A stretch of DNA of 64,000 bases from NCBI GenBank assembly GCA_963675495.1, contig OY776215.1:1120001-1184000 (forward strand), written 5' to 3'. This stretch comes from an uncultured Methanolobus sp. Lineage in GTDB: Archaea > Halobacteriota > Methanosarcinia > Methanosarcinales > Methanosarcinaceae. Positions 1 through 64,000 of the stretch are shown one piece after another (positions within the stretch are counted from its first letter, which is position 1; every line of letters begins with the position of its first letter). The notes under the pieces are model-generated. The model worked only from the letters and a program-made list of their open reading frames with translations, did no database searches and had not been told where the DNA came from. The position numbers and the translations under genes are program-made.

Positions 1-40
1 TGATGTATTCATTCAATTGTGAAACTGTGTATATACCCAT
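1..40 (-). CDS. xseA: 5' end of probable exodeoxyribonuclease VII large subunit (runs off the window)
   Basis: Reverse complement reads ATG GGT ATA TAC ACA GTT TCA CAA TTG AAT GAA TAC ATC = MGIYTVSQLNEYI, matching the typical XseA N-terminus (Y-S/T-V-S-x-L-N-x-Y-I); GGAGA RBS just upstream. Only 13 codons visible. Confidence 0.5.
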   Translation of the reverse strand, partial: MGIYTVSQLNEYI

Positions 41-197
41 GTAGAATCTCCGGTCTCTAAAACAAATTATGCTCCGGGAATATAAAGTCCAGAGGAAAGT
101 TATGTGAAAGTATTATATTAACGCTTGTTGCTGGTTGACCGGAAAATGAATACAACTGCCTAAAAAATAAGAGTGTAAAAAATTAAATTGTTGGAAA

Positions 198-2795
198 ATG
201 ATTTCGAAAACTTTTAATAGATTATTCTATTTCTTAAAAAAACTTAGTTGGTGGGATAAAAACGTGATATTTGAAAAAATAAAAACAGACCTCATATTGA
301 AAAACGATACTGATCATATTACACAATACCAACAAATGCAACTGGTACTTTCTGAACGAATACCTGTTAATGATCTGCCGGATGATAACAAAAAGGTCAA
401 CAAAATCTTAAGCAAATTCCGGTCAGGCGTCTCCTTACTCGCAGGGAAAAAGGAAAATGACGGTAACGGCTGCCCCTACAGGTCAAAAGTTTCAAAAAAC
501 AGCAAAACCATAACAATTGACTGCAATGAATGCGACCATGGATCCACATTTGAAGACGAACAATGCAGAAAGAACATATTCAATATCCTCCGGAAAGAAC
601 CTGTCGCAGGAAGACTCACTCTTTCAAAACTCTATGAAAGGGACTATGAAGGAAAGTCCCTTGCAACAATATACCTTATGTCAGGCTTGAAAGACAAGCT
701 GATATCTTATAAAAATTCAAAATTCGTACCTGAAACATGTGAGAGTAATGCGCAGTGCCGAAAAGAGCACGCAAGCATAATGAACATGATACTTGAATCA
801 TCAGGAACTGATCCGCTTAAAACCTGTTACATAATTGATAAGCTAATTGAATACAACAAAGCAAAAGACCCGTTGTCCAATATACGGGACGAATGCGTGT
901 TATGCAGGAGGAATTTCATAGAGATCCTCTGTGAAATGAACTCCGTTTCAAAAAGAATAACAAGGGGAATTGGCTCTGACAACTGCAGAGAATGCACAGG
1001 AGAATTCGGTGCACAATACAGAGTTGAGTATGAAAAACACCTAAGGTCCTACGTAAGGCCTCCTTTTTCCACATCCAGGATCTACACAGAACCACCGGAC
1101 AATACAATATTCCAGGAATGTTACGACATCAGTTATCAGGATGAGAGACAACTGCCTGTGAACATATACCAGCTAGCGGACCGTCCTGAGAAAATGTACA
1201 TCATCAACCCAATGGAATACTCCCTTGAAGAAAAGGAACTCAAACTGATAGAGAGAGTAAGGAAGAAGATGATAATGCACAGGCCTGTGGACTTGCAGTT
1301 TGCCGACCCGGCTAGCTCAAGGGAATACTTCCGCAGGCTCAGCAAACAGCTCTTGCTCGAAGAGAAGGATGTTGACGATATAATCTGCAACCCTGCAAAG
1401 ATGAATATCTGCAGTGACCTGCTTACGAAATATACTACCGGACTCGGGATACTTGAAGACCTGCTTTCAGATGAACGTGTCACTGATGTCTATGTAAATG
1501 CACCGGCAGACCGAAATCCGGTTCATGTGGTTCTGGACGGCGAGGAATGTGTAACTAACATCTATCTCTCCCAGGAAGATATGGAATCCATGGTCTCAAG
1601 ACTTCGTTCCATTAGCGGACGTCCTTTTGGAGAAGCAACTCCTGTACTTGAGATGTTCCTCAGGGACTATGGAGTACGTGTTTCGGTCATTGGTGACCCA
1701 CTTAGTGCAAAAGGGATCGCTTATGCATTCAGGAAACATGCAAAAGACCCATGGACACTCCCAAAACTCATCAATAACGGTTCCATCTCAGCACTTACCG
1801 CAGGCCTTCTCAGTTTTATCATGGACGGACAGGCTTCTGTCCTTGTTGCAGGGGGTGTCGGAGCCGGAAAGACCTCACTCATGTGTGCCTTGCTAATGGA
1901 AATGCCACAAAAATACCGCATGATAACCATTGAAGATACCCCTGAGATACCTGTTGAACAGTTTCAGGAAATGGGCTGGAAAGTCCAGGGGCTTAACTCG
2001 CAATCTGCCATAATGAAGTACGGCGTTGAGATAGAGCCAACTGTAGCACTACGGGCATCCCTGAGACTTGGTAGCTCATCCCTCATTATGGGAGAAGTAA
2101 GGGGACCAGAGGTAGCCGCCCTGTATGAAGCCATGCAGGTAGGTGCCACCGGGAACTCAGTAATAGGAACCATACACGGCTCATCCACAGATGCAGTCTA
2201 CGAAAGAATAGTAAATACACTTGGAGTTCCACCTGCATCCTTCAAGGCAACTGATGCCGTCATTGTCTGCGCCAATACCAGAATAGCAGGAAGTATGACA
2301 ATGAAACGACGGGTCATGCAGGTTGCTGAGGTCAACGAGAAATGGGAAGATAATCCAGGCAAGGTTTTCTCGGATATACTTACCTACAGTGCTTTAGATG
2401 ACCATCTCAAACCATCTGACATAATGGACAGGGGGCAATCCGCACTTATCGGCAAGATTGCAGACAAATGGGGTATTTCCATGGATGAGGCTTCCCTCAA
2501 CATACGCATGCGAGCCCAAATAAAATCCAGGATTGCAGAGTACGGCAAAGAAGACCACCGTCTGCTTGAAGCAAGGAACGTGGCCATTGCAAACAACATG
2601 TTCTGGTTGCTGATGGATAGGGAGATCACAGAACCTGACGGCACTGATTATCAAAGAGTCTATGAGCGCTGGCTGGACTGGTTCAATGATTTTGCCGGGA
2701 AAACTGAAGAACACGCTGCAATCACAGGTGAAGGACAGCAAACTGTAGGGCAAATTGAACACTATATCTGCGCAGGTGATCAGGCTGTACAATGA
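198..2795 (+). CDS. Type II/IV secretion / type IV pilus assembly ATPase (TadA/FlaI-like) with long Cys-rich N-terminal extension; true start may be downstream
   Basis: Walker A GGVGAGKT, Asp box ITIEDTPE, Walker B LIMGEVRG, His box GTIH; upstream GLGILEDLLSDERVTDVYVN typical of the family. Confidence 0.9.
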   Translation: MISKTFNRLFYFLKKLSWWDKNVIFEKIKTDLILKNDTDHITQYQQMQLVLSERIPVNDLPDDNKKVNKILSKFRSGVSLLAGKKENDGNGCPYRSKVSKNSKTITIDCNECDHGSTFEDEQCRKNIFNILRKEPVAGRLTLSKLYERDYEGKSLATIYLMSGLKDKLISYKNSKFVPETCESNAQCRKEHASIMNMILESSGTDPLKTCYIIDKLIEYNKAKDPLSNIRDECVLCRRNFIEILCEMNSVSKRITRGIGSDNCRECTGEFGAQYRVEYEKHLRSYVRPPFSTSRIYTEPPDNTIFQECYDISYQDERQLPVNIYQLADRPEKMYIINPMEYSLEEKELKLIERVRKKMIMHRPVDLQFADPASSREYFRRLSKQLLLEEKDVDDIICNPAKMNICSDLLTKYTTGLGILEDLLSDERVTDVYVNAPADRNPVHVVLDGEECVTNIYLSQEDMESMVSRLRSISGRPFGEATPVLEMFLRDYGVRVSVIGDPLSAKGIAYAFRKHAKDPWTLPKLINNGSISALTAGLLSFIMDGQASVLVAGGVGAGKTSLMCALLMEMPQKYRMITIEDTPEIPVEQFQEMGWKVQGLNSQSAIMKYGVEIEPTVALRASLRLGSSSLIMGEVRGPEVAALYEAMQVGATGNSVIGTIHGSSTDAVYERIVNTLGVPPASFKATDAVIVCANTRIAGSMTMKRRVMQVAEVNEKWEDNPGKVFSDILTYSALDDHLKPSDIMDRGQSALIGKIADKWGISMDEASLNIRMRAQIKSRIAEYGKEDHRLLEARNVAIANNMFWLLMDREITEPDGTDYQRVYERWLDWFNDFAGKTEEHAAITGEGQQTVGQIEHYICAGDQAVQ

Positions 2796-4722
2796 AAACT
2801 GGTATTACCATAGCTGCAAGTTCACTTCTGCAAACTTCAGATGGCTTGTAAAGGATTTCGATGTTTTTCGCCAGAGGTCAGATAATGCTACCAGTGAGAG
2901 CTACCGCAATGCCATGGTATACACAGGATTGGGACTCGAAGCTCATGAGACCGTGCTTCTTTCCTATGTGACTGCTGCTTTTGCATTGATAGGAATACTT
3001 ATTTTTGACTTTTTCCTTTTCAGGGTCACTAACTTTGAAACATCTACCCTTATGGCCGTTGTTTTGCTGAGCCTGCTATTTCCACTGGCAGTGCTACTCT
3101 ACATGAGCGAGTACATCAAGATACATGCAAAATGGATGAAAGTAAGCTCGCTTGGCGATATGCCTGAGATAATCAGCTACATTGTGATGTCAATGAAACT
3201 GGTGCCAAATATGGAGGTAGCCATTCGTTTTGCAGCCAGCAACTCCAGCAGGCCTCTTGCAAAGGACCTGAAAAAGATGATATGGAACCTGCATGTGAGA
3301 GAATACAGAGGAATTGATGATGCTATACTGGAATTTTCCAATCTCTGGGGAAAGGACAGCGAGTATTTCAAAAGGGCATTGCATCTCATCAAAAGTTCCA
3401 CAAGTGAGCCAGATGAGGCACAGAGAGTTATCACACTTAACCGGTCACTTGATCTGGTGCTTGAAAGTACACGTAACCTAATGGATAGTTTTGCTTCTAA
3501 ACTGAAGACACCTACATACGTGCTTTACTCCATATTCATCCTGATACCACTTGCGCTTGTAGCCCTGATGCCTGCGATAACCGTGGTGGGCATACGCTTT
3601 GGAATTGGAACTCTGGTTATTGTATATGATGTGGTCCTACCCTTGCTAACCTTCGCATATGCAGAATACATACTGATGCAACGACCTGCTGCATTCATTC
3701 CGCAGGACATACCTAAAAGCCACCCGGAACTCGTTGATATAAAAAATAGAAAAAGATACGCTCTTCTGCTTTCCTCAACGATAGGTATTGTAATATCTTT
3801 ACTTGGATACATTTTGATCTACAGGGGAAATCCCTGGAACATAGTATCAACAGCAACCCTGGATGGAATTATTCCACCCACGCTTTTCATAATCTGGGGT
3901 ATTGTGTTTGCGGTTTCCGTTTACCTGAATATTAGCTATGCACCCTACAAAAAGATACGAGATGAAATACGCAGAATGGAAAATGAGTTCTCAGATGCCC
4001 TGTTTGTCCTTGGCAGGAGGATATCAGAAGGCAGGTCTGCCGAAGAAGCATTTATTCACACAGCAGCTACAATGCGTGGTTCAGACATAGCAACTGCCTT
4101 TGAAAGGATATCGTTGAACCTGATGAACATGCGAACAGATATCCATTCCGCAATATTCGACGAGGATTTTGGAGCATTCAAGGACATCTATTCAGAGAGG
4201 ATCAAGACCACAATGATGCTGTTCATTGAAAGTGCCCACAAGAGTCATGTGGTAGCAGGTGTTGCTATTGTCAAGCTTGCAGACCACCTCAAGGAACTTC
4301 AGGATGTGGAACTGAACATAAAACAGTCACTCTATGATATGACCTCAACCATGCGTACGACTGCTGCGGTCTTTGCACCCCTTATAGCAGGAGTTACCAT
4401 TGCCCTTTCCGAAGTGATAGCAAAGATCCTCCAGAACATATCAGACAGCATAAACCGTCTGCCTGAAAATGCATTCCCAGGTCCTGCTCAAATATCCCCT
4501 GAGAACCTGAACCAGTCCATACCTTCTGATCTTTTCATGTTCGCCATTGGAATATATATCATATTCATAACGGTCATACTAATTCGTTTTTCAGGCACTA
4601 TTGAGTATGGAGGAGATAAGGCACAACTGCGATACGAGATAGGGCAGATCCTGCCAGTTACCATAATAGTCTTCACCGTTTCAACCATATTTTCAAGGGT
4701 TATTTTTGGAGGAATGATATGA
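2755..4722 (+). CDS. Type IV pilus / T2SS-F family membrane platform protein (TadB/TadC fusion-like); start possibly GTG at 2776
   Basis: Multiple TM segments separated by two soluble helical domains (DMPEIISYIVMSMK..., EFSDALFVLGRRISEGRSAEEAF); overlaps the ATPase gene. Confidence 0.8.
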   Translation: MNTISAQVIRLYNENWYYHSCKFTSANFRWLVKDFDVFRQRSDNATSESYRNAMVYTGLGLEAHETVLLSYVTAAFALIGILIFDFFLFRVTNFETSTLMAVVLLSLLFPLAVLLYMSEYIKIHAKWMKVSSLGDMPEIISYIVMSMKLVPNMEVAIRFAASNSSRPLAKDLKKMIWNLHVREYRGIDDAILEFSNLWGKDSEYFKRALHLIKSSTSEPDEAQRVITLNRSLDLVLESTRNLMDSFASKLKTPTYVLYSIFILIPLALVALMPAITVVGIRFGIGTLVIVYDVVLPLLTFAYAEYILMQRPAAFIPQDIPKSHPELVDIKNRKRYALLLSSTIGIVISLLGYILIYRGNPWNIVSTATLDGIIPPTLFIIWGIVFAVSVYLNISYAPYKKIRDEIRRMENEFSDALFVLGRRISEGRSAEEAFIHTAATMRGSDIATAFERISLNLMNMRTDIHSAIFDEDFGAFKDIYSERIKTTMMLFIESAHKSHVVAGVAIVKLADHLKELQDVELNIKQSLYDMTSTMRTTAAVFAPLIAGVTIALSEVIAKILQNISDSINRLPENAFPGPAQISPENLNQSIPSDLFMFAIGIYIIFITVILIRFSGTIEYGGDKAQLRYEIGQILPVTIIVFTVSTIFSRVIFGGMI

Positions 4723-4780
4723 GGAGTAACTGCCGCAAGATTAAAGGTTCCATAATGCCTTTTTTATAGAGGTGTATCCT

Positions 4781-5344
4781 ATGAAAAAATCAATTGGAGC
4801 AAAATCCTTAGCCTACCCAACACCTGCATGGGTCGTTGGAAGCTATGACATGTTTGGAAATGCAAATGCAATGACTGCGGCCTGGGGAGGAATCTGCTGC
4901 TCAGAACCACCGTGCATTAGCGTATCCATGCGCAAGGCCACTTACACTTATGCCAATATAATGGAAAAAGAAGCTTTCACCGTAAACATTCCTTCTGAGA
5001 AATACGTGAAGGAAACAGATTACTTTGGCATGGCAAGCGGAAAAGATGTGGACAAGTTCGAAAAGATGGGACTTACAGCTGTAAAGAGCGAGCTCGTGTA
5101 TGCACCCTACGTAGAAGAATTCCCCATTGTCCTTGAATGTAAACTGGTGCAGAGCTTTGAGCTGGGACTTCACACACAATTCATAGGGGAGATCGTGGAC
5201 ATAAAAGCAGATGATTCAGTATTGGATGAAAAAGGAAATCCTGAAATCCAAAAAATAAAACCGATAATCTACTCACCTGAAAGGAATTACTACGGTATTG
5301 GCAAGTTACTCGGCAAGGCATTTTCCATCGGAATGGAAGAATAA
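4781..5344 (+). CDS. Flavin reductase family protein (flavoredoxin)
   Basis: [12 protein letters not shown]...[23 protein letters not shown] motifs; ATG at 4781 after GAGGTG RBS. Confidence 0.88.
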
Positions 5345-5369
5345 TTGCGAAACTATGGAATGGCACGTT

Positions 5370-5555
5370 TCATTCCATATATACCAATGCCTTGTTCGGA
5401 CATATTTTTACGCATTTCATACAGAGGTCACACTTATCGTGATCCACGTTGGTAAAACCATTGATCCTGTAAAGTGCTCCATTGGGACAAATGTTCTCAC
5501 ACCTCCCACATTTCCTGCATCCAATGGATACAATAAAGCCTTCACGCTCTTCCAT
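5370..5555 (-). CDS. 2x[4Fe-4S] ferredoxin
   Basis: CRKCGRCENICP and CDLCMKCVKICP motifs in 61 aa. Confidence 0.88.
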   Translation of the reverse strand: MEEREGFIVSIGCRKCGRCENICPNGALYRINGFTNVDHDKCDLCMKCVKICPNKALVYME

Positions 5556-5646
5556 CAGAATTAATTATTGCTTGGATTCTAAATAAGAGTTAGGATATGA
5601 GGGTATAAAAATAACCTTATATACCTGCAGGTTATAGGAAGCCTGA

Positions 5647-6702
5647 ATGAGTAAACTTATCCCGGGAGAATCAGGTTCATTCTCTTCTTTTCTATCAGAT
5701 GGATGCAAGCTCTGCCAGCAAGGAGCAAAGATGGTCCTTTTTGTAACAGGAGTATGCCCGAAAGATTGTTTTTATTGCCCTGTATCGGACGAGAGGCGTA
5801 CTGACGATACTTATGCCAATGAAAGGAAGGTCCATTCTGACCAGGATGTCCTTGAAGAAGCGAGACAGATGGATGCACTCGGGACAGGGATTACCGGAGG
5901 GGAGCCTCTTTTAAAAATGGACAGAGTTATCCATTATATTGAACTCCTGAAAAAAGAGTTCGGCTCTAAACATCATATACACATGTATACATCCATTGCC
6001 CCTGACAGGGAAATGCTAAATGAGCTATCTCAGGCAGGCCTGGATGAGATAAGGTTCCATCCCCCTGTGGAGCTGTGGGGCAAGATGGATGACACCAGCT
6101 ACGCCGATTCAATAAACTTTGCAAAAGAACTGGGAATGGAAGCAGGAATAGAGATACCCTCTATTGAAGGTGCTGACAAATTATCACTTTTTACAGAGAG
6201 GGTCGGATGCTTCCTTAATCTAAATGAACTGGAGTTCTCCGACACAAATACTGATGCAATGAAAGCAAAAGGTTATACGCTCAGAGATGATGTATCAAAT
6301 GCAGTTATTGGTTCTGAGGAATATGCAACTGAAGTCGCCCAAAATTGTGAAATGATACATTTCTGTTCATCAAGTTACAAAGATGCGGTTCAGCTTCGAA
6401 AAAGGCTTATACGCATTGCCGAGAACACCGCAAGGCCCTTTGATGAGATAAGTGAGGATGGCACTATATATTATGGGCATATTGAATGTGTTACAAGTGA
6501 TGAACTTAAAATTGTAAATAATGAACTATTGCAGATGGAAGTACCTCATGAAATGATGGAAACCGCTGCAGATGGAATTGATATTGCCTGGTGGATACTG
6601 GAAGATGTTGCAGAATCGATCAGGACCCCGATAAGAAAATTGTACATTCTTGAAAGATATCCTCTTAAAGATGGACTAATTGTTGAGAAGATACCCTTGT
6701 AA
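5647..6702 (+). CDS. Archaeal radical SAM protein
   Basis: CPKDCFYC (CxxxCxxC), ITGGEPL, GLDEIRFHP; N-terminal GCKLC. Confidence 0.88.
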   Translation: MSKLIPGESGSFSSFLSDGCKLCQQGAKMVLFVTGVCPKDCFYCPVSDERRTDDTYANERKVHSDQDVLEEARQMDALGTGITGGEPLLKMDRVIHYIELLKKEFGSKHHIHMYTSIAPDREMLNELSQAGLDEIRFHPPVELWGKMDDTSYADSINFAKELGMEAGIEIPSIEGADKLSLFTERVGCFLNLNELEFSDTNTDAMKAKGYTLRDDVSNAVIGSEEYATEVAQNCEMIHFCSSSYKDAVQLRKRLIRIAENTARPFDEISEDGTIYYGHIECVTSDELKIVNNELLQMEVPHEMMETAADGIDIAWWILEDVAESIRTPIRKLYILERYPLKDGLIVEKIPL

Positions 6703-6808
6703 AAGCTAAAATATATAAGGGAGAATGATATAGATGGTACAATTCCCATATCCAATAAGGATTTTAAGGCTATTTCAAATAAATAGTTTTATAAGATAAA
6801 ATAACATA

Positions 6809-7132
6809 TTGAAGAAAGAGGTGTTTGTACTGGAAACGATTGAAGAGCGAGTAAGAGAAAGGCTAATAAAATATCTTAGTCGCGATGATACTGGTATACG
6901 AAAAGTAGTACTGAAATTGTTCCTTAATGGTGGTAAGTTCACTACAGGTGACGTGTACGAGCATCTTCATAATACGGATTTTGATGTGAGTTACAGAGGC
7001 GTATCCGCTATGGTTGGTCTCATGAATACAAGACTGGGAATCCTGAGTATCGATGTTACCGGAGACCACAATATATACCTGCTAAAGGAAGATTACAGGG
7101 ATATTGTACGAACCGTCCTCGATAATTACTAA
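6809..7132 (+). CDS. Small winged-helix-like methanogen protein (DUF2551-like); start uncertain
   Basis: RLIKYLSRDDTGIRK...VSAMVGLMNTRLGIL resembles DUF2551 proteins found upstream of uppS in methanogens (recall). Confidence 0.65.
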   Translation: MKKEVFVLETIEERVRERLIKYLSRDDTGIRKVVLKLFLNGGKFTTGDVYEHLHNTDFDVSYRGVSAMVGLMNTRLGILSIDVTGDHNIYLLKEDYRDIVRTVLDNY

Positions 7133-7206
7133 CATAAACTCTCTACTTTTCCATTTTGAAAGATTTCAAGCTAAAAACGTAATTAAATCTCAGTTAAAAC
7201 ACGGGA

Positions 7207-8088
7207 GTGTCACTCATACTAAGAAGTATACCCCGAATAGTATACAAAGGATATGAACGCCTGCTTACGCAGGAAGTTCAAAATGAAGATGTCCCACGAC
7301 ACGTAGCCATTATTATGGACGGGAACCGTAGGTATGCGCGTAAGCTCGGCCAGATCAGTTCTTTCGGACACAGCCGGGGAGCAGAGGTTACTGAAAATGT
7401 AATGGAATGGGCCTGTGAAATAGGAGTGGAACACCTGACCATCTACGCTTTTTCAACTGAGAATTTTAACAGGTCTGACGATGAGAAGGATAAACTCTTT
7501 GACCTTATCAGGATCAAATTCGATGAGATAGTCGTCGACGAAAGAACGCATGAAAGAAAGATGAGAGTTTATGCCATTGGAGATATCGAGAAATTACCTG
7601 AGTCGCTCCGCGATTCCATCAAGAATGTTGAACTTGTAACATCAGTATATGATAAATTCAATCTCAATGTTGCAATAGCATACGGCGGCAGACAGGAAAT
7701 TGTTCAGGCAGTACAGGAAATCGCTACTAAGGTCCAGACCGGTGAACTGGAACCTGAAGATATTAATGAAGACACAATATCTAACCATCTTTATCCATCA
7801 AGCGGCTCAGCACTGCCTGATGTGGACCTGGTCATACGCACAGGCGGGGATGAACGAGTATCCAATTTCCTCCCATGGCAGGCTAATGGAAGCGAATGTG
7901 CAGCATACTTCTGCGCACCATTCTGGCCGGAGTTCCGTAAGATAGATTTCCTTCGCTCCATACGCGTCTATCAGGCTCGTGTGAGAGAGAGACACCAGCA
8001 TACAACTACCCGTGCCGCACACTTTTTAAAAGCCCTTGGAAAGGCTGAAATTGAAGAAGTAAGGCATCATTCTAAAGTCAAGAACTAA
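7207..8088 (+). CDS. uppS: cis-prenyltransferase (undecaprenyl-diphosphate synthase)
   Basis: PRHVAIIMDGNRR, YAFSTENF, IAYGGRQEI, DLVIRTGGDERVSNFLPWQ. Confidence 0.95.
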   Translation: MSLILRSIPRIVYKGYERLLTQEVQNEDVPRHVAIIMDGNRRYARKLGQISSFGHSRGAEVTENVMEWACEIGVEHLTIYAFSTENFNRSDDEKDKLFDLIRIKFDEIVVDERTHERKMRVYAIGDIEKLPESLRDSIKNVELVTSVYDKFNLNVAIAYGGRQEIVQAVQEIATKVQTGELEPEDINEDTISNHLYPSSGSALPDVDLVIRTGGDERVSNFLPWQANGSECAAYFCAPFWPEFRKIDFLRSIRVYQARVRERHQHTTTRAAHFLKALGKAEIEEVRHHSKVKN

Positions 8089-8276
8089 AGTGTCTTTTGC
8101 CTGTTCTTTCTTATAAGTATGCTGTCTGATCGGAATAAGGTGTTGATCGAAACCGGGAGCTGTACCCCCGGGTTAAAATGTTCAGGAGCTAAAAGATTAC
8201 TGAAGATGTTCAGGATTGAATGAATAAGAAGATTGCTCACAAGAAGCAATCTGTTATGCGGAATATAACTTTCAAT

Positions 8277-9140
8277 TCAGAACAGTTCGTCCACACATTC
8301 CTTGAAATCACGATAAGTGCGGGTATCTGTGATATTCTGGGGACCTGTAGCAAATGCTTCCAGCATTGAGCGATAGTACCATTGCTGTTCTTCCCTAGGT
8401 GCATTGAACTTGTCCCAGAACCCTTCTCCTTCAATCCTTATATCACTGATAAGGTCTCTGATATTGGCAAGTTTGTCTGCACATGAGAGGAGTTTTATCT
8501 CGCTGTTTGCCCTACCCATCTTTCTGATGGTGTATTCCTTTCGTTCTTTCCAGTTTTGTGTCTTATCGCCAGTCACAGGCTGTCTTAACTCTTCAGGTTC
8601 GGTGACAGCGTCCACGTAATCAGCAACTGACTGGCCATATTTACTTAATATTGTTGCAATATCAACGTCAGTATCTTCAACGATATCATGTAGCAATCCT
8701 GCTATAACAAGTTCGTACGATGCATTTTCTTTGAGAAGGATGGATGCTACATCCATTGGATGTGATATATATGGAGTACCTGACTTCCTTATACCGCTCT
8801 TGTGTTCATTAATGGTGAACGCAAATACATCAGCAAGTTCCGGCAGGCCTTTTCCCTTTTCTTTATCGAATTTTTCCTGGAGATCATCTAACTGAATCCT
8901 GTAGTTTGACAGCCTCACATGTTCGTAAACAGTTAATTCGCCATCTATTTCAGTCATTATCATTCTGTAAGGATCACTTAGCCAGATTCTCCGGGAAGGT
9001 TCCTCGGACAGGAAATCCAGATAGCTGAATAGTTCGGGTGTTTCTATAGGTTCGGAAACACTGAGCGTATGAATGGTAACTCCATTTCCTTTTTTTTCAG
9101 TGCTGGTGGAATGCTGGCTGATAAGCTCTCGTATTTTCAT
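8277..9140 (-). CDS. HD-domain protein of RelA/SpoT hydrolase (MESH1/small alarmone hydrolase) type with an extra N-terminal domain
   Basis: H..G.RKSGTPYISHP, AGLLHDIVEDT, ADKLANIRD motifs. Confidence 0.85.
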   Translation of the reverse strand: MKIRELISQHSTSTEKKGNGVTIHTLSVSEPIETPELFSYLDFLSEEPSRRIWLSDPYRMIMTEIDGELTVYEHVRLSNYRIQLDDLQEKFDKEKGKGLPELADVFAFTINEHKSGIRKSGTPYISHPMDVASILLKENASYELVIAGLLHDIVEDTDVDIATILSKYGQSVADYVDAVTEPEELRQPVTGDKTQNWKERKEYTIRKMGRANSEIKLLSCADKLANIRDLISDIRIEGEGFWDKFNAPREEQQWYYRSMLEAFATGPQNITDTRTYRDFKECVDELF

Positions 9141-9231
9141 GATGATAACTCCGTAATTAATGTGGAAATCTTAAATATTAACTTTACAGGTCTTTGCCTA
9201 TATGCTTTGCAGTTATTAGTATATCGCCTTA

Positions 9232-10101
9232 TCAAGAATGTTCAGAAAAGTAAACACCTGCAACTACAAAAACTGCCCCTGTTATTACATAGATATTTGG
9301 TAAATTACCAATTATTGCGCTATCTCCTATAATCGCTACAAATGGAATCAGGTAGAGAGCAGTAGTCGAGGTAGATGATCCTGCAAGATGTATAGCTTTG
9401 TTCCAGTAGAAAAATCCTAATGCTGAACAGAACGCACCAAGATAAATGAGAGCAGCGAGAATTATCAGAAAGTCATTTTGAGTGAATGAACCTATCTTTA
9501 GGGTCTGTGCTTCATAGAATACAAATGGAAGGAGAAAGACCATACCTGCTAATGTGAGATCCCGGGAAACAATAAGTAAGTTCCTTGAACTCATACGCTC
9601 TATGATCAAGGTATAAAATATCCATGAAAAGACCGATCCAAACATAAGGAAATCCCCCAGAGGATTCAGGTTAAGATTGTATTTTCCATTCAGTATAAGC
9701 AGACCTACTCCAAAAAGAGCAATAAATGCACCAAAATATTTTTTCGGATTTGAGAGCTTCTTTCTGAGTACATCAACTGTCATAATAAAGAAAACAGGTA
9801 TTGTAGACCCGATCAGCGATGAATTGGTAGCTGTTGTGAATGTAAGTGCCACATTTTCAAACATGTAGTAACAGGTGATACCAAGAAAACCTGCAAGTAC
9901 GACATACCAAACCTCATTTTGGGCATAATTTTCCCGTTCCCTGGAAATAGCTAACAGGAGAATGGCCGCAATCAGGAAACGAGCAAATGCAATGATTGCA
10001 GGATCGAGGTAATCAAGCAACACTTTTGTGGCAACGAAGGAAAAACCCCACATTACAGCAACTATCAGTAAGTAAAGTATTCCTTTTTTTCGATCATCCA
10101 T
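9232..10101 (-). CDS. DMT/EamA family transporter
   Basis: 10 TM; WGFSFVATK, AFARF, ALTFTTATNSSLI, two EamA repeats. Confidence 0.9.
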   Translation of the reverse strand: MDDRKKGILYLLIVAVMWGFSFVATKVLLDYLDPAIIAFARFLIAAILLLAISRERENYAQNEVWYVVLAGFLGITCYYMFENVALTFTTATNSSLIGSTIPVFFIMTVDVLRKKLSNPKKYFGAFIALFGVGLLILNGKYNLNLNPLGDFLMFGSVFSWIFYTLIIERMSSRNLLIVSRDLTLAGMVFLLPFVFYEAQTLKIGSFTQNDFLIILAALIYLGAFCSALGFFYWNKAIHLAGSSTSTTALYLIPFVAIIGDSAIIGNLPNIYVITGAVFVVAGVYFSEHS

Positions 10102-10368
10102 TTTTCTTCATCTTCATGAATAGTAATATTAGAATTGCATTTGAGATGTTTGCACCTATATAGTTGTTTTGTAATATGCATCCATACAACTTCCAGCAAA
10201 TTTGAATGATGTAAGAGATGGAACGAAGGAAGAAAAGAAAGGAATTCAGAAACATTTGATACAGAGGAAGGATTTTGACATTAAAGGATCACAGAGAAAA
10301 TGTCTTAATGACATTCCCTCAATATTCCAGTGATTTCTATTATTAGTATCTATTTCTCTATATTTTAT

Positions 10369-10953
10369 TTACTCTGAATGTATCTTCTTCAGTAACCATG
10401 CCATGTTGGAGGCGAGATTACCCATGGTTTGCATACCTTCAGCGTCATCTGCGACATCCCCGGGATTCAGACCGATACCAAGGTTCCAGTAAGTTGAACC
10501 CACGGTGAACATATTGGTGATGCCGAACAGTTGATTGATGGAATTATAGGCACGTACTGCACCTGCCCTGCGAACTGCTACCACAGCAGCGCCAGCCTTC
10601 CTTGAAAAGAAACTATCGTTTGCAAGCGATACGAAACCTGCACGGTCTATGAGTGCTTTGGTCTCGGTGTTGACATCTGCAAAGTAAGTTGGCGAACCAA
10701 TCACAATACCGTCAGCTTCCTTCATTTTTGCAATGCATTCATTGATGCCGTCGTCATCAAAAACACATTTGCTGTTCTTATTCTCAAAGCACTTCATACA
10801 TGCTGTACATCCATGTATCTTCTTTCCACCAATGTTAATGGTTTCAGTCTCAATCCCTTCTGCTTCGAGTTTGGATGTGAGTTCTTTCAGCATGATTGCT
10901 GTGTTTCCTTCTTTACGTGGGCTTCCGTTTATTGCGACTACTTTCATTTGCAT
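10369..10953 (-). CDS. Iron-sulfur flavoprotein (Isf) / flavodoxin-like protein
   Basis: INGSPRKEGNT, CTACMKC...C cluster motif, GSPTYF. Confidence 0.9.
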   Translation of the reverse strand: MQMKVVAINGSPRKEGNTAIMLKELTSKLEAEGIETETINIGGKKIHGCTACMKCFENKNSKCVFDDDGINECIAKMKEADGIVIGSPTYFADVNTETKALIDRAGFVSLANDSFFSRKAGAAVVAVRRAGAVRAYNSINQLFGITNMFTVGSTYWNLGIGLNPGDVADDAEGMQTMGNLASNMAWLLKKIHSE

Positions 10954-11045
10954 ACCTTCATTGTTTAAACAATACAGATCTAATGGATTGTCTTATATGA
11001 TTCAAAACACACTTAATGTACATATACCCCATACAGACCTACCAC

Positions 11046-11069
11046 ATAGTCACTAACAAAAAGTATACT
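11046..11069. repeat. 24-bp inverted repeat copy A (ATAGTCACTAACAAAAAGTATACT), probable HxlR-type operator
   Basis: Exact reverse complement of 14569-14592; embedded in ~100 bp of looser homology. Confidence 0.85.
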
Positions 11070-11218
11070 GTCGTGAGATCATGAAGGTTTTGCTGAAATT
11101 TGCTAAAACCTATGGCCTCAAATTTTATTAAAGAATGCTAATTTAAGACTGGAAACAAATTTGTATTGTCAACAATCTTTTGACGCACATATTTCATCAA
11201 AGAATAGACGGTGTGAAG

Positions 11219-13618
11219 TTAATCACACCTTGTCCAACCACATGCGGAACAACTTCTACATCCATCAATGCGCCTTATCTCTTCACCACATTCAGGACAA
11301 ACACCCTTCAATGGTGTCTGTATTTTAATTGGTTCCTGGGCACTCCCTGGTTTTTTGATTGCTTTTTCGGGTTTACCGGCAACCGAATCATTGGTCAGTG
11401 ATCTGATATAATTAGCCACGATCGAAGGACAGGACTTACCATCAGTATCACGGCCTTTACATGCATCACACTGGATCTTGCTCCAATGATGCGTAAGGCT
11501 TTTGATATTTGCTCTTCCCTGCAATGCAAGTGATACAGTGATCGCAAGTGCAGCAGAATGAGCTTTACAACCACCGCCGACAGTGGTCATGAACAGCTCC
11601 CAAAGGATTGCATCATTACCATCACCTATTGGATTCTCGAAGGATTTGCAATATAATTCACCACATCCGGTTCTGAACTTTGTCCTTCTACCGTTTACAG
11701 TTTCCTTTGGATGTAAGTCGATCTCTGTATTGTAATCCAACCTGAAGAGATTCACCCTCTGAAGAAGTTCACACTTCTCTTCAGGAGATAAACCTTCCAT
11801 TGCAAAAGAGAGTGTATCAGGATTCATGATATCGATCTGAGTAGGAGCGATATCTTCTTCAATATCAGCTTCTTCAAAATCAGTATCTCCGCATATTTCA
11901 AGGAGCTTTACATCGTCCTCGTCTGACTCTTTTGCAGCAACTATCACCTGGTCGTCCCTGGAGCCATCACGATAGACTGTGAGACCCTTACAGCCGAGTT
12001 TCCAGGCCATCATATATAAGTCCCCAATTTGCTCAGATTTAGCATCATATGGGAGATTTATGGTCTTTGAGACGGCATTGTCAACATGCTTCTGGACCGT
12101 AGCTTGCATTTTCACATGATCCTCAGGTGAAATATCGAAAGCTGTGATGAAGTATTCCTTCACGTGGTCCGGAACTCCATCCAGATCTCGCATCTTCAGA
12201 GATGGAGTTGTCCTGAGTATTTCCATCAGTCCTTCAGAATAGAACCCTTCTTCCTTTGCCACCTTCTCAAAGAGTGGATGGACTTGAATGAATTCGCTAT
12301 CAACGATCTTCCTCTTATACACAAAATTGAAGTTAGGCTCAATTCCAAATGATACACCAGCAAACGTTGCAAGTGTACCTGTAGGTGCAATCGTTGTGAT
12401 CTGACAATTTCTTGGTGTCGTCTGTGATGGAAAGCTTTCTTGCTGGAACTCAGGGAAGGTACCGAATTCACGGCCAAGCATATTTGATGTAGCCCAGCCT
12501 GCATCATCAATGAACTGCATGACCTTTCCAACCATTTCACGACCTTCATCACTGTCATAAGGTAATTTCATGTACAACAGCATATCTGCAAGTCCCATGA
12601 CACCTAATCCAATTGGTCTGGTCTTGTGTGCCATATCATGGATCCCAGGTAATGGGAAATGGTTCACATCGATGACCTTATCAAGGAATGTGACTGCAAT
12701 TTCAGTGATCTTCTTGAGGCGGTCAAAGTCAATTACATAGCGTCCATCTTCCGTAGGCGTCAGCATATTGACCAGGTTTATTGAACCGAGATTACATACA
12801 CCGAATGGAATGAAATAGAACTCACCACACGGATTCGATGATTTGATCGCACCGAGATGAGGAACAGGATTAGTGGAATTTACCGCATCGATGAATATCA
12901 TTCCGGGTTCCCCGGATTCCCAGGCATTCTCGCATATGATATCAAATATCTCACGGGCATCCGTAAGAACCACTTCATTATTATGGGGATTAACCAGTTC
13001 AAAATCATTACCATTCTCAACAGCATCCATGAAAACGTCAGACACGGCAACGGATAAATTGAAATTTGTCATCGTCTTGTCATTCTTCTTACAAAGGATG
13101 AAGTCAAGAATATCCGGATGGTCCACACGAAGAGTACCCATATTTGCGCCACGTCTCATACCGCCCTGTTTGACCTCTTCTGTAGTTGCATTGATGATCT
13201 TCATCCAACTAAGAGGTCCGGATGCAACACCATTTGTTGAGGATACCGGGGAGCCTTTTGGTCTGGTTGAAGAGAAGTCAAAACCTGTCCCCCCACCGCT
13301 TTTATGAACAATAGCAGTGTTTTTAACGGTCTCCATTATTTCGATCATATCATCTTCAACAGGTAATATGAAACATGCAGAAAGCTGTTGCCTGTCACCT
13401 TCTTTACCTGCATTTGCCAATGTAGGGGAATTTGGCAAGAAATCAAGGTTGTACATTACATCAAAGAAGTCATCTGCTAATTCTTTGTCACCATTTGATA
13501 TTACAGATGCGACTCTTTCACATAGTCCACTCCAATCCTCACCCTCATGGTAATACCTTTTACCGAGGATATCTTCAGCAATGGGGCTAAGTGTTTTGTG
13601 TTCCGTTGTTATTCCCAT
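11219..13618 (-). CDS. nrdJ: Class II (adenosylcobalamin-dependent) ribonucleotide reductase
   Basis: FLPNSPTLANAG, LSACF, GGGTG, RRGANM, NPCGE catalytic loop, CNLGSINL, TIAPTGT, SKTIN; C-terminal TSCPD-like region and CxxC...CSACGWTRC tail. Confidence 0.95.
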   Translation of the reverse strand: MGITTEHKTLSPIAEDILGKRYYHEGEDWSGLCERVASVISNGDKELADDFFDVMYNLDFLPNSPTLANAGKEGDRQQLSACFILPVEDDMIEIMETVKNTAIVHKSGGGTGFDFSSTRPKGSPVSSTNGVASGPLSWMKIINATTEEVKQGGMRRGANMGTLRVDHPDILDFILCKKNDKTMTNFNLSVAVSDVFMDAVENGNDFELVNPHNNEVVLTDAREIFDIICENAWESGEPGMIFIDAVNSTNPVPHLGAIKSSNPCGEFYFIPFGVCNLGSINLVNMLTPTEDGRYVIDFDRLKKITEIAVTFLDKVIDVNHFPLPGIHDMAHKTRPIGLGVMGLADMLLYMKLPYDSDEGREMVGKVMQFIDDAGWATSNMLGREFGTFPEFQQESFPSQTTPRNCQITTIAPTGTLATFAGVSFGIEPNFNFVYKRKIVDSEFIQVHPLFEKVAKEEGFYSEGLMEILRTTPSLKMRDLDGVPDHVKEYFITAFDISPEDHVKMQATVQKHVDNAVSKTINLPYDAKSEQIGDLYMMAWKLGCKGLTVYRDGSRDDQVIVAAKESDEDDVKLLEICGDTDFEEADIEEDIAPTQIDIMNPDTLSFAMEGLSPEEKCELLQRVNLFRLDYNTEIDLHPKETVNGRRTKFRTGCGELYCKSFENPIGDGNDAILWELFMTTVGGGCKAHSAALAITVSLALQGRANIKSLTHHWSKIQCDACKGRDTDGKSCPSIVANYIRSLTNDSVAGKPEKAIKKPGSAQEPIKIQTPLKGVCPECGEEIRRIDGCRSCSACGWTRCD

Positions 13619-14185
13619 AGTTTCACCTTATATTATTAAACGAAAAAGTTCATCATTTGTACTTTAACAATCACTCTTCAGCTTTGTAGATATCCTTAAT
13701 ATTCAGACTCAAATGTAAACTCACAATTATGCTAAAAGTACCATATGTTGGATAGAGTTACCAGTTTCAGCATTATAGGTACTTGTTTGAATAGGTTTTC
13801 TACGTAGCATTAAATATAAGTCACCATTCAAATGATGGCAGACCTATAATTTCTATTTCTATCCTTCAATCCCTGCTTTTTTGCCACGTTTCCAATTGAA
13901 CATTTCCTTTGATCATTCACTACCCTAAATTGAACTGGACAGGAAATTTCTTCATCTGGTTTCATGGGTTTTTATCATTGGACTATTCACACCACTTCAA
14001 GTACCTGTCGACTAACTTGTTCAATGAAAGTGTAAACATTTAACCTAACGTTGTTAATTTCATTTAGCTCACACTTGATCATTACTCGAAAAAAGTTAAA
14101 CGGACAAAGTAAGAGAACATGAGGATTGTGGAGAATTTATTATCTATTTAAGATTGCAAAAAATTGAATTATCAAATGTAATGTT

Positions 14186-14557
14186 TTATTCCTCCTGCCC
14201 AAGCGTACACTGTCTTCCCAGATATTCACTACCCCAGTCACAAAGTGCTTCAAGTATAGGAGTAACGGTCTTACCAAATTCTGTTAAAGAATATTCGACC
14301 TTCGGAGGAATCTCCGGATACATCCTCCGGTTTACAAGGCCATCCTCTTCGAGCTCCCTTAGCTGTTTTGTCAGCATTCTTGGAGAAACACCATGGAGGT
14401 TCTGCTGTAGTTTATTATAGCGTATGATCTCAAGTTCTTTTAGTTGCCAGAGGATCAAAGGTTTCCATTTTCCTCCGATAACATCAAGTGTCGCTTCCAC
14501 AGGGCAATGATATTCTTTGTTATTCCTTATGTTGATCAGTTTTTCGTCGTTTCCCAT
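14186..14557 (-). CDS. HxlR-family winged-helix transcription regulator
   Basis: CPVEATLDVIGGKWK...LTKQLRELEEDGLV.R..YPEIPPKVEYSLT. Confidence 0.92.
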   Translation of the reverse strand: MGNDEKLINIRNNKEYHCPVEATLDVIGGKWKPLILWQLKELEIIRYNKLQQNLHGVSPRMLTKQLRELEEDGLVNRRMYPEIPPKVEYSLTEFGKTVTPILEALCDWGSEYLGRQCTLGQEE

Positions 14558-14568
14558 AATCTCACTCG

Positions 14569-14592
14569 AGTATACTTTTTGTTAGTGACTAT
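14569..14592. repeat. 24-bp inverted repeat copy B upstream of hxlR
   Basis: AGTATACTTTTTGTTAGTGACTAT, exact reverse complement of 11046-11069. Confidence 0.85.
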
Positions 14593-14898
14593 ATATTAAG
14601 TCTGTATAAATCATATGTGCATTAAGTGTATCTTGATATTATATAAGGCAATTCATTGAATTTATATGATTTAAAGCCAGGAAGATATTAACATGAATTC
14701 ACAATAACTCCCTCCTTTTGTGGATTAAAATCCGGGACTCGGTATCTTCAATTAAGCGCTGACAACTTTCAATAGAACAGGATGCTTAGTTGTTGTTAAT
14801 TATAGTTTATACGGCAACACTTTGGATTAAAAACCTGCAATCTAGATCACTGGTTTCTCACTGTAAACAATATCCTTAAATACCTGTTTTTGCTTTAT

Positions 14899-14931
14899 TG
14901 TTGTTGTGACAACAGTTGTCTCTACAACTGT
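14899..14931. promoter_or_regulatory. Tandem palindromic operator upstream of marR-1 (GTTGT-N4-ACAAC x2)
   Basis: TGTTGT-TGTG-ACAACA overlapping ACAGTTGT-CTCT-ACAACTGT, between a TATA-like CTTAAATA and the start codon. Confidence 0.7.
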
Positions 14932-14951
14932 AAGATATAAAGGTGCAACAT

Positions 14952-15422
14952 ATGAAAGATATACCCCTCGGAGCATTCATTGCAATAACCTATCGAAGTA
15001 ATTTTGTAAAAATAAACAACAAAATGAAAGAACTCGGTCTTTCTGCAGGTCAATTTTTCGTACTTCATGTCCTTTCTCATGAACAGGGTTTAACTCAGGA
15101 TGCACTTGCATGGAATCTTCTCATTGATAAAGGAAGCATTGCCAGGGCAGTCAACGTCCTTGAAGAAAAAGGCTATGTCAAACGTATCACAGATGAGAAT
15201 AATCGCCGTGCTGTACGTCTTTATTTCACAGATCAAGGAAAAGAGCTCATCCCTAAAATTCTCATAATTGACCGGGAACTGGAAGAAGGTACATTGTCAC
15301 TACTCACAGAAGAAGAGAAGGCGCAGGCAAGGGTACTACTCTGCAAAATGGCACAGGGTAGCTATGAATCTGCCTATGAGAATGATGAGAAACGGAAGGA
15401 ATTCCCACTGAAAAAGCAGTAA
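14952..15422 (+). CDS. MarR-family transcription regulator (paralogue 1)
   Basis: GLSAGQF...LTQDAL...DKGSIARAVNVLEEKGYVKR..D..NRR...L..T..G; ATG after AAGGTG. Confidence 0.9.
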   Translation: MKDIPLGAFIAITYRSNFVKINNKMKELGLSAGQFFVLHVLSHEQGLTQDALAWNLLIDKGSIARAVNVLEEKGYVKRITDENNRRAVRLYFTDQGKELIPKILIIDRELEEGTLSLLTEEEKAQARVLLCKMAQGSYESAYENDEKRKEFPLKKQ

Positions 15423-15469
15423 CAAAAAAGTAGAAATAAAGTTCAGATTAAAGATAGGAGATTTAATAC

Positions 15470-16735
15470 ATGAAAAATCAGGCTACAAACAACCCTATTT
15501 CAGGCAATGGATTAGCATTACCTATCCTGCTGGCTGCTTCTATGATCACTCTTATGGGAGGGGCAGCAGTTGCACCTGCACTTCCGAAGATGGCTCAATA
15601 TTTCAGCAATATAGAGAATGCTGAATACCTCCTGGCATTTATGATAACCCTGCCCTCTCTTGCAATCGCTTTGAGTTCTCCATTCATGGGAATTATTGCA
15701 GATAAATACGGAAAAAAGAAATTACTCATATTTTCCCTTCTGCTTTTCAGTCTCTCAGGGGTTACCGGAGCTTATTTTGAATCACTTGAATCTATTCTTG
15801 TGGGACGGTTTGTTCTTGGGATAGCGATCGCAGGAATAATGATCTGTGCAACCGCATTGATCACTGATTATTATGCCGATCCTGCTAAAAGACAGAAGAT
15901 TTATGGAATGCAAGCTGCAGCCATGGGTTTTGGTGGTTTGATACTAGAAACCGGAGGTGGAGGACTTGCTGAATTTAGCTGGCGTTATCCATTCTTTATC
16001 TATTTGATCGCTTTGCCGATAATGTTCGGTGCATTTTCCTTACTGGAACCTGCAAAACATCAAACACAGCTAAATAAAAATGAAACCACAAACACAAAAA
16101 GTGAATTGAAGATAGGAGCTATAGCCTTTGTCTATCTTTTAATGTTCATTACAATAACACTTATGTTTACCGTACCTTCAAAAGGACCATTCCTCTTTTT
16201 TGAAAGTGGTATTACTTCCAGTCTCATAACAGGTGTTCTTCTCGGTCTCATGGGAATGGCCAGTATGGGAGCTGCTCTTTGTCAGGTTAAAATATCAAAA
16301 TATCTGGATGAACTGATGCGCTGTGCTTTAGGTATTGGGTCTACAGGCCTTGGTTTATTCTTAATGGCAAATGGCAGTATGGCCACTATTGTTGCAGGCG
16401 TTGTCTTTGTCGGAATAGGAATGGGCGTTAGCCAACCTACTTTGACCCATTGGATCGGTCTGCTTTCACCTCAGCACCTGCGTGGAAGGATCTTTGGTGG
16501 ACTTACTTCAATAATATTCATCGCTCAATTCGTATCTCCAATACTCATGCAACCTTTACTTGAAAACGGTCTGTCACTTGCCAGCGCGTTTAAATATCTT
16601 GGCATAGCAGGACTTGCTATTGGAGTTATTGTAGTTGCAGGAAGGATAGTAATAGGACAGAGCAAAAATATTACTATGGGATTGGATACAAGTGTTGCCC
16701 ATTTAGAAAATGCGGTTTACGATGAGGATGACTAA
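15470..16735 (+). CDS. MFS transporter (drug:H+ antiporter-like)
   Basis: 12 TM; motif A GIIADKYGKK, GRFVLG, WRYPF, LRGR.FG. Confidence 0.9.
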   Translation: MKNQATNNPISGNGLALPILLAASMITLMGGAAVAPALPKMAQYFSNIENAEYLLAFMITLPSLAIALSSPFMGIIADKYGKKKLLIFSLLLFSLSGVTGAYFESLESILVGRFVLGIAIAGIMICATALITDYYADPAKRQKIYGMQAAAMGFGGLILETGGGGLAEFSWRYPFFIYLIALPIMFGAFSLLEPAKHQTQLNKNETTNTKSELKIGAIAFVYLLMFITITLMFTVPSKGPFLFFESGITSSLITGVLLGLMGMASMGAALCQVKISKYLDELMRCALGIGSTGLGLFLMANGSMATIVAGVVFVGIGMGVSQPTLTHWIGLLSPQHLRGRIFGGLTSIIFIAQFVSPILMQPLLENGLSLASAFKYLGIAGLAIGVIVVAGRIVIGQSKNITMGLDTSVAHLENAVYDEDD

Positions 16736-16899
16736 TCCTCATTTTACTTTCCCATCTCCGTCTCTTATTTTTTCAATATTGTAATACGTTCTAGTATAAT
16801 TACACTTAAGCTCAGGCACCTTATTTTTATTGCTTCCTTTTTGTAACAAATCCACGATTTCTTATTCCCATCAATATATTTAAATACCAGATCGCATAT

Positions 16900-16930
16900 T
16901 GTTGACAAATCAACAGTTGACATGTCAACT
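16900..16930. promoter_or_regulatory. Tandem palindromic operator upstream of marR-2 (GTTGA-N4-TCAAC x2)
   Basis: TGTTGA-CAAA-TCAACA overlapping the perfect palindrome AGTTGACATGTCAACT, downstream of TATA-like TTTAAATA. Confidence 0.7.
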
Positions 16931-16948
16931 AATTGTATGGAGAATAAA

Positions 16949-17476
16949 ATGGACGATATACCCATCGGAGCATTAATTTCAATGACCTATCGCAGTAACT
17001 ACGTGCGAGTAAACAACAAAATGAAAGAACTTGGGCTTGCTGGTGGTCAGTTCTCTGTGCTCATGGTGCTTTCACACAATCAAGGCGTTACACAGGACAC
17101 ACTTTCCTGGATGCTTCTCTTAGATAAAGGAAGTATTGCCCGTACAGTCAGGGTCCTTGAAGAGAAGGGATTTATTAAGCGCATTCCCGATGAAAATGAC
17201 CGTCGTGCTGTCCAGATTTATCTCACGGAAAAAGGAGAGCAGATCATCCCGGAAATTCTCAAAATTGACAGGGAACTGGAAGAAACTACTTTTTCAGGCT
17301 TCACAAATGAAGAAAAATCACAGGCAAAAGCACATTTTCTCAGAATAGCACAGAACAGTTACGAAGCTGCTTATGATAAAAATGACAAGAAATGGAAGGA
17401 ATGCCCACTGAAAAGCTGCGACAAAGTATCAAATGTAGTATTGAAGGGAACTGAAAAAGAACTGGAAGAGGATTGA
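16949..17476 (+). CDS. MarR-family transcription regulator (paralogue 2)
   Basis: Closely similar to 14952-15422 (DIP.GA.I..TYRSN...NNKMKELGL..GQF, DKGSIAR); ATG after GGAGA. Confidence 0.9.
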   Translation: MDDIPIGALISMTYRSNYVRVNNKMKELGLAGGQFSVLMVLSHNQGVTQDTLSWMLLLDKGSIARTVRVLEEKGFIKRIPDENDRRAVQIYLTEKGEQIIPEILKIDRELEETTFSGFTNEEKSQAKAHFLRIAQNSYEAAYDKNDKKWKECPLKSCDKVSNVVLKGTEKELEED

Positions 17477-18867
17477 TAATCATGGATAATAAAAACATGG
17501 ATCTTGGGAATGATAAGATCTCAACTATTTTCTGGAAATATGCCATTCCCTCAATAGCTTCAATGCTGATCATGGCAGCTTATTTTGTGGCTGATGGTAT
17601 CATTGTTGCCAGAGGAGTTGGCAGTACCGCCCTGGCTGCTGTAAACCTGTCCATACCACTGATGATGGGAACAAACGCAGTTATCCTGGCACTTTCCCTG
17701 GGTGCATCAATAATTATTTCTATCCTGCTGGCCCAGAAGAAATACAAAGATGCCAGCAACGTTTTTTCAGTGGTATTTGTCACAACCACTGTAATCGCAA
17801 TTATATTTTCAGCAACTGGTCTTTATTTCCTTGATGAACTATCCTATGCAATAGGAGCCACTGAAGAGATCCACGGAATGGTGCAGACATACCTTTCAGT
17901 TATCCTGTATTTCATTATCTTCTTCTGCTTGCAGATCACACTATCAAATGCTATAAGGAACGATGGGAACCCGAACCTTGCACTGCTCAGTACCCTTGGT
18001 GGAAGTTTACTGAACATACCTCTTGATGCTTTCTTTGTCTTCGTGCTTCACTGGGGACTCTTCGGAGCAGCAATAGCAACCGGGATGTCACAACTTATAG
18101 GTGCAGCAGTCCTGTTCACTCACTTCCTTCGAAAACAGGGACATCTGCGTTTTGTAGTGCCTCATTTCGATCTGCGGATCATGAAAAGGATAGTACACAA
18201 TGCTTTTCCACTATTCATTGAAACCATTTCAATATCAATCTTCTTTACCACTATGAACATCCTGGCTGCTAAATACTACGGAACTACCGGAGTAGCTGCT
18301 TTTGCAATAGTAGGCGCTGTTTCAATGATATCAGCAATGTTCTTTGTCGGGATAGCACAAACAAATCAGCCTTTGATAAGTTATAATTACGGTCATGGAA
18401 AACATAGCAGAATACATGATATTGTAAAATATTCACTGAAAACAACAACTGTACTCAGTATTGCAGCAGTCACCATAGTTGCAATATTCAGCGAACAGCT
18501 GGTTGGCCTGTATGTAAATGTATCTGCAGAACCCGAGCTTGTTTCATTGACAAGCCTCGCACTCAGGATCTATGCTGTCGGTTACATATTTACAGCAATA
18601 AACATGGCACTGGTAAAATATTTCCAATCCACAGAAGACCGCAGATCATCTTTACTAATAACATCCCTGAGATCTTTTGTTCTTCTTATCCCTGCTGCAT
18701 TGATAGTTCCAAAAATATTTGGAGGAATAGGAATCTGGATGGTGATACCCTCTGTGGAATTATTCATTGCCGTTCTATCCGGTTTTATTTACTGGAGATC
18801 ATTTTCTGCAAAAAATATGGAGGTTATCAAAACCCCACATTACGATCTTGATGAATCAAGAAAGTAG
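17473..18867 (+). CDS. MATE family efflux transporter (MepA-like)
   Basis: KYAIPSI, DGIIVARGVGSTALAAVN, IRNDGNP, NIPLD, GLFGAAIAT, QPLISYNYG. Confidence 0.92.
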   Translation: MIIMDNKNMDLGNDKISTIFWKYAIPSIASMLIMAAYFVADGIIVARGVGSTALAAVNLSIPLMMGTNAVILALSLGASIIISILLAQKKYKDASNVFSVVFVTTTVIAIIFSATGLYFLDELSYAIGATEEIHGMVQTYLSVILYFIIFFCLQITLSNAIRNDGNPNLALLSTLGGSLLNIPLDAFFVFVLHWGLFGAAIATGMSQLIGAAVLFTHFLRKQGHLRFVVPHFDLRIMKRIVHNAFPLFIETISISIFFTTMNILAAKYYGTTGVAAFAIVGAVSMISAMFFVGIAQTNQPLISYNYGHGKHSRIHDIVKYSLKTTTVLSIAAVTIVAIFSEQLVGLYVNVSAEPELVSLTSLALRIYAVGYIFTAINMALVKYFQSTEDRRSSLLITSLRSFVLLIPAALIVPKIFGGIGIWMVIPSVELFIAVLSGFIYWRSFSAKNMEVIKTPHYDLDESRK

Positions 18868-18894
18868 AGAAAAAATGAAATTAATTTTTTGGTA

Positions 18895-18925
18895 CACAAT
18901 CTTGATGAATATATCAGGATTGTGC
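18895..18925. terminator. Hairpin between convergent MATE and hxlR genes
   Basis: CACAATCTTGAT...ATCAGGATTGTG imperfect inverted repeat flanked by A/T tracts. Confidence 0.45.
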
Positions 18926-19044
18926 AATTCATTTTATTAATTGATTCTACTAAGCTAGAATCTAATATAAATTATGAAATAGGAATTGTAGATGTTTTCT
19001 ACTAAGAAATATAATAATGTGAGATAAGTGTTGAACTCGCAACA

Positions 19045-19380
19045 TCAGGAATCATGCCATTTCTTACTCCATTCTGCCATTGAACGCAAAACACCTGCCA
19101 AGTCACTACCTTTTTCCGTAAGATGATATTCAACCTTGACTGGTGTTGTAGATACAACTTTTTTCTCGATTACTTCGTAAGTGACCAGATCTTTGAGTTT
19201 AGATGAGAGAGTTTTTGAGCTTATAGGCTTCAGGGAATTTAGCAGAGCGTTGAACCTCATTGGCCCACCTGACAAGTAAAACTCCCTTATCAATAGTATG
19301 CCCCACTTGCTCCCTATCAATGTAACTGTTTTTTCAATGGGACATGGTATATCCCTTAAATCTTCTGGATATTGAAACAT
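19045..19380 (-). CDS. HxlR-family transcription regulator
   Basis: CPIEKTVTLIGSKW...RFNAL...ISSKTLSSKLKDL...PVKVEYHLT. Confidence 0.9.
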   Translation of the reverse strand: MFQYPEDLRDIPCPIEKTVTLIGSKWGILLIREFYLSGGPMRFNALLNSLKPISSKTLSSKLKDLVTYEVIEKKVVSTTPVKVEYHLTEKGSDLAGVLRSMAEWSKKWHDS

Positions 19381-19478
19381 TTCAGATTACCTCCAGGTAA
19401 CTTGATTTCTGCAGTGAAAGTTTTGGGTTATATAGTTTACTTTCATTACTAGATTTACTTAATAAAGTGGTGAAACCA

Positions 19479-20405
19479 ATGAGAAACAGAGTTATAATGA
19501 TATTAGTATTTTGTGCAATTTTGCTGTCAGGTTGTGTTGACAATCCTAATCAGGAAAATGCTGCTGAATCGCTTGAAGCAAGAAACGAAGAAATACAAAT
19601 TGATGATGTAAACAAGATAACTGAAACAGAAGAGTATACCGGAGCTATCTACGTCAATGAGGTCAATGGAGCAACTATCCATACATACGTGAGTTACACC
19701 GGAGATGCATCAAACCTGATCGAAACCAACGATGCTTTGATCCTTTTAGATGCGCAGTCAACCCATTCATCTTCAGTAGAACTTACAAATTACATCGGAA
19801 CACTGAATAAGCCTCTGAAACAGGTTTTAGTTCCCTCACATGGACTGGGACTTGCATACTATGAAGGAACACCCGCAAGCGCAAGTGAGCAAATGAACTC
19901 TTTCATGGAGAGCGGTGGAGCAGAGGTTTTTGTAGACATATTCAAAGGTGTATTTGGAGAAGATCTGGATGACCGAATAGTTCTCATTAATTCCACCCTG
20001 AAAGAAGGCGAGAACACGATCGAAGGAGTTAAATTCACTATGAATACCCACGAGAATGATTTCCCTCCTGTAAGTGATCTTGAGTTTACGCAATACAATG
20101 TACTCTTCACCCACCTCACTGCAGATGATACACATATGCTGGTTAATAGCAGAGATCAAATCAATGAGCTGAAGGATTACTGGACAAATGCACAAAGCAA
20201 GAATTATGAACTCATTCTCTCATCCCACCTGATGCCTGTGGATGCCAGAGCAATAGAATTCCAGCTTCAATATCTGGACGTTCTGGAAAATGCTTCACAA
20301 AGTGCGAGTCAGGAAGAGTTCATGGAAGCAATGCAAACTGCTTACCCTGATGCAGGGATGCAGCAATTCCTTGGAATGACTGCCAATAATTTCTACGCTC
20401 AGTAA
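19479..20405 (+). CDS. Lipoprotein with degenerate metallo-beta-lactamase-like fold
   Basis: Signal peptide with lipobox LSG-C; LIET..ALILLDAQ, VLVPSHG, LILSSH resemble eroded MBL motifs; divergent from hxlR. Confidence 0.6.
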   Translation: MRNRVIMILVFCAILLSGCVDNPNQENAAESLEARNEEIQIDDVNKITETEEYTGAIYVNEVNGATIHTYVSYTGDASNLIETNDALILLDAQSTHSSSVELTNYIGTLNKPLKQVLVPSHGLGLAYYEGTPASASEQMNSFMESGGAEVFVDIFKGVFGEDLDDRIVLINSTLKEGENTIEGVKFTMNTHENDFPPVSDLEFTQYNVLFTHLTADDTHMLVNSRDQINELKDYWTNAQSKNYELILSSHLMPVDARAIEFQLQYLDVLENASQSASQEEFMEAMQTAYPDAGMQQFLGMTANNFYAQ

Positions 20406-20427
20406 GGAATATATATCAAGTATCAAA

Positions 20428-20452
20428 GATAAGTTTTCATGAAGAACTTATC
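20428..20452 (+). terminator. Hairpin downstream of the lipoprotein gene
   Basis: GATAAGTT-TTCATGAAG-AACTTATC inverted repeat. Confidence 0.45.
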
Positions 20453-20462
20453 CTATTCAATT

Positions 20463-20635
20463 TTAACAATAAATATTATGATGTGATGAAATGGAAGATC
20501 CACTGGAATTTTTGAGAAATATTAAATCCGTATCTATTGCAACTGTTAACAATAAATATTATGATGTGATGAAATGGAAGATCCACTGGAATTTTTGAGA
20601 AATATTAAATCCGTATCTATTGCAACTGTTAACAA
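20463..20635 (+). repeat. Exact 83-bp tandem duplication of the 5' end of the downstream gene
   Basis: Units start at 20463 and 20546; TTAACAA occurs at 20463, 20546 and 20629 (microhomology at the junctions). Confidence 0.92.
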
Positions 20636-21173
20636 CAACGTACCGGAAGTTCGGATAGTTGATGTAATGCTGCATGAGGATGATAAGTTATACTTTTTGA
20701 CGGCAAGGGGAAAACCATACTACAAGCAATTAAAAGCTAATCCCGAAATATCCATTGTCGTCATGGATGAGAATTATATCACTGTAAGAGTTAAGGGGAA
20801 AATAGAGTTTGTTGATAGAAGTTTCCTAGATAAGATGTTTGATGCGAATCCGGTTATGAATCACATATATCCGAGAGATACAAGGGAAATTCTGGAAGCA
20901 TTTTGCCTCCCAAAAGGTGTCGGTGAGGTTTTTGACCTCTCTACAAATACCCCAACGCGTGAAAGATTCGCATTTGGAGGAGAAACTCCGATCGAGCCGG
21001 GATACAGAGTCAATGACAATTGTATTGCCTGTGGCATGTGCAAGGATTCGTGTCCCACCGGAGCTATGACTGAAGGTGATGTTTACAGCATAGATAGTGC
21101 ACTTTGTCTTGAATGTGGCAATTGCTATGAAAAATGTCCTAACGATGCAATCGAAGAACCCCTTGAATTTTAA
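20574..21173 (+). CDS. Pyridoxamine 5'-phosphate oxidase-like (FMN split-barrel) domain fused to 2x[4Fe-4S] ferredoxin
   Basis: IATV...PEVR, LYFLTARGKPYYKQLKANP; CIACGMCKDSCP and CLECGNCYEKCP. Confidence 0.88.
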   Translation: MEDPLEFLRNIKSVSIATVNNNVPEVRIVDVMLHEDDKLYFLTARGKPYYKQLKANPEISIVVMDENYITVRVKGKIEFVDRSFLDKMFDANPVMNHIYPRDTREILEAFCLPKGVGEVFDLSTNTPTRERFAFGGETPIEPGYRVNDNCIACGMCKDSCPTGAMTEGDVYSIDSALCLECGNCYEKCPNDAIEEPLEF

Positions 21174-21200
21174 ATTTCAGACCGGAAAGGAGTGGGGATA

Positions 21201-21584
21201 ATGGAACAAAATTTAGAACAAAACAAGAATAATGCAATTGCATTCTACAAGATGGCTTATGAAGGAAATCCCAGAAAGGCAACTGAACTATACGTAGGCA
21301 AAGAATACATTCAGCACAATCCATTGGTGGATGATGGAACTGAAGCATTCATCGAATATTTTGAAAGGATGCACGCTGACTACCCCGAGAAAAGCATCGA
21401 GTTTGTCAGAGCCGTAGCAGAAGGCAATCTGGTTGCCCTGCACACACATCAAATATGGCCAGATAACGAAGAATATGTTACAATAGACTTTTTCAGATTT
21501 GACGATAATGGGAAAATAGTCGAGCACTGGGACAGCATACAAATGATCCCCGAAGAATCTGCGAATGATAACGACATGTTCTAA
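21201..21584 (+). CDS. SnoaL-like / NTF2-fold protein
   Basis: YIQHNP, AEGNLV..H, DFFRFDDNGKIVEHWD; ATG at 21201. Confidence 0.88.
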   Translation: MEQNLEQNKNNAIAFYKMAYEGNPRKATELYVGKEYIQHNPLVDDGTEAFIEYFERMHADYPEKSIEFVRAVAEGNLVALHTHQIWPDNEEYVTIDFFRFDDNGKIVEHWDSIQMIPEESANDNDMF

Positions 21585-21616
21585 GATACGGGTGGATGTT
21601 GATTGGGTTTTTTTAG

Positions 21617-21833
21617 AAAAGGAAAACTATTGGTTTTAGTGAGTCTGCTTATTTAGTTAAAAGGCAGGTTCTGAGGATGTTAAGCAGACGATATTGAGCA
21701 TATCTTATACTGAGTGGAAGAAAATGGGATTCTCAAAAGGCACATTGCATTATATGAAAAAAATGATGAAGCGGATAAGCCTTTTACTTTAAACTCTCAT
21801 GTTAGAGCAAGATTGGAGATGTGGGAGTGTTGA
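21617..21833 (+). pseudogene. cas1: Relic 3' end of a casposase (casposon Cas1-solo) gene, two frameshifts
   Basis: Manual translation across two single-base frameshifts gives KRKTIGFSESAYLVKRQ/SEDVKQTILSISYTEWKKMGFSKGTLHYMKK/DEADKPFTLNSHVRARLEMWEC*, matching my recall of the C-terminal HTH of Methanosarcinaceae casposases (...ILxISYxxWKKxGFSKGTLHYMKxNAxxDKPFTLNxHV...). Confidence 0.8.
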
Positions 21834-21927
21834 ATTTTTAACAATTATTAGATGCGCATAACTATTTATTTTAACAGAATCTTAATTATTATGAAAAATT
21901 TATGATTCTTTCATCAATATAACATAT

Positions 21928-22971
21928 TTGTATTTAGAGGTAAAATTGAAAAACTTAATCAAACCATGTATCACTAAAAGTGATAAAGATTATAACAATA
22001 ACATAGTAGCTTTATACAATCGATTAAGTTTAGTTGTGATAATATGTGCTACATTAGTTGCATTGTTTTTACTAATAACTGCCATTTCATATAGAGATAT
22101 AATTATTGATTTTTTATCATTTTTTGAACAAGCAGATGTTATAAAAGTATATTTAAAAACTCAGTATGATTCTTTTTCATTAGAAAACATTGCTTCAATA
22201 ACTGCGGGACTTTTTTTGTACTTTTACTTTTTTGAATATATTAAAAAATCGAATATTTATTCATTTTTAGATTCAACAAAAGAAAGCAAATACTTTCAAT
22301 TTTTGTTTTCGCTCTTTGCATTCTTCAATTACACATTAGTCATATTTATTGTACTTTATTTGATTTTTGTAAAAAAGTCATATCTTGAAACTTTTGTTTT
22401 AGTTAGTTTATGGATAATTACAAAGTATATATTTATTGATCTTCTTCTTATCTACAAAAATATATTGTTCAATTATAATTCACTAATACAATTCAACTCA
22501 AAACAAAAATATTATACAAATTTGAAAATAAGAAAAGCATGCCAAGATATTATAAATGATGGTGGAATAAATTTTGAATTAAAAGATTTTATAACAAAAA
22601 ATAAAAATCAAATTTCTGATTACACAATGAAATTTATAATTTCATTCGTTTTCAGTCGCAAAAATCTATTATTGAAATCGGTGCTTTTTATTAGCATATT
22701 TACAGGCATACTAACTATAGTTTTTGAATTTAATATTTTATCTATAATTTATTTACAATTACATTTCATATTGTGGTATTTTGTTTTGAGTGCCACTTTT
22801 GGAGTACCAACTACATTACAAAATATCCACTTAATAAATGGGGAGAATATTTCTAATGTGTATATAGTTGAAAAATCCCCAAGTGGACATACTATAACTT
22901 TAGATTCACAAAACCGTACAAAAAAAGTGATGAACTCTTCTATACTTTTCATCGAAAACAAAACAAACTAG
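21928..22971 (+). CDS. Very AT-rich hypothetical multi-pass membrane protein (casposon cargo candidate)
   Basis: 347-aa open frame with ~6 hydrophobic segments; composition far more AT-rich than neighbouring genes; start uncertain. Confidence 0.6.
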   Translation: MYLEVKLKNLIKPCITKSDKDYNNNIVALYNRLSLVVIICATLVALFLLITAISYRDIIIDFLSFFEQADVIKVYLKTQYDSFSLENIASITAGLFLYFYFFEYIKKSNIYSFLDSTKESKYFQFLFSLFAFFNYTLVIFIVLYLIFVKKSYLETFVLVSLWIITKYIFIDLLLIYKNILFNYNSLIQFNSKQKYYTNLKIRKACQDIINDGGINFELKDFITKNKNQISDYTMKFIISFVFSRKNLLLKSVLFISIFTGILTIVFEFNILSIIYLQLHFILWYFVLSATFGVPTTLQNIHLINGENISNVYIVEKSPSGHTITLDSQNRTKKVMNSSILFIENKTN

Positions 22972-23076
22972 TTGTTCATTGTGTCTACAAACACATACCC
23001 TTCTCGGAAGTATAAAAAGTATTCTTGAAAATATAGCGTACACTTTTTTCGCCTTGTATATATCCCAAAATACTAA

Positions 23077-23142
23077 TGCGACAGGTTTAATTCGAGCACT
23101 ATAGACCTTAGGAAAACAAACATAACACCCCTATAACCTAGC
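23077..23142 (-). pseudogene. Decayed third copy of tRNA-Leu
   Basis: TGCGACAGGTTTAATTCGAGCAC matches tRNA TGCGGGAGGTGTGATTCGAACAC at 18/23 nt; CCCTATAACCTAGC resembles the anticodon arm CCCTCAACCTAGC; same 158-bp spacing as the two intact copies. Confidence 0.6.
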
Positions 23143-23231
23143 TGAGTAAAAACCTCATAAAAAATATAACAAAAATACCAGCACAAACCGAAAAAGTAGC
23201 CACTGATCAAACAATTAACATAAAAAGAGTT

Positions 23232-23319
23232 TGGTGCGGGAGGTGTGATTCGAACACACGAACTCCTACGAGACTAGGCCCTCAACCTAGCGCCTTTGGC
23301 CTGGCTGGGCAACCCCCGC
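23232..23319 (-). tRNA. tRNA-Leu(GAG), copy 2
   Basis: Reverse complement GCGGGGGTTGCCCAGCCAGGCCAAAGGCGCTAGGTTGAGGGCCTAG...GTGTGTTCGAATCACACCTCCCGCACCA; anticodon GAG, long variable arm, encoded CCA. Confidence 0.95.
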
Positions 23320-23389
23320 ATAAGATTTGCTGATGGAATTGTCGATTTAAATGGAAGAACATTCACTGAAGATATACTGTTAAAGAGTT

Positions 23390-23477
23390 TGGTGCGGGAG
23401 GTGTGATTCGAACACACGAACTCCTACGAGACTAGGCCCTCAACCTAGCGCCTTTGGCCTGGCTGGGCAACCCCCGC
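23390..23477 (-). tRNA. tRNA-Leu(GAG), copy 1 (directly after rpoD)
   Basis: Identical to 23232-23319. Confidence 0.95.
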
Positions 23478-23528
23478 ATCATGAAGGACATACTATAAAG
23501 ATAAGGAGAGAAAATCTCCTAAACCAAT

Positions 23529-24323
23529 TCAGAGAGACTCTAAAATCTGCCCCAACTGGCTGGCTTTCTTTTTAATAGTTGTTCCTGCATTTATAATTAA
23601 CTGTTGAACTGTGTATGAACCATCAGATTCCATAGTGAAAATGAAAGATCTTTCATCTTCGGACACAGTAATGGCATCAATTTCACAAGCTAATTCACAT
23701 TGTTTACAGAGTATGCATTTCAGATTATCGTCGCCAGTTATTTCTGCACCGTTTGGACCAAGATGAATAATGTCTTTTGGACATTCACTCACACATGCGC
23801 CACATTCGTCACAGTTCTCGAACTTAACGACTGGCATATTCTTGTAGCCACATGCCACACCAGCCTGCCATTTTGCATGATCGTAGCCATAGCCCATATG
23901 GGCGATCGCTTCAAGCACCACTTTCTGACCTTCCTTCAGATCAATGATAGGAATGTTTTGATCAGCAGCCTGAACTGTTTCATCAGATGACACAAGGTCA
24001 CCTGAATATACCATTTTCGGACCTTCTGCACTGAGAGTCAGAGATACCTTGCATGCAGGGCATTCTGAACCGCAGGTACACTCTTCAACAGGTACGAACT
24101 CCCCAATGTCTGTTGTCAAAGGAATAAGGCCAAGCCTTAAAGCTAATTGTTCGTCAAAGAGGACTGAAGTATTGTTGTAAATGTTTACATCATCTATAGC
24201 AAGAGTTGGTACATCAGAGAGCGATGCTCTCCTTATACCGTTAGCAAGAGCTGCACTTGCATCAGACAATATAAACTTTGCAGACCTCTCAGACAGCTCA
24301 AGTATGTCTACTTCCATTGTCAT
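23529..24323 (-). CDS. rpoD: DNA-directed RNA polymerase subunit D (Rpo3) with ferredoxin-like 2x[4Fe-4S] insert
   Basis: ANGIRR...VPTLAID, RLGLIPL, HAKWQ; CDECGACVSECP and CILCKQCELAC. Confidence 0.95.
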   Translation of the reverse strand: MTMEVDILELSERSAKFILSDASAALANGIRRASLSDVPTLAIDDVNIYNNTSVLFDEQLALRLGLIPLTTDIGEFVPVEECTCGSECPACKVSLTLSAEGPKMVYSGDLVSSDETVQAADQNIPIIDLKEGQKVVLEAIAHMGYGYDHAKWQAGVACGYKNMPVVKFENCDECGACVSECPKDIIHLGPNGAEITGDDNLKCILCKQCELACEIDAITVSEDERSFIFTMESDGSYTVQQLIINAGTTIKKKASQLGQILESL

Positions 24324-24345
24324 GAGTTCATATCCATTTATTGTT

Positions 24346-24732
<387 letters not shown>

Positions 24733-25293
24733 TTACTCCTCCTTTCCTACAACTGCTGAAGCAATCTGTGCTGGCCTTTCAGGATGTGATTCGCCAGTAA
24801 GTGGTGAATTGCCATAGTAGTCGATATTCATCTCTTCAGTATGAGAGATAAGCATGCCAGGAATCGTTACCTTCTGACCACCTATTGCAATGTGACCGTG
24901 TGTAATGAACTGCCTTGCCTGTCTAGGAGTTCTTGCAAGACCAAGCCTGTATACCTGAGTCTGCAACCTGCGCTCCAGAATCGTTTCAGTTTCAAGTGCA
25001 AGAATATCATCAATATTTGCATCAGCTGAAAGGATTGAATATCTCCTGAGTCTTGCGAGGATCTGGTCTGATTCAGTCTTAAGATGACCTGCAAGTTCTG
25101 TTTCCGCAGATTCTGCGAGAATTCTACGAGCATCTCCTCTGTATCTTCTAAGAATACTGACTGCCTTCCAAAGTTCCTTCTTGTTACGGAGACCGTATTT
25201 TTTAAGGAGTTCTACTTCAGTAGCCATCCTGGCTGCCTGCCAAGGATGTTGTGGAGTATCGTAACTCTTTCTTTTTTTACCTGGATATCCCAT
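24733..25293 (-). CDS. rps4: 30S ribosomal protein S4 (uS4)
   Basis: [27 protein letters not shown]. Confidence 0.97.
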
Positions 25294-25306
25294 GAGATCA
25301 CCTTAT

Positions 25307-25753
25307 TTACTTCTTCTTGCTTACGCCAATGGTTGAGCCACGTCTTCCTGTGGACTTTGTTCTCTGACCTCTGACCTTAAGACCTCTTTCGTGCCTCAGA
25401 CCACGGTATGCTCTGACCTTCTTCAAGTTGTTTATGTCTTCTCTAAAGGTCATCATTATGTCCTGGCCCAAATGGTGTTTGTTTTCACCAGAAAGTGGGT
25501 CTGCACATCTGTTAAGCATCCAGGTTGGGATGTTCTTTTCGAAATCAGCGATAGCTGCATCGAGCTTTGCAACGTCTTCATCAGGAAGATAACCGATAAT
25601 TCCTTTCGGATTAACTCCTGTGCTTTCGACTATAATCTTTGAGGTTCTAAGCCCAATACCGCGAATACCTGTCAGCGCATACATTACAGGCTGACTACCC
25701 TGAAGGTCAGTATTCATGATACGGACTAAATGTCTTATTTCTTCATCTGCCAT
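25307..25753 (-). CDS. rps13: 30S ribosomal protein S13 (uS13); start corrected to MADEE
   Basis: [27 protein letters not shown]; AAGGAGG RBS before ATG at 25753. Confidence 0.97.
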
Positions 25754-25767
25754 TATTTTTTCCTCCT

Positions 25768-25830
25768 TAGGGACGCAAAGCGTCCTGTAGCCTCGAAACA
25801 AAGTTTCGACACACCCTGTAAAGGGCTAGG
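25768..25830 (-). promoter_or_regulatory. Structured 5' leader of the rps13 operon (candidate r-leader)
   Basis: Hairpins CCT-TTAC-AGG, TCGAAAC-TTT-GTTTCGA (both enclosed by TAGC/GCTA) and GGACGC-TTT-GCGTCC just before the RBS. Confidence 0.5.
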
Positions 25831-26103
25831 CAATTCTAAAGATTAATAGAATAATTTACCAGCATATACTATTTTTTTATTTGCACAATCCATGCAACAG
25901 AAAATAGCAATACAAGTGAACTCATCCTATAGACTAATTACATAAATACTTTCCTGTGAATTGAATTCAAAGACCATACATCAAAATCCCGCATCATGCC
26001 CTGAGATCAATGCAAATGCCTTTTTCGAGTAATTGTTTATAAAAAGACAAAACCACCATTCATGGTCAAAGCCTTCGTACTTTTACCTCTGTATAAATAG
26101 CAA

Positions 26104-26385
26104 TTATTTGAAAATCTCGCCAAGTCCCTTTTCCAGATCTTTGAGCATTTCTTTTTCCACATAATCAGCTATTTTTTTAGTTGTCGCTTTAGATGGATGC
26201 ACCTGATCCAAACTAGCGCCACAAAGAGGACATATTATGCATTCACCAAGCACCAGACCCTCATCAACGATATTGGAAAATACCACATTGATTTCGCTCT
26301 CACACTCGGGACATGTCACTAACGCGCTTCCATCGTCCTTTACATCCATATTTGATTTCAGATTGAATACTTTTTGATCATCCAT
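26104..26385 (-). CDS. Small zinc-ribbon hypothetical protein
   Basis: CPEC...CPLC pair; probable start MDDQK after AGGTGA RBS. Confidence 0.6.
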   Translation of the reverse strand: MDDQKVFNLKSNMDVKDDGSALVTCPECESEINVVFSNIVDEGLVLGECIICPLCGASLDQVHPSKATTKKIADYVEKEMLKDLEKGLGEIFK

Positions 26386-26685
26386 CGTATCACCTTGTTC
26401 ACACACCCAGAAAAGAGTTTCTCAGGCTATTCCATCCATATTGTTGTGACTCAATTGATATAGCTACTTGAAAAAATCTTTGCAAATTTAGTCCATTGCA
26501 AAACATAAATTGAATAAAAATAATTACACCTTTTCTTTTTAGAATGACGTGTATCGCAAAGTCATTGCCAAGCATTAGTGAGCTTTGGCTGCAATTGTAC
26601 AAGACCCATAAATCGCACCTCGATCAATCCACACATATTTGGAATGAAACTTAGATCATAGTAATTAAAAATCAAAAAAGAATTA

Positions 26686-26771
26686 TGGCGCCGAGAGGGG
26701 GATTCGAACTCCCGAGGGGCTATGCCCCACAAGCTTTCCAGGCTTGCGCCCTACCGCTAGACTATCTCGGC
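26686..26771 (-). tRNA. tRNA-Ser(GGA)
   Basis: Reverse complement GCCGAGATAGTCTAGCGGTAGGGCGCAAGCCTGGAAAGCTTG...GGGAGTTCGAATCCCCCTCTCGGCGCCA; anticodon GGA, long variable arm. Confidence 0.95.
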
Positions 26772-26779
26772 ACATGTGG

Positions 26780-27793
26780 TTATTTTGGCTTGCTGTGCCA
26801 ACCTTGCGGATAAGAGCCAGCATCCATTATTACTCTTTCGGTCGTAGCCACGATTCCATGCTCATTTTCAAGCATTTCCCCAGTATCCATAAGTGCAGTA
26901 CATAATGCCACCGCCTCCCCTTTTAAAGTGAAAAGACAAATATCATCACCTTTGTTGATATTTTTGTCAAGGCTTGATATACCAGGTGCTGCAATTGCCG
27001 CACCTCGACATACTGCGTCCACTGCACTATCGCGAATGATAACTTTAGGAAGATGCGCTAAACCTTCCTCCATAGGTCTGATAACCTGCCGTAAGAATGA
27101 TTCATCACCATCTTCCTGCAAGAAAACATAAGCATCTTTCAATTCATGGAGGGTTACCAACGTATCCTCCCTGAAAGGACCAGTCTTTGTCCTGCGAAGT
27201 TCCTGCATATGAGCACCACAGCCCAATGCAACACCAATGTCATGACATAACTTACGCATATAAGTACCAGCCTCACAGCCAACCCTCATGAGTACTGATT
27301 TCTCTCTTACATCAAGAACCTCAAGATAGTAGATCTTCCTCACACGGACCGCACGCTTAACAGCAGAGATGATTGGTGGCATCTGAAATATAGGTCCTGT
27401 AAATTGTTTACAAACTCTAAGGACCTTCCTCTCAGGGACATCTTCATGTAAAGTCATCAGGCAGATGTACTCCTTACCCGATAAACGAAGAGCAGCAACT
27501 GTCTTAGTAGCTTTGCCGAGCATAATCGGAAGTACACCGGTCACAATAGGATCAAGTGAACCGGAATGTCCGGCTTTTTTTAGCTCAAGGATATCCTTGA
27601 CCCAGGCTGTAACTTCATGACTTGTAGGACCTACTGGCTTGTCAAGATTGACAACACCCATCTCAATGTGCTGCCTGATAGGTCGGTCGTAAGGAGAACA
27701 GCCATAGAAAGGACTGGTTTTCGCTTCTGCCTTAAGCACTAATTCACGTTTATATTCCGAAGGTAAGATACCAGAATTCATATAACCCGCCAA
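26780..27793 (-). CDS. cbf5: H/ACA pseudouridine synthase Cbf5 (TruB family); start possibly 27781
   Basis: LDKPVGPTSHEV, GHSGSLDP, CEAGTYMRKLC, C-terminal PUA domain. Confidence 0.95.
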   Translation of the reverse strand: MAGYMNSGILPSEYKRELVLKAEAKTSPFYGCSPYDRPIRQHIEMGVVNLDKPVGPTSHEVTAWVKDILELKKAGHSGSLDPIVTGVLPIMLGKATKTVAALRLSGKEYICLMTLHEDVPERKVLRVCKQFTGPIFQMPPIISAVKRAVRVRKIYYLEVLDVREKSVLMRVGCEAGTYMRKLCHDIGVALGCGAHMQELRRTKTGPFREDTLVTLHELKDAYVFLQEDGDESFLRQVIRPMEEGLAHLPKVIIRDSAVDAVCRGAAIAAPGISSLDKNINKGDDICLFTLKGEAVALCTALMDTGEMLENEHGIVATTERVIMDAGSYPQGWHSKPK

Positions 27794-27796
27794 ATA

Positions 27797-28324
27797 TCAG
27801 AAATAAGAATTATTGTCGATCGCACAAGAAATAATATCGGTTATCTGAAATTGATCCCACTTCTCAGAATCAATCACTATATCATAAACCGAAAGATCGT
27901 TAATATCAATATCATAGATTGCTTTATACCGGATAGACTCTGACGCCTCACGTTCAATTGTTTCGCTGAGCTTGTCTTCAAAAGAACCATTTTCCCTTGC
28001 GACAATCCTCCCTACACGAACATCAACTGACGCCTTTATCCAGATCTTCATGGCCTTTTCAGCCATGTGACCTGCAAGTCTTCCTTCAAGAATAATATTA
28101 TCACGAGTATTAGCGATTTCCTTCTGACGTTCATCGATCTTAAGATCAATACTATCATCGGATTCAGCCAGCTCGCCAAACTCTGCCAGAGTCATATCGT
28201 ACTCTTTTGCAAGAGATCGAAAAACCTCCCCTGCAGAGATCATCTCAATATCATATTTTACAGAAAGTAACCGGGATACAGTGGTAGTACCACTTCCCGG
28301 AAGACCACTAATAGTCAGTAACAC
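27797..28324 (-). CDS. cmk: Archaeal cytidylate kinase; start GTG at 28324
   Basis: TISGLPGSGTTT, SAGEVFR, EGRLAG. Confidence 0.93.
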   Translation of the reverse strand: MLLTISGLPGSGTTTVSRLLSVKYDIEMISAGEVFRSLAKEYDMTLAEFGELAESDDSIDLKIDERQKEIANTRDNIILEGRLAGHMAEKAMKIWIKASVDVRVGRIVARENGSFEDKLSETIEREASESIRYKAIYDIDINDLSVYDIVIDSEKWDQFQITDIISCAIDNNSYF

Positions 28325-28325
28325 T

Positions 28326-28946
28326 TTATACTCCACCAACATCCAGAGCCTTTCTGATCAACTGACTTACAGCCAGCGAGGCAATGAAGTACCAGAATAT
28401 CCAGTACTGGAAAGGACCCAATATCGTATCAGTCAATATTTGTTGTCCCCAGAAAGGAAATACAAAAGATGCGGCATCATGACTGCTGATGTAATAATAA
28501 GCCCACATGAACAATGGCAGGGATATTATACTGATGTATGCCATTGGCTTGAACTGTTGCTTTGACATCTCCATTTGATCCTGCATCATCTTTGAGCGCT
28601 CTTCTTCCATCTTCTTCATAAGAGCAGTGTTGTTGGAAAGCTGGGCTTCCCTAAACTCTTTCTGGAATACCTTCATCTTTTCCTGAGTATTACGCATCAA
28701 ATCCCAGTCAATTGTATATTTCTGAATGAGTGATGCATAAAGCGCAGTAATAGATGCCATAATGAATAAGACAATATGGAAATTACTTGCTCCCAGAAGT
28801 GTCACTACCGGATCCATGACAATACTTACAGATTTTCCAAGAGAATCTCTGAAATCCTGTCCAAGTATCATAATCCCCAGCATCAGGGAGATACCAAATG
28901 CCAGCAAAAATTTATCCAGCTGTTTCTTGAATGTTTCTGTAACCAA
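28326..28946 (-). CDS. DUF106 / EMC3-TMCO1 (Oxa1 superfamily) membrane protein
   Basis: TM, coiled coil, QFKPM motif, W.FWYF; conserved position after adk. Confidence 0.88.
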   Translation of the reverse strand: MVTETFKKQLDKFLLAFGISLMLGIMILGQDFRDSLGKSVSIVMDPVVTLLGASNFHIVLFIMASITALYASLIQKYTIDWDLMRNTQEKMKVFQKEFREAQLSNNTALMKKMEEERSKMMQDQMEMSKQQFKPMAYISIISLPLFMWAYYYISSHDAASFVFPFWGQQILTDTILGPFQYWIFWYFIASLAVSQLIRKALDVGGV

Positions 28947-28970
28947 GGGATAGCCTCTTTTGACTTGGGT

Positions 28971-29618
28971 TTATTTGTATTGGTCCATAATCTTACAGAT
29001 GTCAGCAAGAACAGAATCAACTAATCCTGCGCCATCCACATTAACAAGAAGCCCGGCATTGTCATAATAGTCGATCAAAGGTTTAGTTTTATCATTGTAA
29101 ACAGCAAGCCTCTGACGTATGACCTCTTCCTTGTCGTCATCTCTCTGGTAGAGTTCACTACCACATTCATTGCAAATGCCTTCCTTTTTTGGAGGATTGA
29201 ACATTACATGGTAGCTTTCACCACAGGTGCAACTGCGACGTCCACTGAGCCTTTTTACAAGTTCCTCATCGCTTACTTCCATATTGATAACAGCATCAAG
29301 AGGCTTGTTTATCTCATTGAGTATTCCTGTAAGCGCATCTGCCTGTGGAATGGTTCGTGGATAACCATCAAGAAGGTAACCAGTTTCACAGTCAGGCTCT
29401 ATTAACCTGTTTCTGATGAGTCCTATAAGGACCTCATCAGGGACAAGTTCGCCCTTATCCATGTATTCTTTTGCCTTGATACCAAGCTCAGTTCCATCCC
29501 GGACATTTGCCCTGAGGATGTCCCCTGTTGATATATGGGGAATAGTGTAATGTTTAGACAATTCTTTTGCCTGGGTGCCTTTGCCAGCACCCGGTGGGCC
29601 AAATAATGCAATATTCAT
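28971..29618 (-). CDS. adk: Adenylate kinase (bacterial type, Zn LID)
   Basis: GPPGAGKGTQA, HISTGDILR, LDGYPRT, CTC...CNECG. Confidence 0.96.
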   Translation of the reverse strand: MNIALFGPPGAGKGTQAKELSKHYTIPHISTGDILRANVRDGTELGIKAKEYMDKGELVPDEVLIGLIRNRLIEPDCETGYLLDGYPRTIPQADALTGILNEINKPLDAVINMEVSDEELVKRLSGRRSCTCGESYHVMFNPPKKEGICNECGSELYQRDDDKEEVIRQRLAVYNDKTKPLIDYYDNAGLLVNVDGAGLVDSVLADICKIMDQYK

Positions 29619-29628
29619 AATCAACACC

Positions 29629-31107
29629 TCATTCCTGTCCGAAGAAGGACCTTACCATTGGATGCATCTCCATCATCTGTTCGGACGCTATATCCTCATA
29701 CAAACGGTATACAATACTTACGGTAAGCAGAAGACCAGTACCGCCTGCACCTCCAAGAGTACCAAGCAGACTTGCAACAAGCGTAAGAGCACCTATGAAA
29801 GCACCACCTATGATAGTTACTTTAGGGATGTACCTTAGCATTACCTTTTCAATACTTCCAACGTTCCTTCTGAAACCTGGGATCTGCATACCGGAATTAA
29901 ATATCTTTTTTGCTGTTGGTTTTGCGCCCATTCCTGTTGTTTCTATCCAGAACAGAGCAAAGATGATACCACCTACGATCAGGAAGAAAGCATCTACAAA
30001 CACATGCAACCCAATCTGCCAGATAGCAGGCACAGGTGCACCATAGCTTGTAAACGTTTCCCTGACAAGTGAAGGTATCCAGTCATACGGACTGTGGATG
30101 GGAGCCAGATAATACATAAGACCATTTATAGGCTTTGAACCACTGAATTCTCCAAGGAAGGTGATGCCCCTTCCACTCAACAGGAGACCAATCATCTGAA
30201 TATTAGCCTGCAATGCCCTTACAAGGATCATTGGCAGAACTGAAGCATATATGAGTTTAACAGGGAACTTGCCCCTTGCACCCCTCACAGCACTATGTGC
30301 CAGAGGTATCTCAATGCGCGTACTTTCTACATAGACAACAAGCAGGAAGATGAGTATGGTACTTACAAGTGCAAGTATACCACCGCTTACCAGCATGAAC
30401 ATTATACCATCACCTGAGAAGAGGAAATCTGCTTCCACATTCTGCAGTATGTATAACCATTTAGGGAAGAATCCAGTAGGCAATCCACTTGAATCGGATG
30501 TCCAGTTAAACAAACCGGTCACAATCTGCTGGGAAACACCGGCCACAATAAAAAGACCGACACCTGAACCAATGCCCCACTTGGAAACGACCTCATCCAT
30601 AAAGAGTACCAGTGTACCGCCTATGCATATCTGTATGAAGATGATAAATGTAATTACTCCGGCACTTACTCCTAAAGTTGCTGCAAGAGCCTGGTCCGGC
30701 TGAATGTAACCACCAACTATTTGCGGCAAAGCCTCAAGTACTATCATTACAAAGACCATGAACTTCTGTGCGCCCTGGAAGAACGCCTGGTCTGATGGAT
30801 CGGACATGTCGAGCTTAATGACATCAGCACCAACCAATAGCTGAAGGACAATGGATGCGGTGACAATAGGACCGATACCCAGCAGCATCAGAGAACCCGA
30901 AGCTCCGGCAAAAAATGCTCTATAGGATTCGAAAAGATCTATCGAATCCGCTGACAATCCAAATAGCGGTACATTTGCAAGCGCAAAATAGAGAACAAGA
31001 ATTCCAAGCGTCCACATAAGTTTGTTCTTGAAATGAACATGCCCCTCCGGACTTGCAACCGCAGGCAATTTATTAAAAATTGGTTCCAAATTATCCTTAA
31101 GACTCAT
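29629..31107 (-). CDS. secY: Preprotein translocase subunit SecY
   Basis: LGIGPIVTASIVLQLL, KWGIGSGVGLFI, IPGFRR, GTGLLLTV. Confidence 0.97.
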   Translation of the reverse strand: MSLKDNLEPIFNKLPAVASPEGHVHFKNKLMWTLGILVLYFALANVPLFGLSADSIDLFESYRAFFAGASGSLMLLGIGPIVTASIVLQLLVGADVIKLDMSDPSDQAFFQGAQKFMVFVMIVLEALPQIVGGYIQPDQALAATLGVSAGVITFIIFIQICIGGTLVLFMDEVVSKWGIGSGVGLFIVAGVSQQIVTGLFNWTSDSSGLPTGFFPKWLYILQNVEADFLFSGDGIMFMLVSGGILALVSTILIFLLVVYVESTRIEIPLAHSAVRGARGKFPVKLIYASVLPMILVRALQANIQMIGLLLSGRGITFLGEFSGSKPINGLMYYLAPIHSPYDWIPSLVRETFTSYGAPVPAIWQIGLHVFVDAFFLIVGGIIFALFWIETTGMGAKPTAKKIFNSGMQIPGFRRNVGSIEKVMLRYIPKVTIIGGAFIGALTLVASLLGTLGGAGGTGLLLTVSIVYRLYEDIASEQMMEMHPMVRSFFGQE

Positions 31108-31246
31108 TAATTCCACCCTTTGAATGGAAAAATCCATGCAATTATTAGGTTATAAAGTACACCTTAATAGATTTTAACATTAATAAATGTGCACCCTTTA
31201 ATTACACAAAATATAAAATAAAATAAATAGGTAATGCCAAATGGCA

Positions 31247-31687
31247 TTACTCAGCTATTTCAGTGCAAGATCCACCTGCACTTTCGATCTTTTCCTTTGC
31301 ACTTGCAGAGAATTCAGCCGCAGTGATGGAAAACTTCTTTGACACCTTGCCGGTACCAAGTACCTTGTCTATATCAAGAACCGCAAGGTCAATGACATAT
31401 GCGCCATCCTGAAGTTCGGCAAAACCGTCTTCAACAAGCTGATCTGCAAGTTCATCAAGCTCCCCTACATTCACGATAGAAGCATCGTTCAGCATTTTTA
31501 ATGGGCGTGTAAATCCTCTCTGGTGTCCACGGCGATATCCGAGCTGAAGTGCACGAGTAGCATGGTGTTTATTCTCACCACATCTGCCTCTTCCACCACG
31601 GTTACCGGCACCACGTCTGTTCTTGGTGGTTCCGCCACCACAGGTGCGTGATCCTCTGAATTTTTTTGTGTTGGTCTTTTTAGACAT
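31247..31687 (-). CDS. rpl15: 50S ribosomal protein L15 (uL15)
   Basis: [28 protein letters not shown]. Confidence 0.95.
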
Positions 31688-31691
31688 GGAA

Positions 31692-32153
31692 TTACCTCAT
31701 TTTCTTCAGTAATTTGTTTATGTCCTCACCATGGTTACCCAGTACACCGCCCTGCTGAACTGTCCTTTTCATACCAGCATGGCCTTTCCTTGGTGGGTGA
31801 AGCCTGAATACCGGTTTGAGCTTAGGAACATCTTTCAGTGTTGCGTTGTCATCACAGATAGCCTGTGCAAGAGACTTGATTGAATCATAGTCTGTGTTTT
31901 CAGCTACATATTCATCAGTGATCTTTACATCACCCTCAAGTCTGCCACGGTTTGTGATCATCTCTTCAAGAGTAGCGGCATCAATGACACCGTATGCCAC
32001 ATAGTCCTTTACTTTTTGGATCATTCCTGCATTGTGAGGATTATCATTAAGGAGGACACAGTGGTTCACCTTGTGTAAGCGAAGCATCTTAAGGGTATCC
32101 TTGATGGTACCTCTTACGTTTACATCTCCACGTACTCTAACCAAAGCGTACAT
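31692..32153 (-). CDS. rpl30: 50S ribosomal protein L30 (uL30)
   Basis: [23 protein letters not shown]. Confidence 0.95.
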
Positions 32154-32154
32154 T

Positions 32155-32790
32155 TTAAGCCTCCTTCTTCTCCACATTCGCAGGAACTCTTACAGTACCT
32201 GCATTCTGCAATGCTGTGAATGTTGCCTTTGCGAAGTTCAGGGTTGTCCTTGTAGTACCTTCGGTCCTTGTCCAGACATCTTTGATACCTGCCTTCTCAA
32301 GCACTTTTCTTGCAGTATCTCCTGCAGCAAGACCAAGTCCTCTTGGCGCTGGTTTTAGTTCAACAACGACACTGCCGACCTTTCCACGTACCTCTGAAGG
32401 TACAGTGTGTTCAAGTCCACATCCGCATTCCCATGAACCGCATCCACGCTTTACCTTAATTATATTGATCTTAGCGTTGCTGATAGCTTTTCTGATTGCA
32501 GGTCCGACCTGGACGTCCTTTGCCTGTCCAAGACCGACAAAACCGTTTCCATTCCCAACAATAACAGTTGCTCTGAACTTTACACGACGTCCAGAGTCAG
32601 TCATCCTCTGGACCATGTTGATATCAAGAACCTCATCCTCAAGATCAGGTAACAGAATATCGATTATATTGGATTCCCTAATAGGAAGACCTGACTCGAT
32701 AGCCTCATCCATGGAAGTGATTTGCCCTTCCTGAACGAGCTTTCCAAGCCTTGTCTGTGGAACCCATGCCTCTTCATATTGATATGCCAT
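32155..32790 (-). CDS. rps5: 30S ribosomal protein S5 (uS5)
   Basis: [35 protein letters not shown]. Confidence 0.97.
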
Positions 32791-32798
32791 ATAATCAC

Positions 32799-33320
32799 CT
32801 AGTTGAAGTCAGCAGAGATCTTTTCCTTAACTGTATCGAACAGTTCAGGCAGATTTGAGCCTTCAATGTACTCTGCTACATGTTCTCCTCTTACTCTCTC
32901 ATCTGAAGGAAGAACAGATGAGTCGTGAGGAATCTCGAATCCTGAATCTACAATACCTTTCAAGGTTGCATATACACGTGATCCGGAAGATGATGCCTGG
33001 AGTCCTATATCAAGAACGCCGTAATCATATCCCTTGCCCTGTGCCCTATAACCGAATAACAGACCGGTAAGGTACGCAGCTGTTGTGTTTCCAGTAGATG
33101 CCTCGTATCCATACTTTTTAAGTTCTGTTGAAATTGCAGATGAAAGGGTAACGTCCCCTTCAGGTTTAGGAGCTACAAGCTGGATCTGCATGTGCCTTGA
33201 ACTCTTGCGTACTACCACACGGTCTTCCTTTGAAAGAAGTAACCTGAGTCTCTGGTGGTAATCAGTACGCCCTTCTCTTCGTCGTCTGAATGCGACTTTA
33301 TATCTGGGTCCTGTTGCCAT
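32799..33320 (-). CDS. rpl18: 50S ribosomal protein L18 (uL18)
   Basis: [27 protein letters not shown]. Confidence 0.97.
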
Positions 33321-33322
33321 GA

Positions 33323-33781
33323 TTATTCCTCGTGCTTTATTAGCTTCTCTGACTCAAGGTGTGCCTTAAGGTGCGCTACACTGCGGTATTCTCCACCTTT
33401 TGCCTTACGGTAAACTTTACAGTAAGTAGACCTGTCCAATGAACCATCTTCACGCATTTGTTTAAGTTCCTTCCTCAAAGCACGGATCTTTTTCATCCAT
33501 TGCTCTTTGCGAGGATTACGTGCGCCCTTCTTACCTTTCCTCTTACCGTGTCCTTTTCGATGACCATACTTACGTTTGACATCTCTTATTCTTGCACGAC
33601 CGCGGCTTACACCCTTGACTGGTATAGCTTTAACACTGCCAGCCTCTATGAGCTCACGTATGTCAGCCCTTGTAATAGCCACTGCGATTTCTGCTGATGC
33701 TTCAGGGTCTAGCCAGACCCTGTGAACGCCACAACCTAATACCTGAGAAGCTATTCTCTTCTGGTTTGTAAGATCTGTCAT
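33323..33781 (-). CDS. rpl19e: 50S ribosomal protein L19e; start corrected to MTDL
   Basis: [32 protein letters not shown]. Confidence 0.96.
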
Positions 33782-33782
33782 C

Positions 33783-34172
33783 TTACTCACCTCTTGTTGG
33801 GTTGAGGACCTTAATAGAAAGCTCTGCAGCTTTTGCCTCAATGATTGCCTTCTTTCTTCCGCCAACCTTTCCAGATATCCTGATAGCTTCCTCAGCTGCA
33901 TTCACAGCATCAAGTTGTCCAACTGTGACTACGAAAACTTCTGCATATCCGGATGGGTGTAGACCTTTTACAGCAGCTGGGCTTCCATAGCCTACCTGAG
34001 CAAGAGCGCCTTTTGCTTTGATGTGTTTGCGCTGTTTACCCTGAAGACCTCTTGGACGTCTCCAGTTAGAATCCAGACGTTTGTACTTGTGACTGTCTGT
34101 CCTCTTGAAATCAGGTTTTTTGTGCTTCTGGACTTTCCTTACCTTAAAAAGGCGTTTAATTTTATCATCCAT
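33783..34172 (-). CDS. rpl32e: 50S ribosomal protein L32e
   Basis: KPDFKR, WRRPRG, GYGSP, GLHPSG. Confidence 0.96.
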
Positions 34173-34181
34173 TCAAATCAC

Positions 34182-34715
34182 CTACACTATCTTCTCCACT
34201 GTATATATTCCGTCCTGGAATACACGCGGGTCGAATCTCTTGATTCGGGTTGCCTGCTCGATATTGGCTGCTGTCTGGCCTACATCTTCCTTGTTGACAC
34301 CGGTAACGATTACCTCGTCTGCTGTGGTCTTCACCTTGGACTCGCCAAGAATATTTGCAGACCGTGCTTTTTTCTCTCCAAGGAAATTGCTGATCATTAG
34401 CTGTTTTCCTTCAACCTTGAGTTGCATAGGAAAGTGAGCGTAAACGACCTTCATGCGATATTCAAATCCATCAGCGACACCTTTCATCATATTTGCAACA
34501 TGTGATGCAAATGTTCCGACCATTGCCTTCTGGGTCTTCTTTGTGACTGATGAGTCTACAATAACCTCAGAACCTACAACCTCGATCTTGATGCCTGGGT
34601 ACCAGAAAGTCCTTTCGTTTTTGCCTTTTGGTCCTGATGTTGTCAGGAGCTGGCCCACGAACGTAACAGTCACACCGTCAGGGATAGGGATTATTTTCTT
34701 TATTTCTTTTGCCAT
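34182..34715 (-). CDS. rpl6: 50S ribosomal protein L6 (uL6)
   Basis: [26 protein letters not shown]. Confidence 0.97.
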
Positions 34716-34730
34716 GTGACATCACATCCA

Positions 34731-35123
34731 TCAGTACACATATGCAAGTAACTGTCCACCAACATTATTCTCACGAGCTTCGTACTGAGATATTACACCA
34801 TTTGAGGTTGTCAATATCAATGTTCCAAAGTTCTTTGCAGGAAGAAACTGCTTTTCCCATCTTTCGAAGTCTGCAGCCCCCACTGAATAACGTGGTTTGA
34901 TAGCACCACACTTGTTGATCCTACCAATAAGTTCTACCTTGTAAATTCCCGCCTTACCGTCTTCGACGAATTCAAATTCACCGACATAGCCACGGTCCTG
35001 CATAACTTTCAGGACAGTGCCGATAAGTTTTGATGCGGGTCTAATGACACAGGAATCTTTACCAATTGCCTCTGCATTCTTTATCATAGACAAAGCGTCA
35101 GCAAGCGGATCTAATAATACCAT
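34731..35123 (-). CDS. rps8: 30S ribosomal protein S8 (uS8); start corrected to MVLLDP
   Basis: [33 protein letters not shown]. Confidence 0.97.
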
Positions 35124-35133
35124 TTCTTTCACC

Positions 35134-35286
35134 TCACGTATACTTTTCAAATCCCATATCGTGGGCAACCTCACGGAAACAGTGTCTGCAAAGATAAATA
35201 TCGTATTTTCTTACAAGACCTTGTTTTCTTCCGCATCTCTTGCATTCATTTGCCCCTCTTCCAAAGCTCTTAGTGGTTTGAACCAT
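35134..35286 (-). CDS. rps14: 30S ribosomal protein S14 (uS14, Zn-binding); not in the ORF track
   Basis: Manual translation [50 protein letters not shown]; expected operon position. Confidence 0.95.
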
Positions 35287-35796
35287 TTATATTACCTCCA
35301 CGGAGTATGCGTCTTTGAAGAAAGCAACTGTATCCTCTTTTGTGATCCTGTGAGATGTAGGGATTTTCCTTTTAACTATCCTTCTTTTGTTGATCCTGTA
35401 ACCACGACGGTTGACAATTACATTAACATCCATACCAAAGATACCGATGTTAGGATCATATCTCATGCCCGGGAAATCGGTGTGTTCCTCAATACCAAAG
35501 GCAACATTCCCATACTTATCGAATTGGGATGATCTGAGCTTGCTCTCTACAATATCAAGTGCTATTTTAAGAAAGTTTTCTGCACGGTCGGCCCTGAGAG
35601 TAACCTTACAGCCAATTGGCTCGCTCTTCTTAATACCAAATGCTGGAAGAGTTCTTTTTGAATAGGTCCTGACAACAGACTGTCCGGTAATTTCACTGAG
35701 GATACCTTCAGCGTCCACGAGGTGCTGGCCACTTTCACCGACACCCATATGAACAACAACCTTCTCCACAATAGGTGTTCTCATTGGATTACTCAA
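35287..35796 (-). CDS. rpl5: 50S ribosomal protein L5 (uL5)
   Basis: [29 protein letters not shown]. Confidence 0.97.
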
Positions 35797-36499
35797 CTAC
35801 CTCACCACCTAGTTTTATCTCAGGTTCTTTCTCGCCTATGATGACAACGAATTCTTCGATCGTCTCAAACTCATAGTCCCCGGATATTGAAACTGTGTTG
35901 TGCTTGGAACTTCTTACTGTGTTGATATCTTTAATAGTACCAATTTCACCAGTATGCTTTCCACCAACGATCATAGCAAGATTACCAACCTCGTATTTAA
36001 TATGCTTGACAATATCCTTGTCAGGCAGGGAGAGGATGAGTGAATCCTTTGGCTTGTAGTCATTGGAGCCCAGGAGGTTTGTACCGTCATTGAGGTTAAG
36101 CTGCACAGCTCCACCTTTTACAATAGTCTTGCCGTTGATCCTGCAAAGCTTGTTTACATTGGAATCTGCCAGCTTATGAACTTCAAGTCTTCCCTTGCGA
36201 TCCAGCAACATACGGTATGCTGCATCTTCGAGAGGAATTGAGATTACATCTAAAAGACCTACAGGGAATCTGAGATCCTTTCTGACAACACCATCAACGA
36301 GCACACTACCTTCGGAAAGAATGCGCTTTGCTTCTGCACGGGTGTCTACAACACCCAGCATATCCCTCAGGACTACACCCAGAGGCATGCTCTGCTGCTT
36401 GTTATGTGGACCCGGTCTTGTTGATGTGACCCATTTATTGGATTTCTTTGATACCTGCCAGCTGTTAGGGACAGATATTCTTTTCTGATGTTTGCCCAC
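35789..36499 (-). CDS. rps4e: 30S ribosomal protein S4e
   Basis: [28 protein letters not shown]. Confidence 0.96.
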
Positions 36500-36503
36500 A
36501 AAA

Positions 36504-36857
36504 TCACCTGTTATTAATAATTTCTTCTCTGTGTTTGTCCTTCATTTCAAGGGTTGTGATCATCACGTTTGAAGGGTAAACAGGTCTTGCAACCTCTGTT
36601 CCATCTGCTTTTGAAACTGTTATACCTTCTACAATGATCGTTCCGTGCTTCAGGGAAATTGCTTCCACTATTCCGGAAGTTCCTGCATGGTCCCCACGCA
36701 TTAACTTTACAGTATCACCAACAATCACATTGGCTGTGCGACGACTGTATTTGTCACGGAGATCCTTTGAAAGAAGAGCACCCATATATTTCTGTTTGAT
36801 GTGCAGAGGAGCAGTATATCTTGCTTTTCTCTGTTTTCTTGGTTGATTTGATACCAT
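36504..36857 (-). CDS. rpl24: 50S ribosomal protein L24 (uL24)
   Basis: [22 protein letters not shown]. Confidence 0.96.
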
Positions 36858-36867
36858 ATTTCACACC

Positions 36868-37266
36868 TCACACAACAATAGATGCTGTTGTACCTATCTT
36901 AGGGAACCTTTCTGCTGCTTCTCTTGCAACAGGACCTTTTATGTCAGTTCCTTTTGGGATACCATCTGCGTCAACAATGACAACTGCATTATCTTCAAAG
37001 GAAACCCTCAGACCGTCTGGTCGGTGAAGTTCCTGTTTCTGGCGTATGATTACTGCAAGGAGGATCTGCTTACGCATTTCCGGTGTTCCTTTCTTCACGG
37101 AAACTACGCACATGTTACCAACACCTGCTCGAGGATGTCTGTTCTTAACACCTCTGTAGCCCTTTACGGATATAATCTCAACTACACGTGCACCAGTATT
37201 GTCCACGCAGTCGATCTTAGCACCAGCGTTAAGTGCACGGGGAACTGTGGATCTAATTCCTCTCAT
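36868..37266 (-). CDS. rpl14: 50S ribosomal protein L14 (uL14)
   Basis: [26 protein letters not shown]. Confidence 0.97.
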
Positions 37267-37592
37267 TCCTGTGCCTCCGCTTTAATGACCACATACGACT
37301 TTGTCTTGCTAAGAGGCCTGCATTCTGCCACTGTCACAACGTCCCCTACTTTTGCATCAACGCAAGGTGGATTGTGTGCGTGAATCTTAGATTGCCTCTT
37401 TTCATATCTCTGATATTTCTTAATGAGAATCTCATGTTTACGCTGGATGACCACTGTCTTGTCCATTTTATCGCTAACAACAGTCCCTACTAGGACCTGC
37501 CCACGAACTGGAAGTGCTCCATGGAATGGACAATTTACATCATCACATTCCTCAGTGGGAGCTGGGACATCCAATCCAATATCTTTAACCAT
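37263..37592 (-). CDS. rps17: 30S ribosomal protein S17 (uS17)
   Basis: [26 protein letters not shown]. Confidence 0.97.
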
Positions 37593-37597
37593 GATTA

Positions 37598-37909
37598 TTA
37601 CCTCATGTGTATTTTTCTTATATTCTTTGTTCTGTTCTCAGGTTGTGAGAGCAGAAGGTTTCCATTCACTTTAACATACCTCTGGGCATGCTTACCGGAT
37701 AATTGGGCAGGTATCTGAAACACAAAGGAAGTACCGTTTTTCTGAATCATTTTCTCAGTTCCTTTTGTTGTTTGAACAATTATCATGTTCTTTGTTTCGT
37801 CAACCACTTTGCCACTTATATCTTTCAAGATCGGATTAGTTGCTTCTACTATTGTCACTTGTAATCCGATCAGTTCATGGAATACCAGTTTCGAAGGAGT
37901 GATCTCCAA
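37598..37909 (-). CDS. rnp1: Ribonuclease P protein component 1 (Rpp29)
   Basis: [19 protein letters not shown]; position between rpl29 and rps17. Confidence 0.92.
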
Positions 37910-37910
37910 A

Positions 37911-38114
37911 TCAGATCTCCTTCATTTCCCGCTGGATGGTCTTTATTCTGGCAACGGTTCTCCTTAGCTCGCCAATCCTGCCTGGATTGTCAGGAGCTCC
38001 GCCAGCAGATGAAAGAGCACGCTCGCGAATGAGTTCATCCCTCATTTTGTCGAGTTCGTCCATCCTTTCTTCCGGGGACATATCCCTTATCTCGTTCAAG
38101 CGGAGAATTGCCAT
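37911..38114 (-). CDS. rpl29: 50S ribosomal protein L29 (uL29)
   Basis: [27 protein letters not shown]. Confidence 0.96.
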
Positions 38115-39037
38115 TATTTCTCCTCCTTGTGGACACGTGAGACTGGATGCCAGTAGTCATAGCCATCATGCTTATGCTGCCATACATCATCAACCAGCCT
38201 TCGTTCTGCCTCGGGATTTTCTTCAGGGATTGAATCATCAGATTCAGATGCTTCATCTACACAGGATTCTTCTTCAACTTTCTCAGCTGAAGCTTCTTCA
38301 GTGACTCCTGTTTCCGTGACTTCTGCAACTTCTACTACTTCCTCCTCGTCTGCAACCTCGCCTTCTGATTCCTTGTCTACGAGTTCTGCGATGTCAGCCT
38401 TTGCAGCTTCCGGTGCAACAGCTTCGACCACATCAGCCTCTACGACTTCTTTAATATCAAAAGCGTCAGGTAATACTGCACCTGGAGGGATGATCCTAAC
38501 TTTACAACCAAGGGTTCCCAGCTTTTTGACAGCTGTTGCGAAACCCTCGTCAACTATATCTTCAGCAGGTTTTCCGGCATGTTTGATGTATCCATCAACG
38601 AGTTTTTCAACCCTTGACCTTGAACCTGTTAATTTACCTGAAATTACGATTTCACAGCCCAGTGCACCGGAGTTCATAATAGCTCTAAGAGTATTATGAC
38701 CGGCTTTTCTGAAATACCAGCCTCTTTCAATTGAAGAAGCAAGGCGTGAAGCCATCATCTGGGCATTGAGCTCTGGTCTTTTAACTTCCTGAGCATCTAT
38801 CTGGGGGTTGTCCATATCGTACATCCTGTCGATGTCACGTGTAAGTTTACGGATGACCTTACCAGCTTTACCAATGACCATACCTGGCTTTTCAGCATAT
38901 ACAGTGATTTGGGTACCCATCGGAGTACGATTGATCTCCATCCCACCGTAGCCTGCTTTGCTGAGCTGTTTTAAAAAATATTCGTTCATGGAGGCTTTTA
39001 CATAACCTTCCCGAACGAACTTCTTTTCTATTGCCAT
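38114..39037 (-). CDS. rps3: 30S ribosomal protein S3 (uS3) with acidic C-terminal extension
   Basis: [14 protein letters not shown] (KH), [13 protein letters not shown]. Confidence 0.97.
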
Positions 39038-39492
39038 TAAAGCACCTCATTCAAAATAATCTCGACATTCACAGTTTCTGTGTTCTTGGGGCTGCCACGT
39101 CCACGTGCCCTTGGTCTCATTCCGTGAATGACACGTCCACGCTTTGCAGAAATATGTGCAATATACATATGCTCCGGGTCAAGTCCCTTGTATTCAGCAT
39201 TGCTGTTGGCGTTCTCCAAGATCTTCAGGAAAGCCTCAGCGACCTTTACAGGGTATCTACCGTTTGCCATTGGACCTTTTCTGTGTCCTGAACCATCGCC
39301 GTGCCTTTTAAAAGGAACTGCCTGTTTCATTATTACAACTTCTTCAAGGTATCTTTTGGCTACAGTGGTACGCATACCTTTGATCGCCTTACCAAGTTCT
39401 CGTGACTTTTTCGGGGAGATGTGAAGTTCAGCACCCATAGCTTTTGAGCTTACTTTTGGGTCTAATTCCATAGAATATCCAATTCTTGCCAT
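39037..39492 (-). CDS. rpl22: 50S ribosomal protein L22 (uL22)
   Basis: ISPK, VPFKR, GRYPVK, PRARGR. Confidence 0.97.
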
Positions 39493-39501
39493 GATCTCAC
39501 C

Positions 39502-39915
39502 TTACTTAAGTGGCACGAACTTACTTGAACGGGTTGCTCCTACACCAGCGCTTCCGTGGGAAACCTTTGGACGGGTTGGTGAGAACTCTCCGAATCTGTG
39601 TCCGATCATTTCAGGCTGTATTTCAAAAGCCACAAATGATTTGCCGTTATACACTTCTACATTTTTGCCGACCATTTCAGGGAATATAATGATGTCCCTG
39701 TAATGGGTTCTCAGATTATCCTTGCCATCCCTGAGCTGTTGAACTACGCTCTTCCTGCCATCTGTGTAGCCCCTCTTAAGAGTACGGCGTTCACGTGCAG
39801 GTAACATCTCAGCAAATTCATCATTGCTAATGGCCTGGAGTTCTGTTACTGTTTTACCACGGTAGGTGTATTCACCTTTTCGTTTTGGTAATCTTGATGA
39901 TAATTTCTTTGCCAT
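39502..39915 (-). CDS. rps19: 30S ribosomal protein S19 (uS19)
   Basis: [30 protein letters not shown]. Confidence 0.97.
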
Positions 39916-39929
39916 GTAATAACCTCCGG

Positions 39930-40643
39930 TTAACGCTTTCCGGTCCTGCGTGCTGCAATCTGACCTACCTTACGTCCTGGAGGCGCATTCCTTCCAACCG
40001 TTGTTGGCTTACCAGGATGCTTACGGTTACCTCCACCATATGGGTGGTCAATAGCGTTCATAGCAACACCTGATACACGAGGATATTTTGCAGCTCTTGT
40101 CTTCATCTTGTGGTACTTTTTACCTGCCTTAAGGAAAGGCCTGTCAACCCTACCGCCACCTGCAACGATACCTATTGTTGCACGGCATTTAGGATTTAAC
40201 CACTTCATCTCACCTGATGGCAATTGAACAACGGTCTTACCCTTATCGTGGGATACAACAGTTGCATAGGCACCAGATGCACGTGCGAACTGTCCACCAT
40301 CATTTGGTTTGGACTCAATGTTGCAGACCGGGATACCTTCTGGGATCTCTGCAAGAGGCAGGATGTTACCAGGTTTTATCTCAGCTGATATTCCACATGC
40401 TATCTGTTCGCCCAAAGAAATACCTTCAGGTGCAATGATCAGGCGTTCTTCACCAGTGTCAAAGGAAACCCTGACAATAGGTGCTGAACGAGCCGGATCG
40501 TGTGTAATTTCAATAACTGTACCATAAACTGTGCCTTCTTCATCGACACGTGGGTGTTTAAGTGCAGCTTTGTACTTGTGTGACGGAGCCCTGTAAGTAG
40601 GAGATCCACGACCTCTGTTCTGTGATATAAGTCTCTTAGTCAT
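39930..40643 (-). CDS. rpl2: 50S ribosomal protein L2 (uL2)
   Basis: [30 protein letters not shown]. Confidence 0.97.
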
Positions 40644-40654
40644 GTATATTCACC

Positions 40655-40903
40655 TCACATCAAGCCAATTCTAGTCGCTATCTCATGGGCAGCTTCTGTG
40701 CCTTCGAAAGTAACGATAGCTTTCTTCAGACCTTTCATTGTGCTCATTGTACAGACAGATGCAACAGGGAACCCGTACATCTTCATTACATCAGCCTTGA
40801 TCTGATTCTTGTTTGCGCGGGTATCAACAATGAACTGAAGTTTATTGTCTTCCAGCAGCATCATCGCTTTTTCAGTGATAAACGGATACTTGATGACATT
40901 CAT
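40655..40903 (-). CDS. rpl23: 50S ribosomal protein L23 (uL23)
   Basis: P.ITEKA, F.VD.RANK, KKAIV. Confidence 0.95.
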
Positions 40904-41661
40904 TCGAACATTCCCCCAAGAGAGGACATTGCAGACTCGGTCCAGACTACTAATCTACCTGCATGTGTTCCTGGTGCAAGGAGCTCAGCATTCAATGCAT
41001 CAACAGATACAACATCCACGCCTGAAAGGTTTCTTGCAGATCTCATCAATGGACTGTCACATGTTGCAACAATGAGGAGACTCTTCTTGTTCTTGTATCT
41101 CCTCCCACGGATCTTACCCTTTCCTGCACGGATATTTCTTCCATCCTTTGCACGGATCACGTCGTCGTAAACACCTGCATTCTGCAGGAAGCTTATAACA
41201 TCCTTTGTCTTTTCAACGTTTTCAAGTTCATCTGCAGCGACCAATGGAAGCTGTGCATCGAACCTGTGCCCACGGCCTTTTACGAGTTCTGCATCGGTTG
41301 TTGCAGCGATTGCAGAGCGTATGGCCATACGCCTTTCTTTCTTGTTGACCTTTTCAGTTTTGTCCGCTTCAGGCTTTGGAGGATGTGCTCTCCTACCACC
41401 TACAGCCTGAGGAACTCTTGCTGCACGGCTACCATTGACAATTCTTGGGATCTGAGCAGCGCCTCTGCCTGAGCCCCATGATTTTGCGGAGGTATCCATA
41501 CCAGAGTACATCCTAGGACCATATGGCTGATACCTGTTTGCCTGAGCTGCAAGAACTGCTCTTTTGATAAGATCAGGTCTGTATGCTTCATCGAATACTT
41601 CAGGAAGGTCTATGTCTCCCTTAGCATTTCCTGATAAATCTATAATTTTTGCTGTAACCAT
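40900..41661 (-). CDS. rpl4: 50S ribosomal protein L4 (uL4)
   Basis: [33 protein letters not shown]. Confidence 0.97.
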
Positions 41662-41666
41662 TCAGT

Positions 41667-42680
41667 TCACCCCTGCTTGGACTGTGTACTTACGTGAACG
41701 ATCTGTGGTTCACTCGTAGCAGGTACTTTTGACCTCATTGGATCTCTAAGCCTTACAAGCCTCTTTGAAGGTCCAGGAATACTTCCTTTAATGAGGACAT
41801 ATTCACCACGGATAAGACCGTAGTTGATGAAACCACCTGTTGGAGTAATCTCTTCCCCATCGGTACCTACCTTCAGGATACGCTTGTTGTATTCAGTTCT
41901 CTGGTGGTAACCCATCTGTCCCATCTGTGGCACTGTCCATCTGACAACTGCTGGATGCCATGGACCAAGCGTACCGACCTGTCTGAGACTTCCCTGACGT
42001 GAGTGCTTGTTCTTCATCAGGTTGATACCCCATCTCTTTACAGGACCCTGGGTACCTTTACCGGTTGTGATAGCTGCCACGTCTACAAATGTACCTTCAT
42101 CAAAAACATCACTGAGCTTTATCTCTGAGCCGAGTAGGGACTTTGCATATTCGAACTTTGCCTTTACATCAGACCCACTGACTGCGGTCTCCATTATGTC
42201 AGCGTTCTTTTTAGGAACACCTGTCAGTTTCTTTGGTAAAGTGTAAGTTATCACTTTGATGTCCGTAACATCGCCTTCATCGATCATGCCCTCGATCTTT
42301 GCAAGAGCAGATTCTGTATTGGATGTCTTTGGCAATGCAATTGTCTTTCCAAGACTCTCATCAAGGTCTGCTGCCCAGGCTTCGGAAAGTGCTTTGTCAC
42401 CATACGTAGAGCTTGTGTAGGCACGGACTGCAGCAACACGAACAGCAGGAGTTTCTACAACAGTTACAGGAACTGAGATCTCCATACCTTCTGTGAGGCT
42501 GTATTTTACGTCATCTACCATTACCACATGAGTCATACCCACTTTGTAACCTGCAAAATCCTGAAGCTTTGGTTCTCCAGCAGCTTGTGGCCATGAGTTA
42601 AACCTTGGTATGTGGCTTTTTGCTCTTACGCGTGGACTGAAAGCGAGTGATCCTCGTTTTGGTCTGTGTCCTTTTGCCAT
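41667..42680 (-). CDS. rpl3: 50S ribosomal protein L3 (uL3)
   Basis: [39 protein letters not shown]. Confidence 0.97.
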
Positions 42681-43080
42681 TATTATTCTCCTAATTTAAC
42701 ATTTTCTTCTTGAGGGTCAATACAATTTTGCAAGACCCATTACGCGAGAAAGTCAGGCAGGAACCACTAATGAATAAGAAGTAGATGTAATGTCAGCGGA
42801 CTCCACGTACTCACATGGTACGCATTCAACACTAACTCTTACGCCCTTCCAGTCATCAACGGACCTTAGTATGCCCATGGGCATTACTGAGTGGTCATCT
42901 CGAAAAGATTTAAACACTTCAGTATTTTATCACATTTTGTGTAAGCGGGCATTCTCGAAGAGGCCCAGTTATACTTCATGTTAAATCCGACTTTTTCGCA
43001 CTGTAATCTTAATTCAGTCAAATAACCATATTTCAATGGAATCTAACGTGCGCCTTTAAACGGACATATTGTATATAAAC
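42681..43080 (-). promoter_or_regulatory. Promoter and long structured 5' leader of the rpl3 superoperon
   Basis: TATA-like GTTTATATAC at 43080-43071; ~370 nt without a credible ORF; hairpins at 42862-42896, 42806-42822 and 42947-42966. Confidence 0.5.
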
Positions 43081-43351
43081 CCTTTGCAAGCAAATGGACG
43101 AAAATAAAACAGTATAGAGTATCAGAGCACCATAATCCAAATGCAAATGAAAAGCATAGGACTGCATTATAATAATACACTACACCACAACTACAAACTA
43201 CAATATAATACTACCCAATAAAATCAAAAAACGCATGAAAGTTAAGAAGATTATTAAAAGTAGAAAACGGATATATACAGAAAGTCTCCTGACAAATTTT
43301 GGGAAATAGACAAAGATCAATCACATAGATAATAATTAAGGGAGTAAAAAA

Positions 43352-44215
43352 GTGGAAATTAAAAAAGCCGTGATACCTGTAGCAGGGCTGGGAACCAGGT
43401 TCTTGCCGGCAACAAAGTCCATGCCAAAGGAAATGCTGCCAATCATCGATAAACCAGTGATCCATCACGTGGTTGAGGAAGCTATCGCCTCGGGGATCGA
43501 TGACATCATATTCATAACCGGAAGAAGTAAAAGATCCATAGAGGACTACTTTGATGATTCCCCAGAACTCGAAAGCCACCTCCGGCAAAAGAACAATGAA
43601 AAACTTTTGAAGATCGTGCAGGATATTTCTTCAATGGTGGATATCCACTACATCAGACAAAAAGAGCCAAGAGGTCTGGGAGATGCAATCCTCACGGCAA
43701 AGAAACACATAAATGATGAACCTTTTGCTGTATTGCTTGGTGATGATATCATAGTGAACGAGAAACCATGCACAAAACAGTTGATCGATAACTTCCAGAA
43801 ATACGGCCGTTCAACAATAGCAGTGGAAGAAGTCCCCTTTGAAAAGACAGGCAGTTACGGCATCATTAAAGGTAAGGTATTGGATGACTCACTATATGTA
43901 CTTGAAGACATTGTGGAAAAACCAAAGCCTGAAGATGCCCCTTCCAATATAGGCGCCATTGGAAGGTATGTATTTACACCGGAGATATTGGACTGCATCA
44001 AAGAAACGACCGCTGGAGTAGGTAACGAGATACAACTTACAGATGGTATACGTCTTTTGAAGGAAGAACAGAAGATATACGCATACAAATTCACAGGTAA
44101 AAGATACGACACCGGTGACAAGGTTGAATACGTTAAAGCCATCATCGATTTCGCCCTCAACAACGAAGAAATGAGAGAGCAAATAAAACAACACATCACA
44201 GATATAGATCTGTGA
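43352..44215 (+). CDS. galU: UTP--glucose-1-phosphate uridylyltransferase
   Basis: KAVIPVAGLGTRFLPATK..PKEMLPI.DKP, RQKEPRGLGDA, VEKP, EIQLTD. Confidence 0.96.
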   Translation: MEIKKAVIPVAGLGTRFLPATKSMPKEMLPIIDKPVIHHVVEEAIASGIDDIIFITGRSKRSIEDYFDDSPELESHLRQKNNEKLLKIVQDISSMVDIHYIRQKEPRGLGDAILTAKKHINDEPFAVLLGDDIIVNEKPCTKQLIDNFQKYGRSTIAVEEVPFEKTGSYGIIKGKVLDDSLYVLEDIVEKPKPEDAPSNIGAIGRYVFTPEILDCIKETTAGVGNEIQLTDGIRLLKEEQKIYAYKFTGKRYDTGDKVEYVKAIIDFALNNEEMREQIKQHITDIDL

Positions 44216-44264
44216 TCCTATTTCCCACTTATTAGATTACTTCATTGCAAAATGAAGCAATTAA

Positions 44265-44510
44265 TTATCCAGAGCTGCGCTTCACAACTTTCCTGACAGT
44301 TCTGCCCCTGAAATTAACCCCCCCAACAAGCTGGACACCGGGCTTTCCCTTTATTGCATCTGCATAGTCACCATTGAAAGTGGCTATTATACTCTTGTTT
44401 GCAACAACCTCTACGCGTCCACCCACACCAACAAGGGCTTTTAGAATACCTTCTACCTGAGAAGGGGTTGCATTATCAGCAACCCTTATGATATGTGTTT
44501 CCACAGACAT
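44265..44510 (-). CDS. Small hypothetical protein, alpha/beta plait (peptidase inhibitor I9 / ACT-like) pattern, basic tail
   Basis: 81 aa; HIIRV...QVEGILKAL..VGGRV.....SIIATF....ADAIK..PGVQLV pattern; last gene of a tight operon. Confidence 0.55.
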   Translation of the reverse strand: MSVETHIIRVADNATPSQVEGILKALVGVGGRVEVVANKSIIATFNGDYADAIKGKPGVQLVGGVNFRGRTVRKVVKRSSG

Positions 44511-44515
44511 GAAAC

Positions 44516-45595
44516 TTAGTTCCTGGAAATGGACTTCCTGACTGACGCTATTCTGGCGGCCTGCCTGTCAGATAGCACCGCCCTGACATCATTCGCAGCC
44601 CCTGTGACAGCAGGTTTTGCAGCAATACCGGAAACCGCAGCGAACTCTACCTTAGAAGTGGCTACTACAATATCAATTGCAGTTCCGATGTCTGCATGCT
44701 CCCCGGCAGTTACTGATTGGCTGAGAACCTTACCGGCATTCAAAGCATCAGTTTGTTCCGTCACCTTTCCGGAACGAAGCTTAACAGCTTCCAATGCTTT
44801 TTGAGCAGAAGCCAGATTCATACCTACAATATTTGGCACTTCAACTGAAGTGATCTTTGATATAACCAGATCCACAGCATCCCCCGCTTTTGCAACCGAA
44901 CTGCCAGATGGTATCTGAGAGAGTACTGTCGCCTGTTCAAGAGAACTGTCCTTTTCAATGACATCACCCTGTACAAAACCAGCAGCCTTTATTATAGATA
45001 CTGCCAGGTCCATATCCAGCCCTACAACATCAGGCACATCAATATAATCAGAGAATATGCGTTCTTTAGATGATGAATTTATAGTGAATTCGACCTCGCT
45101 CAGGTTGTCTGCAGGAATCACATCGTCTGCCTTTGGAAGCTGGAAACGTAGTTCATCGTCCTTCACAGCTATATTTGTCCTGAGCTTGATGTTCATGGAA
45201 CTTACGTTATAGTCCACCCTTGAGGACTCCGAACTCATAGACTCATCCATTTGCACAAGGGAATCACGAAAAGCCTTAACGAGGTTTGCAGAAGATAATT
45301 CAGGTCTTGTACGCGAAAGTTGTTCCAGTTTCCTATCACTTTCAGCTTTTTCTTTTAGTATTTCCTGAACCCTGCTGTCAAGGATAGCATAATCCTGTTT
45401 CAACACCAGGTTTTCTTTTTTTAACTGTTCGATTGAATCTGTTTTAGTCATCAGCTCTTTCTCTACAGCCTCAAATTCAGACTCAACAGCCACGATGTTC
45501 TTCTGGAGCAGAGTATAACTCTGTTTTTTTGATGCAGCAGTGGTTGACTTATTTAAACGTTCAATATTCTGCCTTAGTTCCTTAATATCGCTCAT
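44516..45595 (-). CDS. Coiled-coil + hairpin-domain + tandem PASTA domain protein
   Basis: N-terminal heptads (~aa 1-95); two PASTA repeats VPDVVGLD...A...IKAAGF...VLSQIP..G and VPNIVGMN...A...LEAVKL...VLSQSV.AG; GGAGGGG RBS. Confidence 0.8.
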   Translation of the reverse strand: MSDIKELRQNIERLNKSTTAASKKQSYTLLQKNIVAVESEFEAVEKELMTKTDSIEQLKKENLVLKQDYAILDSRVQEILKEKAESDRKLEQLSRTRPELSSANLVKAFRDSLVQMDESMSSESSRVDYNVSSMNIKLRTNIAVKDDELRFQLPKADDVIPADNLSEVEFTINSSSKERIFSDYIDVPDVVGLDMDLAVSIIKAAGFVQGDVIEKDSSLEQATVLSQIPSGSSVAKAGDAVDLVISKITSVEVPNIVGMNLASAQKALEAVKLRSGKVTEQTDALNAGKVLSQSVTAGEHADIGTAIDIVVATSKVEFAAVSGIAAKPAVTGAANDVRAVLSDRQAARIASVRKSISRN

Positions 45596-45611
45596 TCCAC
45601 CCCTCCACTCA

Positions 45612-46019
45612 TTACTCTTCCACTATCCTTGAAGAAGAAGGAACTGATACTATTTTTGCCTTAAGAACGCTTGAGCCCTCTACATCATATGAGTTTAGTG
45701 ATTTGTAAGAAGCATTCAAAGGTGCTGCATTAAGGACCCGTTTATATCCACGTATACGGTTCTTTGAATCTCGTTCTTCCTCATATTTCATGGACAGGGC
45801 CATTTTAAGTTCGATATCAACTTCAGGTATGTGATACCAGGTAGCTTCAAGATCGAACTCCTGAAGCGCTTCATCAGTTGAAAGTTCTATTTGTGTATCA
45901 ATGGAATTACGGTCAAGTGCCCTTTGTGTCTGTGCAATGGATTTTCCCATCTCACTTAATATGGTTGAAAGCGGACTGACAAGAACCTCTTCAATACTTT
46001 CGCTACTATTGGATGGCAA
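45612..46019 (-). CDS. Hypothetical protein, DUF2589-like (paralogue B)
   Basis: Aligns by eye with 46098-46709 over three blocks; TTG start with AAGGAGA RBS. Confidence 0.7.
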   Translation of the reverse strand: MPSNSSESIEEVLVSPLSTILSEMGKSIAQTQRALDRNSIDTQIELSTDEALQEFDLEATWYHIPEVDIELKMALSMKYEEERDSKNRIRGYKRVLNAAPLNASYKSLNSYDVEGSSVLKAKIVSVPSSSRIVEE

Positions 46020-46057
46020 AGTATAATCTCCTTCAATGTTCTGTTAAAAATAAATTG

Positions 46058-46081
46058 TCAATGCAGATATCACTGCATTGA
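46058..46081 (-). terminator. Intra-operon hairpin after the first gene
   Basis: TCAATGCAG-ATATCA-CTGCATTGA perfect 9-bp stem followed (minus strand) by ATTTATTTTT. Confidence 0.55.
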
Positions 46082-46097
46082 TCCAAATATACCTGCC

Positions 46098-46709
46098 TTA
46101 CTCTGAGGAACTCTCTTTGACCCTGACGGTCGGGATAGCTCTCTCTGGTGGTGGCACTGGTTTCAGCGTTGTACGCAGAAGACTGGTACCTGATTCACTG
46201 AAGGTATACTTTGACTTATATGTTGCATCATAGGTCGATGTGTATGCAACATTGGTTGTGTTCTCGTAGCTTACCTTAGCTTTGCCAAATAGAAGACCTG
46301 CAAGACCACCGGACTTGTAGCTTCCACTTATTTTGGACTCGTTGGTGAACTTGAACTCCCTACCATATTTCCTTTCTGTTGAATACTCCTTCTTCATTGA
46401 GATAGTCATTTTGACCTCAATGACAGATTCGGTGAATTCATAGAAACGAGGTTCAAGACCATATGTAAGTAAGGACATGGGTTGATCATTTGTAACCACG
46501 TCTGTAGCAGTTACGTTCCCATCCTCATCTACAGTTTCCTCTATATAGAGAATTACACTCCCAGCTTCCAGCTCAGTCTCTGCAAGGGCCTGTGCAACAT
46601 TAATCGAATTAATGTCCAGAGCAGTTTGTCCCTCTGCAATAGCAAAAGCCATTTCTTTTATCATGTCCCCAAATGGAACATCTAATAGTTTTTGACCAAC
46701 AGATGCCAT
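46098..46709 (-). CDS. Hypothetical protein, DUF2589-like (paralogue A) with long Ser/Thr-rich beta-hairpin
   Basis: PFGDMI..MA.AIAEGQ.ALD..S helix, FYEF....IEVKMTI strand, C-terminal PVPPP; GGAGG RBS. Family name from recall. Confidence 0.7.
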   Translation of the reverse strand: MASVGQKLLDVPFGDMIKEMAFAIAEGQTALDINSINVAQALAETELEAGSVILYIEETVDEDGNVTATDVVTNDQPMSLLTYGLEPRFYEFTESVIEVKMTISMKKEYSTERKYGREFKFTNESKISGSYKSGGLAGLLFGKAKVSYENTTNVAYTSTYDATYKSKYTFSESGTSLLRTTLKPVPPPERAIPTVRVKESSSE

Positions 46710-46931
46710 TAAATCCCTCCAAATTTTTTATACAATATATAATGGAACAGTATACCATATAGACTTTGCTAAAAATATTAACATTATTATAAAAATATAA
46801 TTCTTAATTTTTGACTTCGGAACAAATAGAAATATGCAAAAAACAAAAATAAATTTACAAATAAAGCATGAGTAGAAATATGAGATCCAATAAAGACCTA
46901 AAAAAGAAAATGAAGACAGGATAATCTTAGA

Positions 46932-47528
46932 TTATCCCTGTGTTATGGACCTGCCCATCTCAAAAGCCCTGACATTGATATCAATTGTCTTCTGTGGGAC
47001 AAGCTCCCTGACGCATCCCATAATAGTTTCAACAGATATTGGAAGGTAATTTGAAACTGCACCCACCATGACAACATTCATGGACTGGGGATGTCCTGCC
47101 TCTTTTGCAAGTTCGGTTGCATTGAAGGCTTTTACTTTGTGACTCTGTTTAAGTTTTTCAATGATAGCATCAACATCCGGATAGCTGCAAAGCCCTGAGG
47201 TCACAGTGACCGGAAGAATTGGATCGGTGTTCACTATGATGACCCCATCATCAGAAAGGAATTCAAGATACCTGAGTGCCTCACTTGGCTCTAGTGCAAG
47301 CAATACGTCGGCCCCCTTCATAGGGATCATTGAACCGAGCTCACAGTCAATCCTTATATGATTGACAACTGAACCGCCACGTTGTGCCATTCCATGAGTC
47401 TCAGCTGCACGGACTGACATATCTTCCTTTACAGCTGCCTTGCCAATGATATCAGATGCAAGGATAGTTCCCTGTCCACCTACACCGGCGATGACAAGAT
47501 CGAATTTAGAAATTCCTTCTGCACTCAT
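46932..47528 (-). CDS. iorB: Indolepyruvate:ferredoxin oxidoreductase beta subunit
   Basis: GVGGQGTILAS, ETHGMAQRGGSV, NVVMVGA. Confidence 0.94.
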   Translation of the reverse strand: MSAEGISKFDLVIAGVGGQGTILASDIIGKAAVKEDMSVRAAETHGMAQRGGSVVNHIRIDCELGSMIPMKGADVLLALEPSEALRYLEFLSDDGVIIVNTDPILPVTVTSGLCSYPDVDAIIEKLKQSHKVKAFNATELAKEAGHPQSMNVVMVGAVSNYLPISVETIMGCVRELVPQKTIDINVRAFEMGRSITQG

Positions 47529-49354
47529 TTCTTCACCTCCGAGATGGCATCGAACTTACAAAGAGTGGCGCACACTCCACAGCCTGTGCACATTGAATTG
47601 ATAGATGCCTTTTTGGTATTTGCGTCAAACTCAATTGCAGGACAGCCCAGGTTCACACAAAGTCTGCATCCAACACACGCATCCGCATCGATAGTGAACG
47701 GTTTTCTGCGAAGACCTGAACGTTTTGCATCGATGACACAAAGCTGTCTTGTGATCACAACGGATGTTCCTTTGTAGTCCTTTGCTCTTTTGAAGACCTC
47801 TTCCGTCTGCTTAAGGTCATAAGGATCGACGGTTTCTACAAACTCAGCACCAAGCCCTTTACATAATGCTTCGATTGAAACCTGAACTGTAGGCTCACCG
47901 GTTGCTAGCTTACCCATTCCGGGATTTGGCTGATGACCGGTCATTGCGGTTATTCGGTTATCTACTATAGTTACTGTGATGTCCGCTTTATTATAGATAG
48001 CATTGAGAAGACCATTCATTCCCGTATGGAAGAATGTTGAGTCCCCGATTGAGCAGCAGATAGGTCTCTTCTCTCCTGCCTGATACATTCCGCTTGCCAC
48101 GGTTATACTACCACCCATACAGAGTGTGGTGTCTACTGTACCGCTCTGGATACCCAGTGTGTAGCAGCCGATGTCACTTGGGAAGATAGCATTCTTGCCA
48201 TAGACCTTTTTCATGACATGGAAAGTTGCCCTGTGGGAGCATCCCGGGCACATGACAGGAGGACGCATGGGCAGATCTATCCTACATGCATCATAGTCGA
48301 AATCTTCTGTGACTTCAGAAGGAACAGCCGACGTTTCAAGTCCGAGAACATCGGCAAGAACATCGGCACAGATGTCGGTGTTAAGCTCGAATATCCTTGG
48401 AACAGGGCCCTGCATCTTGCCAATAATTTCCGCACTGGAACCGGTTTCCTGTGCAATTATCCGGACCTGTTCTTCAACCACTGGCTCCATTTCTTCGAAA
48501 ATAATTATACGCTCAGAGTTCTCCATGAGAGTGCGTATCTTGTTCTCAGGAACAGGATATGTTCCAATCTTGAGGAATGATGCATCCACACCCTGTTTGA
48601 TGATGGCTTCCTTTGCATAGACTGAAGCGATTCCTGATGCTATGATACCGACCTTGGCACCCTCACATAGTTCAAGTGAATTCCATGGTGAGTCTTCAAG
48701 CTCAGTCAGGATGTCATTTTGTAATTCAAGCAAATGAACGTGCTGTACCCGAGCATTCTTAGGAACCATGACCCATCTTTCGAGTTCTTTCTGGAAGTCT
48801 GCTGTGGGTTTTGTCTCGTTCACAGGTCCAAGCTCCACATCGGATTTGCCGTGCGAGATACGTGTTGTTGGTCTGAATATTACAGGCATCTGAACCTTGT
48901 TAGAGAAGTCAAACGCATATGACATCATATCCTTGGCTTCCTGTGGTGTGGCAGGATCCAGACATGGAATTAATGAGAATTGTGAATATCTGCGGGTGTC
49001 CTGTTCGTTCTGCGATGAGTGACATGATGGATCATCCGCAACGATGATTACCATACTACCTTTGACACCTGTGTATGCAAGAGTCATCAACGGGTCTGCT
49101 GCTACGTTAAGTCCCACGTGCTTCATGGTGACAACTGAACGCACTCCAGCCATTGCAGCACCTGCTGCCACTTCAAGTGCAACCTTCTCATTGACCGACC
49201 ACTCTACATAAAAATCTCTTTCCAACATTGCTGCCAGAGTACCGATGATCTCAGATGACGGTGTCCCAGGATACCCGGATATGACCTGCCCGCCTCCTTC
49301 AACGATACCGCGTGCAATTGCAACGTTTCCCAGCATGTACTCGCGTGTGCTCAT
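47525..49354 (-). CDS. iorA: Indolepyruvate:ferredoxin oxidoreductase alpha subunit
   Basis: GYPGTPSSEI, NEKVALE, MKHVGLNVAAD, CPGCSH, GDSTFFH, TAMTGHQP, C-terminal ferredoxin. Confidence 0.95.
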   Translation of the reverse strand: MSTREYMLGNVAIARGIVEGGGQVISGYPGTPSSEIIGTLAAMLERDFYVEWSVNEKVALEVAAGAAMAGVRSVVTMKHVGLNVAADPLMTLAYTGVKGSMVIIVADDPSCHSSQNEQDTRRYSQFSLIPCLDPATPQEAKDMMSYAFDFSNKVQMPVIFRPTTRISHGKSDVELGPVNETKPTADFQKELERWVMVPKNARVQHVHLLELQNDILTELEDSPWNSLELCEGAKVGIIASGIASVYAKEAIIKQGVDASFLKIGTYPVPENKIRTLMENSERIIIFEEMEPVVEEQVRIIAQETGSSAEIIGKMQGPVPRIFELNTDICADVLADVLGLETSAVPSEVTEDFDYDACRIDLPMRPPVMCPGCSHRATFHVMKKVYGKNAIFPSDIGCYTLGIQSGTVDTTLCMGGSITVASGMYQAGEKRPICCSIGDSTFFHTGMNGLLNAIYNKADITVTIVDNRITAMTGHQPNPGMGKLATGEPTVQVSIEALCKGLGAEFVETVDPYDLKQTEEVFKRAKDYKGTSVVITRQLCVIDAKRSGLRRKPFTIDADACVGCRLCVNLGCPAIEFDANTKKASINSMCTGCGVCATLCKFDAISEVKK

Positions 49355-49537
49355 GATATTCTCCTGCCAATCCATACTTAATGATTATTGATAAAGATAT
49401 CTAAGAAGATGTTACGTGTTAACATGGGTCAATACATCTTGATTTGTACAATGTCTCAGCAATCACCAAAACAAAAGGTATTTTAATTTATTTTGAAATG
49501 AAAGGGCTTTTATATCCGTTCCACCTATTAAAGCATG

Positions 49538-49613
49538 AAACTATTTTTACAATAGTACCACCCCCCAAACCCCACAAGAACACCGGTGATTTTAACCGGT
49601 GTTCATTCTTTTT
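49538..49613 (+). ncRNA. Candidate small RNA (C-rich single strand + terminator hairpin)
   Basis: TATA-like TTTTATAT ~49508-49515, ACCACCCCCCAAACCCCAC, 10-bp stem GAACACCGGT/ACCGGTGTTC, then TTCTTTTT. Ends are estimates. Confidence 0.4.
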
Positions 49614-49708
49614 GTCAGAAAGTATACTGTTTAGATACGAATAGATGTAATCAAAATTAATTTGCATTAAACATAAATCTGTTTTTCTTAGAACTTGACT
49701 TTGCATCC

Positions 49709-49730
49709 TAAGTAAAGAATCCTTTACTTA
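49709..49730. promoter_or_regulatory. Inverted repeat upstream of proA (candidate operator)
   Basis: TAAGTAAAG-AATC-CTTTACTTA. Confidence 0.35.
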
Positions 49731-49849
49731 AAATATTGAACCACGCCATCAGAATCGACAAATATAAAACCAAAGAACTATGTGCAATATCAATATAAAT
49801 TATATAATACTTATATCACTCTTTTAAAAAACCCAAGGTGGTTTATTTT

Positions 49850-51202
49850 ATGGTTCTGGAAATTGAAGAAAAGGTCATTGAGGCAAAGAAGGCATCCATT
49901 ATCCTTGCAAGTGTCAACACGGATACAAAGAATGCTGCTCTTGAAGCAATGGCACAGGCGCTTGACGATAATCGCGATAAGATACTTGAAGCAAACCGGA
50001 AGGATGTTGAGACTGCAGAGAAGCTTAAGAGGAAGGGAGAACTTACCCAGGCTCTTGTGGACAGGCTCAAGGTAAGCGACAGCAAGATCAGCGGAATGAT
50101 AGACGGCATTCATGATGTTATCAATCTTGATGACCCTGTGGGTGAGACCATTGATGCACTTGAACTTGATAAGGGACTCGAACTCTATAAAGTCAGTTCC
50201 CCTATCGGACTTATCGGAGTAATATTCGAAGCACGTCCTGATGTAGTACCACAGGTCATGGCGCTATGCCTTAAAAGCGGCAATGCCACCATATTCAAAG
50301 GTGGAAGCGAGGCACTCAATTCCAATCGTGTTATCTTCGACCTCTTAAACGAAGCAGCAGAATCCGTAAAAGGAATGACAACAGGCGCATTCCAGCTAAT
50401 GGAAACAAGGGAAGAGGTCAACGACATCCTCAGTATGGATGCATACATAGACCTTCTAATTCCAAGAGGTTCCAATGCATTTGTGAAATACATGCAGGAT
50501 AACACAAAGATACCAGTTCTCGGACATGCAGACGGTATCTGTCACGTATACGTCGATGATGAGGCAGACCTTGGAAAAGCATACAACGTCTGTTTTGATT
50601 CCAAAGTCCAGTACCCTGCTGTCTGTAATGCGATGGAAACGCTGCTCATCAATGAGAATATAGCCGAAAAGTTCCTTCCGAAAATGGCACGGATGTACGA
50701 CGAAGCAGGCGTAGAGATGCGCTGTGATGATGGATCATTCAAGATACTCGAGCAGATAGACTTCCTTAAAAGCATAGTGAGAGCCACTGAAGACGACTGG
50801 AGAACAGAGTACAACGATCTTACACTCTCCATAAAGATAGTCACCTCAATGGAAGACGCCATCGAGCACATCAACCATTATGGATCCCATCACACTGATG
50901 CGATCATAACATGCAACAATCTCAAAAAGAAGAGCTTCACCGACCTGGTCGATTCATCGAGTGTCATGCTAAATGCATCCACAAGATTTGCAGACGGCTT
51001 CAGATATGGAAAAGGTGCAGAAGTAGGCATCAGTACCAACAAGATACACGCACGTGGTCCGGTGGGAATGGAAGGACTGCTCATCTACAAGTACATACTT
51101 GTAGGCAATGGAGATATGGTCGCAGATTATGCAGGGCCTGAAGCGAAGAAATTCACACACCGCAGGCTCAACAAGACAGCATCAAATGCCATTTCCAGGT
51201 AA
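49850..51202 (+). CDS. proA: Gamma-glutamyl phosphate reductase
   Basis: PIGLIGVIFEARP, KSGNA.IFKGG.EA, IPRGS, CNAMETLL, SHHTDAI, NASTRFADG, KIHARGPVG. Confidence 0.96.
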   Translation: MVLEIEEKVIEAKKASIILASVNTDTKNAALEAMAQALDDNRDKILEANRKDVETAEKLKRKGELTQALVDRLKVSDSKISGMIDGIHDVINLDDPVGETIDALELDKGLELYKVSSPIGLIGVIFEARPDVVPQVMALCLKSGNATIFKGGSEALNSNRVIFDLLNEAAESVKGMTTGAFQLMETREEVNDILSMDAYIDLLIPRGSNAFVKYMQDNTKIPVLGHADGICHVYVDDEADLGKAYNVCFDSKVQYPAVCNAMETLLINENIAEKFLPKMARMYDEAGVEMRCDDGSFKILEQIDFLKSIVRATEDDWRTEYNDLTLSIKIVTSMEDAIEHINHYGSHHTDAIITCNNLKKKSFTDLVDSSSVMLNASTRFADGFRYGKGAEVGISTNKIHARGPVGMEGLLIYKYILVGNGDMVADYAGPEAKKFTHRRLNKTASNAISR

Positions 51203-51263
51203 TAAGAAACAGAATAAACGTACAGATATCAATAAAGCAGGAAGGAAAACAGGAGCAACACTT

Positions 51264-52388
51264 TTGATCGACAGGAAAGAGCTCTTCAATGATGTGAACA
51301 AGATCGTCATTAAAGTAGGCACATCATCCATCAATACCGAAAACGGCAAGCTTAACCGTCAATTTATGGAGAGCATGGCGCAACAGATAGCTGAACTGCA
51401 CGAAATGGGGAAAAAGGTCATCCTGGTAAGTTCAGGTGCAATCGGTATTGGGATAGATATACTGGATTTTGACAGCAGGCCAAAGGAAATACCGGTCAGG
51501 CAGGCATGTGCTGCTGTAGGTCAGGGTTTACTAATGCAGGAATGGGGAAATTCCTTCGCAAAACACAACCTCAAAGTAGCACAAATTCTCCTTACCTACG
51601 AATCATTCTCCAACAGGCTGACATATCTTAACCTCAGGAACAGCATATCCACCCTGCTTAGCTATGGTGTCATACCGATCATCAATGAAAATGACAGCAC
51701 ATGTGTTAACGAGATCGAAGCAACATTCGGTGACAATGACAAACTTTCTGCGATGGTTGCCAGCAAGATGGAAGCCGACCTCCTTATAATCCTCTCCGAC
51801 ATAGACGGCCTCTATAATAAAAATCCCAAACGCAACAACGATGCGAAACTCCTGAGTCTTGTAGAAGCTATCACGCCTGAAATAGAAAGCTATGGAGGTA
51901 ATCCCACAAGCATGAAAGGTGTTGGCGGAATGAGAACCAAGATCGAAGCCGCAAAGATATGCCACATGTCAGGATGTTATATGATAATCGCCAATAGCGG
52001 TGTTGATAGTATTATCACAAAAGTACTTGATGGAGGAGACATTGGAACACTGTTCCTCGCAAACCAGGAAGTTCAAAAGAACCGGATACGCTGGATACTA
52101 CTCTCAAAAGCATGTGGTTCCATTGAAGTGGATGCCGGTGCTAAGGACGCCGTACTAAACAGCATGAGCCTGCTACCTTCAGGAGTTATTAGTATACATA
52201 ATGACTTTGACAGAGGAGAGATAGTTGAGATCGTCTGTGAAGGAAAGGTATTTGCAAAAGGCATCACAGACTACACATCCGATGAATTGGAACAGGTCAA
52301 AGGCAAGCACACAGATATGCTAGCTGATATCCTTGGTTACAAAAACTACAACCACGTCATAAAGAAAGAGAATATAGGGATTTGCTGA
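51264..52388 (+). CDS. proB: Glutamate 5-kinase (with PUA domain); start TTG at 51264
   Basis: IVIKVGTS, VSSGAI, AAVGQ, PIINEND, FGDNDKL, GGMRTK. Confidence 0.95.
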   Translation: MIDRKELFNDVNKIVIKVGTSSINTENGKLNRQFMESMAQQIAELHEMGKKVILVSSGAIGIGIDILDFDSRPKEIPVRQACAAVGQGLLMQEWGNSFAKHNLKVAQILLTYESFSNRLTYLNLRNSISTLLSYGVIPIINENDSTCVNEIEATFGDNDKLSAMVASKMEADLLIILSDIDGLYNKNPKRNNDAKLLSLVEAITPEIESYGGNPTSMKGVGGMRTKIEAAKICHMSGCYMIIANSGVDSIITKVLDGGDIGTLFLANQEVQKNRIRWILLSKACGSIEVDAGAKDAVLNSMSLLPSGVISIHNDFDRGEIVEIVCEGKVFAKGITDYTSDELEQVKGKHTDMLADILGYKNYNHVIKKENIGIC

Positions 52389-52480
52389 ATCTATTTACTA
52401 GTTCTGCTCATTTTTTCATCAATATGCATTAATCTTTAATAATTAATTCACTACATACATATTTCAAATTGAGATCTAAA

Positions 52481-53827
52481 ATGATTTTGGAAAAACAGGT
52501 ACTTGACAGGATAAAACCCAGTCCTGAAGAAAAAGAGAAGTTACAGGAAGTAGCTTCCGAACTGCTATCAAATGTAAGTACTGTTGCAAAACATCTGGGA
52601 ATAAAGAATATCACTCCTAAACTTGTTGGCTCTGCTGCCAGAAACACCTGGATATCTGGCACACATGATCTTGATATTTTTATCGCATTCCCGGAAAGTA
52701 CCAGTCGGGAAGAGCTGGAAACTAACGGACTCCTCATTGCCAGGGAAGTCGCAAAAGATGGAAAGAACATTGAGGAACGCTATGCAGAACATCCTTACCT
52801 CAACATGAATTACAGAGGTTTCGATGTTGACCTGGTACCCTGTTTTGCCGTTGATTCCGCCTCCAAAATCAAGTCTGCTGTTGACAGAACACCTTTTCAT
52901 AATGAGTTCATCAAGATGAGCATCCCCGGTCGCGAAGACGATGTACTGGTAATGAAGCAGTTTATGAAAGGAACCGGAACCTATGGTTCCGAACTTCGGA
53001 CACAGGGATTCTCAGGTTATCTCACGGAGCTCCTGATAGTACACTACGGTTCATTCCGCAACGTAATACGAAACGCATGTAACTGGAAACCGGGACTCAC
53101 CATCGACATGCTGGAACATGGAACAGTCAAACACGCAGACCCTCTTGTTGTCATAGACCCCACCGACCCGAAAAGAAATGTGGCTGCTGCACTTTCACTT
53201 AATCAGTTTGCACAGTTCATAGAAGTCTGCAGGCTATACGCAGAAGGACCTTCGGAAGATTTCTTCTTCCCGAAAGAAAAAATCCCCATGAAGGAAAACG
53301 AGATCATCGATATGATGAACTCAAGGGGAAGCTCCTTTATTGCTATTGTCTTCAAAGCTCCAGACCTTGTTGATGACATACTGTACCCTCAACTGGGTAA
53401 AATGGAGCACTCTGTCCGCGCATTGCTCGAAGAATATGATTTTCAGGTATTGAATTCGGGCTACTGGGCAAAAGAGGACGCAATTATCCTTTTGGAACTT
53501 ATCTCATCTGAACTTCCCAATGTTAAAAAACATAGGGGACCACCTGTATGGGTAAATGAACATGCACGAGGATTCAAGGAAAAATATCAGGATTCGGATG
53601 AACTATTCGCACTTTACATAGAGGATGGATTCTACGTTGCCGATATCAGACGAAAGTTCTCAACTGCAAAGCATCTCTTCGCTGAGAGAATGAAAAACTG
53701 TTCACTTGGGAAACACATTGGAGAAGCAGTGACTGAAGGGTTCACAATTATTGAAGGCAGCGAGATAGCAAAAATAAAAGAATCTGAATTCCGTATATTC
53801 CTGAGAAAATGGGAACAGAAAAAGTAA
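52481..53827 (+). CDS. cca: Class I CCA-adding enzyme
   Basis: VGSAARNTW...DLDIF, YAEHPY, SAVDRTPFH, GFSGYLTELL, DPTDPKRNVAAA. Confidence 0.96.
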   Translation: MILEKQVLDRIKPSPEEKEKLQEVASELLSNVSTVAKHLGIKNITPKLVGSAARNTWISGTHDLDIFIAFPESTSREELETNGLLIAREVAKDGKNIEERYAEHPYLNMNYRGFDVDLVPCFAVDSASKIKSAVDRTPFHNEFIKMSIPGREDDVLVMKQFMKGTGTYGSELRTQGFSGYLTELLIVHYGSFRNVIRNACNWKPGLTIDMLEHGTVKHADPLVVIDPTDPKRNVAAALSLNQFAQFIEVCRLYAEGPSEDFFFPKEKIPMKENEIIDMMNSRGSSFIAIVFKAPDLVDDILYPQLGKMEHSVRALLEEYDFQVLNSGYWAKEDAIILLELISSELPNVKKHRGPPVWVNEHARGFKEKYQDSDELFALYIEDGFYVADIRRKFSTAKHLFAERMKNCSLGKHIGEAVTEGFTIIEGSEIAKIKESEFRIFLRKWEQKK

Positions 53828-53854
53828 TTGTATTTACCTGGTTTTTCTTTACGC

Positions 53855-54691
53855 TCAGAGCCCTTCAAGCCTTTTCTGATAGAAGAAATACTGCTGTGCA
53901 TAGCCACAGTATTGTCCAAAATACATACGACCCCAGTTGCCAATCTTACTTTTCGTAGGGTTTCCGTTGAAGAAATCATGATGACCGTAGATAACCTTCA
54001 CTACTTTTTCAACATGGGTGTCTACCGGAAAAGCCTCCATTTTATCAAACGCAAAAAGTAGGATGCAGTCGGCCACTTTCTCCCCTATTCCTTCCAAGAA
54101 CATCAGTCTCTGTTTTGCTTCGTTGTAATCCACCTCAAAAATATCCCCCAGAACCAGATTCCCATCCTCTACATGTTTTGCAGCCTTGATCAGACGTCCT
54201 GACCTGAAACCAAGCTTGCAGCTACGAAGGTCACCATCACATGCATGAACAAGAGAATGTGGCTTCGGAAAACTGTAATAGCCCTCCTCGATCCCTTCCC
54301 CGTAATTATTGCACATCATGGAAATTCCCCTCTTAATGTTAGGAATACTCCAGGCGGTTGCAAGCATATAAGATATGAGACATTCCCATGGATCCTGCCT
54401 GATAAGACGAAGTCCCCTGTATTTTCTTATGGCCTCATCCATGAACTCATCCTTATTGACCTCTTGCAGGATGGCATCGAGGTCATCGTCAAAACGGAAA
54501 TAATTCTCAAAGTAACTTTTTGGCACCTTTGAATCCACCAGAACCTCGCCGCTTTTACTGTCCTGCTGCAAGCGTGCAAGATGACCATTTACAACCCCGG
54601 TCCACCAGCCATCGATAAAGTCCCACCGGAATACCTGACCACAATCAAGAGTGTAGTTCAGGTTGAAGTTCTCAGAGAAAAGAGTATACAT
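53855..54691 (-). CDS. ogg: 8-oxoguanine DNA glycosylase (Ogg1-like, HhH-GPD)
   Basis: TLDCGQVFRW, LRLIRQDPWECLIS, GIGEKVADCILLF, FPVDTH. Confidence 0.9.
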   Translation of the reverse strand: MYTLFSENFNLNYTLDCGQVFRWDFIDGWWTGVVNGHLARLQQDSKSGEVLVDSKVPKSYFENYFRFDDDLDAILQEVNKDEFMDEAIRKYRGLRLIRQDPWECLISYMLATAWSIPNIKRGISMMCNNYGEGIEEGYYSFPKPHSLVHACDGDLRSCKLGFRSGRLIKAAKHVEDGNLVLGDIFEVDYNEAKQRLMFLEGIGEKVADCILLFAFDKMEAFPVDTHVEKVVKVIYGHHDFFNGNPTKSKIGNWGRMYFGQYCGYAQQYFFYQKRLEGL

Positions 54692-54692
54692 A

Positions 54693-56087
54693 TCAGGAAT
54701 TGAGTTCCAGCTCCCTTAAAAAAATGGCGGCTGAGATAGTATCCCCAAGTCCCACGGTTGACACTGGCTCATCACAAATACGGGTTGGGACTATGGCCAC
54801 CAGATGAGACATGTGTATTCCACATGTATTGCTGCACTTCCACTCTTCTTCCATGTGTTTTGCAAGTTTGGAAGATGCTGCTTTTCCAAATTCACTTTCC
54901 GGTATCTCAGATGCTATCCTGAGTAGTTCCTCCCTATGGACAAGCTTCCCGGAACATGCAAAAGCAGCAGCACATCCGGCTCCAAAATCCATTGCCTTGA
55001 TTGTATTTTCAGGGTTGTCGTCTGTCCTGCACGATACTGAGAGTACGAACTCTCTTGTGTGAACAAGCATCCTGCAAAGTCCGAAATCACTGCAAAGTTT
55101 TATTGATGATTCCGCAATTGCCACCGAATCCATTGCAAGTATCGGTTTTGGGTCCATTCCATTGATACTGGCAAGCATGGCAAGTTCATCTTCATTCATT
55201 CCTATGCGGTCAACTATGGGAGATAGAACGGAGAAAGCGTAAGATGCTATTTTTTCGGACGAGAAATGACCGAATTCTACATGGATATGCAGATCTTTTC
55301 TAGCTTCTTTCCAGCTTTGAAGTTGCTTTAGGGAGATATCCAGTTTTGACCTGTAATCGTTCTTTGCAGAGCCATCTTCCTCTTCCTGTAACATGTGAAA
55401 ACCGGAAATAATAGCTCCATCCATCTCTTCTGCATGTTCAAGAGAGTAATCCCTGAAATGTTCATCAAGATGAAGCTGGAAGTTTAAGGGATCGTAGGTT
55501 GCTATGAACCGGTTTTCCCTTGGAACTGAAATTTGCTCATCTGAAAACGTAACAATATCTCCTTTTTTGAAGTCAAGTACAAAGTGAATGAGTTCAGGCC
55601 TGTTATTCTCAACTGGCAGGATATTTCCTATTTCCCTGCTACTGTATAGCTTTCCATCATATGGAAGGAAGATGCCCTTCTGAGAAAAAAAGGATGCCTG
55701 CAACTTTGAGAGACTGGCAACATTCGGCACCACTTTTGAAGCACCAAGTTCTGAGAGAACATTGGACATTATACCCATATTGCCGCCCATCCTCATTAAG
55801 GAACCATCGAGAAAAGTATTTTTGAGCCATTCAAAAACATCCTTGTCGTGAATAAGCCATTCGGCACCTGTACCATCACGCATACACAGGAGCAGGCCTG
55901 CAAAGAAGTCAGACTTTGATGATATGGAACCAGGAGGATTTGCTAATTTATCCTGAAAATCATCCTGAAAATCATCCTGAAACTTGTCCTGAAATTCTGC
56001 ATTCCTTTCAAGCATTCGGGAAAGTTCCTGACCATCAATGTGACTGATGGAATCTATATTTGCATTGTAGGCGCAGAGAATATTCAT
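54693..56087 (-). CDS. pfkC: ADP-dependent phosphofructokinase/glucokinase paralogue 2
   Basis: AYNANID, RMGGNMGI, PRENRFI, GMNEDEL, STVGLGDTISA. Confidence 0.9.
   Translation of the reverse strand: MNILCAYNANIDSISHIDGQELSRMLERNAEFQDKFQDDFQDDFQDKLANPPGSISSKSDFFAGLLLCMRDGTGAEWLIHDKDVFEWLKNTFLDGSLMRMGGNMGIMSNVLSELGASKVVPNVASLSKLQASFFSQKGIFLPYDGKLYSSREIGNILPVENNRPELIHFVLDFKKGDIVTFSDEQISVPRENRFIATYDPLNFQLHLDEHFRDYSLEHAEEMDGAIISGFHMLQEEEDGSAKNDYRSKLDISLKQLQSWKEARKDLHIHVEFGHFSSEKIASYAFSVLSPIVDRIGMNEDELAMLASINGMDPKPILAMDSVAIAESSIKLCSDFGLCRMLVHTREFVLSVSCRTDDNPENTIKAMDFGAGCAAAFACSGKLVHREELLRIASEIPESEFGKAASSKLAKHMEEEWKCSNTCGIHMSHLVAIVPTRICDEPVSTVGLGDTISAAIFLRELELNS
55948..55995 (-). repeat. 12-bp coding tandem repeat (FQDx)x4
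   Basis: TCCTGAAA at 55951, 55963, 55975, 55987; encodes FQDKFQDDFQDDFQDK. Confidence 0.85.
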
Positions 56088-56090
56088 CGT

Positions 56091-57578
56091 CTACTCCTTT
56101 ATCTGGCATTTATTGATCTTAGACATTTTTGCAAGCATGGCAATAAAAGCACCTGCTGATATAGCATCACCTATACCCACTGTTGCAACAGGGTCCTTAA
56201 CAACTTTGGATGGGACAATAATAAGACCATGACTACTACTGCTTATACAACCATCCTCGAAGTCTTTAGCAGTACAGATGCCCCTTCTCACAAGATATTT
56301 TTCAAGTTCTATAAGGTCATCATATCCATCAGCATAGACGGGTACTTCCAGACCAACGGAAATATCATCAATACTTTTAATGGAGCCCAGGCTTGCCTGT
56401 GTTGCTGCAACTGTTGAAGCGAAAAGCAAGGCCTGCCTGTGAGAATCAGCATCCAGAGGATGGTCCTTTGCTACCACACAGATATAATATCCCAGTGAGT
56501 GAATATGCACCCTCTGCAACTCAAGTTCCTTGAGAAGCCTTACTGCACCTTCGTAAAGGGAAACAATACTGTTCTCACCTTTATTGATCACAGAATATGC
56601 CAGTTCCTCATATCCAAGTACGTTAAGTGCATTTGCAACTTCCACAGTATCAAGACCAAGTGAAGTTACATGCTTTTTCACGATGTCAGTAAGCAGGGCT
56701 TTACGGATGACCTTGTTCTGTATGGATGTGAATTCCACATGTATGCGCATCTGGGAATTGCATCCTTTAAGGCGCTCTATGACACTGACAGCTCTCTGAA
56801 CATAATCAAGATATGTTGTACCATCCTCATATTCCTCCTTGATCATCTGGTAACCGGCAAGTATTGCACCGTCTATGTCTTCCCTGATGTCTGAAAGTTG
56901 ATCGTACATCTCAGGACTCATGTCTATACGTATCCATTTAGGCCGGGATGATATTATCAACCGATTGTCCCTTGGAACGACATAGTTTTCACCTGCACAA
57001 CTGAACTTCATGCCTTTGGAGAATTCAAGTATCCAGTTGATCTTGGGTTTTTGCTCAGGGTCATATGCTTCTTTTGGATGTTTCAGAACTAGTTTCCCGT
57101 TCTCCATAACAGGATGCCACAGGTTAGGAGAATCCACAAAGTACTCAGCCTGCTCCCTTGCAAGCCATGGCACATAGCTGATGACATTCTTCACGCCAAG
57201 TGTTACCAGAAGATTGGATATGATACCAGCCTGTCCGCCCATGCGTGCAGAATCAAAAACAAGATTGTCCATCAACCATTCATGAATATCAGTAGTATAA
57301 GTAGGAACTTCAGCCGCCTTCCCATCCCGCATGGATATGATAAGGCGGGCCATAAAATCCACAGGATCTTTTATCTCACGAGGATATTCCACTATCCTTT
57401 CATGTATCTTTTCGCATCCCACTATTCCAATAAGCTTTTTTATGTCAGCTTCCCTGATATGTTTCATGGCATCAACATTACTGTTATAAGCCACGAATAC
57501 GCCCTGCACATTTCCAAGCTGCCCTTTTACATTAGAGACTGCTTCTAAATACCGTTTCTCCCAATCGGCAATGTCCAT
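56091..57578 (-). CDS. pfkC: ADP-dependent phosphofructokinase/glucokinase paralogue 1
   Basis: AYNSNVDA, RMGGQAGI, PRDNRLI, ATVGIGDAISA; start MDIAD after GGTGA. Confidence 0.92.
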   Translation of the reverse strand: MDIADWEKRYLEAVSNVKGQLGNVQGVFVAYNSNVDAMKHIREADIKKLIGIVGCEKIHERIVEYPREIKDPVDFMARLIISMRDGKAAEVPTYTTDIHEWLMDNLVFDSARMGGQAGIISNLLVTLGVKNVISYVPWLAREQAEYFVDSPNLWHPVMENGKLVLKHPKEAYDPEQKPKINWILEFSKGMKFSCAGENYVVPRDNRLIISSRPKWIRIDMSPEMYDQLSDIREDIDGAILAGYQMIKEEYEDGTTYLDYVQRAVSVIERLKGCNSQMRIHVEFTSIQNKVIRKALLTDIVKKHVTSLGLDTVEVANALNVLGYEELAYSVINKGENSIVSLYEGAVRLLKELELQRVHIHSLGYYICVVAKDHPLDADSHRQALLFASTVAATQASLGSIKSIDDISVGLEVPVYADGYDDLIELEKYLVRRGICTAKDFEDGCISSSSHGLIIVPSKVVKDPVATVGIGDAISAGAFIAMLAKMSKINKCQIKE

Positions 57579-57749
57579 TATCTCACCCAATGAATACAAA
57601 TTATGTTTAGAGAGTATTTATATGTGATTGGTGAGGCGGCAATAACTTATTGGTACCCAATTTGTTATGATACGCAGATAAAACCACATTGTATAGAAAA
57701 AGTAGAATCAAAAAAATAGGGATGACTAAAGAATTAATCATACCAAAAA

Positions 57750-58934
57750 TCAAGTCGTATACTCAGCATTGATCCTGACATAATCATACGTCAGGTCACA
57801 ACCCCACGCAGTGGCAGTCTTATCACCCATGCCAAGGTCGGTTATAATGAATATCTCATCCTTGTCCATGATGGACTTTAGCTGGGAGAGGGTTTCCTCA
57901 TCATTCCTGACTATCTTACCGTCTTTAACCAGTTCAACGACTTCGGTTCCGGCTGAGAATGAAAGGGAAATCTTTGTCTGGTCCATATCTGCACCTGAAT
58001 AGCCGGCTGCTACTACAACACGTCCCCAATTTGGGTCCTGACCGAAGATGGCGGACTTGACCAGAGGGGAGCGGACTATGGACTTGGCTACAAGACGGGC
58101 ATCCTTTTCTGTGGCTGCACCAGTGACCTTGGATTCTATGAGTTTTGTGGCACCTTCGCCGTCGATAGCTATTATTTTAGCAAGCTCGGTCAGTACAAGA
58201 TCAAGACCTGCCTGGAAATCAGAGGTTTCCGGAGCGATACCGGACTGGCCTGTGGCTGTTACAAGTACCATATCATTGGTACTCGTGTCACCATCCACAA
58301 CTACCATATTGAAACTCTTGTCAACAGAACTTGTTAGGCATGAATGTAAATCTTCTGAAGAAATGTCTGCATCGGTGTACACAAAAGCAAGCATGGTACC
58401 CATATTAGGTTCTATCATACCTGAGCCCTTGGCGATTCCTGCTATGCGGATGCCTGAATCCATCTCAATGGCAACTTCCTTTGGGACAGTGTCAGTTGTC
58501 ATGATAGCACGTGCCGCACTCATACTTGCATCTCCATCCTCGCCCATGGAATCGAGTGTTTTATCCAGATGAGTGGTTATCCAGCCGGTGTCAAGCTTGT
58601 GTCCCACGACACCTGTGGAAGCTACAGCTACCAGTTCCTCATCAACTCCAAGTTTGGATGCAAGCGAGGACGCCATGATCCTTGCATCAGCAAGACCCTG
58701 TACACCTGTGAAAGCGTTTGCATTACCACTGTTTGCTATTACCGCAGAGAGCTTTCCGGTTTTAGAGAGGTTCTCCCTTGTAAGCACCAGCGGAGCTGCA
58801 ATGACCTTGTTCCTTGTGTAGACTCCGGCAGCGTTTCCTTCTGCCTGTATGATTGCCAGTCCCATCTTTCCGGGCTTGATGCCACCGGCGCGCACGCCCT
58901 TTACTGCACAAATACCGCCTTCAATGAATTTCAT
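57750..58934 (-). CDS. argJ: Ornithine acetyltransferase / N-acetylglutamate synthase
   Basis: NSGNANA, ASTGV, AIMTTD, KGSGMI.PNM.TML, DTSTND, DGEGATK, DPNWGR, INAEYTT. Confidence 0.96.
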   Translation of the reverse strand: MKFIEGGICAVKGVRAGGIKPGKMGLAIIQAEGNAAGVYTRNKVIAAPLVLTRENLSKTGKLSAVIANSGNANAFTGVQGLADARIMASSLASKLGVDEELVAVASTGVVGHKLDTGWITTHLDKTLDSMGEDGDASMSAARAIMTTDTVPKEVAIEMDSGIRIAGIAKGSGMIEPNMGTMLAFVYTDADISSEDLHSCLTSSVDKSFNMVVVDGDTSTNDMVLVTATGQSGIAPETSDFQAGLDLVLTELAKIIAIDGEGATKLIESKVTGAATEKDARLVAKSIVRSPLVKSAIFGQDPNWGRVVVAAGYSGADMDQTKISLSFSAGTEVVELVKDGKIVRNDEETLSQLKSIMDKDEIFIITDLGMGDKTATAWGCDLTYDYVRINAEYTT

Positions 58935-58960
58935 AATATTCCTTCTTACAATATCCCATA

Positions 58961-59428
58961 TTACAATTGTCCAAGACCGTCAATGATGTCGCCACGTGTG
59001 ACGATACCTACAAGCTGTTCATCCTCATCCACAACTGGAAGACGGTTTATCTTGTGTTTGGTAATGATAGTGGAGGCTTCCTGTATCGAATCTTCCGGAC
59101 TGACCGTGTAGACGTGTTTTGTCATGATATCTTCAATTGGCTTTGAACCTACATCATCGAGCATGTTCTTGGTTTCTTCCCAATTTAGCAGCTCGCGGAT
59201 AGGAACCTCAATAACCTCGAAAGGACTTGGCAACCAGAGTCCCCCATGTTCCGGGACTTCCAGCAGTTTCAGTATATCGCCTTCTGAAACGATACCTACT
59301 ACCTTGCCCTCATCCGCTACCGGCAGACCACTGATGCTTTCCTGCTTCAGGAGTTGCGCCACATCTCTTATCGCATCATCTGGAGCACAGGTAACAACGT
59401 CCGGGTTCATTACATCTTTTACTTTCAT
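58961..59428 (-). CDS. CBS domain-containing protein
   Basis: Two CBS repeats (ISGLPV...GIVSEGD; INRLPVVD...GIVTRGD). Confidence 0.92.
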   Translation of the reverse strand: MKVKDVMNPDVVTCAPDDAIRDVAQLLKQESISGLPVADEGKVVGIVSEGDILKLLEVPEHGGLWLPSPFEVIEVPIRELLNWEETKNMLDDVGSKPIEDIMTKHVYTVSPEDSIQEASTIITKHKINRLPVVDEDEQLVGIVTRGDIIDGLGQL

Positions 59429-59469
59429 GATTATACCTTACTTTACTATAATATTTCAGGATTTGCACC

Positions 59470-60483
59470 TTAAGGGAAGGTTGCAGCATTCCAGAGTCCG
59501 GCGGTCTCGTCAAAACCACACATGAGGTTCATGTTCTGTATAGCCTGTCCCGATGCACCTTTCACAAGATTGTCAATAGCTGAGACAACAACTACACGGT
59601 TGTTATTTTCATCAACTTCAAATCCGATATCACAGAAATTGGAGCCGCGAACCGCACCAAGAGTTGGGATTCCCTTGATGACACGCACAAATGGTTTGTC
59701 AGCATACATACCCTCGTACAGCGACCTCACATCATCCAGCGTGAGTTTTTCCTTTGTGAAAATATGGGCTGTGGTGAGGATTCCCCTGCATGATGGAACC
59801 ACATGAGGTGTGAAACTGATGTTCGTCAGGGAATTGTCCAGACGATTGAGCTCCTGCACGAATTCAGAAACATGCCTGTGGGTTGTCAGCTTGTACGCCT
59901 GCACATTCTCAGCCATGTTCGGATAGTGTGATGTCTGCGAAGGCTCAATTCCAGCACCTGTGATGCCTGACTTTGAGTCGAACACAACGGAACTGACAAG
60001 TCCTGCCTTTGCCAGCGGAGCAGCACCCAGTATCGCACCTGTAGGGAAACATCCCGGGTTTGCGATGAATGTCTGTTCAGCAACCTCTGGATGGAGCTCC
60101 GGCAGACCGAACACAGCTTCCATGGGACTCTTATGCTCAAGATTATAGACGGATTCGAACACATCTGTCTTGAGCCTGTAGTCCGCACTCAGATCTATGA
60201 CCTTTGTCTTCCCATCAATAAGCTTAGGCACTATATTCATTGCAGTACCATGTGGCACAGCCACAAAAACCACATCACACTGCGATCTTACCTCTTCAGG
60301 ACTGAGGTTCTGGAACTTAAGGTCCAGAAATCCCCTCAGATGTGGGTGCGTTTCACTAACATCCGTTCCTGCAAGTTTCCTTGAAGTAGCTACCGTAATA
60401 TTGACCTCGGGATGGTTCAGGAGCAAGCGCATAAGCTCCCCGCCAGTGTATCCCGATGCACCGATTATTCCTGCATTTATCAT
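59470..60483 (-). CDS. argC: N-acetyl-gamma-glutamyl-phosphate reductase
   Basis: GASGYTGGEL, DLSADYR, IANPGCFPT, SGITGAG, IDNLVKGASGQAIQN. Confidence 0.96.
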   Translation of the reverse strand: MINAGIIGASGYTGGELMRLLLNHPEVNITVATSRKLAGTDVSETHPHLRGFLDLKFQNLSPEEVRSQCDVVFVAVPHGTAMNIVPKLIDGKTKVIDLSADYRLKTDVFESVYNLEHKSPMEAVFGLPELHPEVAEQTFIANPGCFPTGAILGAAPLAKAGLVSSVVFDSKSGITGAGIEPSQTSHYPNMAENVQAYKLTTHRHVSEFVQELNRLDNSLTNISFTPHVVPSCRGILTTAHIFTKEKLTLDDVRSLYEGMYADKPFVRVIKGIPTLGAVRGSNFCDIGFEVDENNNRVVVVSAIDNLVKGASGQAIQNMNLMCGFDETAGLWNAATFP

Positions 60484-60940
60484 AATTCTCACTGTAAAGT
60501 TATTATCAAATATAGGATGGAGAAGTGATTGTAGGGGTATAATGGTTGCGCTTTGGTTGTGAGGAGAAGAATGAAAAATACAGTGTGTATAGAATGACCC
60601 TAGTTAAGAATATTAATTTGAATAAATCTTAACCATTAAGCAAAATTATATGCTTATCAACATAAACAGGACTATTCCCACTACAAATAAGAGTCCGATA
60701 ATTTTGAATACTATCTTCATACTTGAATTGAAATCTTTTTTAAACTGCTTTTTAATACTGCGGATACTTTCACGCCTATAATCCATAAAAACCTAATATC
60801 AAATATTGTATCACCTCTATATAAAGAATTTACAGGGCTGGTGAAAGTATTATAAAAAATCCCATCCAGCTAACAATTCTAAAAAATATCAAAAAAGACG
60901 GTCAACTGAACCATCCTTCTGAATACAGTATGCTCACTCA

Positions 60941-61399
60941 TTAAAAACCAAAAAACTGTGATACTTTCAGGACCACATTTGCAACTGTGTATTTGACAGT
61001 ACTTACAAGACCTACTGGCTCGATGACTATTTCTCCATTGTCCTTTGCAGCAATGAACTCAGCCAGCGGATCTGAAGACCTTATAACGCTTCTTACTGTA
61101 GCTTCATTTGCACCTACGATCATGGTTGCATCGAACTCTTCGTCTTCATCAACCTCTTCAAATGTAGTGATGTAACCGTCTTCTGTAATTGCTTTTATAT
61201 ATACCTCATCTCCATCGTCAGTGACGATCGCCAGTTCGATAACCTCATTTCCCAGGAGGGATTTTAGGTAAGAAGGCAGGTATTCGGCATTCGCATTGTA
61301 TTCATCGACCTTAATGTTTAGGTCATCAACTATATCTGCACTGGCAACTGGCATCATTATCGCCAGCAACAGCATCAATATGATTAGTATTTTTTTCAT
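60941..61399 (-). CDS. Secreted acidic hypothetical protein
   Basis: Sec signal MKKILIILMLLLAIMMPVASA; acidic mature part. Confidence 0.7.
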   Translation of the reverse strand: MKKILIILMLLLAIMMPVASADIVDDLNIKVDEYNANAEYLPSYLKSLLGNEVIELAIVTDDGDEVYIKAITEDGYITTFEEVDEDEEFDATMIVGANEATVRSVIRSSDPLAEFIAAKDNGEIVIEPVGLVSTVKYTVANVVLKVSQFFGF

Positions 61400-61504
61400 C
61401 CACGCTCTCTCCATTTCGATTTTATTACTTTATTATAAGAAACTCCCTAATCATATATATGTTATAATTCTAGTTATGCTTTTTCACACTGCAGAAAAGA
61501 ATGG

Positions 61505-62686
61505 TCAACTGAACCACCCTCTTGTCCTCATACATACTTTCACAAGCATGAGCATAACAGGCACTTCAATAAGAACCCCCACAACAGTTGCAAGGGCAGC
61601 ACCAGATGAAAGACCAAAGAGTATCGTAGATGTGGCAATGGCAACCTCGAAATGGTTCGATGCACCGATCATTGCAGAAGGAGCTGCATCCTGATAGCTC
61701 AGTTTCAGCAGCTTTGCAAGAATATACCCCAGCGTGAAGATGAACACCGTCTGAATAAAAAGCGGCACAGCTATCCACAGAATTGTCAGTGGTTGTGACA
61801 GTATTGTTTCTCCCTTGAAACTAAATAGCAGTATAAGTGTAACAAGAAGGGCTGTTATCGTCACAGGTGTCAGCAGGTGGACAAAGCTCGTATTGAACCA
61901 TTCCTCACCCTTCTTATGGATGATCAGTTTTCTGGAAACATACCCCGCAGCCAGTGGAAGTGCCACGTATATCCCTATGGACAGAGCCAGCGCCTGCCAG
62001 GGTACAGGAAGCCTTCCCACACCCAGCAGGAAACCTCCCAGGGGACCATAAAGAAACAGCATAGCAAGAGAATTTATCGCAACCATCACAAGAGTATGGC
62101 AGTCATTCCCACGAGCCAGATATCCCCACACAAGTACCATTGCAGTACATGGAGCTATTCCCAGAAGGATACAACCCGCAAGGTAGCTTCTCCACAATGG
62201 GACCTCCAGCATCTTGATACCATCCTGAAGAACAACGGTTCCTTCACCATAACTCGCACCTACAGGAAGATCAAGTCCGAAAGGCATCTTCACAAGGTCT
62301 GTTGCTTCCGGACCAATGAATCCGAGAAACAGTGTGCCCAAAAAGAAAAGCGATATCAGGTACATTGTAAACGGCTTGATAGCCCAGTTAATGAAAAGTG
62401 TAAGCCCCACTGGCTTCATACTCTTACCAGCCTTGAGAACTTCACCAAAATCGATCTTCACCATGATAGGATACATCATGAAGAACAGGCAGATAGCTAT
62501 TGGAATCGAAACAACCGGTGCTTCATTCACATATATTGACAGGCTGTCAAGATAGAGTGCAACTTCCGGTGCAAACCTCCCAAGCAGAATTCCCCCAATG
62601 ATACAGAGAATTACCCACACCGGAAGGTACTTTTCAAAGAAGGCAAGGCCTTGCGGCTCTTTAGTGATACATGCTTTTGTAGCCAT
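61505..62686 (-). CDS. acr3: ACR3-family arsenite efflux pump
   Basis: [49 protein letters not shown]. Confidence 0.95.
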
Positions 62687-62777
62687 AGAACTGATCCCCA
62701 CAAATGTTCTTTCCCCGAGAACTTAAACAGATACGGAACAGACATTAAACCTCAAATACTTGTTCTGAACATCCATT

Positions 62778-62795
62778 TTTCAAATATATTTGAAA
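62778..62795. promoter_or_regulatory. Perfect 18-bp palindrome upstream of acr3 (candidate ArsR-type operator)
   Basis: TTTCAAATATATTTGAAA, just downstream (minus strand) of TATA-like CTTATATATT. Confidence 0.55.
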
Positions 62796-62848
62796 TGTTG
62801 GGCTGTAAATATATAAGAATTATGCTCACAGCAAATAAGAAAGTAGCA

Positions 62849-63343
62849 TTATTTCCCAAATGTCAGGGAGACCCATTTCCTTATCTCATCCCTGACCCGC
62901 CGGAAGACTATGAGCTGTTCCTCCTCAGAACCCACGGCTTCAGCAGGATCCTCGAAACTTTTGTGAATTAATCTCTCTGCTTTTGGAAATCTGGATGGAA
63001 GGTCCGAATCAGCTACTTCAGGCATATTGCAGATAGGACATGCCTGTTTAGCCCGGTCGCAGACCGTAACAAGAATATCAAATACAGTACCCTGATATTC
63101 CTGAGATGCTTTGGAGCGCTGACTGGAAATATCGATTCCTATTTCCTGCATGACAAACACAGCACGGGAATCAACATTTGTTGCCTCTATGCCAGCGCTG
63201 TAAGCTTCGTATATATCACCATAAATATCCCTCAGAAATCCTTCGGCCATCTGAGACCTGGCTGAATTATGGTAACACAGGAAGAGAATCTTCTCCTGTG
63301 TACCCGTACTATTTTCCATCTTATTATTAGTACCCATGATCAC
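62849..63343 (-). CDS. arsC: Arsenate reductase, LMW-PTP fold (thioredoxin-coupled type); start uncertain
   Basis: FLCYHNSARSQMAEG, SAG, VTVCD.....CP, FEDP. Confidence 0.88.
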   Translation of the reverse strand: MIMGTNNKMENSTGTQEKILFLCYHNSARSQMAEGFLRDIYGDIYEAYSAGIEATNVDSRAVFVMQEIGIDISSQRSKASQEYQGTVFDILVTVCDRAKQACPICNMPEVADSDLPSRFPKAERLIHKSFEDPAEAVGSEEEQLIVFRRVRDEIRKWVSLTFGK

Positions 63344-63372
63344 ATCTCGAAAAGAATGTTGATTATCAGATT

Positions 63373-63819
63373 TTAGGAACTGGTTATTTCTTCAACAAAT
63401 TTTTCCACACTTTCCCTTATGGAGTTCCTTAGAGTCCGCGCTTTCTCCAATTTTTCTTCTTCAGTACCTGTAAAGGATTCTGGGTCAGAGTAAGGCCAGT
63501 TCAACTGCACAAATGGTTTGGGAAATAAAGGACATTCTTCCTCATGTGCTCTGTCACATACCGTTATGACATACTTGAATAATCTTCCTTCTTTAAAAAG
63601 ATCCCATGCTGATTGAGTTTTCTTTCCACTGAGATCAAAACCATCCTCCTCCATAACCTTTTGAACTAAAGGATTCAGGCTTGTAAGTTTATACCCGGCA
63701 CTTTCAACTTCAAACCTGTCCCCACCAATCTTTTTCAAGTATGCTTCGGCTATCTGACTTCTTCCACTGTTATGAACACATACAAAAAGGACCTTTATCT
63801 TATTGTCACTGGATGCCAT
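63373..63819 (-). CDS. arsC: Arsenate reductase, LMW-PTP fold (second copy)
   Basis: FVCVHNSGRSQIAE, ESAG, ITVCD......CP, W...DP. Confidence 0.88.
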   Translation of the reverse strand: MASSDNKIKVLFVCVHNSGRSQIAEAYLKKIGGDRFEVESAGYKLTSLNPLVQKVMEEDGFDLSGKKTQSAWDLFKEGRLFKYVITVCDRAHEEECPLFPKPFVQLNWPYSDPESFTGTEEEKLEKARTLRNSIRESVEKFVEEITSS

Positions 63820-63853
63820 ATAACCTATTTTCTACATGCAGCAATGATAAAGT

Positions 63854-63869
63854 TAATCTATATAGATTA
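63854..63869. promoter_or_regulatory. 16-bp palindrome upstream of arsC
   Basis: TAATCTATATAGATTA overlapping the TATA region. Confidence 0.35.
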
Positions 63870-64000
63870 TATAATATCATAGATTGCTGTTTGCACCTTC
63901 ATAGTAACAGGCAAAAAACTCAAAAGCAATTCACTGAAATGCCACGTATCCCACAACAATAAAACCAATTACTGCACAATCATTATATCAATTGTTCAAA

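Follow-up and report, generated by a model that had tools for sequence, protein, structure and literature searches.

The last 75 to 80 or so codons of a dead family-2 casposase gene, the remnant of a casposon near tRNA-Leu, are very probably what lies between a SnoaL-like gene and a pair of tRNA-Leu genes in this 64,000-nucleotide stretch of Methanolobus DNA (the window, meaning the whole stretch analyzed), and this is the best explanation of the locus as a whole. The relic is broken and keeps only the C-terminal helix-turn-helix (HTH) part of the gene. The features of the locus, from left to right, are the following.

21192-21584, plus strand: SnoaL-like gene of 130 amino acids in the left flank (Pfam SnoaL_2, E 9e-12)

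21598-21833, plus strand: 3'-end pseudogene of a casposase (Cas1-solo), C-terminal HTH domain only, about residues 322-401 of a 401-residue intact relative

21928-22971, plus strand: orphan open reading frame (ORF) of 347 amino acids, 23% GC versus 40.5% for the genome, with several hydrophobic segments of transmembrane type

23035-23066, plus strand: weak TIR-like stretch (T-run ... TATATCCC) that resembles the right TIRs of relatives, without statistical support

23067-23080, minus strand: target-site-like 14-mer, which reads CGCA plus ten AT-rich bases on the minus strand and conforms to the published signature

23077-23099, minus strand: tRNA-Leu-like 3' fragment, a look-alike of the T-arm and acceptor that ends in CGCA and equals the 3' part of tRNA-Leu(GAG) at 18 of 23 positions

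23232-23319, minus strand: tRNA-Leu(GAG), copy A, with its 3' end facing the relic 1.4 kb away

23390-23477, minus strand: tRNA-Leu(GAG), copy B, in a perfect 98-nt duplicate

Three-frame translation of positions 21500-21900 yielded the peptides KRKTIGFSESAYLVKRQ in frame a (21617-21667), SEDVKQTILSISYTEWKKMGFSKGTLHYMKK in frame b (21670-21762) and NDEADKPFTLNSHVRARLEMWEC in frame c (21762-21833), the last of which ends at a TGA stop codon (21831-21833). The peptide that the original prediction had read across two frameshifts was reproduced letter for letter, and among the listed ORFs only open pieces of 32 and 39 amino acids fall there. To map the breaks, the relic was aligned at the DNA level with the 3' ends of three intact cas1 genes from the same genus. 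Homology to casposase DNA starts at about 21598, some 15 nt past the stop codon of the SnoaL-like gene, and an in-frame TAG follows at 21614-21616. The first frameshift corresponds to one nucleotide missing between 21668 and 21669 and the second to one nucleotide missing within the A-run at 21757-21763, and the original stop codon of cas1 is retained at its place. With the TAG and the two 1-nt deletions, an intact reading frame is not present, and each of the two open pieces spans just part of the HTH domain. The relic is non-functional and unable to encode a casposase; in the history proposed below, the fragment gained a stop codon and two frameshifts after its truncation. Searches of the relic pieces against Pfam, NCBIfam and PHROGs gave no useful match, and matches to a RAP domain (E 0.042) and to a PHROG (E 0.3) were dismissed as chance.

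The tBLASTn check that had been proposed was run with two intact casposase frames of about 400 amino acids from the same genus (L006:406-1608 and L008:409-1608), which matched the relic solely by their last 60 to 75 or so residues. Against the 64-kb window, the first piece of the relic was hit with E values of 9e-12 to 3e-10 (residues 343-380, 62-74% identity) and the second with E values of 1e-7 to 3e-7 (residues 363-398), the identity to casposases being 57-74% overall. No other match in the window fell below E 0.1, and the similarity of the relic is beyond chance because its E values of 9e-12 and 1e-7 compare with 0.67 for the next-best match. When the whole 2.87-Mb genome was used as the target, the two pieces were still found at 6e-10 and 8e-6. 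The intact relatives had been reached by a DNA search of the relic's own genome, which found three more look-alike tails, and by a search of the family with one of them. This tail, a 40-residue open piece at L002:1486-1605, was matched in 108 of 151 family genomes in a six-frame search, and many of the matches end open frames of about 400 amino acids.

The two query frames are casposases by several lines of evidence. Both match Pfam Cas_Cas1 over residues 17 to 295 or so (E 5e-67 and 4e-70), and the L006 protein aligns with PDB chain 6OPM_A over residues 1-399 (E 2e-181), with the C-terminal tail included; 6OPM is the structure of the Methanosarcina mazei casposase, according to the portion of PMC6977970 consulted. 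The tail is common to 6OPM_A, the intact relative and the relic (...ILSISY.DWKKLGFSKGTLHYMK.NAK.DKPFTLNAHV...), whereas chains of CRISPR Cas1 align to the intact relative only to about residue 336. A passage of PMC6977970 describes an extra 60-70 C-terminal residues with a predicted HTH (342-406) in family-2 casposases, which CRISPR Cas1 is without; this passage and the intact same-genus relatives agree with the earlier statement that family-2 casposons of Methanosarcinaceae encode a Cas1 integrase with a C-terminal HTH. An HTH extension related by homology to the one in known casposases is present in the relic (residues 343-398 by tBLASTn), and the catalytic domain of Cas1 is absent, as the relic starts at about residue 322, past the Cas_Cas1 match. 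Because the CRISPR Cas1 alignment stops at about 336, the relic starts at about 322 and the HTH occupies 342-406, the relic lies wholly in the casposase-specific part. By its sequence, then, the relic derives from a family-2 casposase gene but is no casposase itself.

Intact casposons of the genus indicate what once may have surrounded such a gene. At every full-length casposase gene in five relatives, a PF03175 PolB frame of about 880 amino acids lies on the other strand, some 3 kb upstream; polB diverges from cas1, and the 3' ends of both face the termini of the element. Three of these casposons (L025, L026 and L029) have inverted repeats of 33-41 nt at both ends, 8-12.5 kb apart, with tandem copies and with CGCA-type flanks abutting tRNA-like 3' ends. 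From the stop codon of cas1 to the right TIR they hold 1.2-2.8 kb of DNA with 31% GC, which encodes a BglII-like endonuclease and mostly unannotated ORFs. Of the seven other ORFs scanned in this DNA, six had no Pfam match and one had a sub-threshold match to a DUF.

One of these intact elements, L026 (G077:C8:20600-40599), was seen to encode a 1208-residue TPR-GreAB-C-PIN protein at 403-4026 (PF20698, E 2e-21) and, directly after cas1, a BglII-like restriction endonuclease at 10069-10566 (PF09195, E 6e-10). Both may be defense-type cargo.

The orphan ORF to the right of the relic (21928-22971) occupies the position in which the intact relatives have their low-GC (31%), mostly unannotated ORFs. 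It has no match in Pfam, NCBIfam or PHROGs, no homologue in any of 150 other genomes of the family or in any casposon examined, and a single homologue among 5.8 billion proteins searched, with 53% identity and on a contig of 1.3 kb. On the strength of its position and low GC content only, it is probably casposon cargo located between cas1 and the right end of the element.

Beyond the orphan ORF, where the right end of the element would be expected, only a weak TIR-like stretch was seen. Profiles of relatives' TIRs were built for nhmmer from 8 sequences, then by leave-one-out, then from 13 sequences. The TIR-like stretch at 23035-23066 scored -0.3 to 0.1 bits (E 2-3 in a search space of 1.4 kb) and was missed entirely by the richer 13-sequence profile. 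A degenerate TIR pattern matched the window 5 times versus 4.3 expected, with none of the matches near the relic.

The target side of the junction can be compared with published casposons. A portion of PMC6977970 names a tRNA-Leu 3' end as the target and describes a TSD of 14 bp whose initial CGCA is formed by the final 4 bp of the tRNA, and a portion of PMC10359463 reports insertion of a casposon at a site partly similar to tRNA-Leu. In the window, integration at the 3' end of a tRNA-Leu-like sequence is represented by the fragment at 23077-23099 and by the neighboring tRNA-Leu(GAG), which lies 150 bp beyond it. ARAGORN and Rfam did not call this fragment a tRNA; it is presumably what the casposase recognizes. 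Visual reading of the left junction (21585-21616) revealed no further copy of the 14-mer at 23067-23080, and the 14-mer at the 3' end of the neighboring tRNA-Leu occurs at the two tRNA genes only, with other matches at chance level. Since the left end of the element is deleted, a TSD cannot be demonstrated and one conforming 14-mer remains. The order of the parts is the tRNA-Leu-like end, the CGCA plus AT-rich 14-mer, the element end, the cargo and the cas1 tail pointing outward. This layout of 21598-23099 is the arrangement expected at the right end of a family-2 casposon under the published model, as far as the model is set out in the portions of PMC4779613, PMC6977970 and PMC10359463 consulted.

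The two tRNA-Leu(GAG) genes are identical and are followed by rpoD and ribosomal protein genes. An Rfam search of 21400-23600 returned the two tRNAs and one chance match, and nothing else. An origin of the pair by duplication upon integration was considered and rejected: all 4 relatives examined have the two genes, although three of them lack the relic, and the duplication is therefore older than the relic and unrelated to it.

Further to the left, a perfect tandem duplication of 83 bp (20463-20628, two copies, 100% identical) covers the start of a PNPOx-ferredoxin fusion gene at 20574-21173, and a second start region, short and in frame, results from it (ORF 20491-20598). The duplication appears to be very recent.

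The 3.7-kb interval was searched in 36 genomes of the genus, and four relatives (G143, G070, G151 and G003) were aligned in detail. In the first three, homology with the window begins only at 23191-23223 and runs rightwards, and the regions fetched at this locus show no trace of a casposon. G003 is the closest relative, with a right flank that is 95% identical. Its left flank matches the window up to 21675, with the same junction after the SnoaL-like gene and the same TAG, and the start of its relic, KRKTLDFSEPAYAVERQDSEKIRQ, lacks the first frameshift; of the whole relic, G003 retains just some 25 codons at the 5' end. Because the junction after the SnoaL-like gene and the TAG are common to both genomes, the 5' truncation predates their split. 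Beyond the equivalent of 21675, G003 has 8.6 kb with IS transposases, an ATPase and a C-terminal fragment of polB, and this insert ends in a TIR (8.4 bits, E 0.2, leave-one-out nhmmer) exactly where homology with the window resumes (23062). By a hand count from the alignment, the TIR of G003 is about 53% identical to the TIR-like stretch of the window, versus 95% identity in the flanks, and on this ground the right ends of the two genomes may come from different insertion events. In a further relative, G111, polB fragments and a cas1 tail follow the orthologous SnoaL gene up to the end of the contig, and another contig of this genome begins inside tRNA-Leu. More than one event involving casposons has taken place at the locus.

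An intact casposon at the same locus, which the original prediction had suggested seeking in relatives, was not found: among the matches listed for the 35 other genomes of the genus, no full-length casposase lies near the flank with rpoD and tRNA-Leu. In three of these genomes (G111, G117 and G149), a contig starts at the flank or less than 1 kb from it, and an intact element could lie beyond.

A segment of about 150 bp at 23081-23231, which separates the tRNA-Leu-like fragment from copy A of tRNA-Leu(GAG), is common to the window and G003 only, the other three aligned relatives diverging at 23191-23223. Perhaps it is what is left of a further element, one by which the 3' end of the tRNA was duplicated.

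From these comparisons, a history of the locus can be proposed. A casposon would have integrated beside the tRNA-Leu(GAG) genes, into the tRNA-Leu-like 3' fragment that ends in CGCA. A later deletion or replacement would have taken away some 320 codons of cas1 together with the accessory genes, polB and the left end, joining the remaining casposon to the region just after the SnoaL-like gene before the split from G003. On the right-hand side, the cas1 tail would have survived, along with the low-GC orphan ORF as cargo, a degenerate end of the element and a single target-site copy. We infer integration in situ at the CGCA site, the cargo status of the ORF and the order of events. That the part comprising polB, HNH and the 5' part of cas1 had been deleted or replaced, as originally suggested, is supported by cas1 being the only casposon gene detectable in the window, by the junction in G003 and by the polB fragments in G111.

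The cas1 tail and the orphan ORF could instead have been imported already truncated, by another mobile element or by recombination in a variable region past tRNA-Leu, and we consider this improbable. The region downstream of tRNA-Leu(GAG) is variable indeed, with homology stopping at 23191-23223 in three relatives and with the two flanks separated in G003 by 8.6 kb that carry IS transposases, an ATPase and a polB fragment; a portion of PMC4779613 reports that elements with tyrosine integrases share tRNA-Leu sites with casposons; and the window has neither a significant TIR nor a TSD pair. However, the CGCA plus AT-rich 14-mer at the tRNA-Leu-like end lies just at the point at which one would look for the end of a casposon, a TIR is present at that junction in G003, and no integrase or other mobile-element gene was found within 21585-23231.

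The genome no longer contains the genes of a working casposon. When 30 ORFs from three intact casposons were searched against the window, only cas1 matched; the PolBs of three intact casposons had no match there, and no match to PF03175 was found genome-wide. The whole genome (2.87 Mb, one contig, 100% complete) has no match to Pfam Cas1 (PF01867) or Cas2 (PF09827), and no CRISPR-like spaced repeats were found in the 64-kb window. The earlier statement that the window has no CRISPR array or other cas gene thus stands, and the genome is without a casposase or casposon PolB able to mobilize the relic.

Debris of casposons is spread over the same genome. In addition to the relic in the window, C-terminal relics of cas1 were found at positions 30285, 132614, 317366, 893528 and 894953, and those of polB at 402787/403974, 408664, 318493, 789181 and 2647007; good TIRs lie at 402049, 407139, 407186, 787135 and 2648828. 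Without exception, the 6 cas1 relics and the polB relics stem from the C-terminal part of their genes. Of the six tRNA-Leu genes, three have traces of casposons at most 3.5 kb from their 3' side, namely TAA, CAA and the first GAG copy.

Two of these sites deserve separate description. The first, C1:402049-407173 (L040:1550-6674), is a 5.1-kb element between good casposon TIRs (E 5e-7 and 8e-6), in which cas1 is absent, polB is interrupted by an IS transposase and a TPR protein is encoded; another TIR (407186-407217) follows directly, and the whole looks like a degraded non-autonomous casposon in a tandem arrangement. The second, C1:787040-789534, has a casposon TIR 10 bp past the 3' end of tRNA-Leu(CAA), followed by a 427-residue frame that is homologous, at 66% identity, to a cargo ORF in the casposon of G077 and then by a C-terminal relic of polB, and is a second tRNA-Leu-linked casposon remnant in this genome.

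A census of the genus with a full-length casposase as the query gave 306 matches in 36 genomes, and 150 of them, among the matches listed, were counted by hand. These comprised 28 full-length genes, 1 cut by a contig end, 7 Cas1 proteins of CRISPR type (24-26% identity) and 114 fragments. Among the matches listed, 82 of the 114 fragments extend at least to residue 390, as opposed to 7 N-terminal and 25 internal ones, several of the 114 being halves of frameshifted genes. As the 3' ends of polB and cas1 face the termini and the relics are C-terminal, it is the ends of casposons that have been kept and the centers that have been lost. Repeated tandem insertion with internal recombination could be the route of decay, as could abortive or partial copies; alternatively, there may be selection on HTH-only ORFs that interfere with incoming casposons. 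That the genus-wide retention of C-terminal pieces reflects a specific mechanism of casposon decay or turnover, or selection for HTH-only ORFs hindering incoming casposons, is a tentative and rather doubtful idea. A description of such a bias was not found in passages of PMC4779613, PMC6977970 and PMC10359463 or in an exact-phrase search of the open-access literature, which is a weak negative.

It might also be asked whether the relic is itself a small HTH gene of casposase origin that has been domesticated and still works, perhaps as an inhibitor of casposition, which we regard as highly unlikely. Pieces coding for the C-terminal HTH are over-represented in the genus, as the count above indicates, and many C-terminal casposase fragments have open frames, both among the matches listed; moreover, the HTH domain is essential for integration by the casposase according to a passage of PMC6977970. 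However, the same portion of that paper reports no DNA binding by the purified HTH domain, and G003 keeps just the first 25 or so codons of the relic. In the window, two frameshifts interrupt the sequence that codes for the HTH and a TAG stands before it, leaving open pieces of 32 and 39 residues at the longest, and because of these breaks a functional HTH protein is untenable at this locus.

An origin from a CRISPR-associated cas1 of a lost CRISPR-Cas locus, which could be entertained since casposases belong to the Cas1 family and some genus relatives have CRISPR-type Cas1 (seen as matches of 24-26% identity among the matches listed and as frames of 339-355 amino acids), has hardly any likelihood, given that the relic covers residues 322-401, past both the Cas_Cas1 match (17-295) and the extent of the CRISPR Cas1 alignment (about 336), that it is 57-74% identical to casposases, and that neither CRISPR repeats in the window nor Cas2 in the genome could be found.

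Taken as the tail of a decayed casposon, the relic is genuine but ordinary, a further example of the known remnants of casposons, and it is of use in several respects. First, it marks a former casposon beside tRNA-Leu(GAG) in a genome now without casposase, casposon PolB or CRISPR adaptation genes. Second, it has value for annotation, as it explains the adjoining 23%-GC orphan gene as probable casposon cargo. Third, it adds one case to the published casposons of Methanosarcinales, with their tRNA-Leu-like CGCA targets and decay in place. In addition, the excess of C-terminal casposase fragments in the genus, among the matches listed, provides a modest lead on how casposons disappear.

Compared to CRISPR-associated Cas1 (PF01867), the parent gene of the relic belongs to the same protein superfamily, but the C-terminal HTH, the sole part kept here, is absent from CRISPR Cas1, and a match of the relic to PF01867 is impossible. 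Compared to the M. mazei casposase 6OPM (PMC6977970), the intact relatives of the relic align over the full length, tail included (E 2e-181), whereas the relic keeps only the HTH, about 20% of the gene, in broken form and without the catalytic Cas1 domain. As in the M. mazei casposon, so far as the consulted part of PMC6977970 describes it, the target is a tRNA-Leu 3' end with CGCA plus AT-rich bases. The remnants described in a portion of PMC4779613 are solo-TIRs in strains of M. mazei and fragmented casposons without TIRs in Methanococcoides burtonii. Unlike those solo-TIRs, the window retains a gene tail and probable cargo, with only a weak TIR-like stretch; like the remnants of both species in that account, it holds a decayed casposon at a site of tRNA-Leu type, in a locus shared with other mobile DNA.

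Follow-up and report, generated by a model that had tools for sequence, protein, structure and literature searches.

Casposons are self-replicating transposons related to the origin of CRISPR. The question raised by the present locus is whether a short sequence lying beside a tRNA-Leu-like stretch of Methanolobus DNA is the end of such an element and, if so, how much of the element is left. An earlier sequence-only reading of the window (the whole stretch that was analysed, 64,000 nucleotides) had placed here a casposon terminal inverted repeat (TIR) ending at 23066, a candidate 14-bp duplication of the target site (TSD) next to it and a casposase relic approximately 1.2 kb upstream. Taken together, the analysis described below indicates with high confidence that window positions 21590–23066 represent the rightmost 1.5 kb of a family-2 casposon that has since decayed, with a perfect 31-nt TIR, one 14-bp copy of the target, an orphan ORF and a stub of the casposase remaining.

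Terminal inverted repeat, target copy and tRNA-Leu pseudogene

The right-end TIR of 31 nt lies on the minus strand at 23036..23066 with the sequence GGGATATATACAAGGCGAAAAAAGTGTACGC, and its earlier placement was found to be correct to the base. On the plus strand of the window, positions 23036–23066 read GCGTACACTTTTTTCGCCTTGTATATATCCC, followed by AAAATACTAATGCG (23067–23080) and then ACAGGTTTAATTCGAGCAC. The TIR begins with GGGATATA and has the 3′ terminus ...TATATCCC, as in the published casposon ends of M. mazei and Methanosarcina, and the plus strand ends at 23066 in the form given for an integrated casposon end, 5′-TATATCCC (Hickman et al., 2020, Fig. 5 legend, PMC6977970). The family-2 TIRs given in the supplement of PMC4779613 are GGGATATAGGTAACTCAAAAAAACGCAACGC for M. 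mazei and GGGATATAGGTATCTTCAAAAAAGTGTACGC... for the Methanosarcina sp. 2.H.T strains, the latter in tRNA-Leu. Published TIRs of this family start with GGG(G)ATATA, as had also been stated in the sequence-only reading, and contain a run of A6 followed by GTGTACGC or CGCAACGC (PMC4779613). By hand count, the window TIR is identical to that of Met2HT1A15-C1 at 23 of 31 positions and to the 31-nt TIR of M. mazei at 21 of 31. It shares its first 8 nt and the A-run with both, and its last 8 nt only with the 2.H.T TIR.

The 31-mer occurs once in the window (with a match in 0 of 100 shuffles) and, allowing up to 3 mismatches, once in the single-contig genome of 2,874,008 bp (2.87 Mb). Across 36 genomes of the genus, 41 occurrences were detected at up to 3 mismatches, distributed over 22 genomes, and a control with the reversed pattern gave 0 matches in all 36. 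Seven of the copies, from 5 genomes, are exact and include both ends of an intact element in the congener G010, referred to here as casposon X. A chance origin of the match is excluded by the uniqueness of the 31-mer in window and genome, its 41 copies in the genus, the empty reversed control and the seven exact copies. As the 31-mer is the same as the TIR of a working-looking casposon, the resemblance is one of identity and not a loose motif match. The nearest TIRs are specific to the genus (31/31) and not of the M. mazei type.

Adjoining the TIR is the 14-bp target-site copy (23067..23080; CGCATTAGTATTTT on the minus strand), the sole surviving copy of the presumed TSD. It is made up of CGCA followed by ten AT-rich bases and in this matches the published target rule: the TSDs of M. 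mazei family-2 casposons are given as 14 bp in length with an invariant CGCA start and an AT-rich end (PMC4779613), and the first 4 bp of the TSD are the last 4 bp of the tRNA-Leu (Hickman et al., PMC6977970). The TSD of about 14 bp and the insertion at the 3′ end of tRNA-Leu given for M. mazei in the sequence-only reading agree with both sources. The 14-mer is identical at 11 of 14 positions to a published TSD, CGCATTAAGATTAT (PMC4779613 supplement).

A survey was made of the flanks of 30 distinct TIR copies of the window type (29 from congeners plus that of the window) among the matches listed, 41 in all. At the far end of the 14-mer, CGCA was present in 14 of these 30 copies and TGCG, as expected of the other end of an element, in six, while three were one mismatch off and seven were without fit. 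Exact CGCA or TGCG precisely 14 nt from the TIR was thus seen in 20 of the 30 copies among the matches listed; the frequency expected by chance is estimated at ~0.8%. Beyond the 14-mer, the surveyed flanks among the matches listed continued into the 3′ end of a tRNA or into an adjacent casposon, whose end reads ...CCTATATCCC.

A second copy of the 14-mer was sought in the whole genome, as had been suggested, and none was found at up to 1 mismatch. Within the window there was only a match with 2 mismatches at 9411, which is within chance expectation. The TSD candidate has the right length, CGCA motif and position. With only one end surviving, neither a duplication nor the pairing of inverted repeats can be demonstrated at this locus, and the 14-mer is a target-site copy.

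The CGCA had been described as the end of a tRNA-Leu-like sequence on the minus strand, and this description was supported and refined by alignment. The minus strand of 23067–23200 was aligned to all 50 tRNAs called by ARAGORN in the genome. The best four local alignments were all to tRNA-Leu, the top one being tRNA-Leu(TAG) with a score of 37 over tRNA positions 3–85. Controls fell short of this, with at most 32 for 300 shuffles and at most 35 for 300 GC-matched genomic 94-mers. The orthologous sequence in the sister species (G001) is less decayed, with a score of 54 and its five best matches all to tRNA-Leu. Since neither ARAGORN nor the Rfam tRNA model made a call at 23077–23158, the pseudogene is accepted on the alignment statistics. 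Judged by these, the CGCA ends a decayed but full-length tRNA-Leu pseudogene (~23077..23158, minus strand), whose 3′ CGCA forms the first 4 nt of the target copy, and not either of the functional tRNA-Leu(GAG) genes. These lie on the minus strand at 23232..23319 and 23390..23477, the first of them 74 bp from the pseudogene; they are identical, form a 98-nt direct repeat and were called by both ARAGORN and the Rfam tRNA model. Insertion at the 3′ end of a tRNA-Leu with CGCA as its last 4 nt, a character of family-2 casposons, is found here, and G010 shows the same geometry at functional tRNA-Leu genes, as does the source genome at three of its tRNA-Leu genes.

The 3′ ends of tRNAs are also the classic attachment sites of other integrating elements. 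The locus might accordingly be read as the attachment-site scar of a tyrosine-integrase element, located at a tRNA fragment and resembling a casposon TIR by chance, and in M. mazei elements of this kind use the same tRNA-Leu site as casposons (PMC4779613). Against this, the pseudogene is full-length and not a 3′ partial copy, no integrase was found among the ORFs of at least 100 aa in window positions 9000–26800, and the 31-mer matches both TIRs of an intact casposon at 31 of 31 positions with no reversed-control match in 36 genomes. Such a scar is contradicted by the exact TIR identity and is considered highly improbable.

Casposase fragment, orphan ORF and intact casposons of a congener

Upstream of the TIR, a pseudogene fragment of a casposase (Cas1-solo) is located at 21609..21833 on the plus strand, representing the last ~77 codons with the C-terminal HTH region and containing two 1-nt deletions and in-frame stops. 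When translated, 21661–21762 matches residues 363–392 of PDB 6opm_A (E 1.8e-11), with 25 of 30 residues identical by hand count; this entry was deposited as Cas1 and is taken here to be the structure of the M. mazei casposase. A crystal structure of that enzyme has been reported (PMC6977970). The reading frame shifts in an A-run following this match and then reaches a stop at 21833, and the two 1-nt deletions were seen when 21609–21833 was aligned at the nucleotide level to the 3′-terminal part of a congener's intact casposase gene. Many casposases of the genus have 3′ ends that are 72–82% identical to the stub in nucleotide sequence. The stub ends 1,203 bp upstream of the TIR, which confirms the relic suspected at about 1.2 kb. 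It suffices to show descent from a Cas1-family casposase with a C-terminal HTH, though not a functional member of that family.

The left edge of the relic could be set by comparison with a casposon-free PNPOx/SnoaL locus in another congener (G016). Homology of this locus to the window stops at 21589 and casposase homology starts at 21609, thus placing the junction between host DNA (the end of a SnoaL-like gene region) and the truncated casposase within 21590..21608. It should also be noted that a perfect tandem duplication of 83 nt in two copies (20463–20628) covers the start codon region of the PNPOx-ferredoxin gene (20574–21173). The 83-nt unit is apparently single-copy in G001 and G016, as judged from overlapping BLAST HSPs.

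Between the stub and the TIR lies an orphan ORF of 347 aa (21928..22971, plus strand) with a GC content of 24% and many hydrophobic stretches, occupying the slot of variable content that separates casposase from TIR. Neither Pfam nor PADLOC placed it in a family, and the ESM Atlas gave nothing usable; one homologue was found among 5.8 billion proteins, with 53% identity and without gaps over 339 aa. For the ~1.1 kb between stub and TIR, this ORF included, no homologue was present in the fetched casposon loci. The position of the ORF suggests that it may be casposon cargo.

The relic was compared with casposon X of G010 (G010:C1:424490-433471), an element of 8,982 bp whose inverted ends both match the window TIR at 31 of 31 positions. 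A copy of CGCATCATTTACCT stands on either side of it, tRNA-Leu(TAG) lies with its 3′ end directly against the left end, and the element encodes PolB and a Cas1 of 400 aa (casposase gene at 425419-426621; PF01867, E 1.5e-69). A second element, casposon Y (433486-442004), follows in tandem with another type of TIR and the same 14-bp TSD. In both elements the casposase is transcribed toward a TIR lying ~0.9–1.05 kb past its stop codon, with a variable, unrelated gene in between. Casposon X and the relic are alike in their identical 31-nt TIR, in a target of CGCA plus ten bases at a tRNA-Leu, and in a casposase running toward the TIR with a variable gene between them. They differ in that casposon X is complete, with Cas1, PolB, two TIRs and two TSDs, and in that its slot gene is unrelated to the ORF of the relic. 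The earlier suggestion that the window holds the preserved right end of a casposon is well borne out by these observations, the 31-mer being that of both ends of an intact element and a casposase stub lying upstream of it. The 3′ end of the casposon X casposase has 72% identity to the stub and that of casposon Y 82%, while the window TIR is of the X type. The stub, being nearer to Y, and the TIR may on this evidence derive from different elements.

Missing parts and probable history of the locus

A search of the genome with PF01867 (Cas1) gave no match, the best E value being 1.79. A tblastn search with the 28 ORFs of casposons X and Y gave no PolB match within the window and only fragments in the genome. 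No left TIR was present in the window at up to 3 mismatches, and six TIR variants searched at up to 9 mismatches gave none in the 23 kb to the left of the relic. The inverted partner TIR, a search for which had also been suggested, was equally absent from the genome, where the 31-mer is unique at up to 3 mismatches. Family-2 casposons have TIRs at both ends and a family B DNA polymerase inside the element; at this locus there is one TIR and no such polymerase. The identity of each part described above and the absence of its partners are direct observations. With a single end and no casposase in the genome, the relic is inert, a dead and one-ended element. The perfect TIR, together with an intact ORF having one conserved homologue, could also suggest a non-autonomous, MITE-like mini-casposon that is mobilisable in trans. 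Such an element is contradicted by the missing second end, given the lack of an inverted partner TIR both in the window and over the 23 kb leftward, of a second TSD and of a casposase in the genome, and can be regarded as most improbable.

For the decayed family-2 casposon preferred here, we infer the following chemistry of integration and order of events. The casposase of the element would have inserted it where a tRNA-Leu gene has its 3′ end. By analogy with the enzyme of M. mazei, the 3′-OH of the terminal ...TATATCCC would have attacked both strands of the target 14 bp apart, with the CGCA at the tRNA terminus as anchor, and repair of the gaps would have duplicated the 14 bp. A later deletion probably took away all that lay left of casposase codon ~322, namely the left TIR, the left TSD, PolB and most of Cas1, with the break fused to the 3′ flank of the host SnoaL-like gene. 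The remaining tail of the casposase would then have gathered frameshifts and stops, and the target tRNA-Leu copy would have decayed to a pseudogene. In vivo work on M. mazei found that casposon excision leaves a clean single target without footprints (PMC10359463); the relic is thus read as a product of deletion and not of excision.

Ten orthologous loci in congeners (L004–L005, L007–L014) were examined. At seven of these, no more than ~200 nt separate the end of a conserved gene (the homologue of window 7141–8109) from the tRNA-Leu(GAG) pair, and no pseudogene or TIR was found in those seven loci. Because these two landmarks are adjacent there, the ~15 kb at window ~8110–23231 is lineage-specific and the side of the tRNA-Leu pair is a variable island. 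In G010, a TIR stub had been suspected by eye in the interval from the conserved gene to the tRNA-Leu(GAG) genes, but the scan gave it no support. Further repeats were observed in this part of the window. An inverted repeat of 82 nt, 80% complementary (11002–11083 and 14555–14636), brackets a class II ribonucleotide reductase-like gene (11219–13618) and a HxlR-type regulator (14186–14557). A direct repeat of 300 nt (74%; 14952–15251 and 16949–17248) corresponds to MarR-type regulators that are paralogues and each precede a transporter (MFS and MATE), the MarR, MFS and MATE names having been read from translations.

A match to the pseudogene region was obtained in just one of the other 35 genomes of the genus, that of the sister species G001. 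The site is occupied there, so that no true empty site, for which a search had been proposed, was found among the congeners. G001 has the same left break, with casposase residues ~328–351 and homology up to window position 21675, and on the right side homology resumes at 23062. Between these breakpoints G001 contains 8.6 kb of other DNA (positions 2949–11563 of L015, G001:C1:2303000-2317000), which includes a C-terminal fragment of PolB, several DDE transposase ORFs (IS-type), an archaeal ATPase/DUF234 gene and a DUF2111 gene. The TIR at the G001 junction is GGGATCTGGGTAACTGTAAAACACCGAACTT, beside TGCGCTAGTATTTT. It is of a different type, with 7 mismatches to the nearest of the six tested variants and 16/31 identity to the window TIR by hand count. 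The X-type TIR of the source genome and the other-type TIR of G001 stand at orthologous positions, each directly beside the same TAGTATTTT target. On the simplest reading, the truncated relic would be older than the divergence of the two species; in the G001 line this target would then have received a second casposon, with further deletion afterwards. It is possible, though put forward only tentatively, that the pseudogene has been a persistent landing pad for at least two casposon lineages, which, taken with the other relics of the source genome and the TIRs at three of its four other tRNA-Leu loci, would make this lineage a record of repeated targeted integration and then purging.

The G001 locus also bears on another origin of the window relic, namely a composite left by a tandem array. 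The stub would come from one casposon and the ORF and TIR from a second that later entered the shared TSD, an internal deletion having fused the two. In the genus, casposons commonly stand in tandem with a 14-bp TSD shared between them (casposons X and Y of G010; L021 and L027), many surveyed flanks end in ...CCTATATCCC, and the stub is closer to the Y-type casposase (82%, as opposed to 72% for the X type) while the TIR is exactly of the X type. The same left break and right junction with another TIR type and a different 8.6-kb interior in G001 are likewise in its favour. However, no internal remnant of a TIR or TSD was found in 21834–23035, the 1.2 kb from stub to TIR is near the 0.9–1.05 kb of single intact elements, and the types of TIR and casposase may simply be reshuffled from one casposon to another. 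A composite origin is judged unlikely.

The source genome itself holds ~10 other casposon relics, the Cas1 domain being absent genome-wide. A scan with the six TIR variants detected 10 TIR-like sites at up to 7 mismatches and 0 in the reversed-genome control. Such sites lie directly at tRNA-Leu(TAA), tRNA-Leu(CAA) and tRNA-Leu(TAG) and not at tRNA-Leu(CAG), so that TIRs adjoin three of the four other tRNA-Leu loci. Fragments of casposase or PolB were located at ~126–133 kb, 150 kb, 317–319 kb, 403–409 kb, 789 kb and 2,647 kb. When TIRs, casposase and PolB fragments are considered together, relics occur on the contig (G000:C1) at ~126–159, 317–321, 402–409, 787–790, 896, 2024 and 2647–2649 kb, several of them adjoining short T-loop-like TTCRAAT motifs that are not annotated as tRNAs. 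Downstream of tRNA-Leu(TAG), G000:C1:2340016-2340085 consists of CGCACTTGTTTTTA, a 16-nt TIR stub GGGATATAGGTAACGT, AGCACTTGTTTTTT and another TIR, a repeat-stub-repeat arrangement left by tandem casposons. The tRNAs of the source genome also include tRNA-Pyl.

Relation to known casposons and significance

The closest known systems are the family-2 casposons of Methanosarcina, namely MetMaz1FA1A3-C2, MetMazS6-C2 and Met2HT1A15-C1 (PMC4779613; PMC6977970). On the features reported for these, the relic is similar in a TIR starting with GGGATATA, with the A6 run and ending in GTGTACGC, in a 14-bp target that begins with the CGCA of the tRNA and has an AT-rich 3′ part, and in the C-terminal HTH region of its casposase. 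Unlike them, it retains only the right 1.5 kb, without PolB, the Cas1 catalytic domain, the left TIR or the second TSD, and the tRNA at its target has decayed to a pseudogene. There is also a difference in the 9 nt at the centre of the TIR, with TACAAGGCG in the relic and GGTATCTTC in the Methanosarcina type. The locus has a casposon TIR beside a CGCA target without a complete element, as do the solo-TIRs described from M. mazei, where a single TIR stands beside a CGCA-type target and the element is lost (Krupovic et al., 2016, PMC4779613). It differs from these in that its TIR is still joined to a casposase stub and a cargo ORF, which argues for a one-sided deletion and not for reduction to a bare TIR. 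The degraded casposons of Methanococcoides burtonii are similar in being inactive family-2 elements of Methanosarcinales with fragmented core genes. They are described without TIRs or TSDs (PMC4779613), whereas in the present relic the TIR is perfect and a copy of the target survives, but the core genes are lost.

No description of this locus was found in literature searches on casposons of Methanosarcina mazei and tRNA-Leu or of Methanolobus. The relic is a new example of a described class, that of solo-TIRs and degraded casposons, with a genus-specific subtype of TIR. As an ordinary fossil of a known kind, it leaves the current understanding of casposons unchanged. It does provide a well-delimited case of casposon death, in which a one-sided deletion has left a TIR, a target and a casposase stub, and its context, with ~10 further relics, intact tandem arrays in congeners and the TIR of the sister species, is useful with regard to the reuse of targets and the fate of TIR and TSD remnants. 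If the pseudogene did serve as a landing pad for successive casposons, the record would include TSD-TIR-stub-TSD arrangements, which are of the kind proposed as precursors of CRISPR repeats. The rules established for Methanosarcina casposons, namely the start of the TIR, the 14-bp CGCA target and the 3′ end of tRNA-Leu as the site of insertion, hold in another genus of the Methanosarcinales.

Follow-up and report, generated by a model that had tools for sequence, protein, structure and literature searches.

Four minus-strand genes in Methanolobus DNA, here called A, B, C and D, are best explained as a self-contained, non-enzymatic assembly module whose helix-plus-β-hairpin domains belong to a broad Pepco/Trypco-DUF2589-like superfamily. 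We tentatively picture this module as a heteromeric Pepco-like barrel, regulated without proteolysis, in which A would be the major subunit, B a minimal paralogue of it, and C the carrier of a third, Pepco-like copy of the domain, flanked by a coiled coil at its N-terminus and a PASTA arm at its C-terminus.

Organization of the locus

The window, i.e., the whole stretch of DNA analyzed here, is 64,000 nucleotides long, and the features of the module within it are listed in Table 1. An earlier note on this DNA had described four closely spaced genes on the minus strand, "inserted" between galU and iorB. The open reading frames are indeed present as described, flanked in the window by galU, iorAB and ribosomal-protein genes, and the word "inserted" is true in the sense of a presence/absence polymorphism: in a genome that lacks the module (G007) the iorB-galU spacing is about 110 bp, which marks the locus there as either cleanly empty or scarred by a deletion.

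Table 1. Features of the four-gene module and its flanks, in window coordinates.
Feature	Position	Strand	Remarks
galU-like gene	43352-44215	plus	flank of the four-gene module
Terminator-like hairpin and T-run after D	44195-44216	minus	consensus match only
Gene D	44265-44510	minus	81 aa
Gene C	44516-45595	minus	359 aa
C residues 316-359 and stop codon: Ala-rich, basic C-terminal tail	44516-44650	minus
C residues ~182-315: two PASTA domains	44651-45052	minus	PF03793, E 3.7e-22
C residues ~99-177: Trypco2/Pepco-like helix plus β-hairpin domain	45065-45301	minus	predicted by HHalign
C residues 1-95: coiled coil	45311-45595	minus	weak matches to coiled-coil and SMC-like models only
Gene B	45612-46019	minus	135 aa, TTG start
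Hairpin with stem CAATGCAG/CTGCATTG, then T-run	46048-46081	minus	between A and B
Gene A	46098-46709	minus	203 aa, ATG start
Upstream intergenic region	46710-46931	minus	AT-rich; probable promoter; GGAGGG ribosome-binding site, 7 nt upstream of the start codon of A
iorB	46932-47528		other flank of the four-gene module

The GC content across positions 46500-46999 is 0.336, and a second contig, about 91% identical, spans the operon and begins to diverge from the window at position 46777; the intergenic region upstream of A probably functions as the promoter. The hairpin and T-run that separate A from B may serve as a partial terminator or affect RNA stability; they are present in 13 of 13 Methanolobus-type loci with variable loops, while a hairpin plus T-rich tail after A was found in only 4 of the 66 other loci tested. 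Together with the strong sequence conservation of A (below), this element makes it possible that A is produced in excess over the other subunits.

The statement of the earlier note that none of the proteins has a signal peptide is borne out for all four. They also lack any TM-like segment (maximum KD19 1.63), neither signal peptides nor TM helices are found family-wide as judged by medians, and there is no protease or NTPase in the module.

The A and B proteins

The A protein consists of an N-terminal helix (residues 13-44), a small hairpin (53-73), two strands, β1 (95-104) and β2 (173-182), and a Pro/charged C-terminal tail, PVPPPERAIPTVRVKESSSE. The tail (residues 184-203) is 25% Pro and 30% charged, and in 35 orthologues P184, V185, P186, P188, R190 and P193 are invariant (P-V-P-x-P-x-R-x-x-P). 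Residues 105-170 between the two strands form a Ser/Thr/Lys/Tyr-rich, low-confidence insert that carries the hydrophobic turn GGLAGLLFG singled out by the earlier note; this lies at residues 134-142, and in it G142 is invariant and L140 and F141 are nearly so. The "alternating pattern" that had been read into the insert did not survive measurement, since its hydrophobic moment at 170 degrees gave z = 1.2 and 0.1 against 2000 shuffles, which is not significant, and the mean hydrophobicity of the insert strands is low. The better of our AF2 models of A (pLDDT 70.6; 10-residue blocks over residues 11-100 average 78-97) leaves residues 105-170 unstructured, and long hairpins in the insert were drawn only by the first, low-confidence model (pLDDT under 50). 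Nothing recognizable in the PDB matches the confident core of the A model. An insert without significant β-amphipathic alternation fits a lipid-facing barrel poorly.

The B protein is a minimal-core paralogue of A in which helix, β1 and β2 are retained and a short charged loop joins the strands. The three blocks in which the two proteins had been aligned by eye lie far beyond chance (BLASTP E 3e-10, 25% identity), comparison of the A and B families by HHalign gave a probability of 99.7% (E 1.2e-25), and on the strength of these alignments A and B are true paralogues. Identity between the window proteins and their remotest relatives in the respective alignments is 50–58% for A, 37–52% for B, 17–29% for C and 14–32% for D, so that A is by far the most conserved subunit. 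Conservation as high as that of A would sooner be expected from a structural protein than from a conflict gene, which typically evolves fast, and it too sits uneasily with the barrel.

The C and D proteins

The PASTA match in C is strong (78.5 bits for two repeats, against a gathering cut-off of 23.2), and PASTA was found in all 54 C-family members scanned, in 1–4 repeats per protein and in 12 or more in a Methanosarcina paralogue. C relatives can continue after PASTA into a C-terminal HHH_5 (17 of 54) or DUF4332 (14 of 54) domain; the C protein of the window matches neither.

The earlier note had proposed that the middle of C repeats the arrangement of A and B, so that the module would have three homologous subunits. 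The helix-strand-strand order is present there, but BLASTP detects no similarity to A or B, and HHalign of the middle of C with B gives a probability of only 6% (P 0.006). A merged profile of the middle of C and Trypco2 does better with B (63.5%, P 6.8e-5; 30 shuffles came no lower than P 0.016). Thus, the paralogy of A and B is firm, and homology of the middle of C to them is weakly supported. The relationship of the middle of C to Trypco2 itself is clearer: with a 35-sequence Trypco2 profile, HHalign aligned 76–77 of 96 columns to the two Trypco2 repeats (90.3%, E 1.5e-6 over 76 columns, and 89.9%, E 1.7e-6 over 77 columns). As controls, 30 column shuffles reached P 0.075 at best, and reversing the alignment gave P 0.017. 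These profile comparisons make the middle of C a distant homologue of Trypco2/Pepco. The merged profile also matches the third gene of the Archaeoglobus DUF2589 clusters (91.9%; see below), while direct comparison of A and B with Trypco2 is weak (P 0.007–0.024). None of this is visible to the Pfam models: Trypco1, Trypco2 and DUF2589 match nothing anywhere in the genome at E ≤ 10, the Pfam scan of the window's C found no Trypco at that threshold, and Trypco is not among the 25 commonest families listed for the other 53 C proteins.

Classical PASTA domains lie outside the cell, where they bind peptidoglycan. The repeats of C are nonetheless predicted to be cytoplasmic, because the protein has neither TM helix nor signal peptide. 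The earlier note had cast A as the subunit that enters the membrane and C as a targeting or cap subunit, roles that are at most putative here. If the domain in C folds as in Pepco, its N-terminal helix and the part that follows β2 lie at the same end of the barrel, and the PASTA arm would by that analogy project into the cytoplasm next to the helices, rather than to the exterior. It would be unusual for PASTA to work in the cytoplasm. PknB/Stk1 kinases and class B PBPs share bona fide PASTA repeats with C, but C has no kinase or transpeptidase domain, and, unlike those proteins, the C family occurs in archaea without peptidoglycan and combines PASTA with HhH/DUF4332.

These properties of C bear directly on the "antagonism system" of the earlier note, taken here as a secreted or surface toxin or adhesin complex that acts on other cells and whose PASTA domains bind the target cell wall. 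The usual extracellular location of PASTA and the fusion of some superfamily members to Big_2, He_PIG or Laminin_G_3 would suit it, but the lack of signal peptides and TM helices in the four proteins and, by medians, in their families, the many archaeal hosts without peptidoglycan, the HhH/DUF4332 ends that indicate a cytoplasmic location, and the absence of any secretion-system gene conserved alongside the module leave this proposal unsupported, and we consider it very improbable.

The D protein is a small orphan with a basic tail, for which a β-α-β-β-α-β order can be read by eye from the sequence pattern. It has no Pfam match and no meaningful sequence relative in the PDB. The sole lead is a weak ESM Atlas similarity (0.83–0.88) to Inhibitor_I9-like clusters, and the Inhibitor_I9 HMM matches none of 39 D-family members at E ≤ 10. 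D may have an accessory role, perhaps as chaperone, cap or inhibitor.

Comparison with known families and a possible mechanism

Trypco2 (PF19631) and Trypco1 (PF19493) are described by Kaur et al. (2020, eLife) as small effectors that co-occur with proteases in VMAP and Avs conflict systems. Pepco is presented by Evans et al. (2025 bioRxiv preprint) as a cytoplasmic protein of 117 aa that acts as a pre-assembled β-barrel pore toxin; its 9–10-mer barrels withstand SDS and heat, with the amphipathic helix of the N-terminus sitting at the base and the C-terminus drawn out into a Pro/charged tail, and SsPepco is reported there as a constitutive, denaturation-resistant 9–10-mer that becomes toxic once the tail is removed. 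The Pepco-type effectors described so far in these sources are single small proteins licensed by an adjacent protease.

The module resembles Pepco in that both have a small cytoplasmic domain without a signal peptide, and the layout of A follows Pepco's (helix 13-44, β1 and β2, then a Pro/charged tail with a conserved motif). In the Trypco2 proteins gathered from Methanosarcinales relatives the domain occurs twice in tandem, so a multi-copy unit is common to both. The differences are also substantial: the module has no adjacent trypsin- or caspase-like protease, which is Pepco's defining partner, and no STAND, MoxR or vWA sensor; it has three different subunits, of which A and B are paralogues and C may be a third, and an orphan fourth gene where Pepco has one effector; C embeds the domain between a coiled coil and PASTA repeats; and the hairpin of A has a 65-residue insert, with A and B both missed by the Pfam Trypco models. 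Because the middle of C is related to the pore-forming Trypco2/Pepco proteins, the idea of a ring or pore put forward in the earlier note gains an experimental precedent.

A second relative is DUF2589 (PF11655, function unknown), to which the earlier note had likened the N-terminal motif, and this likeness was upheld by HHalign with A (89.3%, E 2.1e-6, over 42 columns). DUF2589 shares the "ELLxxP...AIAxAQ" helix motif, the order of the elements, a Gly-rich hydrophobic turn (AGWGWG there, GGLAGLLFG in A) and the occurrence of adjacent paralogues, a pair being found in 5 of 31 Archaeoglobaceae genomes; the third small gene after this pair matches the A+B profile (E 1.7e-6 to 0.016). Over the A+B core, 110 columns are collinear with DUF2589 (P 0.006, probability 6%), and the alignment is weak past the first 42. 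Among ESM Atlas neighbours (0.95–0.98), DUF2589 is carried by 31–94% of members. The Archaeoglobus clusters differ from the module in having no match to the D profile and, by eye, no coiled-coil/PASTA gene among their ORFs.

By the family HMM, A and B are not members of Pfam DUF2589: the model matches neither at the gathering score (23 bits) or indeed at E ≤ 1. The same model found one of the 35 A orthologues (E 0.074), none of 80 superfamily representatives at E ≤ 0.01, and nothing in genome G000 or four other module-bearing genomes.

Long Ser/Thr-rich hairpins with a hydrophobic tip recall aerolysin/ETX-MTX2, binary-toxin stems and gasdermins, and paralogous subunits with and without a long hairpin recall two-component toxins; both likenesses are at the level of the idea, and the module's proteins, unlike those toxins, are cytoplasmic and much smaller. 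Foldseek/VIA-align searches with two AF2 models, in both of which the stem-candidate insert is poorly modelled, had best E values of 0.24 and 2.2 and Z scores of 4.6 and 4.2, so aerolysin-type, binary-toxin and gasdermin pore formers gave no significant structural match, and they gave no sequence match either. Other non-significant fold matches were to phage tail/baseplate parts as well as pore stems, and the best BFVD match (E 0.04) was an unnamed viral protein, as might be expected if the module were what is left of a virus or another mobile element, such as virion or tube proteins. We find such an origin hardly credible: tblastn with A had zero matches in 50,697 phage records, the IMG/VR contigs contained no relative of A, the single matching plasmid record has the module among metabolic genes, and its conserved neighbours include no integrase, terminase or capsid genes.

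In the heteromeric barrel that we tentatively favour, the hairpins of many subunits would join, by analogy with Pepco, into an oligomeric β-barrel with the amphipathic N-terminal helices at its base, and the Pro/charged tails or the PASTA arm of C would exit on that same, cytoplasmic side. We infer that the assembly would include different subunits and that it might act from inside the cell on the cytoplasmic membrane as a regulated pore, the purpose of which could be conflict or stress-induced permeabilization. With no protease encoded alongside it, the barrel would have to be released either without proteolysis, through D or through binding of a ligand or DNA by the C arm, or by an unlinked host protease that acts on the invariant tail motif of A. 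We advance only with considerable doubt the fuller proposal that A, B and C are a new class of heteromeric, protease-independent Pepco-like β-barrel machine, common to archaea and bacteria, in which the long coiled-coil/PASTA (and HhH) arm of C senses a cytoplasmic ligand or DNA and D gates the membrane pore, and that DUF2589, Trypco/Pepco and A/B form one ancient superfamily of pore-forming modules that work inside cells, with a fold absent from the PDB.

Pepco-type effectors have, by the preprint's account, only recently been shown to be pre-assembled β-barrel pore toxins of bacterial immunity. A barrel of the kind outlined above would extend the principle to a heteromeric form with no need for a protease, and to archaea (including methanogens and ANME/alkane-oxidizing lineages) and thermophilic and other bacteria; it would also imply an unexpected cytoplasmic use of PASTA repeats and give a first functional handle on DUF2589 and on the A/B family that Pfam does not cover. 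Even if it does not kill, the assembly would represent a new structural complex that has been widely transferred and whose fold is unrecognized.

Distribution and genomic context

Eighty loci from many archaeal and bacterial phyla were compared, and B is present in 79, C in 77 and D in 72 of them; seven of the eight D-less loci end at a contig edge. They span Methanosarcinales, Archaeoglobi, Bathyarchaeia, Halobacteria, Methanocalculus, Aquificales, Acetobacteraceae, Acidimicrobiia and Burkholderiales, among others. The four genes therefore co-occur across archaea and bacteria, so that one of the conditions under which the earlier note would have given up its reading does not apply, and across divergent loci no gene family is shared beyond A/B, C and D. 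Within the genus, A was found in 19 of 35 other genomes and not found in 16, several of which are complete. In Methanosarcinaceae the module occupies a fixed site beside a ribosomal-protein operon (about 20 loci). Its neighbours (86 scanned) are mostly housekeeping genes, and peptidases are absent from their 25 commonest Pfam families; matches of defence type are sporadic, with MkoA/MkoC once, MADS-like genes in 2–4 members and nSTAND1 once. Neither the housekeeping neighbours nor the fixed site beside ribosomal-protein genes is typical of defence islands.

One use of such a module might be antiviral abortive infection, in which the PASTA and/or HhH arm of C would sense foreign DNA or an envelope precursor, D would restrain a pre-pore, and A/B barrels would kill the infected cell. 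The remote homology to Pepco, an effector of the Avs and VMAP defence systems, the patchy, accessory, cross-domain distribution and the occasional defence genes nearby are in keeping with this, but we regard it as unlikely: no PADLOC model matches A, B or D (C is matched only through its PASTA and coiled-coil parts), an NTPase or protease sensor is absent, there is no consistent defence-island context, integrases and other mobile-element genes are not conserved beside the module, and the conservation is unusually high for a conflict gene.

A possible, if somewhat doubtful, alternative to any pore is an assembly that does not kill but has a structural or scaffolding part, within the cytoplasm or at the inner membrane face, in housekeeping or stress physiology. 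Its bulk would be A, stably oligomerized or polymerized, to which B and C contribute as minor subunits, and the coiled coil and PASTA/HhH arms of C would be spacers or tethers, e.g., to DNA or to envelope-facing components. HhH/DUF4332 domains are usually DNA-binding, and their presence in 17 (HhH) and 14 (DUF4332) of 54 C proteins agrees with such tethers, just as a PASTA array of 1 to 12 or more repeats resembles an adjustable spacer. Also in its favour are the 50–58% identity of A between archaea and bacteria, the absence of enzymes, sensors and proteases, the fixed chromosomal site and mostly housekeeping neighbours, and the lack of significant amphipathic alternation in the insert of A. 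On the other hand, the module is dispensable, to judge from the 16 genomes of the genus in which A was not found; Pepco, its only characterized relative, is a toxin; and the invariant or nearly invariant residues in the hydrophobic turn of A suggest contact with lipid.

Beyond the operon, the A/B family comprises 1,327 clusters at 50% identity (E ≤ 0.001) and lies outside Pfam coverage; 94 of the 150 superfamily representatives listed score better with the A profile and 56 with the B profile. In 14 of 80 representatives the A/B core is fused to PASTA, and the few other fusions among these 80 are to DUF4332/HHH_5, Big_2, He_PIG and Laminin_G_3. One protein (P0269) combines a coiled coil and a B-like core with a C-terminal stretch that looks PASTA-like by eye rather than by a per-protein Pfam result.

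Organization of the four-gene module

Genes A, B, C and D are tightly packed open reading frames with a galU-like gene on one side and iorB/iorA on the other, in the complete 2.87 Mb genome of a Methanolobus-like archaeon. A GGAG-type ribosome-binding site precedes each of them, 220 bp of AT-rich DNA lies upstream of A, and a terminator-like hairpin lies 3' of D. The spacer between A and B carries a stem and T-run that are present in 13/13 Methanolobus-type loci (L015-L025, L028 and L049) and are not general elsewhere. Scans against Pfam, NCBIfam, PADLOC and PHROGs gave no match for A, B or D, and found an N-terminal coiled coil and two PASTA domains in C. As the earlier note had stated, none of the four proteins has a signal peptide; they have no TM-like segments either. 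Sequencing run X2, which is recorded as RNA, contains three contigs of 151-153 nt with 95-99% identity to A and B, and run X3, only presumed to be RNA, contains one 224-nt contig on C; these are contig-level data from which transcription level, strand and ends are not deducible, and the uncovered parts are uninformative.

Coordinates of the module in the window and of related features at the loci (L) compared
Feature	Position	Strand	Remarks
gene A	46098-46709	minus	203 aa
gene B	45612-46019	minus	135 aa, TTG start
gene C	44516-45595	minus	359 aa
gene D	44265-44510	minus	81 aa
A-B spacer stem CAATGCAG/CTGCATTG, then T-run	46048-46081	minus	conserved stem, loops variable
L4 and L3 ribosomal protein genes	40900-42680	minus	beyond galU
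giant C paralogue	L026:1408-5496		1,362 aa
giant C paralogue	L027:932-5512		1,526 aa
variant module	L093:5552-10604; L094:5584-12558		Chloroflexia and Acidobacteriota MAGs
Archaeoglobaceae three-gene clusters	L106-L110, e.g. L106:3702-5192	minus	

Conservation and variant forms

Database searching gave 350 relatives of protein A at E <= 0.001, including records from M. mazei and M. barkeri, and wherever these carry names they are all hypothetical, except for one JGI 'LEA14-like' label; with the archaeal query, identity to relatives in Aquificota, Thermodesulfobacteriota and other bacteria is still 50-58%. Among candidate stretches from species-representative genomes, 272/311 encode an A relative, and the 80 loci kept from this search span many archaeal and bacterial phyla. 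The four genes co-occur in both domains, with B found in 79/80, C in 77/80 and D in 72/80 of the loci. Eight loci are without D; a contig end cuts seven of these, and the other, L088, has no D by the search used. In Methanosarcinales, Bathyarchaeia and Halobacteria the genes run A-B-C-D; bacteria and Methanocalculus have D-A-B-C. Clustering of all flanking ORFs gave no further gene family common to the loci. Ribosomal-protein genes and galU/ior are neighbours of the module through local vertical synteny. The L4 and L3 genes lie beyond galU in the window. Since the same ribosomal neighbours are found in about 20 related loci, the position of the module is fixed on the Methanosarcinaceae chromosome.

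Methanosarcina has a giant C paralogue directly upstream of A, so that its module comprises five genes. The giant protein contains repeated coiled coil, a C-type Pepco-like middle domain (E about 1e-36 with the profile of C-mid, the middle domain of C), a poly-Ser linker and 12 or more PASTA repeats. Variant forms of the module occur on a Sphaerotilus megaplasmid, whose proteins gave no PASTA match, and at two divergent loci, L093 and L094, where the module search gave no C match. These two variants comprise a D-like gene, an A-like gene, one large unrelated ORF or two such (755 and 799 aa in L094), another A-like gene, a B-like gene extended at its C-terminal end, and a gene for a C-like coiled-coil protein in whose middle domain A/B-type blocks are visible ('IKSLEIEMKGFIVV...LSTIRMTFGSVPVVRP'); the C-like ORF of L093 appears to end without PASTA, and the L094 copy runs past the end of the locus. 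Locus L035, from a record titled Leptospirales bacterium MAG, encodes an A that is 75% identical and has the archaeal A-B-C-D order, like Methanosarcina; this contig may be mis-binned. An apparent 653-aa 'A fusion' (L060:4609-6570) was rejected: a CobB/CobQ-type amidotransferase (CbiA + GATase_3) reads through in frame into A, and this open frame, in a MAG, most likely arose through an assembly or ORF-calling error.

Accessory distribution

The module is accessory: A is present in 19/35 other genomes of the genus and in 32/61 relatives overall, and is absent from several complete genomes. Three module-less genomes were compared at the iorB-galU site. G007 (L127) has a clean empty site with about 110 bp from iorB to galU, the iorB-galU-L3 junction of G032 (L126) retains only a 29-residue galU remnant, and that of G034 (L128) has no galU at all; in two of the three, galU has thus gone along with the module. 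The absence of the module from this site reflects repeated deletions rather than recent insertion. A matched none of 50,697 phage records, its alignment found no relative among IMG/VR viral contigs, and the single plasmid match places the module among metabolic genes. The 86 neighbours in diverse loci are mostly housekeeping genes, with sporadic defence-type matches.

The A+B superfamily and its remote relatives

The paralogy of A and B that the earlier note had claimed is borne out by BLASTP (E 3e-10), which aligns them through exactly the three blocks it had given, and by comparison of the two family profiles (99.7%, E 1.2e-25). Their common core consists of L-x-x-P, A-x-x-Q-x-x-L-D, Y...E...IE[LV]K, G-x-S and [VI]P-x-P. 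An exhaustive search with a profile of this core found 1,327 clusters at E <= 0.001, of which 895 reach E <= 1e-10, with lengths of 105-611 aa and a hairpin split by inserts of variable size; among the 150 representatives listed, 94 are A-like and 56 B-like. None of the 80 representatives scanned matched DUF2589 or Trypco at E <= 0.01. The core is fused to PASTA in 14 of these 80, and in a few to DUF4332/HHH_5, Big_2, He_PIG or Laminin_G_3. Representative P0269 joins a coiled coil, a canonical B-like core and a C-terminal stretch that is PASTA-like by eye, which is the same architecture as that of C, and P0223 and P0224 have DUF4332 and then the core, followed in P0223 by a PASTA-like stretch. 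In the C family PASTA is found in 54/54 members (1-4 repeats per protein in ten members), HHH_5 in 17/54 and DUF4332 in 14/54.

By the Pfam models, A-D are not members of DUF2589 (PF11655), Trypco1 or Trypco2 (PF19631, the Pepco effector of Avs/VMAP defence systems). DUF2589 is found in 31-94% of the members of ESM Atlas neighbours of A. The likeness of A's N-terminal motif to DUF2589 that the earlier note had pointed out stands for a 42-residue helix motif, over which a DUF2589 profile of 40 sequences and the deep alignment of A match (89.3%, E 2.1e-6), but beyond this the alignment is collinear and weak. The Archaeoglobaceae clusters have true DUF2589 genes as adjacent paralogues (189 and 169 aa, the first with an AGWGWG turn) and then a third small gene (134 aa) that matches both the A+B profile and a merged C-mid/Trypco2 profile (91.9%); they have no match to the D profile and no PASTA gene seen by eye. 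A report on A. fulgidus describes the 'DUF2589 related' genes AF0414-AF0417 as up on lactate. These genes probably represent the sister three-gene DUF2589 cluster of Archaeoglobaceae rather than the present module.

It had also been claimed that C-mid is homologous to A and B. Direct tests of this (BLASTP and a first HHalign comparison of C with A or B, and a scan of 79 C sequences with the A+B HMM, whose best match had E 0.0017) were sub-threshold. A 35-sequence Trypco2 profile matches C-mid at 90% (E 1.5e-6 and 1.7e-6, one for each Trypco2 repeat; controls gave P 0.075 for the best of 30 column shuffles and P 0.017 for the reversed alignment), and the merged C-mid and Trypco2 profile matches B at 63.5% (P 6.8e-5, against 0.016 for the best shuffle). 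The Trypco2 proteins of same-class relatives (L111-L117) are 160-180 aa long and hold two helix-hairpin repeats in tandem, against 78 positions in the Pfam Trypco2 model. These sequence comparisons point to a single broad superfamily of helix-hairpin units, in which C-mid and Trypco2 would form one side and A, B and DUF2589 the other, with an only moderately supported join between the sides.

Neither a four-gene module of this kind nor coiled-coil/Trypco-like/PASTA proteins were found described in the literature on DUF2589, DUF4332, AF0414-AF0417, Trypco/Pepco and archaeal PASTA. We found no functional study of DUF2589 and only unrelated work on DUF4332 and on archaeal coiled-coil or hypothetical proteins with PASTA, and the main text of the eLife paper on Trypco/Pepco conflict systems does not mention DUF2589.

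Structure prediction and a possible Pepco-like barrel

The better AF2 model of A, built from 139 diverse sequences, has a mean pLDDT of 70.6 (first model, 54.9), with 10-residue block means of 78-97 over residues 11-100 and 62-76 over residues 171-200. It contains a helix (13-44) and four strands (53-60, 66-73, 95-104 and 173-182), and residues 105-170 are unmodelled. The 'alternating' pattern that the earlier note saw in A's long insert is statistically not significant, and the insert has no confident model. Neither A model had a significant match by Foldseek against the PDB, by VIA-align wide or in BFVD. Pore-forming proteins (the anthrax PA, iota and CDTb pore stems, Cry51 and parasporin) and encapsulins and phage tail parts were discarded as noise (E > 0.2, TM about 0.1), and the top VIA rows match only the long helix. 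The A and D profiles found nothing meaningful among PDB sequences. Prediction of an A + B complex gave an ipSAE of 0.01 in two runs with the partner fold uncertain, and has no bearing either way. A helix and one hairpin would be unlikely as a stable monomer, which argues for oligomerisation.

According to a 2025 preprint, Pepco is a 117-aa cytoplasmic protein that constitutively forms SDS- and heat-resistant beta-barrels of 9-10 subunits. The lumen is charged and the exterior hydrophobic, its amphipathic N-terminal helix lies at the base, and removal of its Pro/charged C-terminal tail by a neighbouring protease yields a pore toxin. Because A, B and C-mid share Pepco's helix-and-hairpin layout, we propose that A, B and C may assemble as a heteromeric Pepco-like barrel, all of which, beyond the homology, is inferred. 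Its principal component would be A, since it is the most conserved subunit and is followed by the hairpin and T-run in all 13 Methanolobus loci, with B and C as minor subunits; the coiled coil and PASTA/HhH arm of C would project on the cytoplasmic side. Pepco systems are defined by an adjacent protease, whereas no protease travels with the four-gene module, so its control must differ from Pepco's; D could be a regulator. The helices of A, B and C-mid are modestly amphipathic (z 1.7-2.1), and strand beta1 shows alternation in B (p 0.01) and in C (p 0.003). Like Pepco, A has a Pro/charged tail (25% Pro, 30% charged), which carries an invariant P-V-P-x-P-x-R-x-x-P motif.
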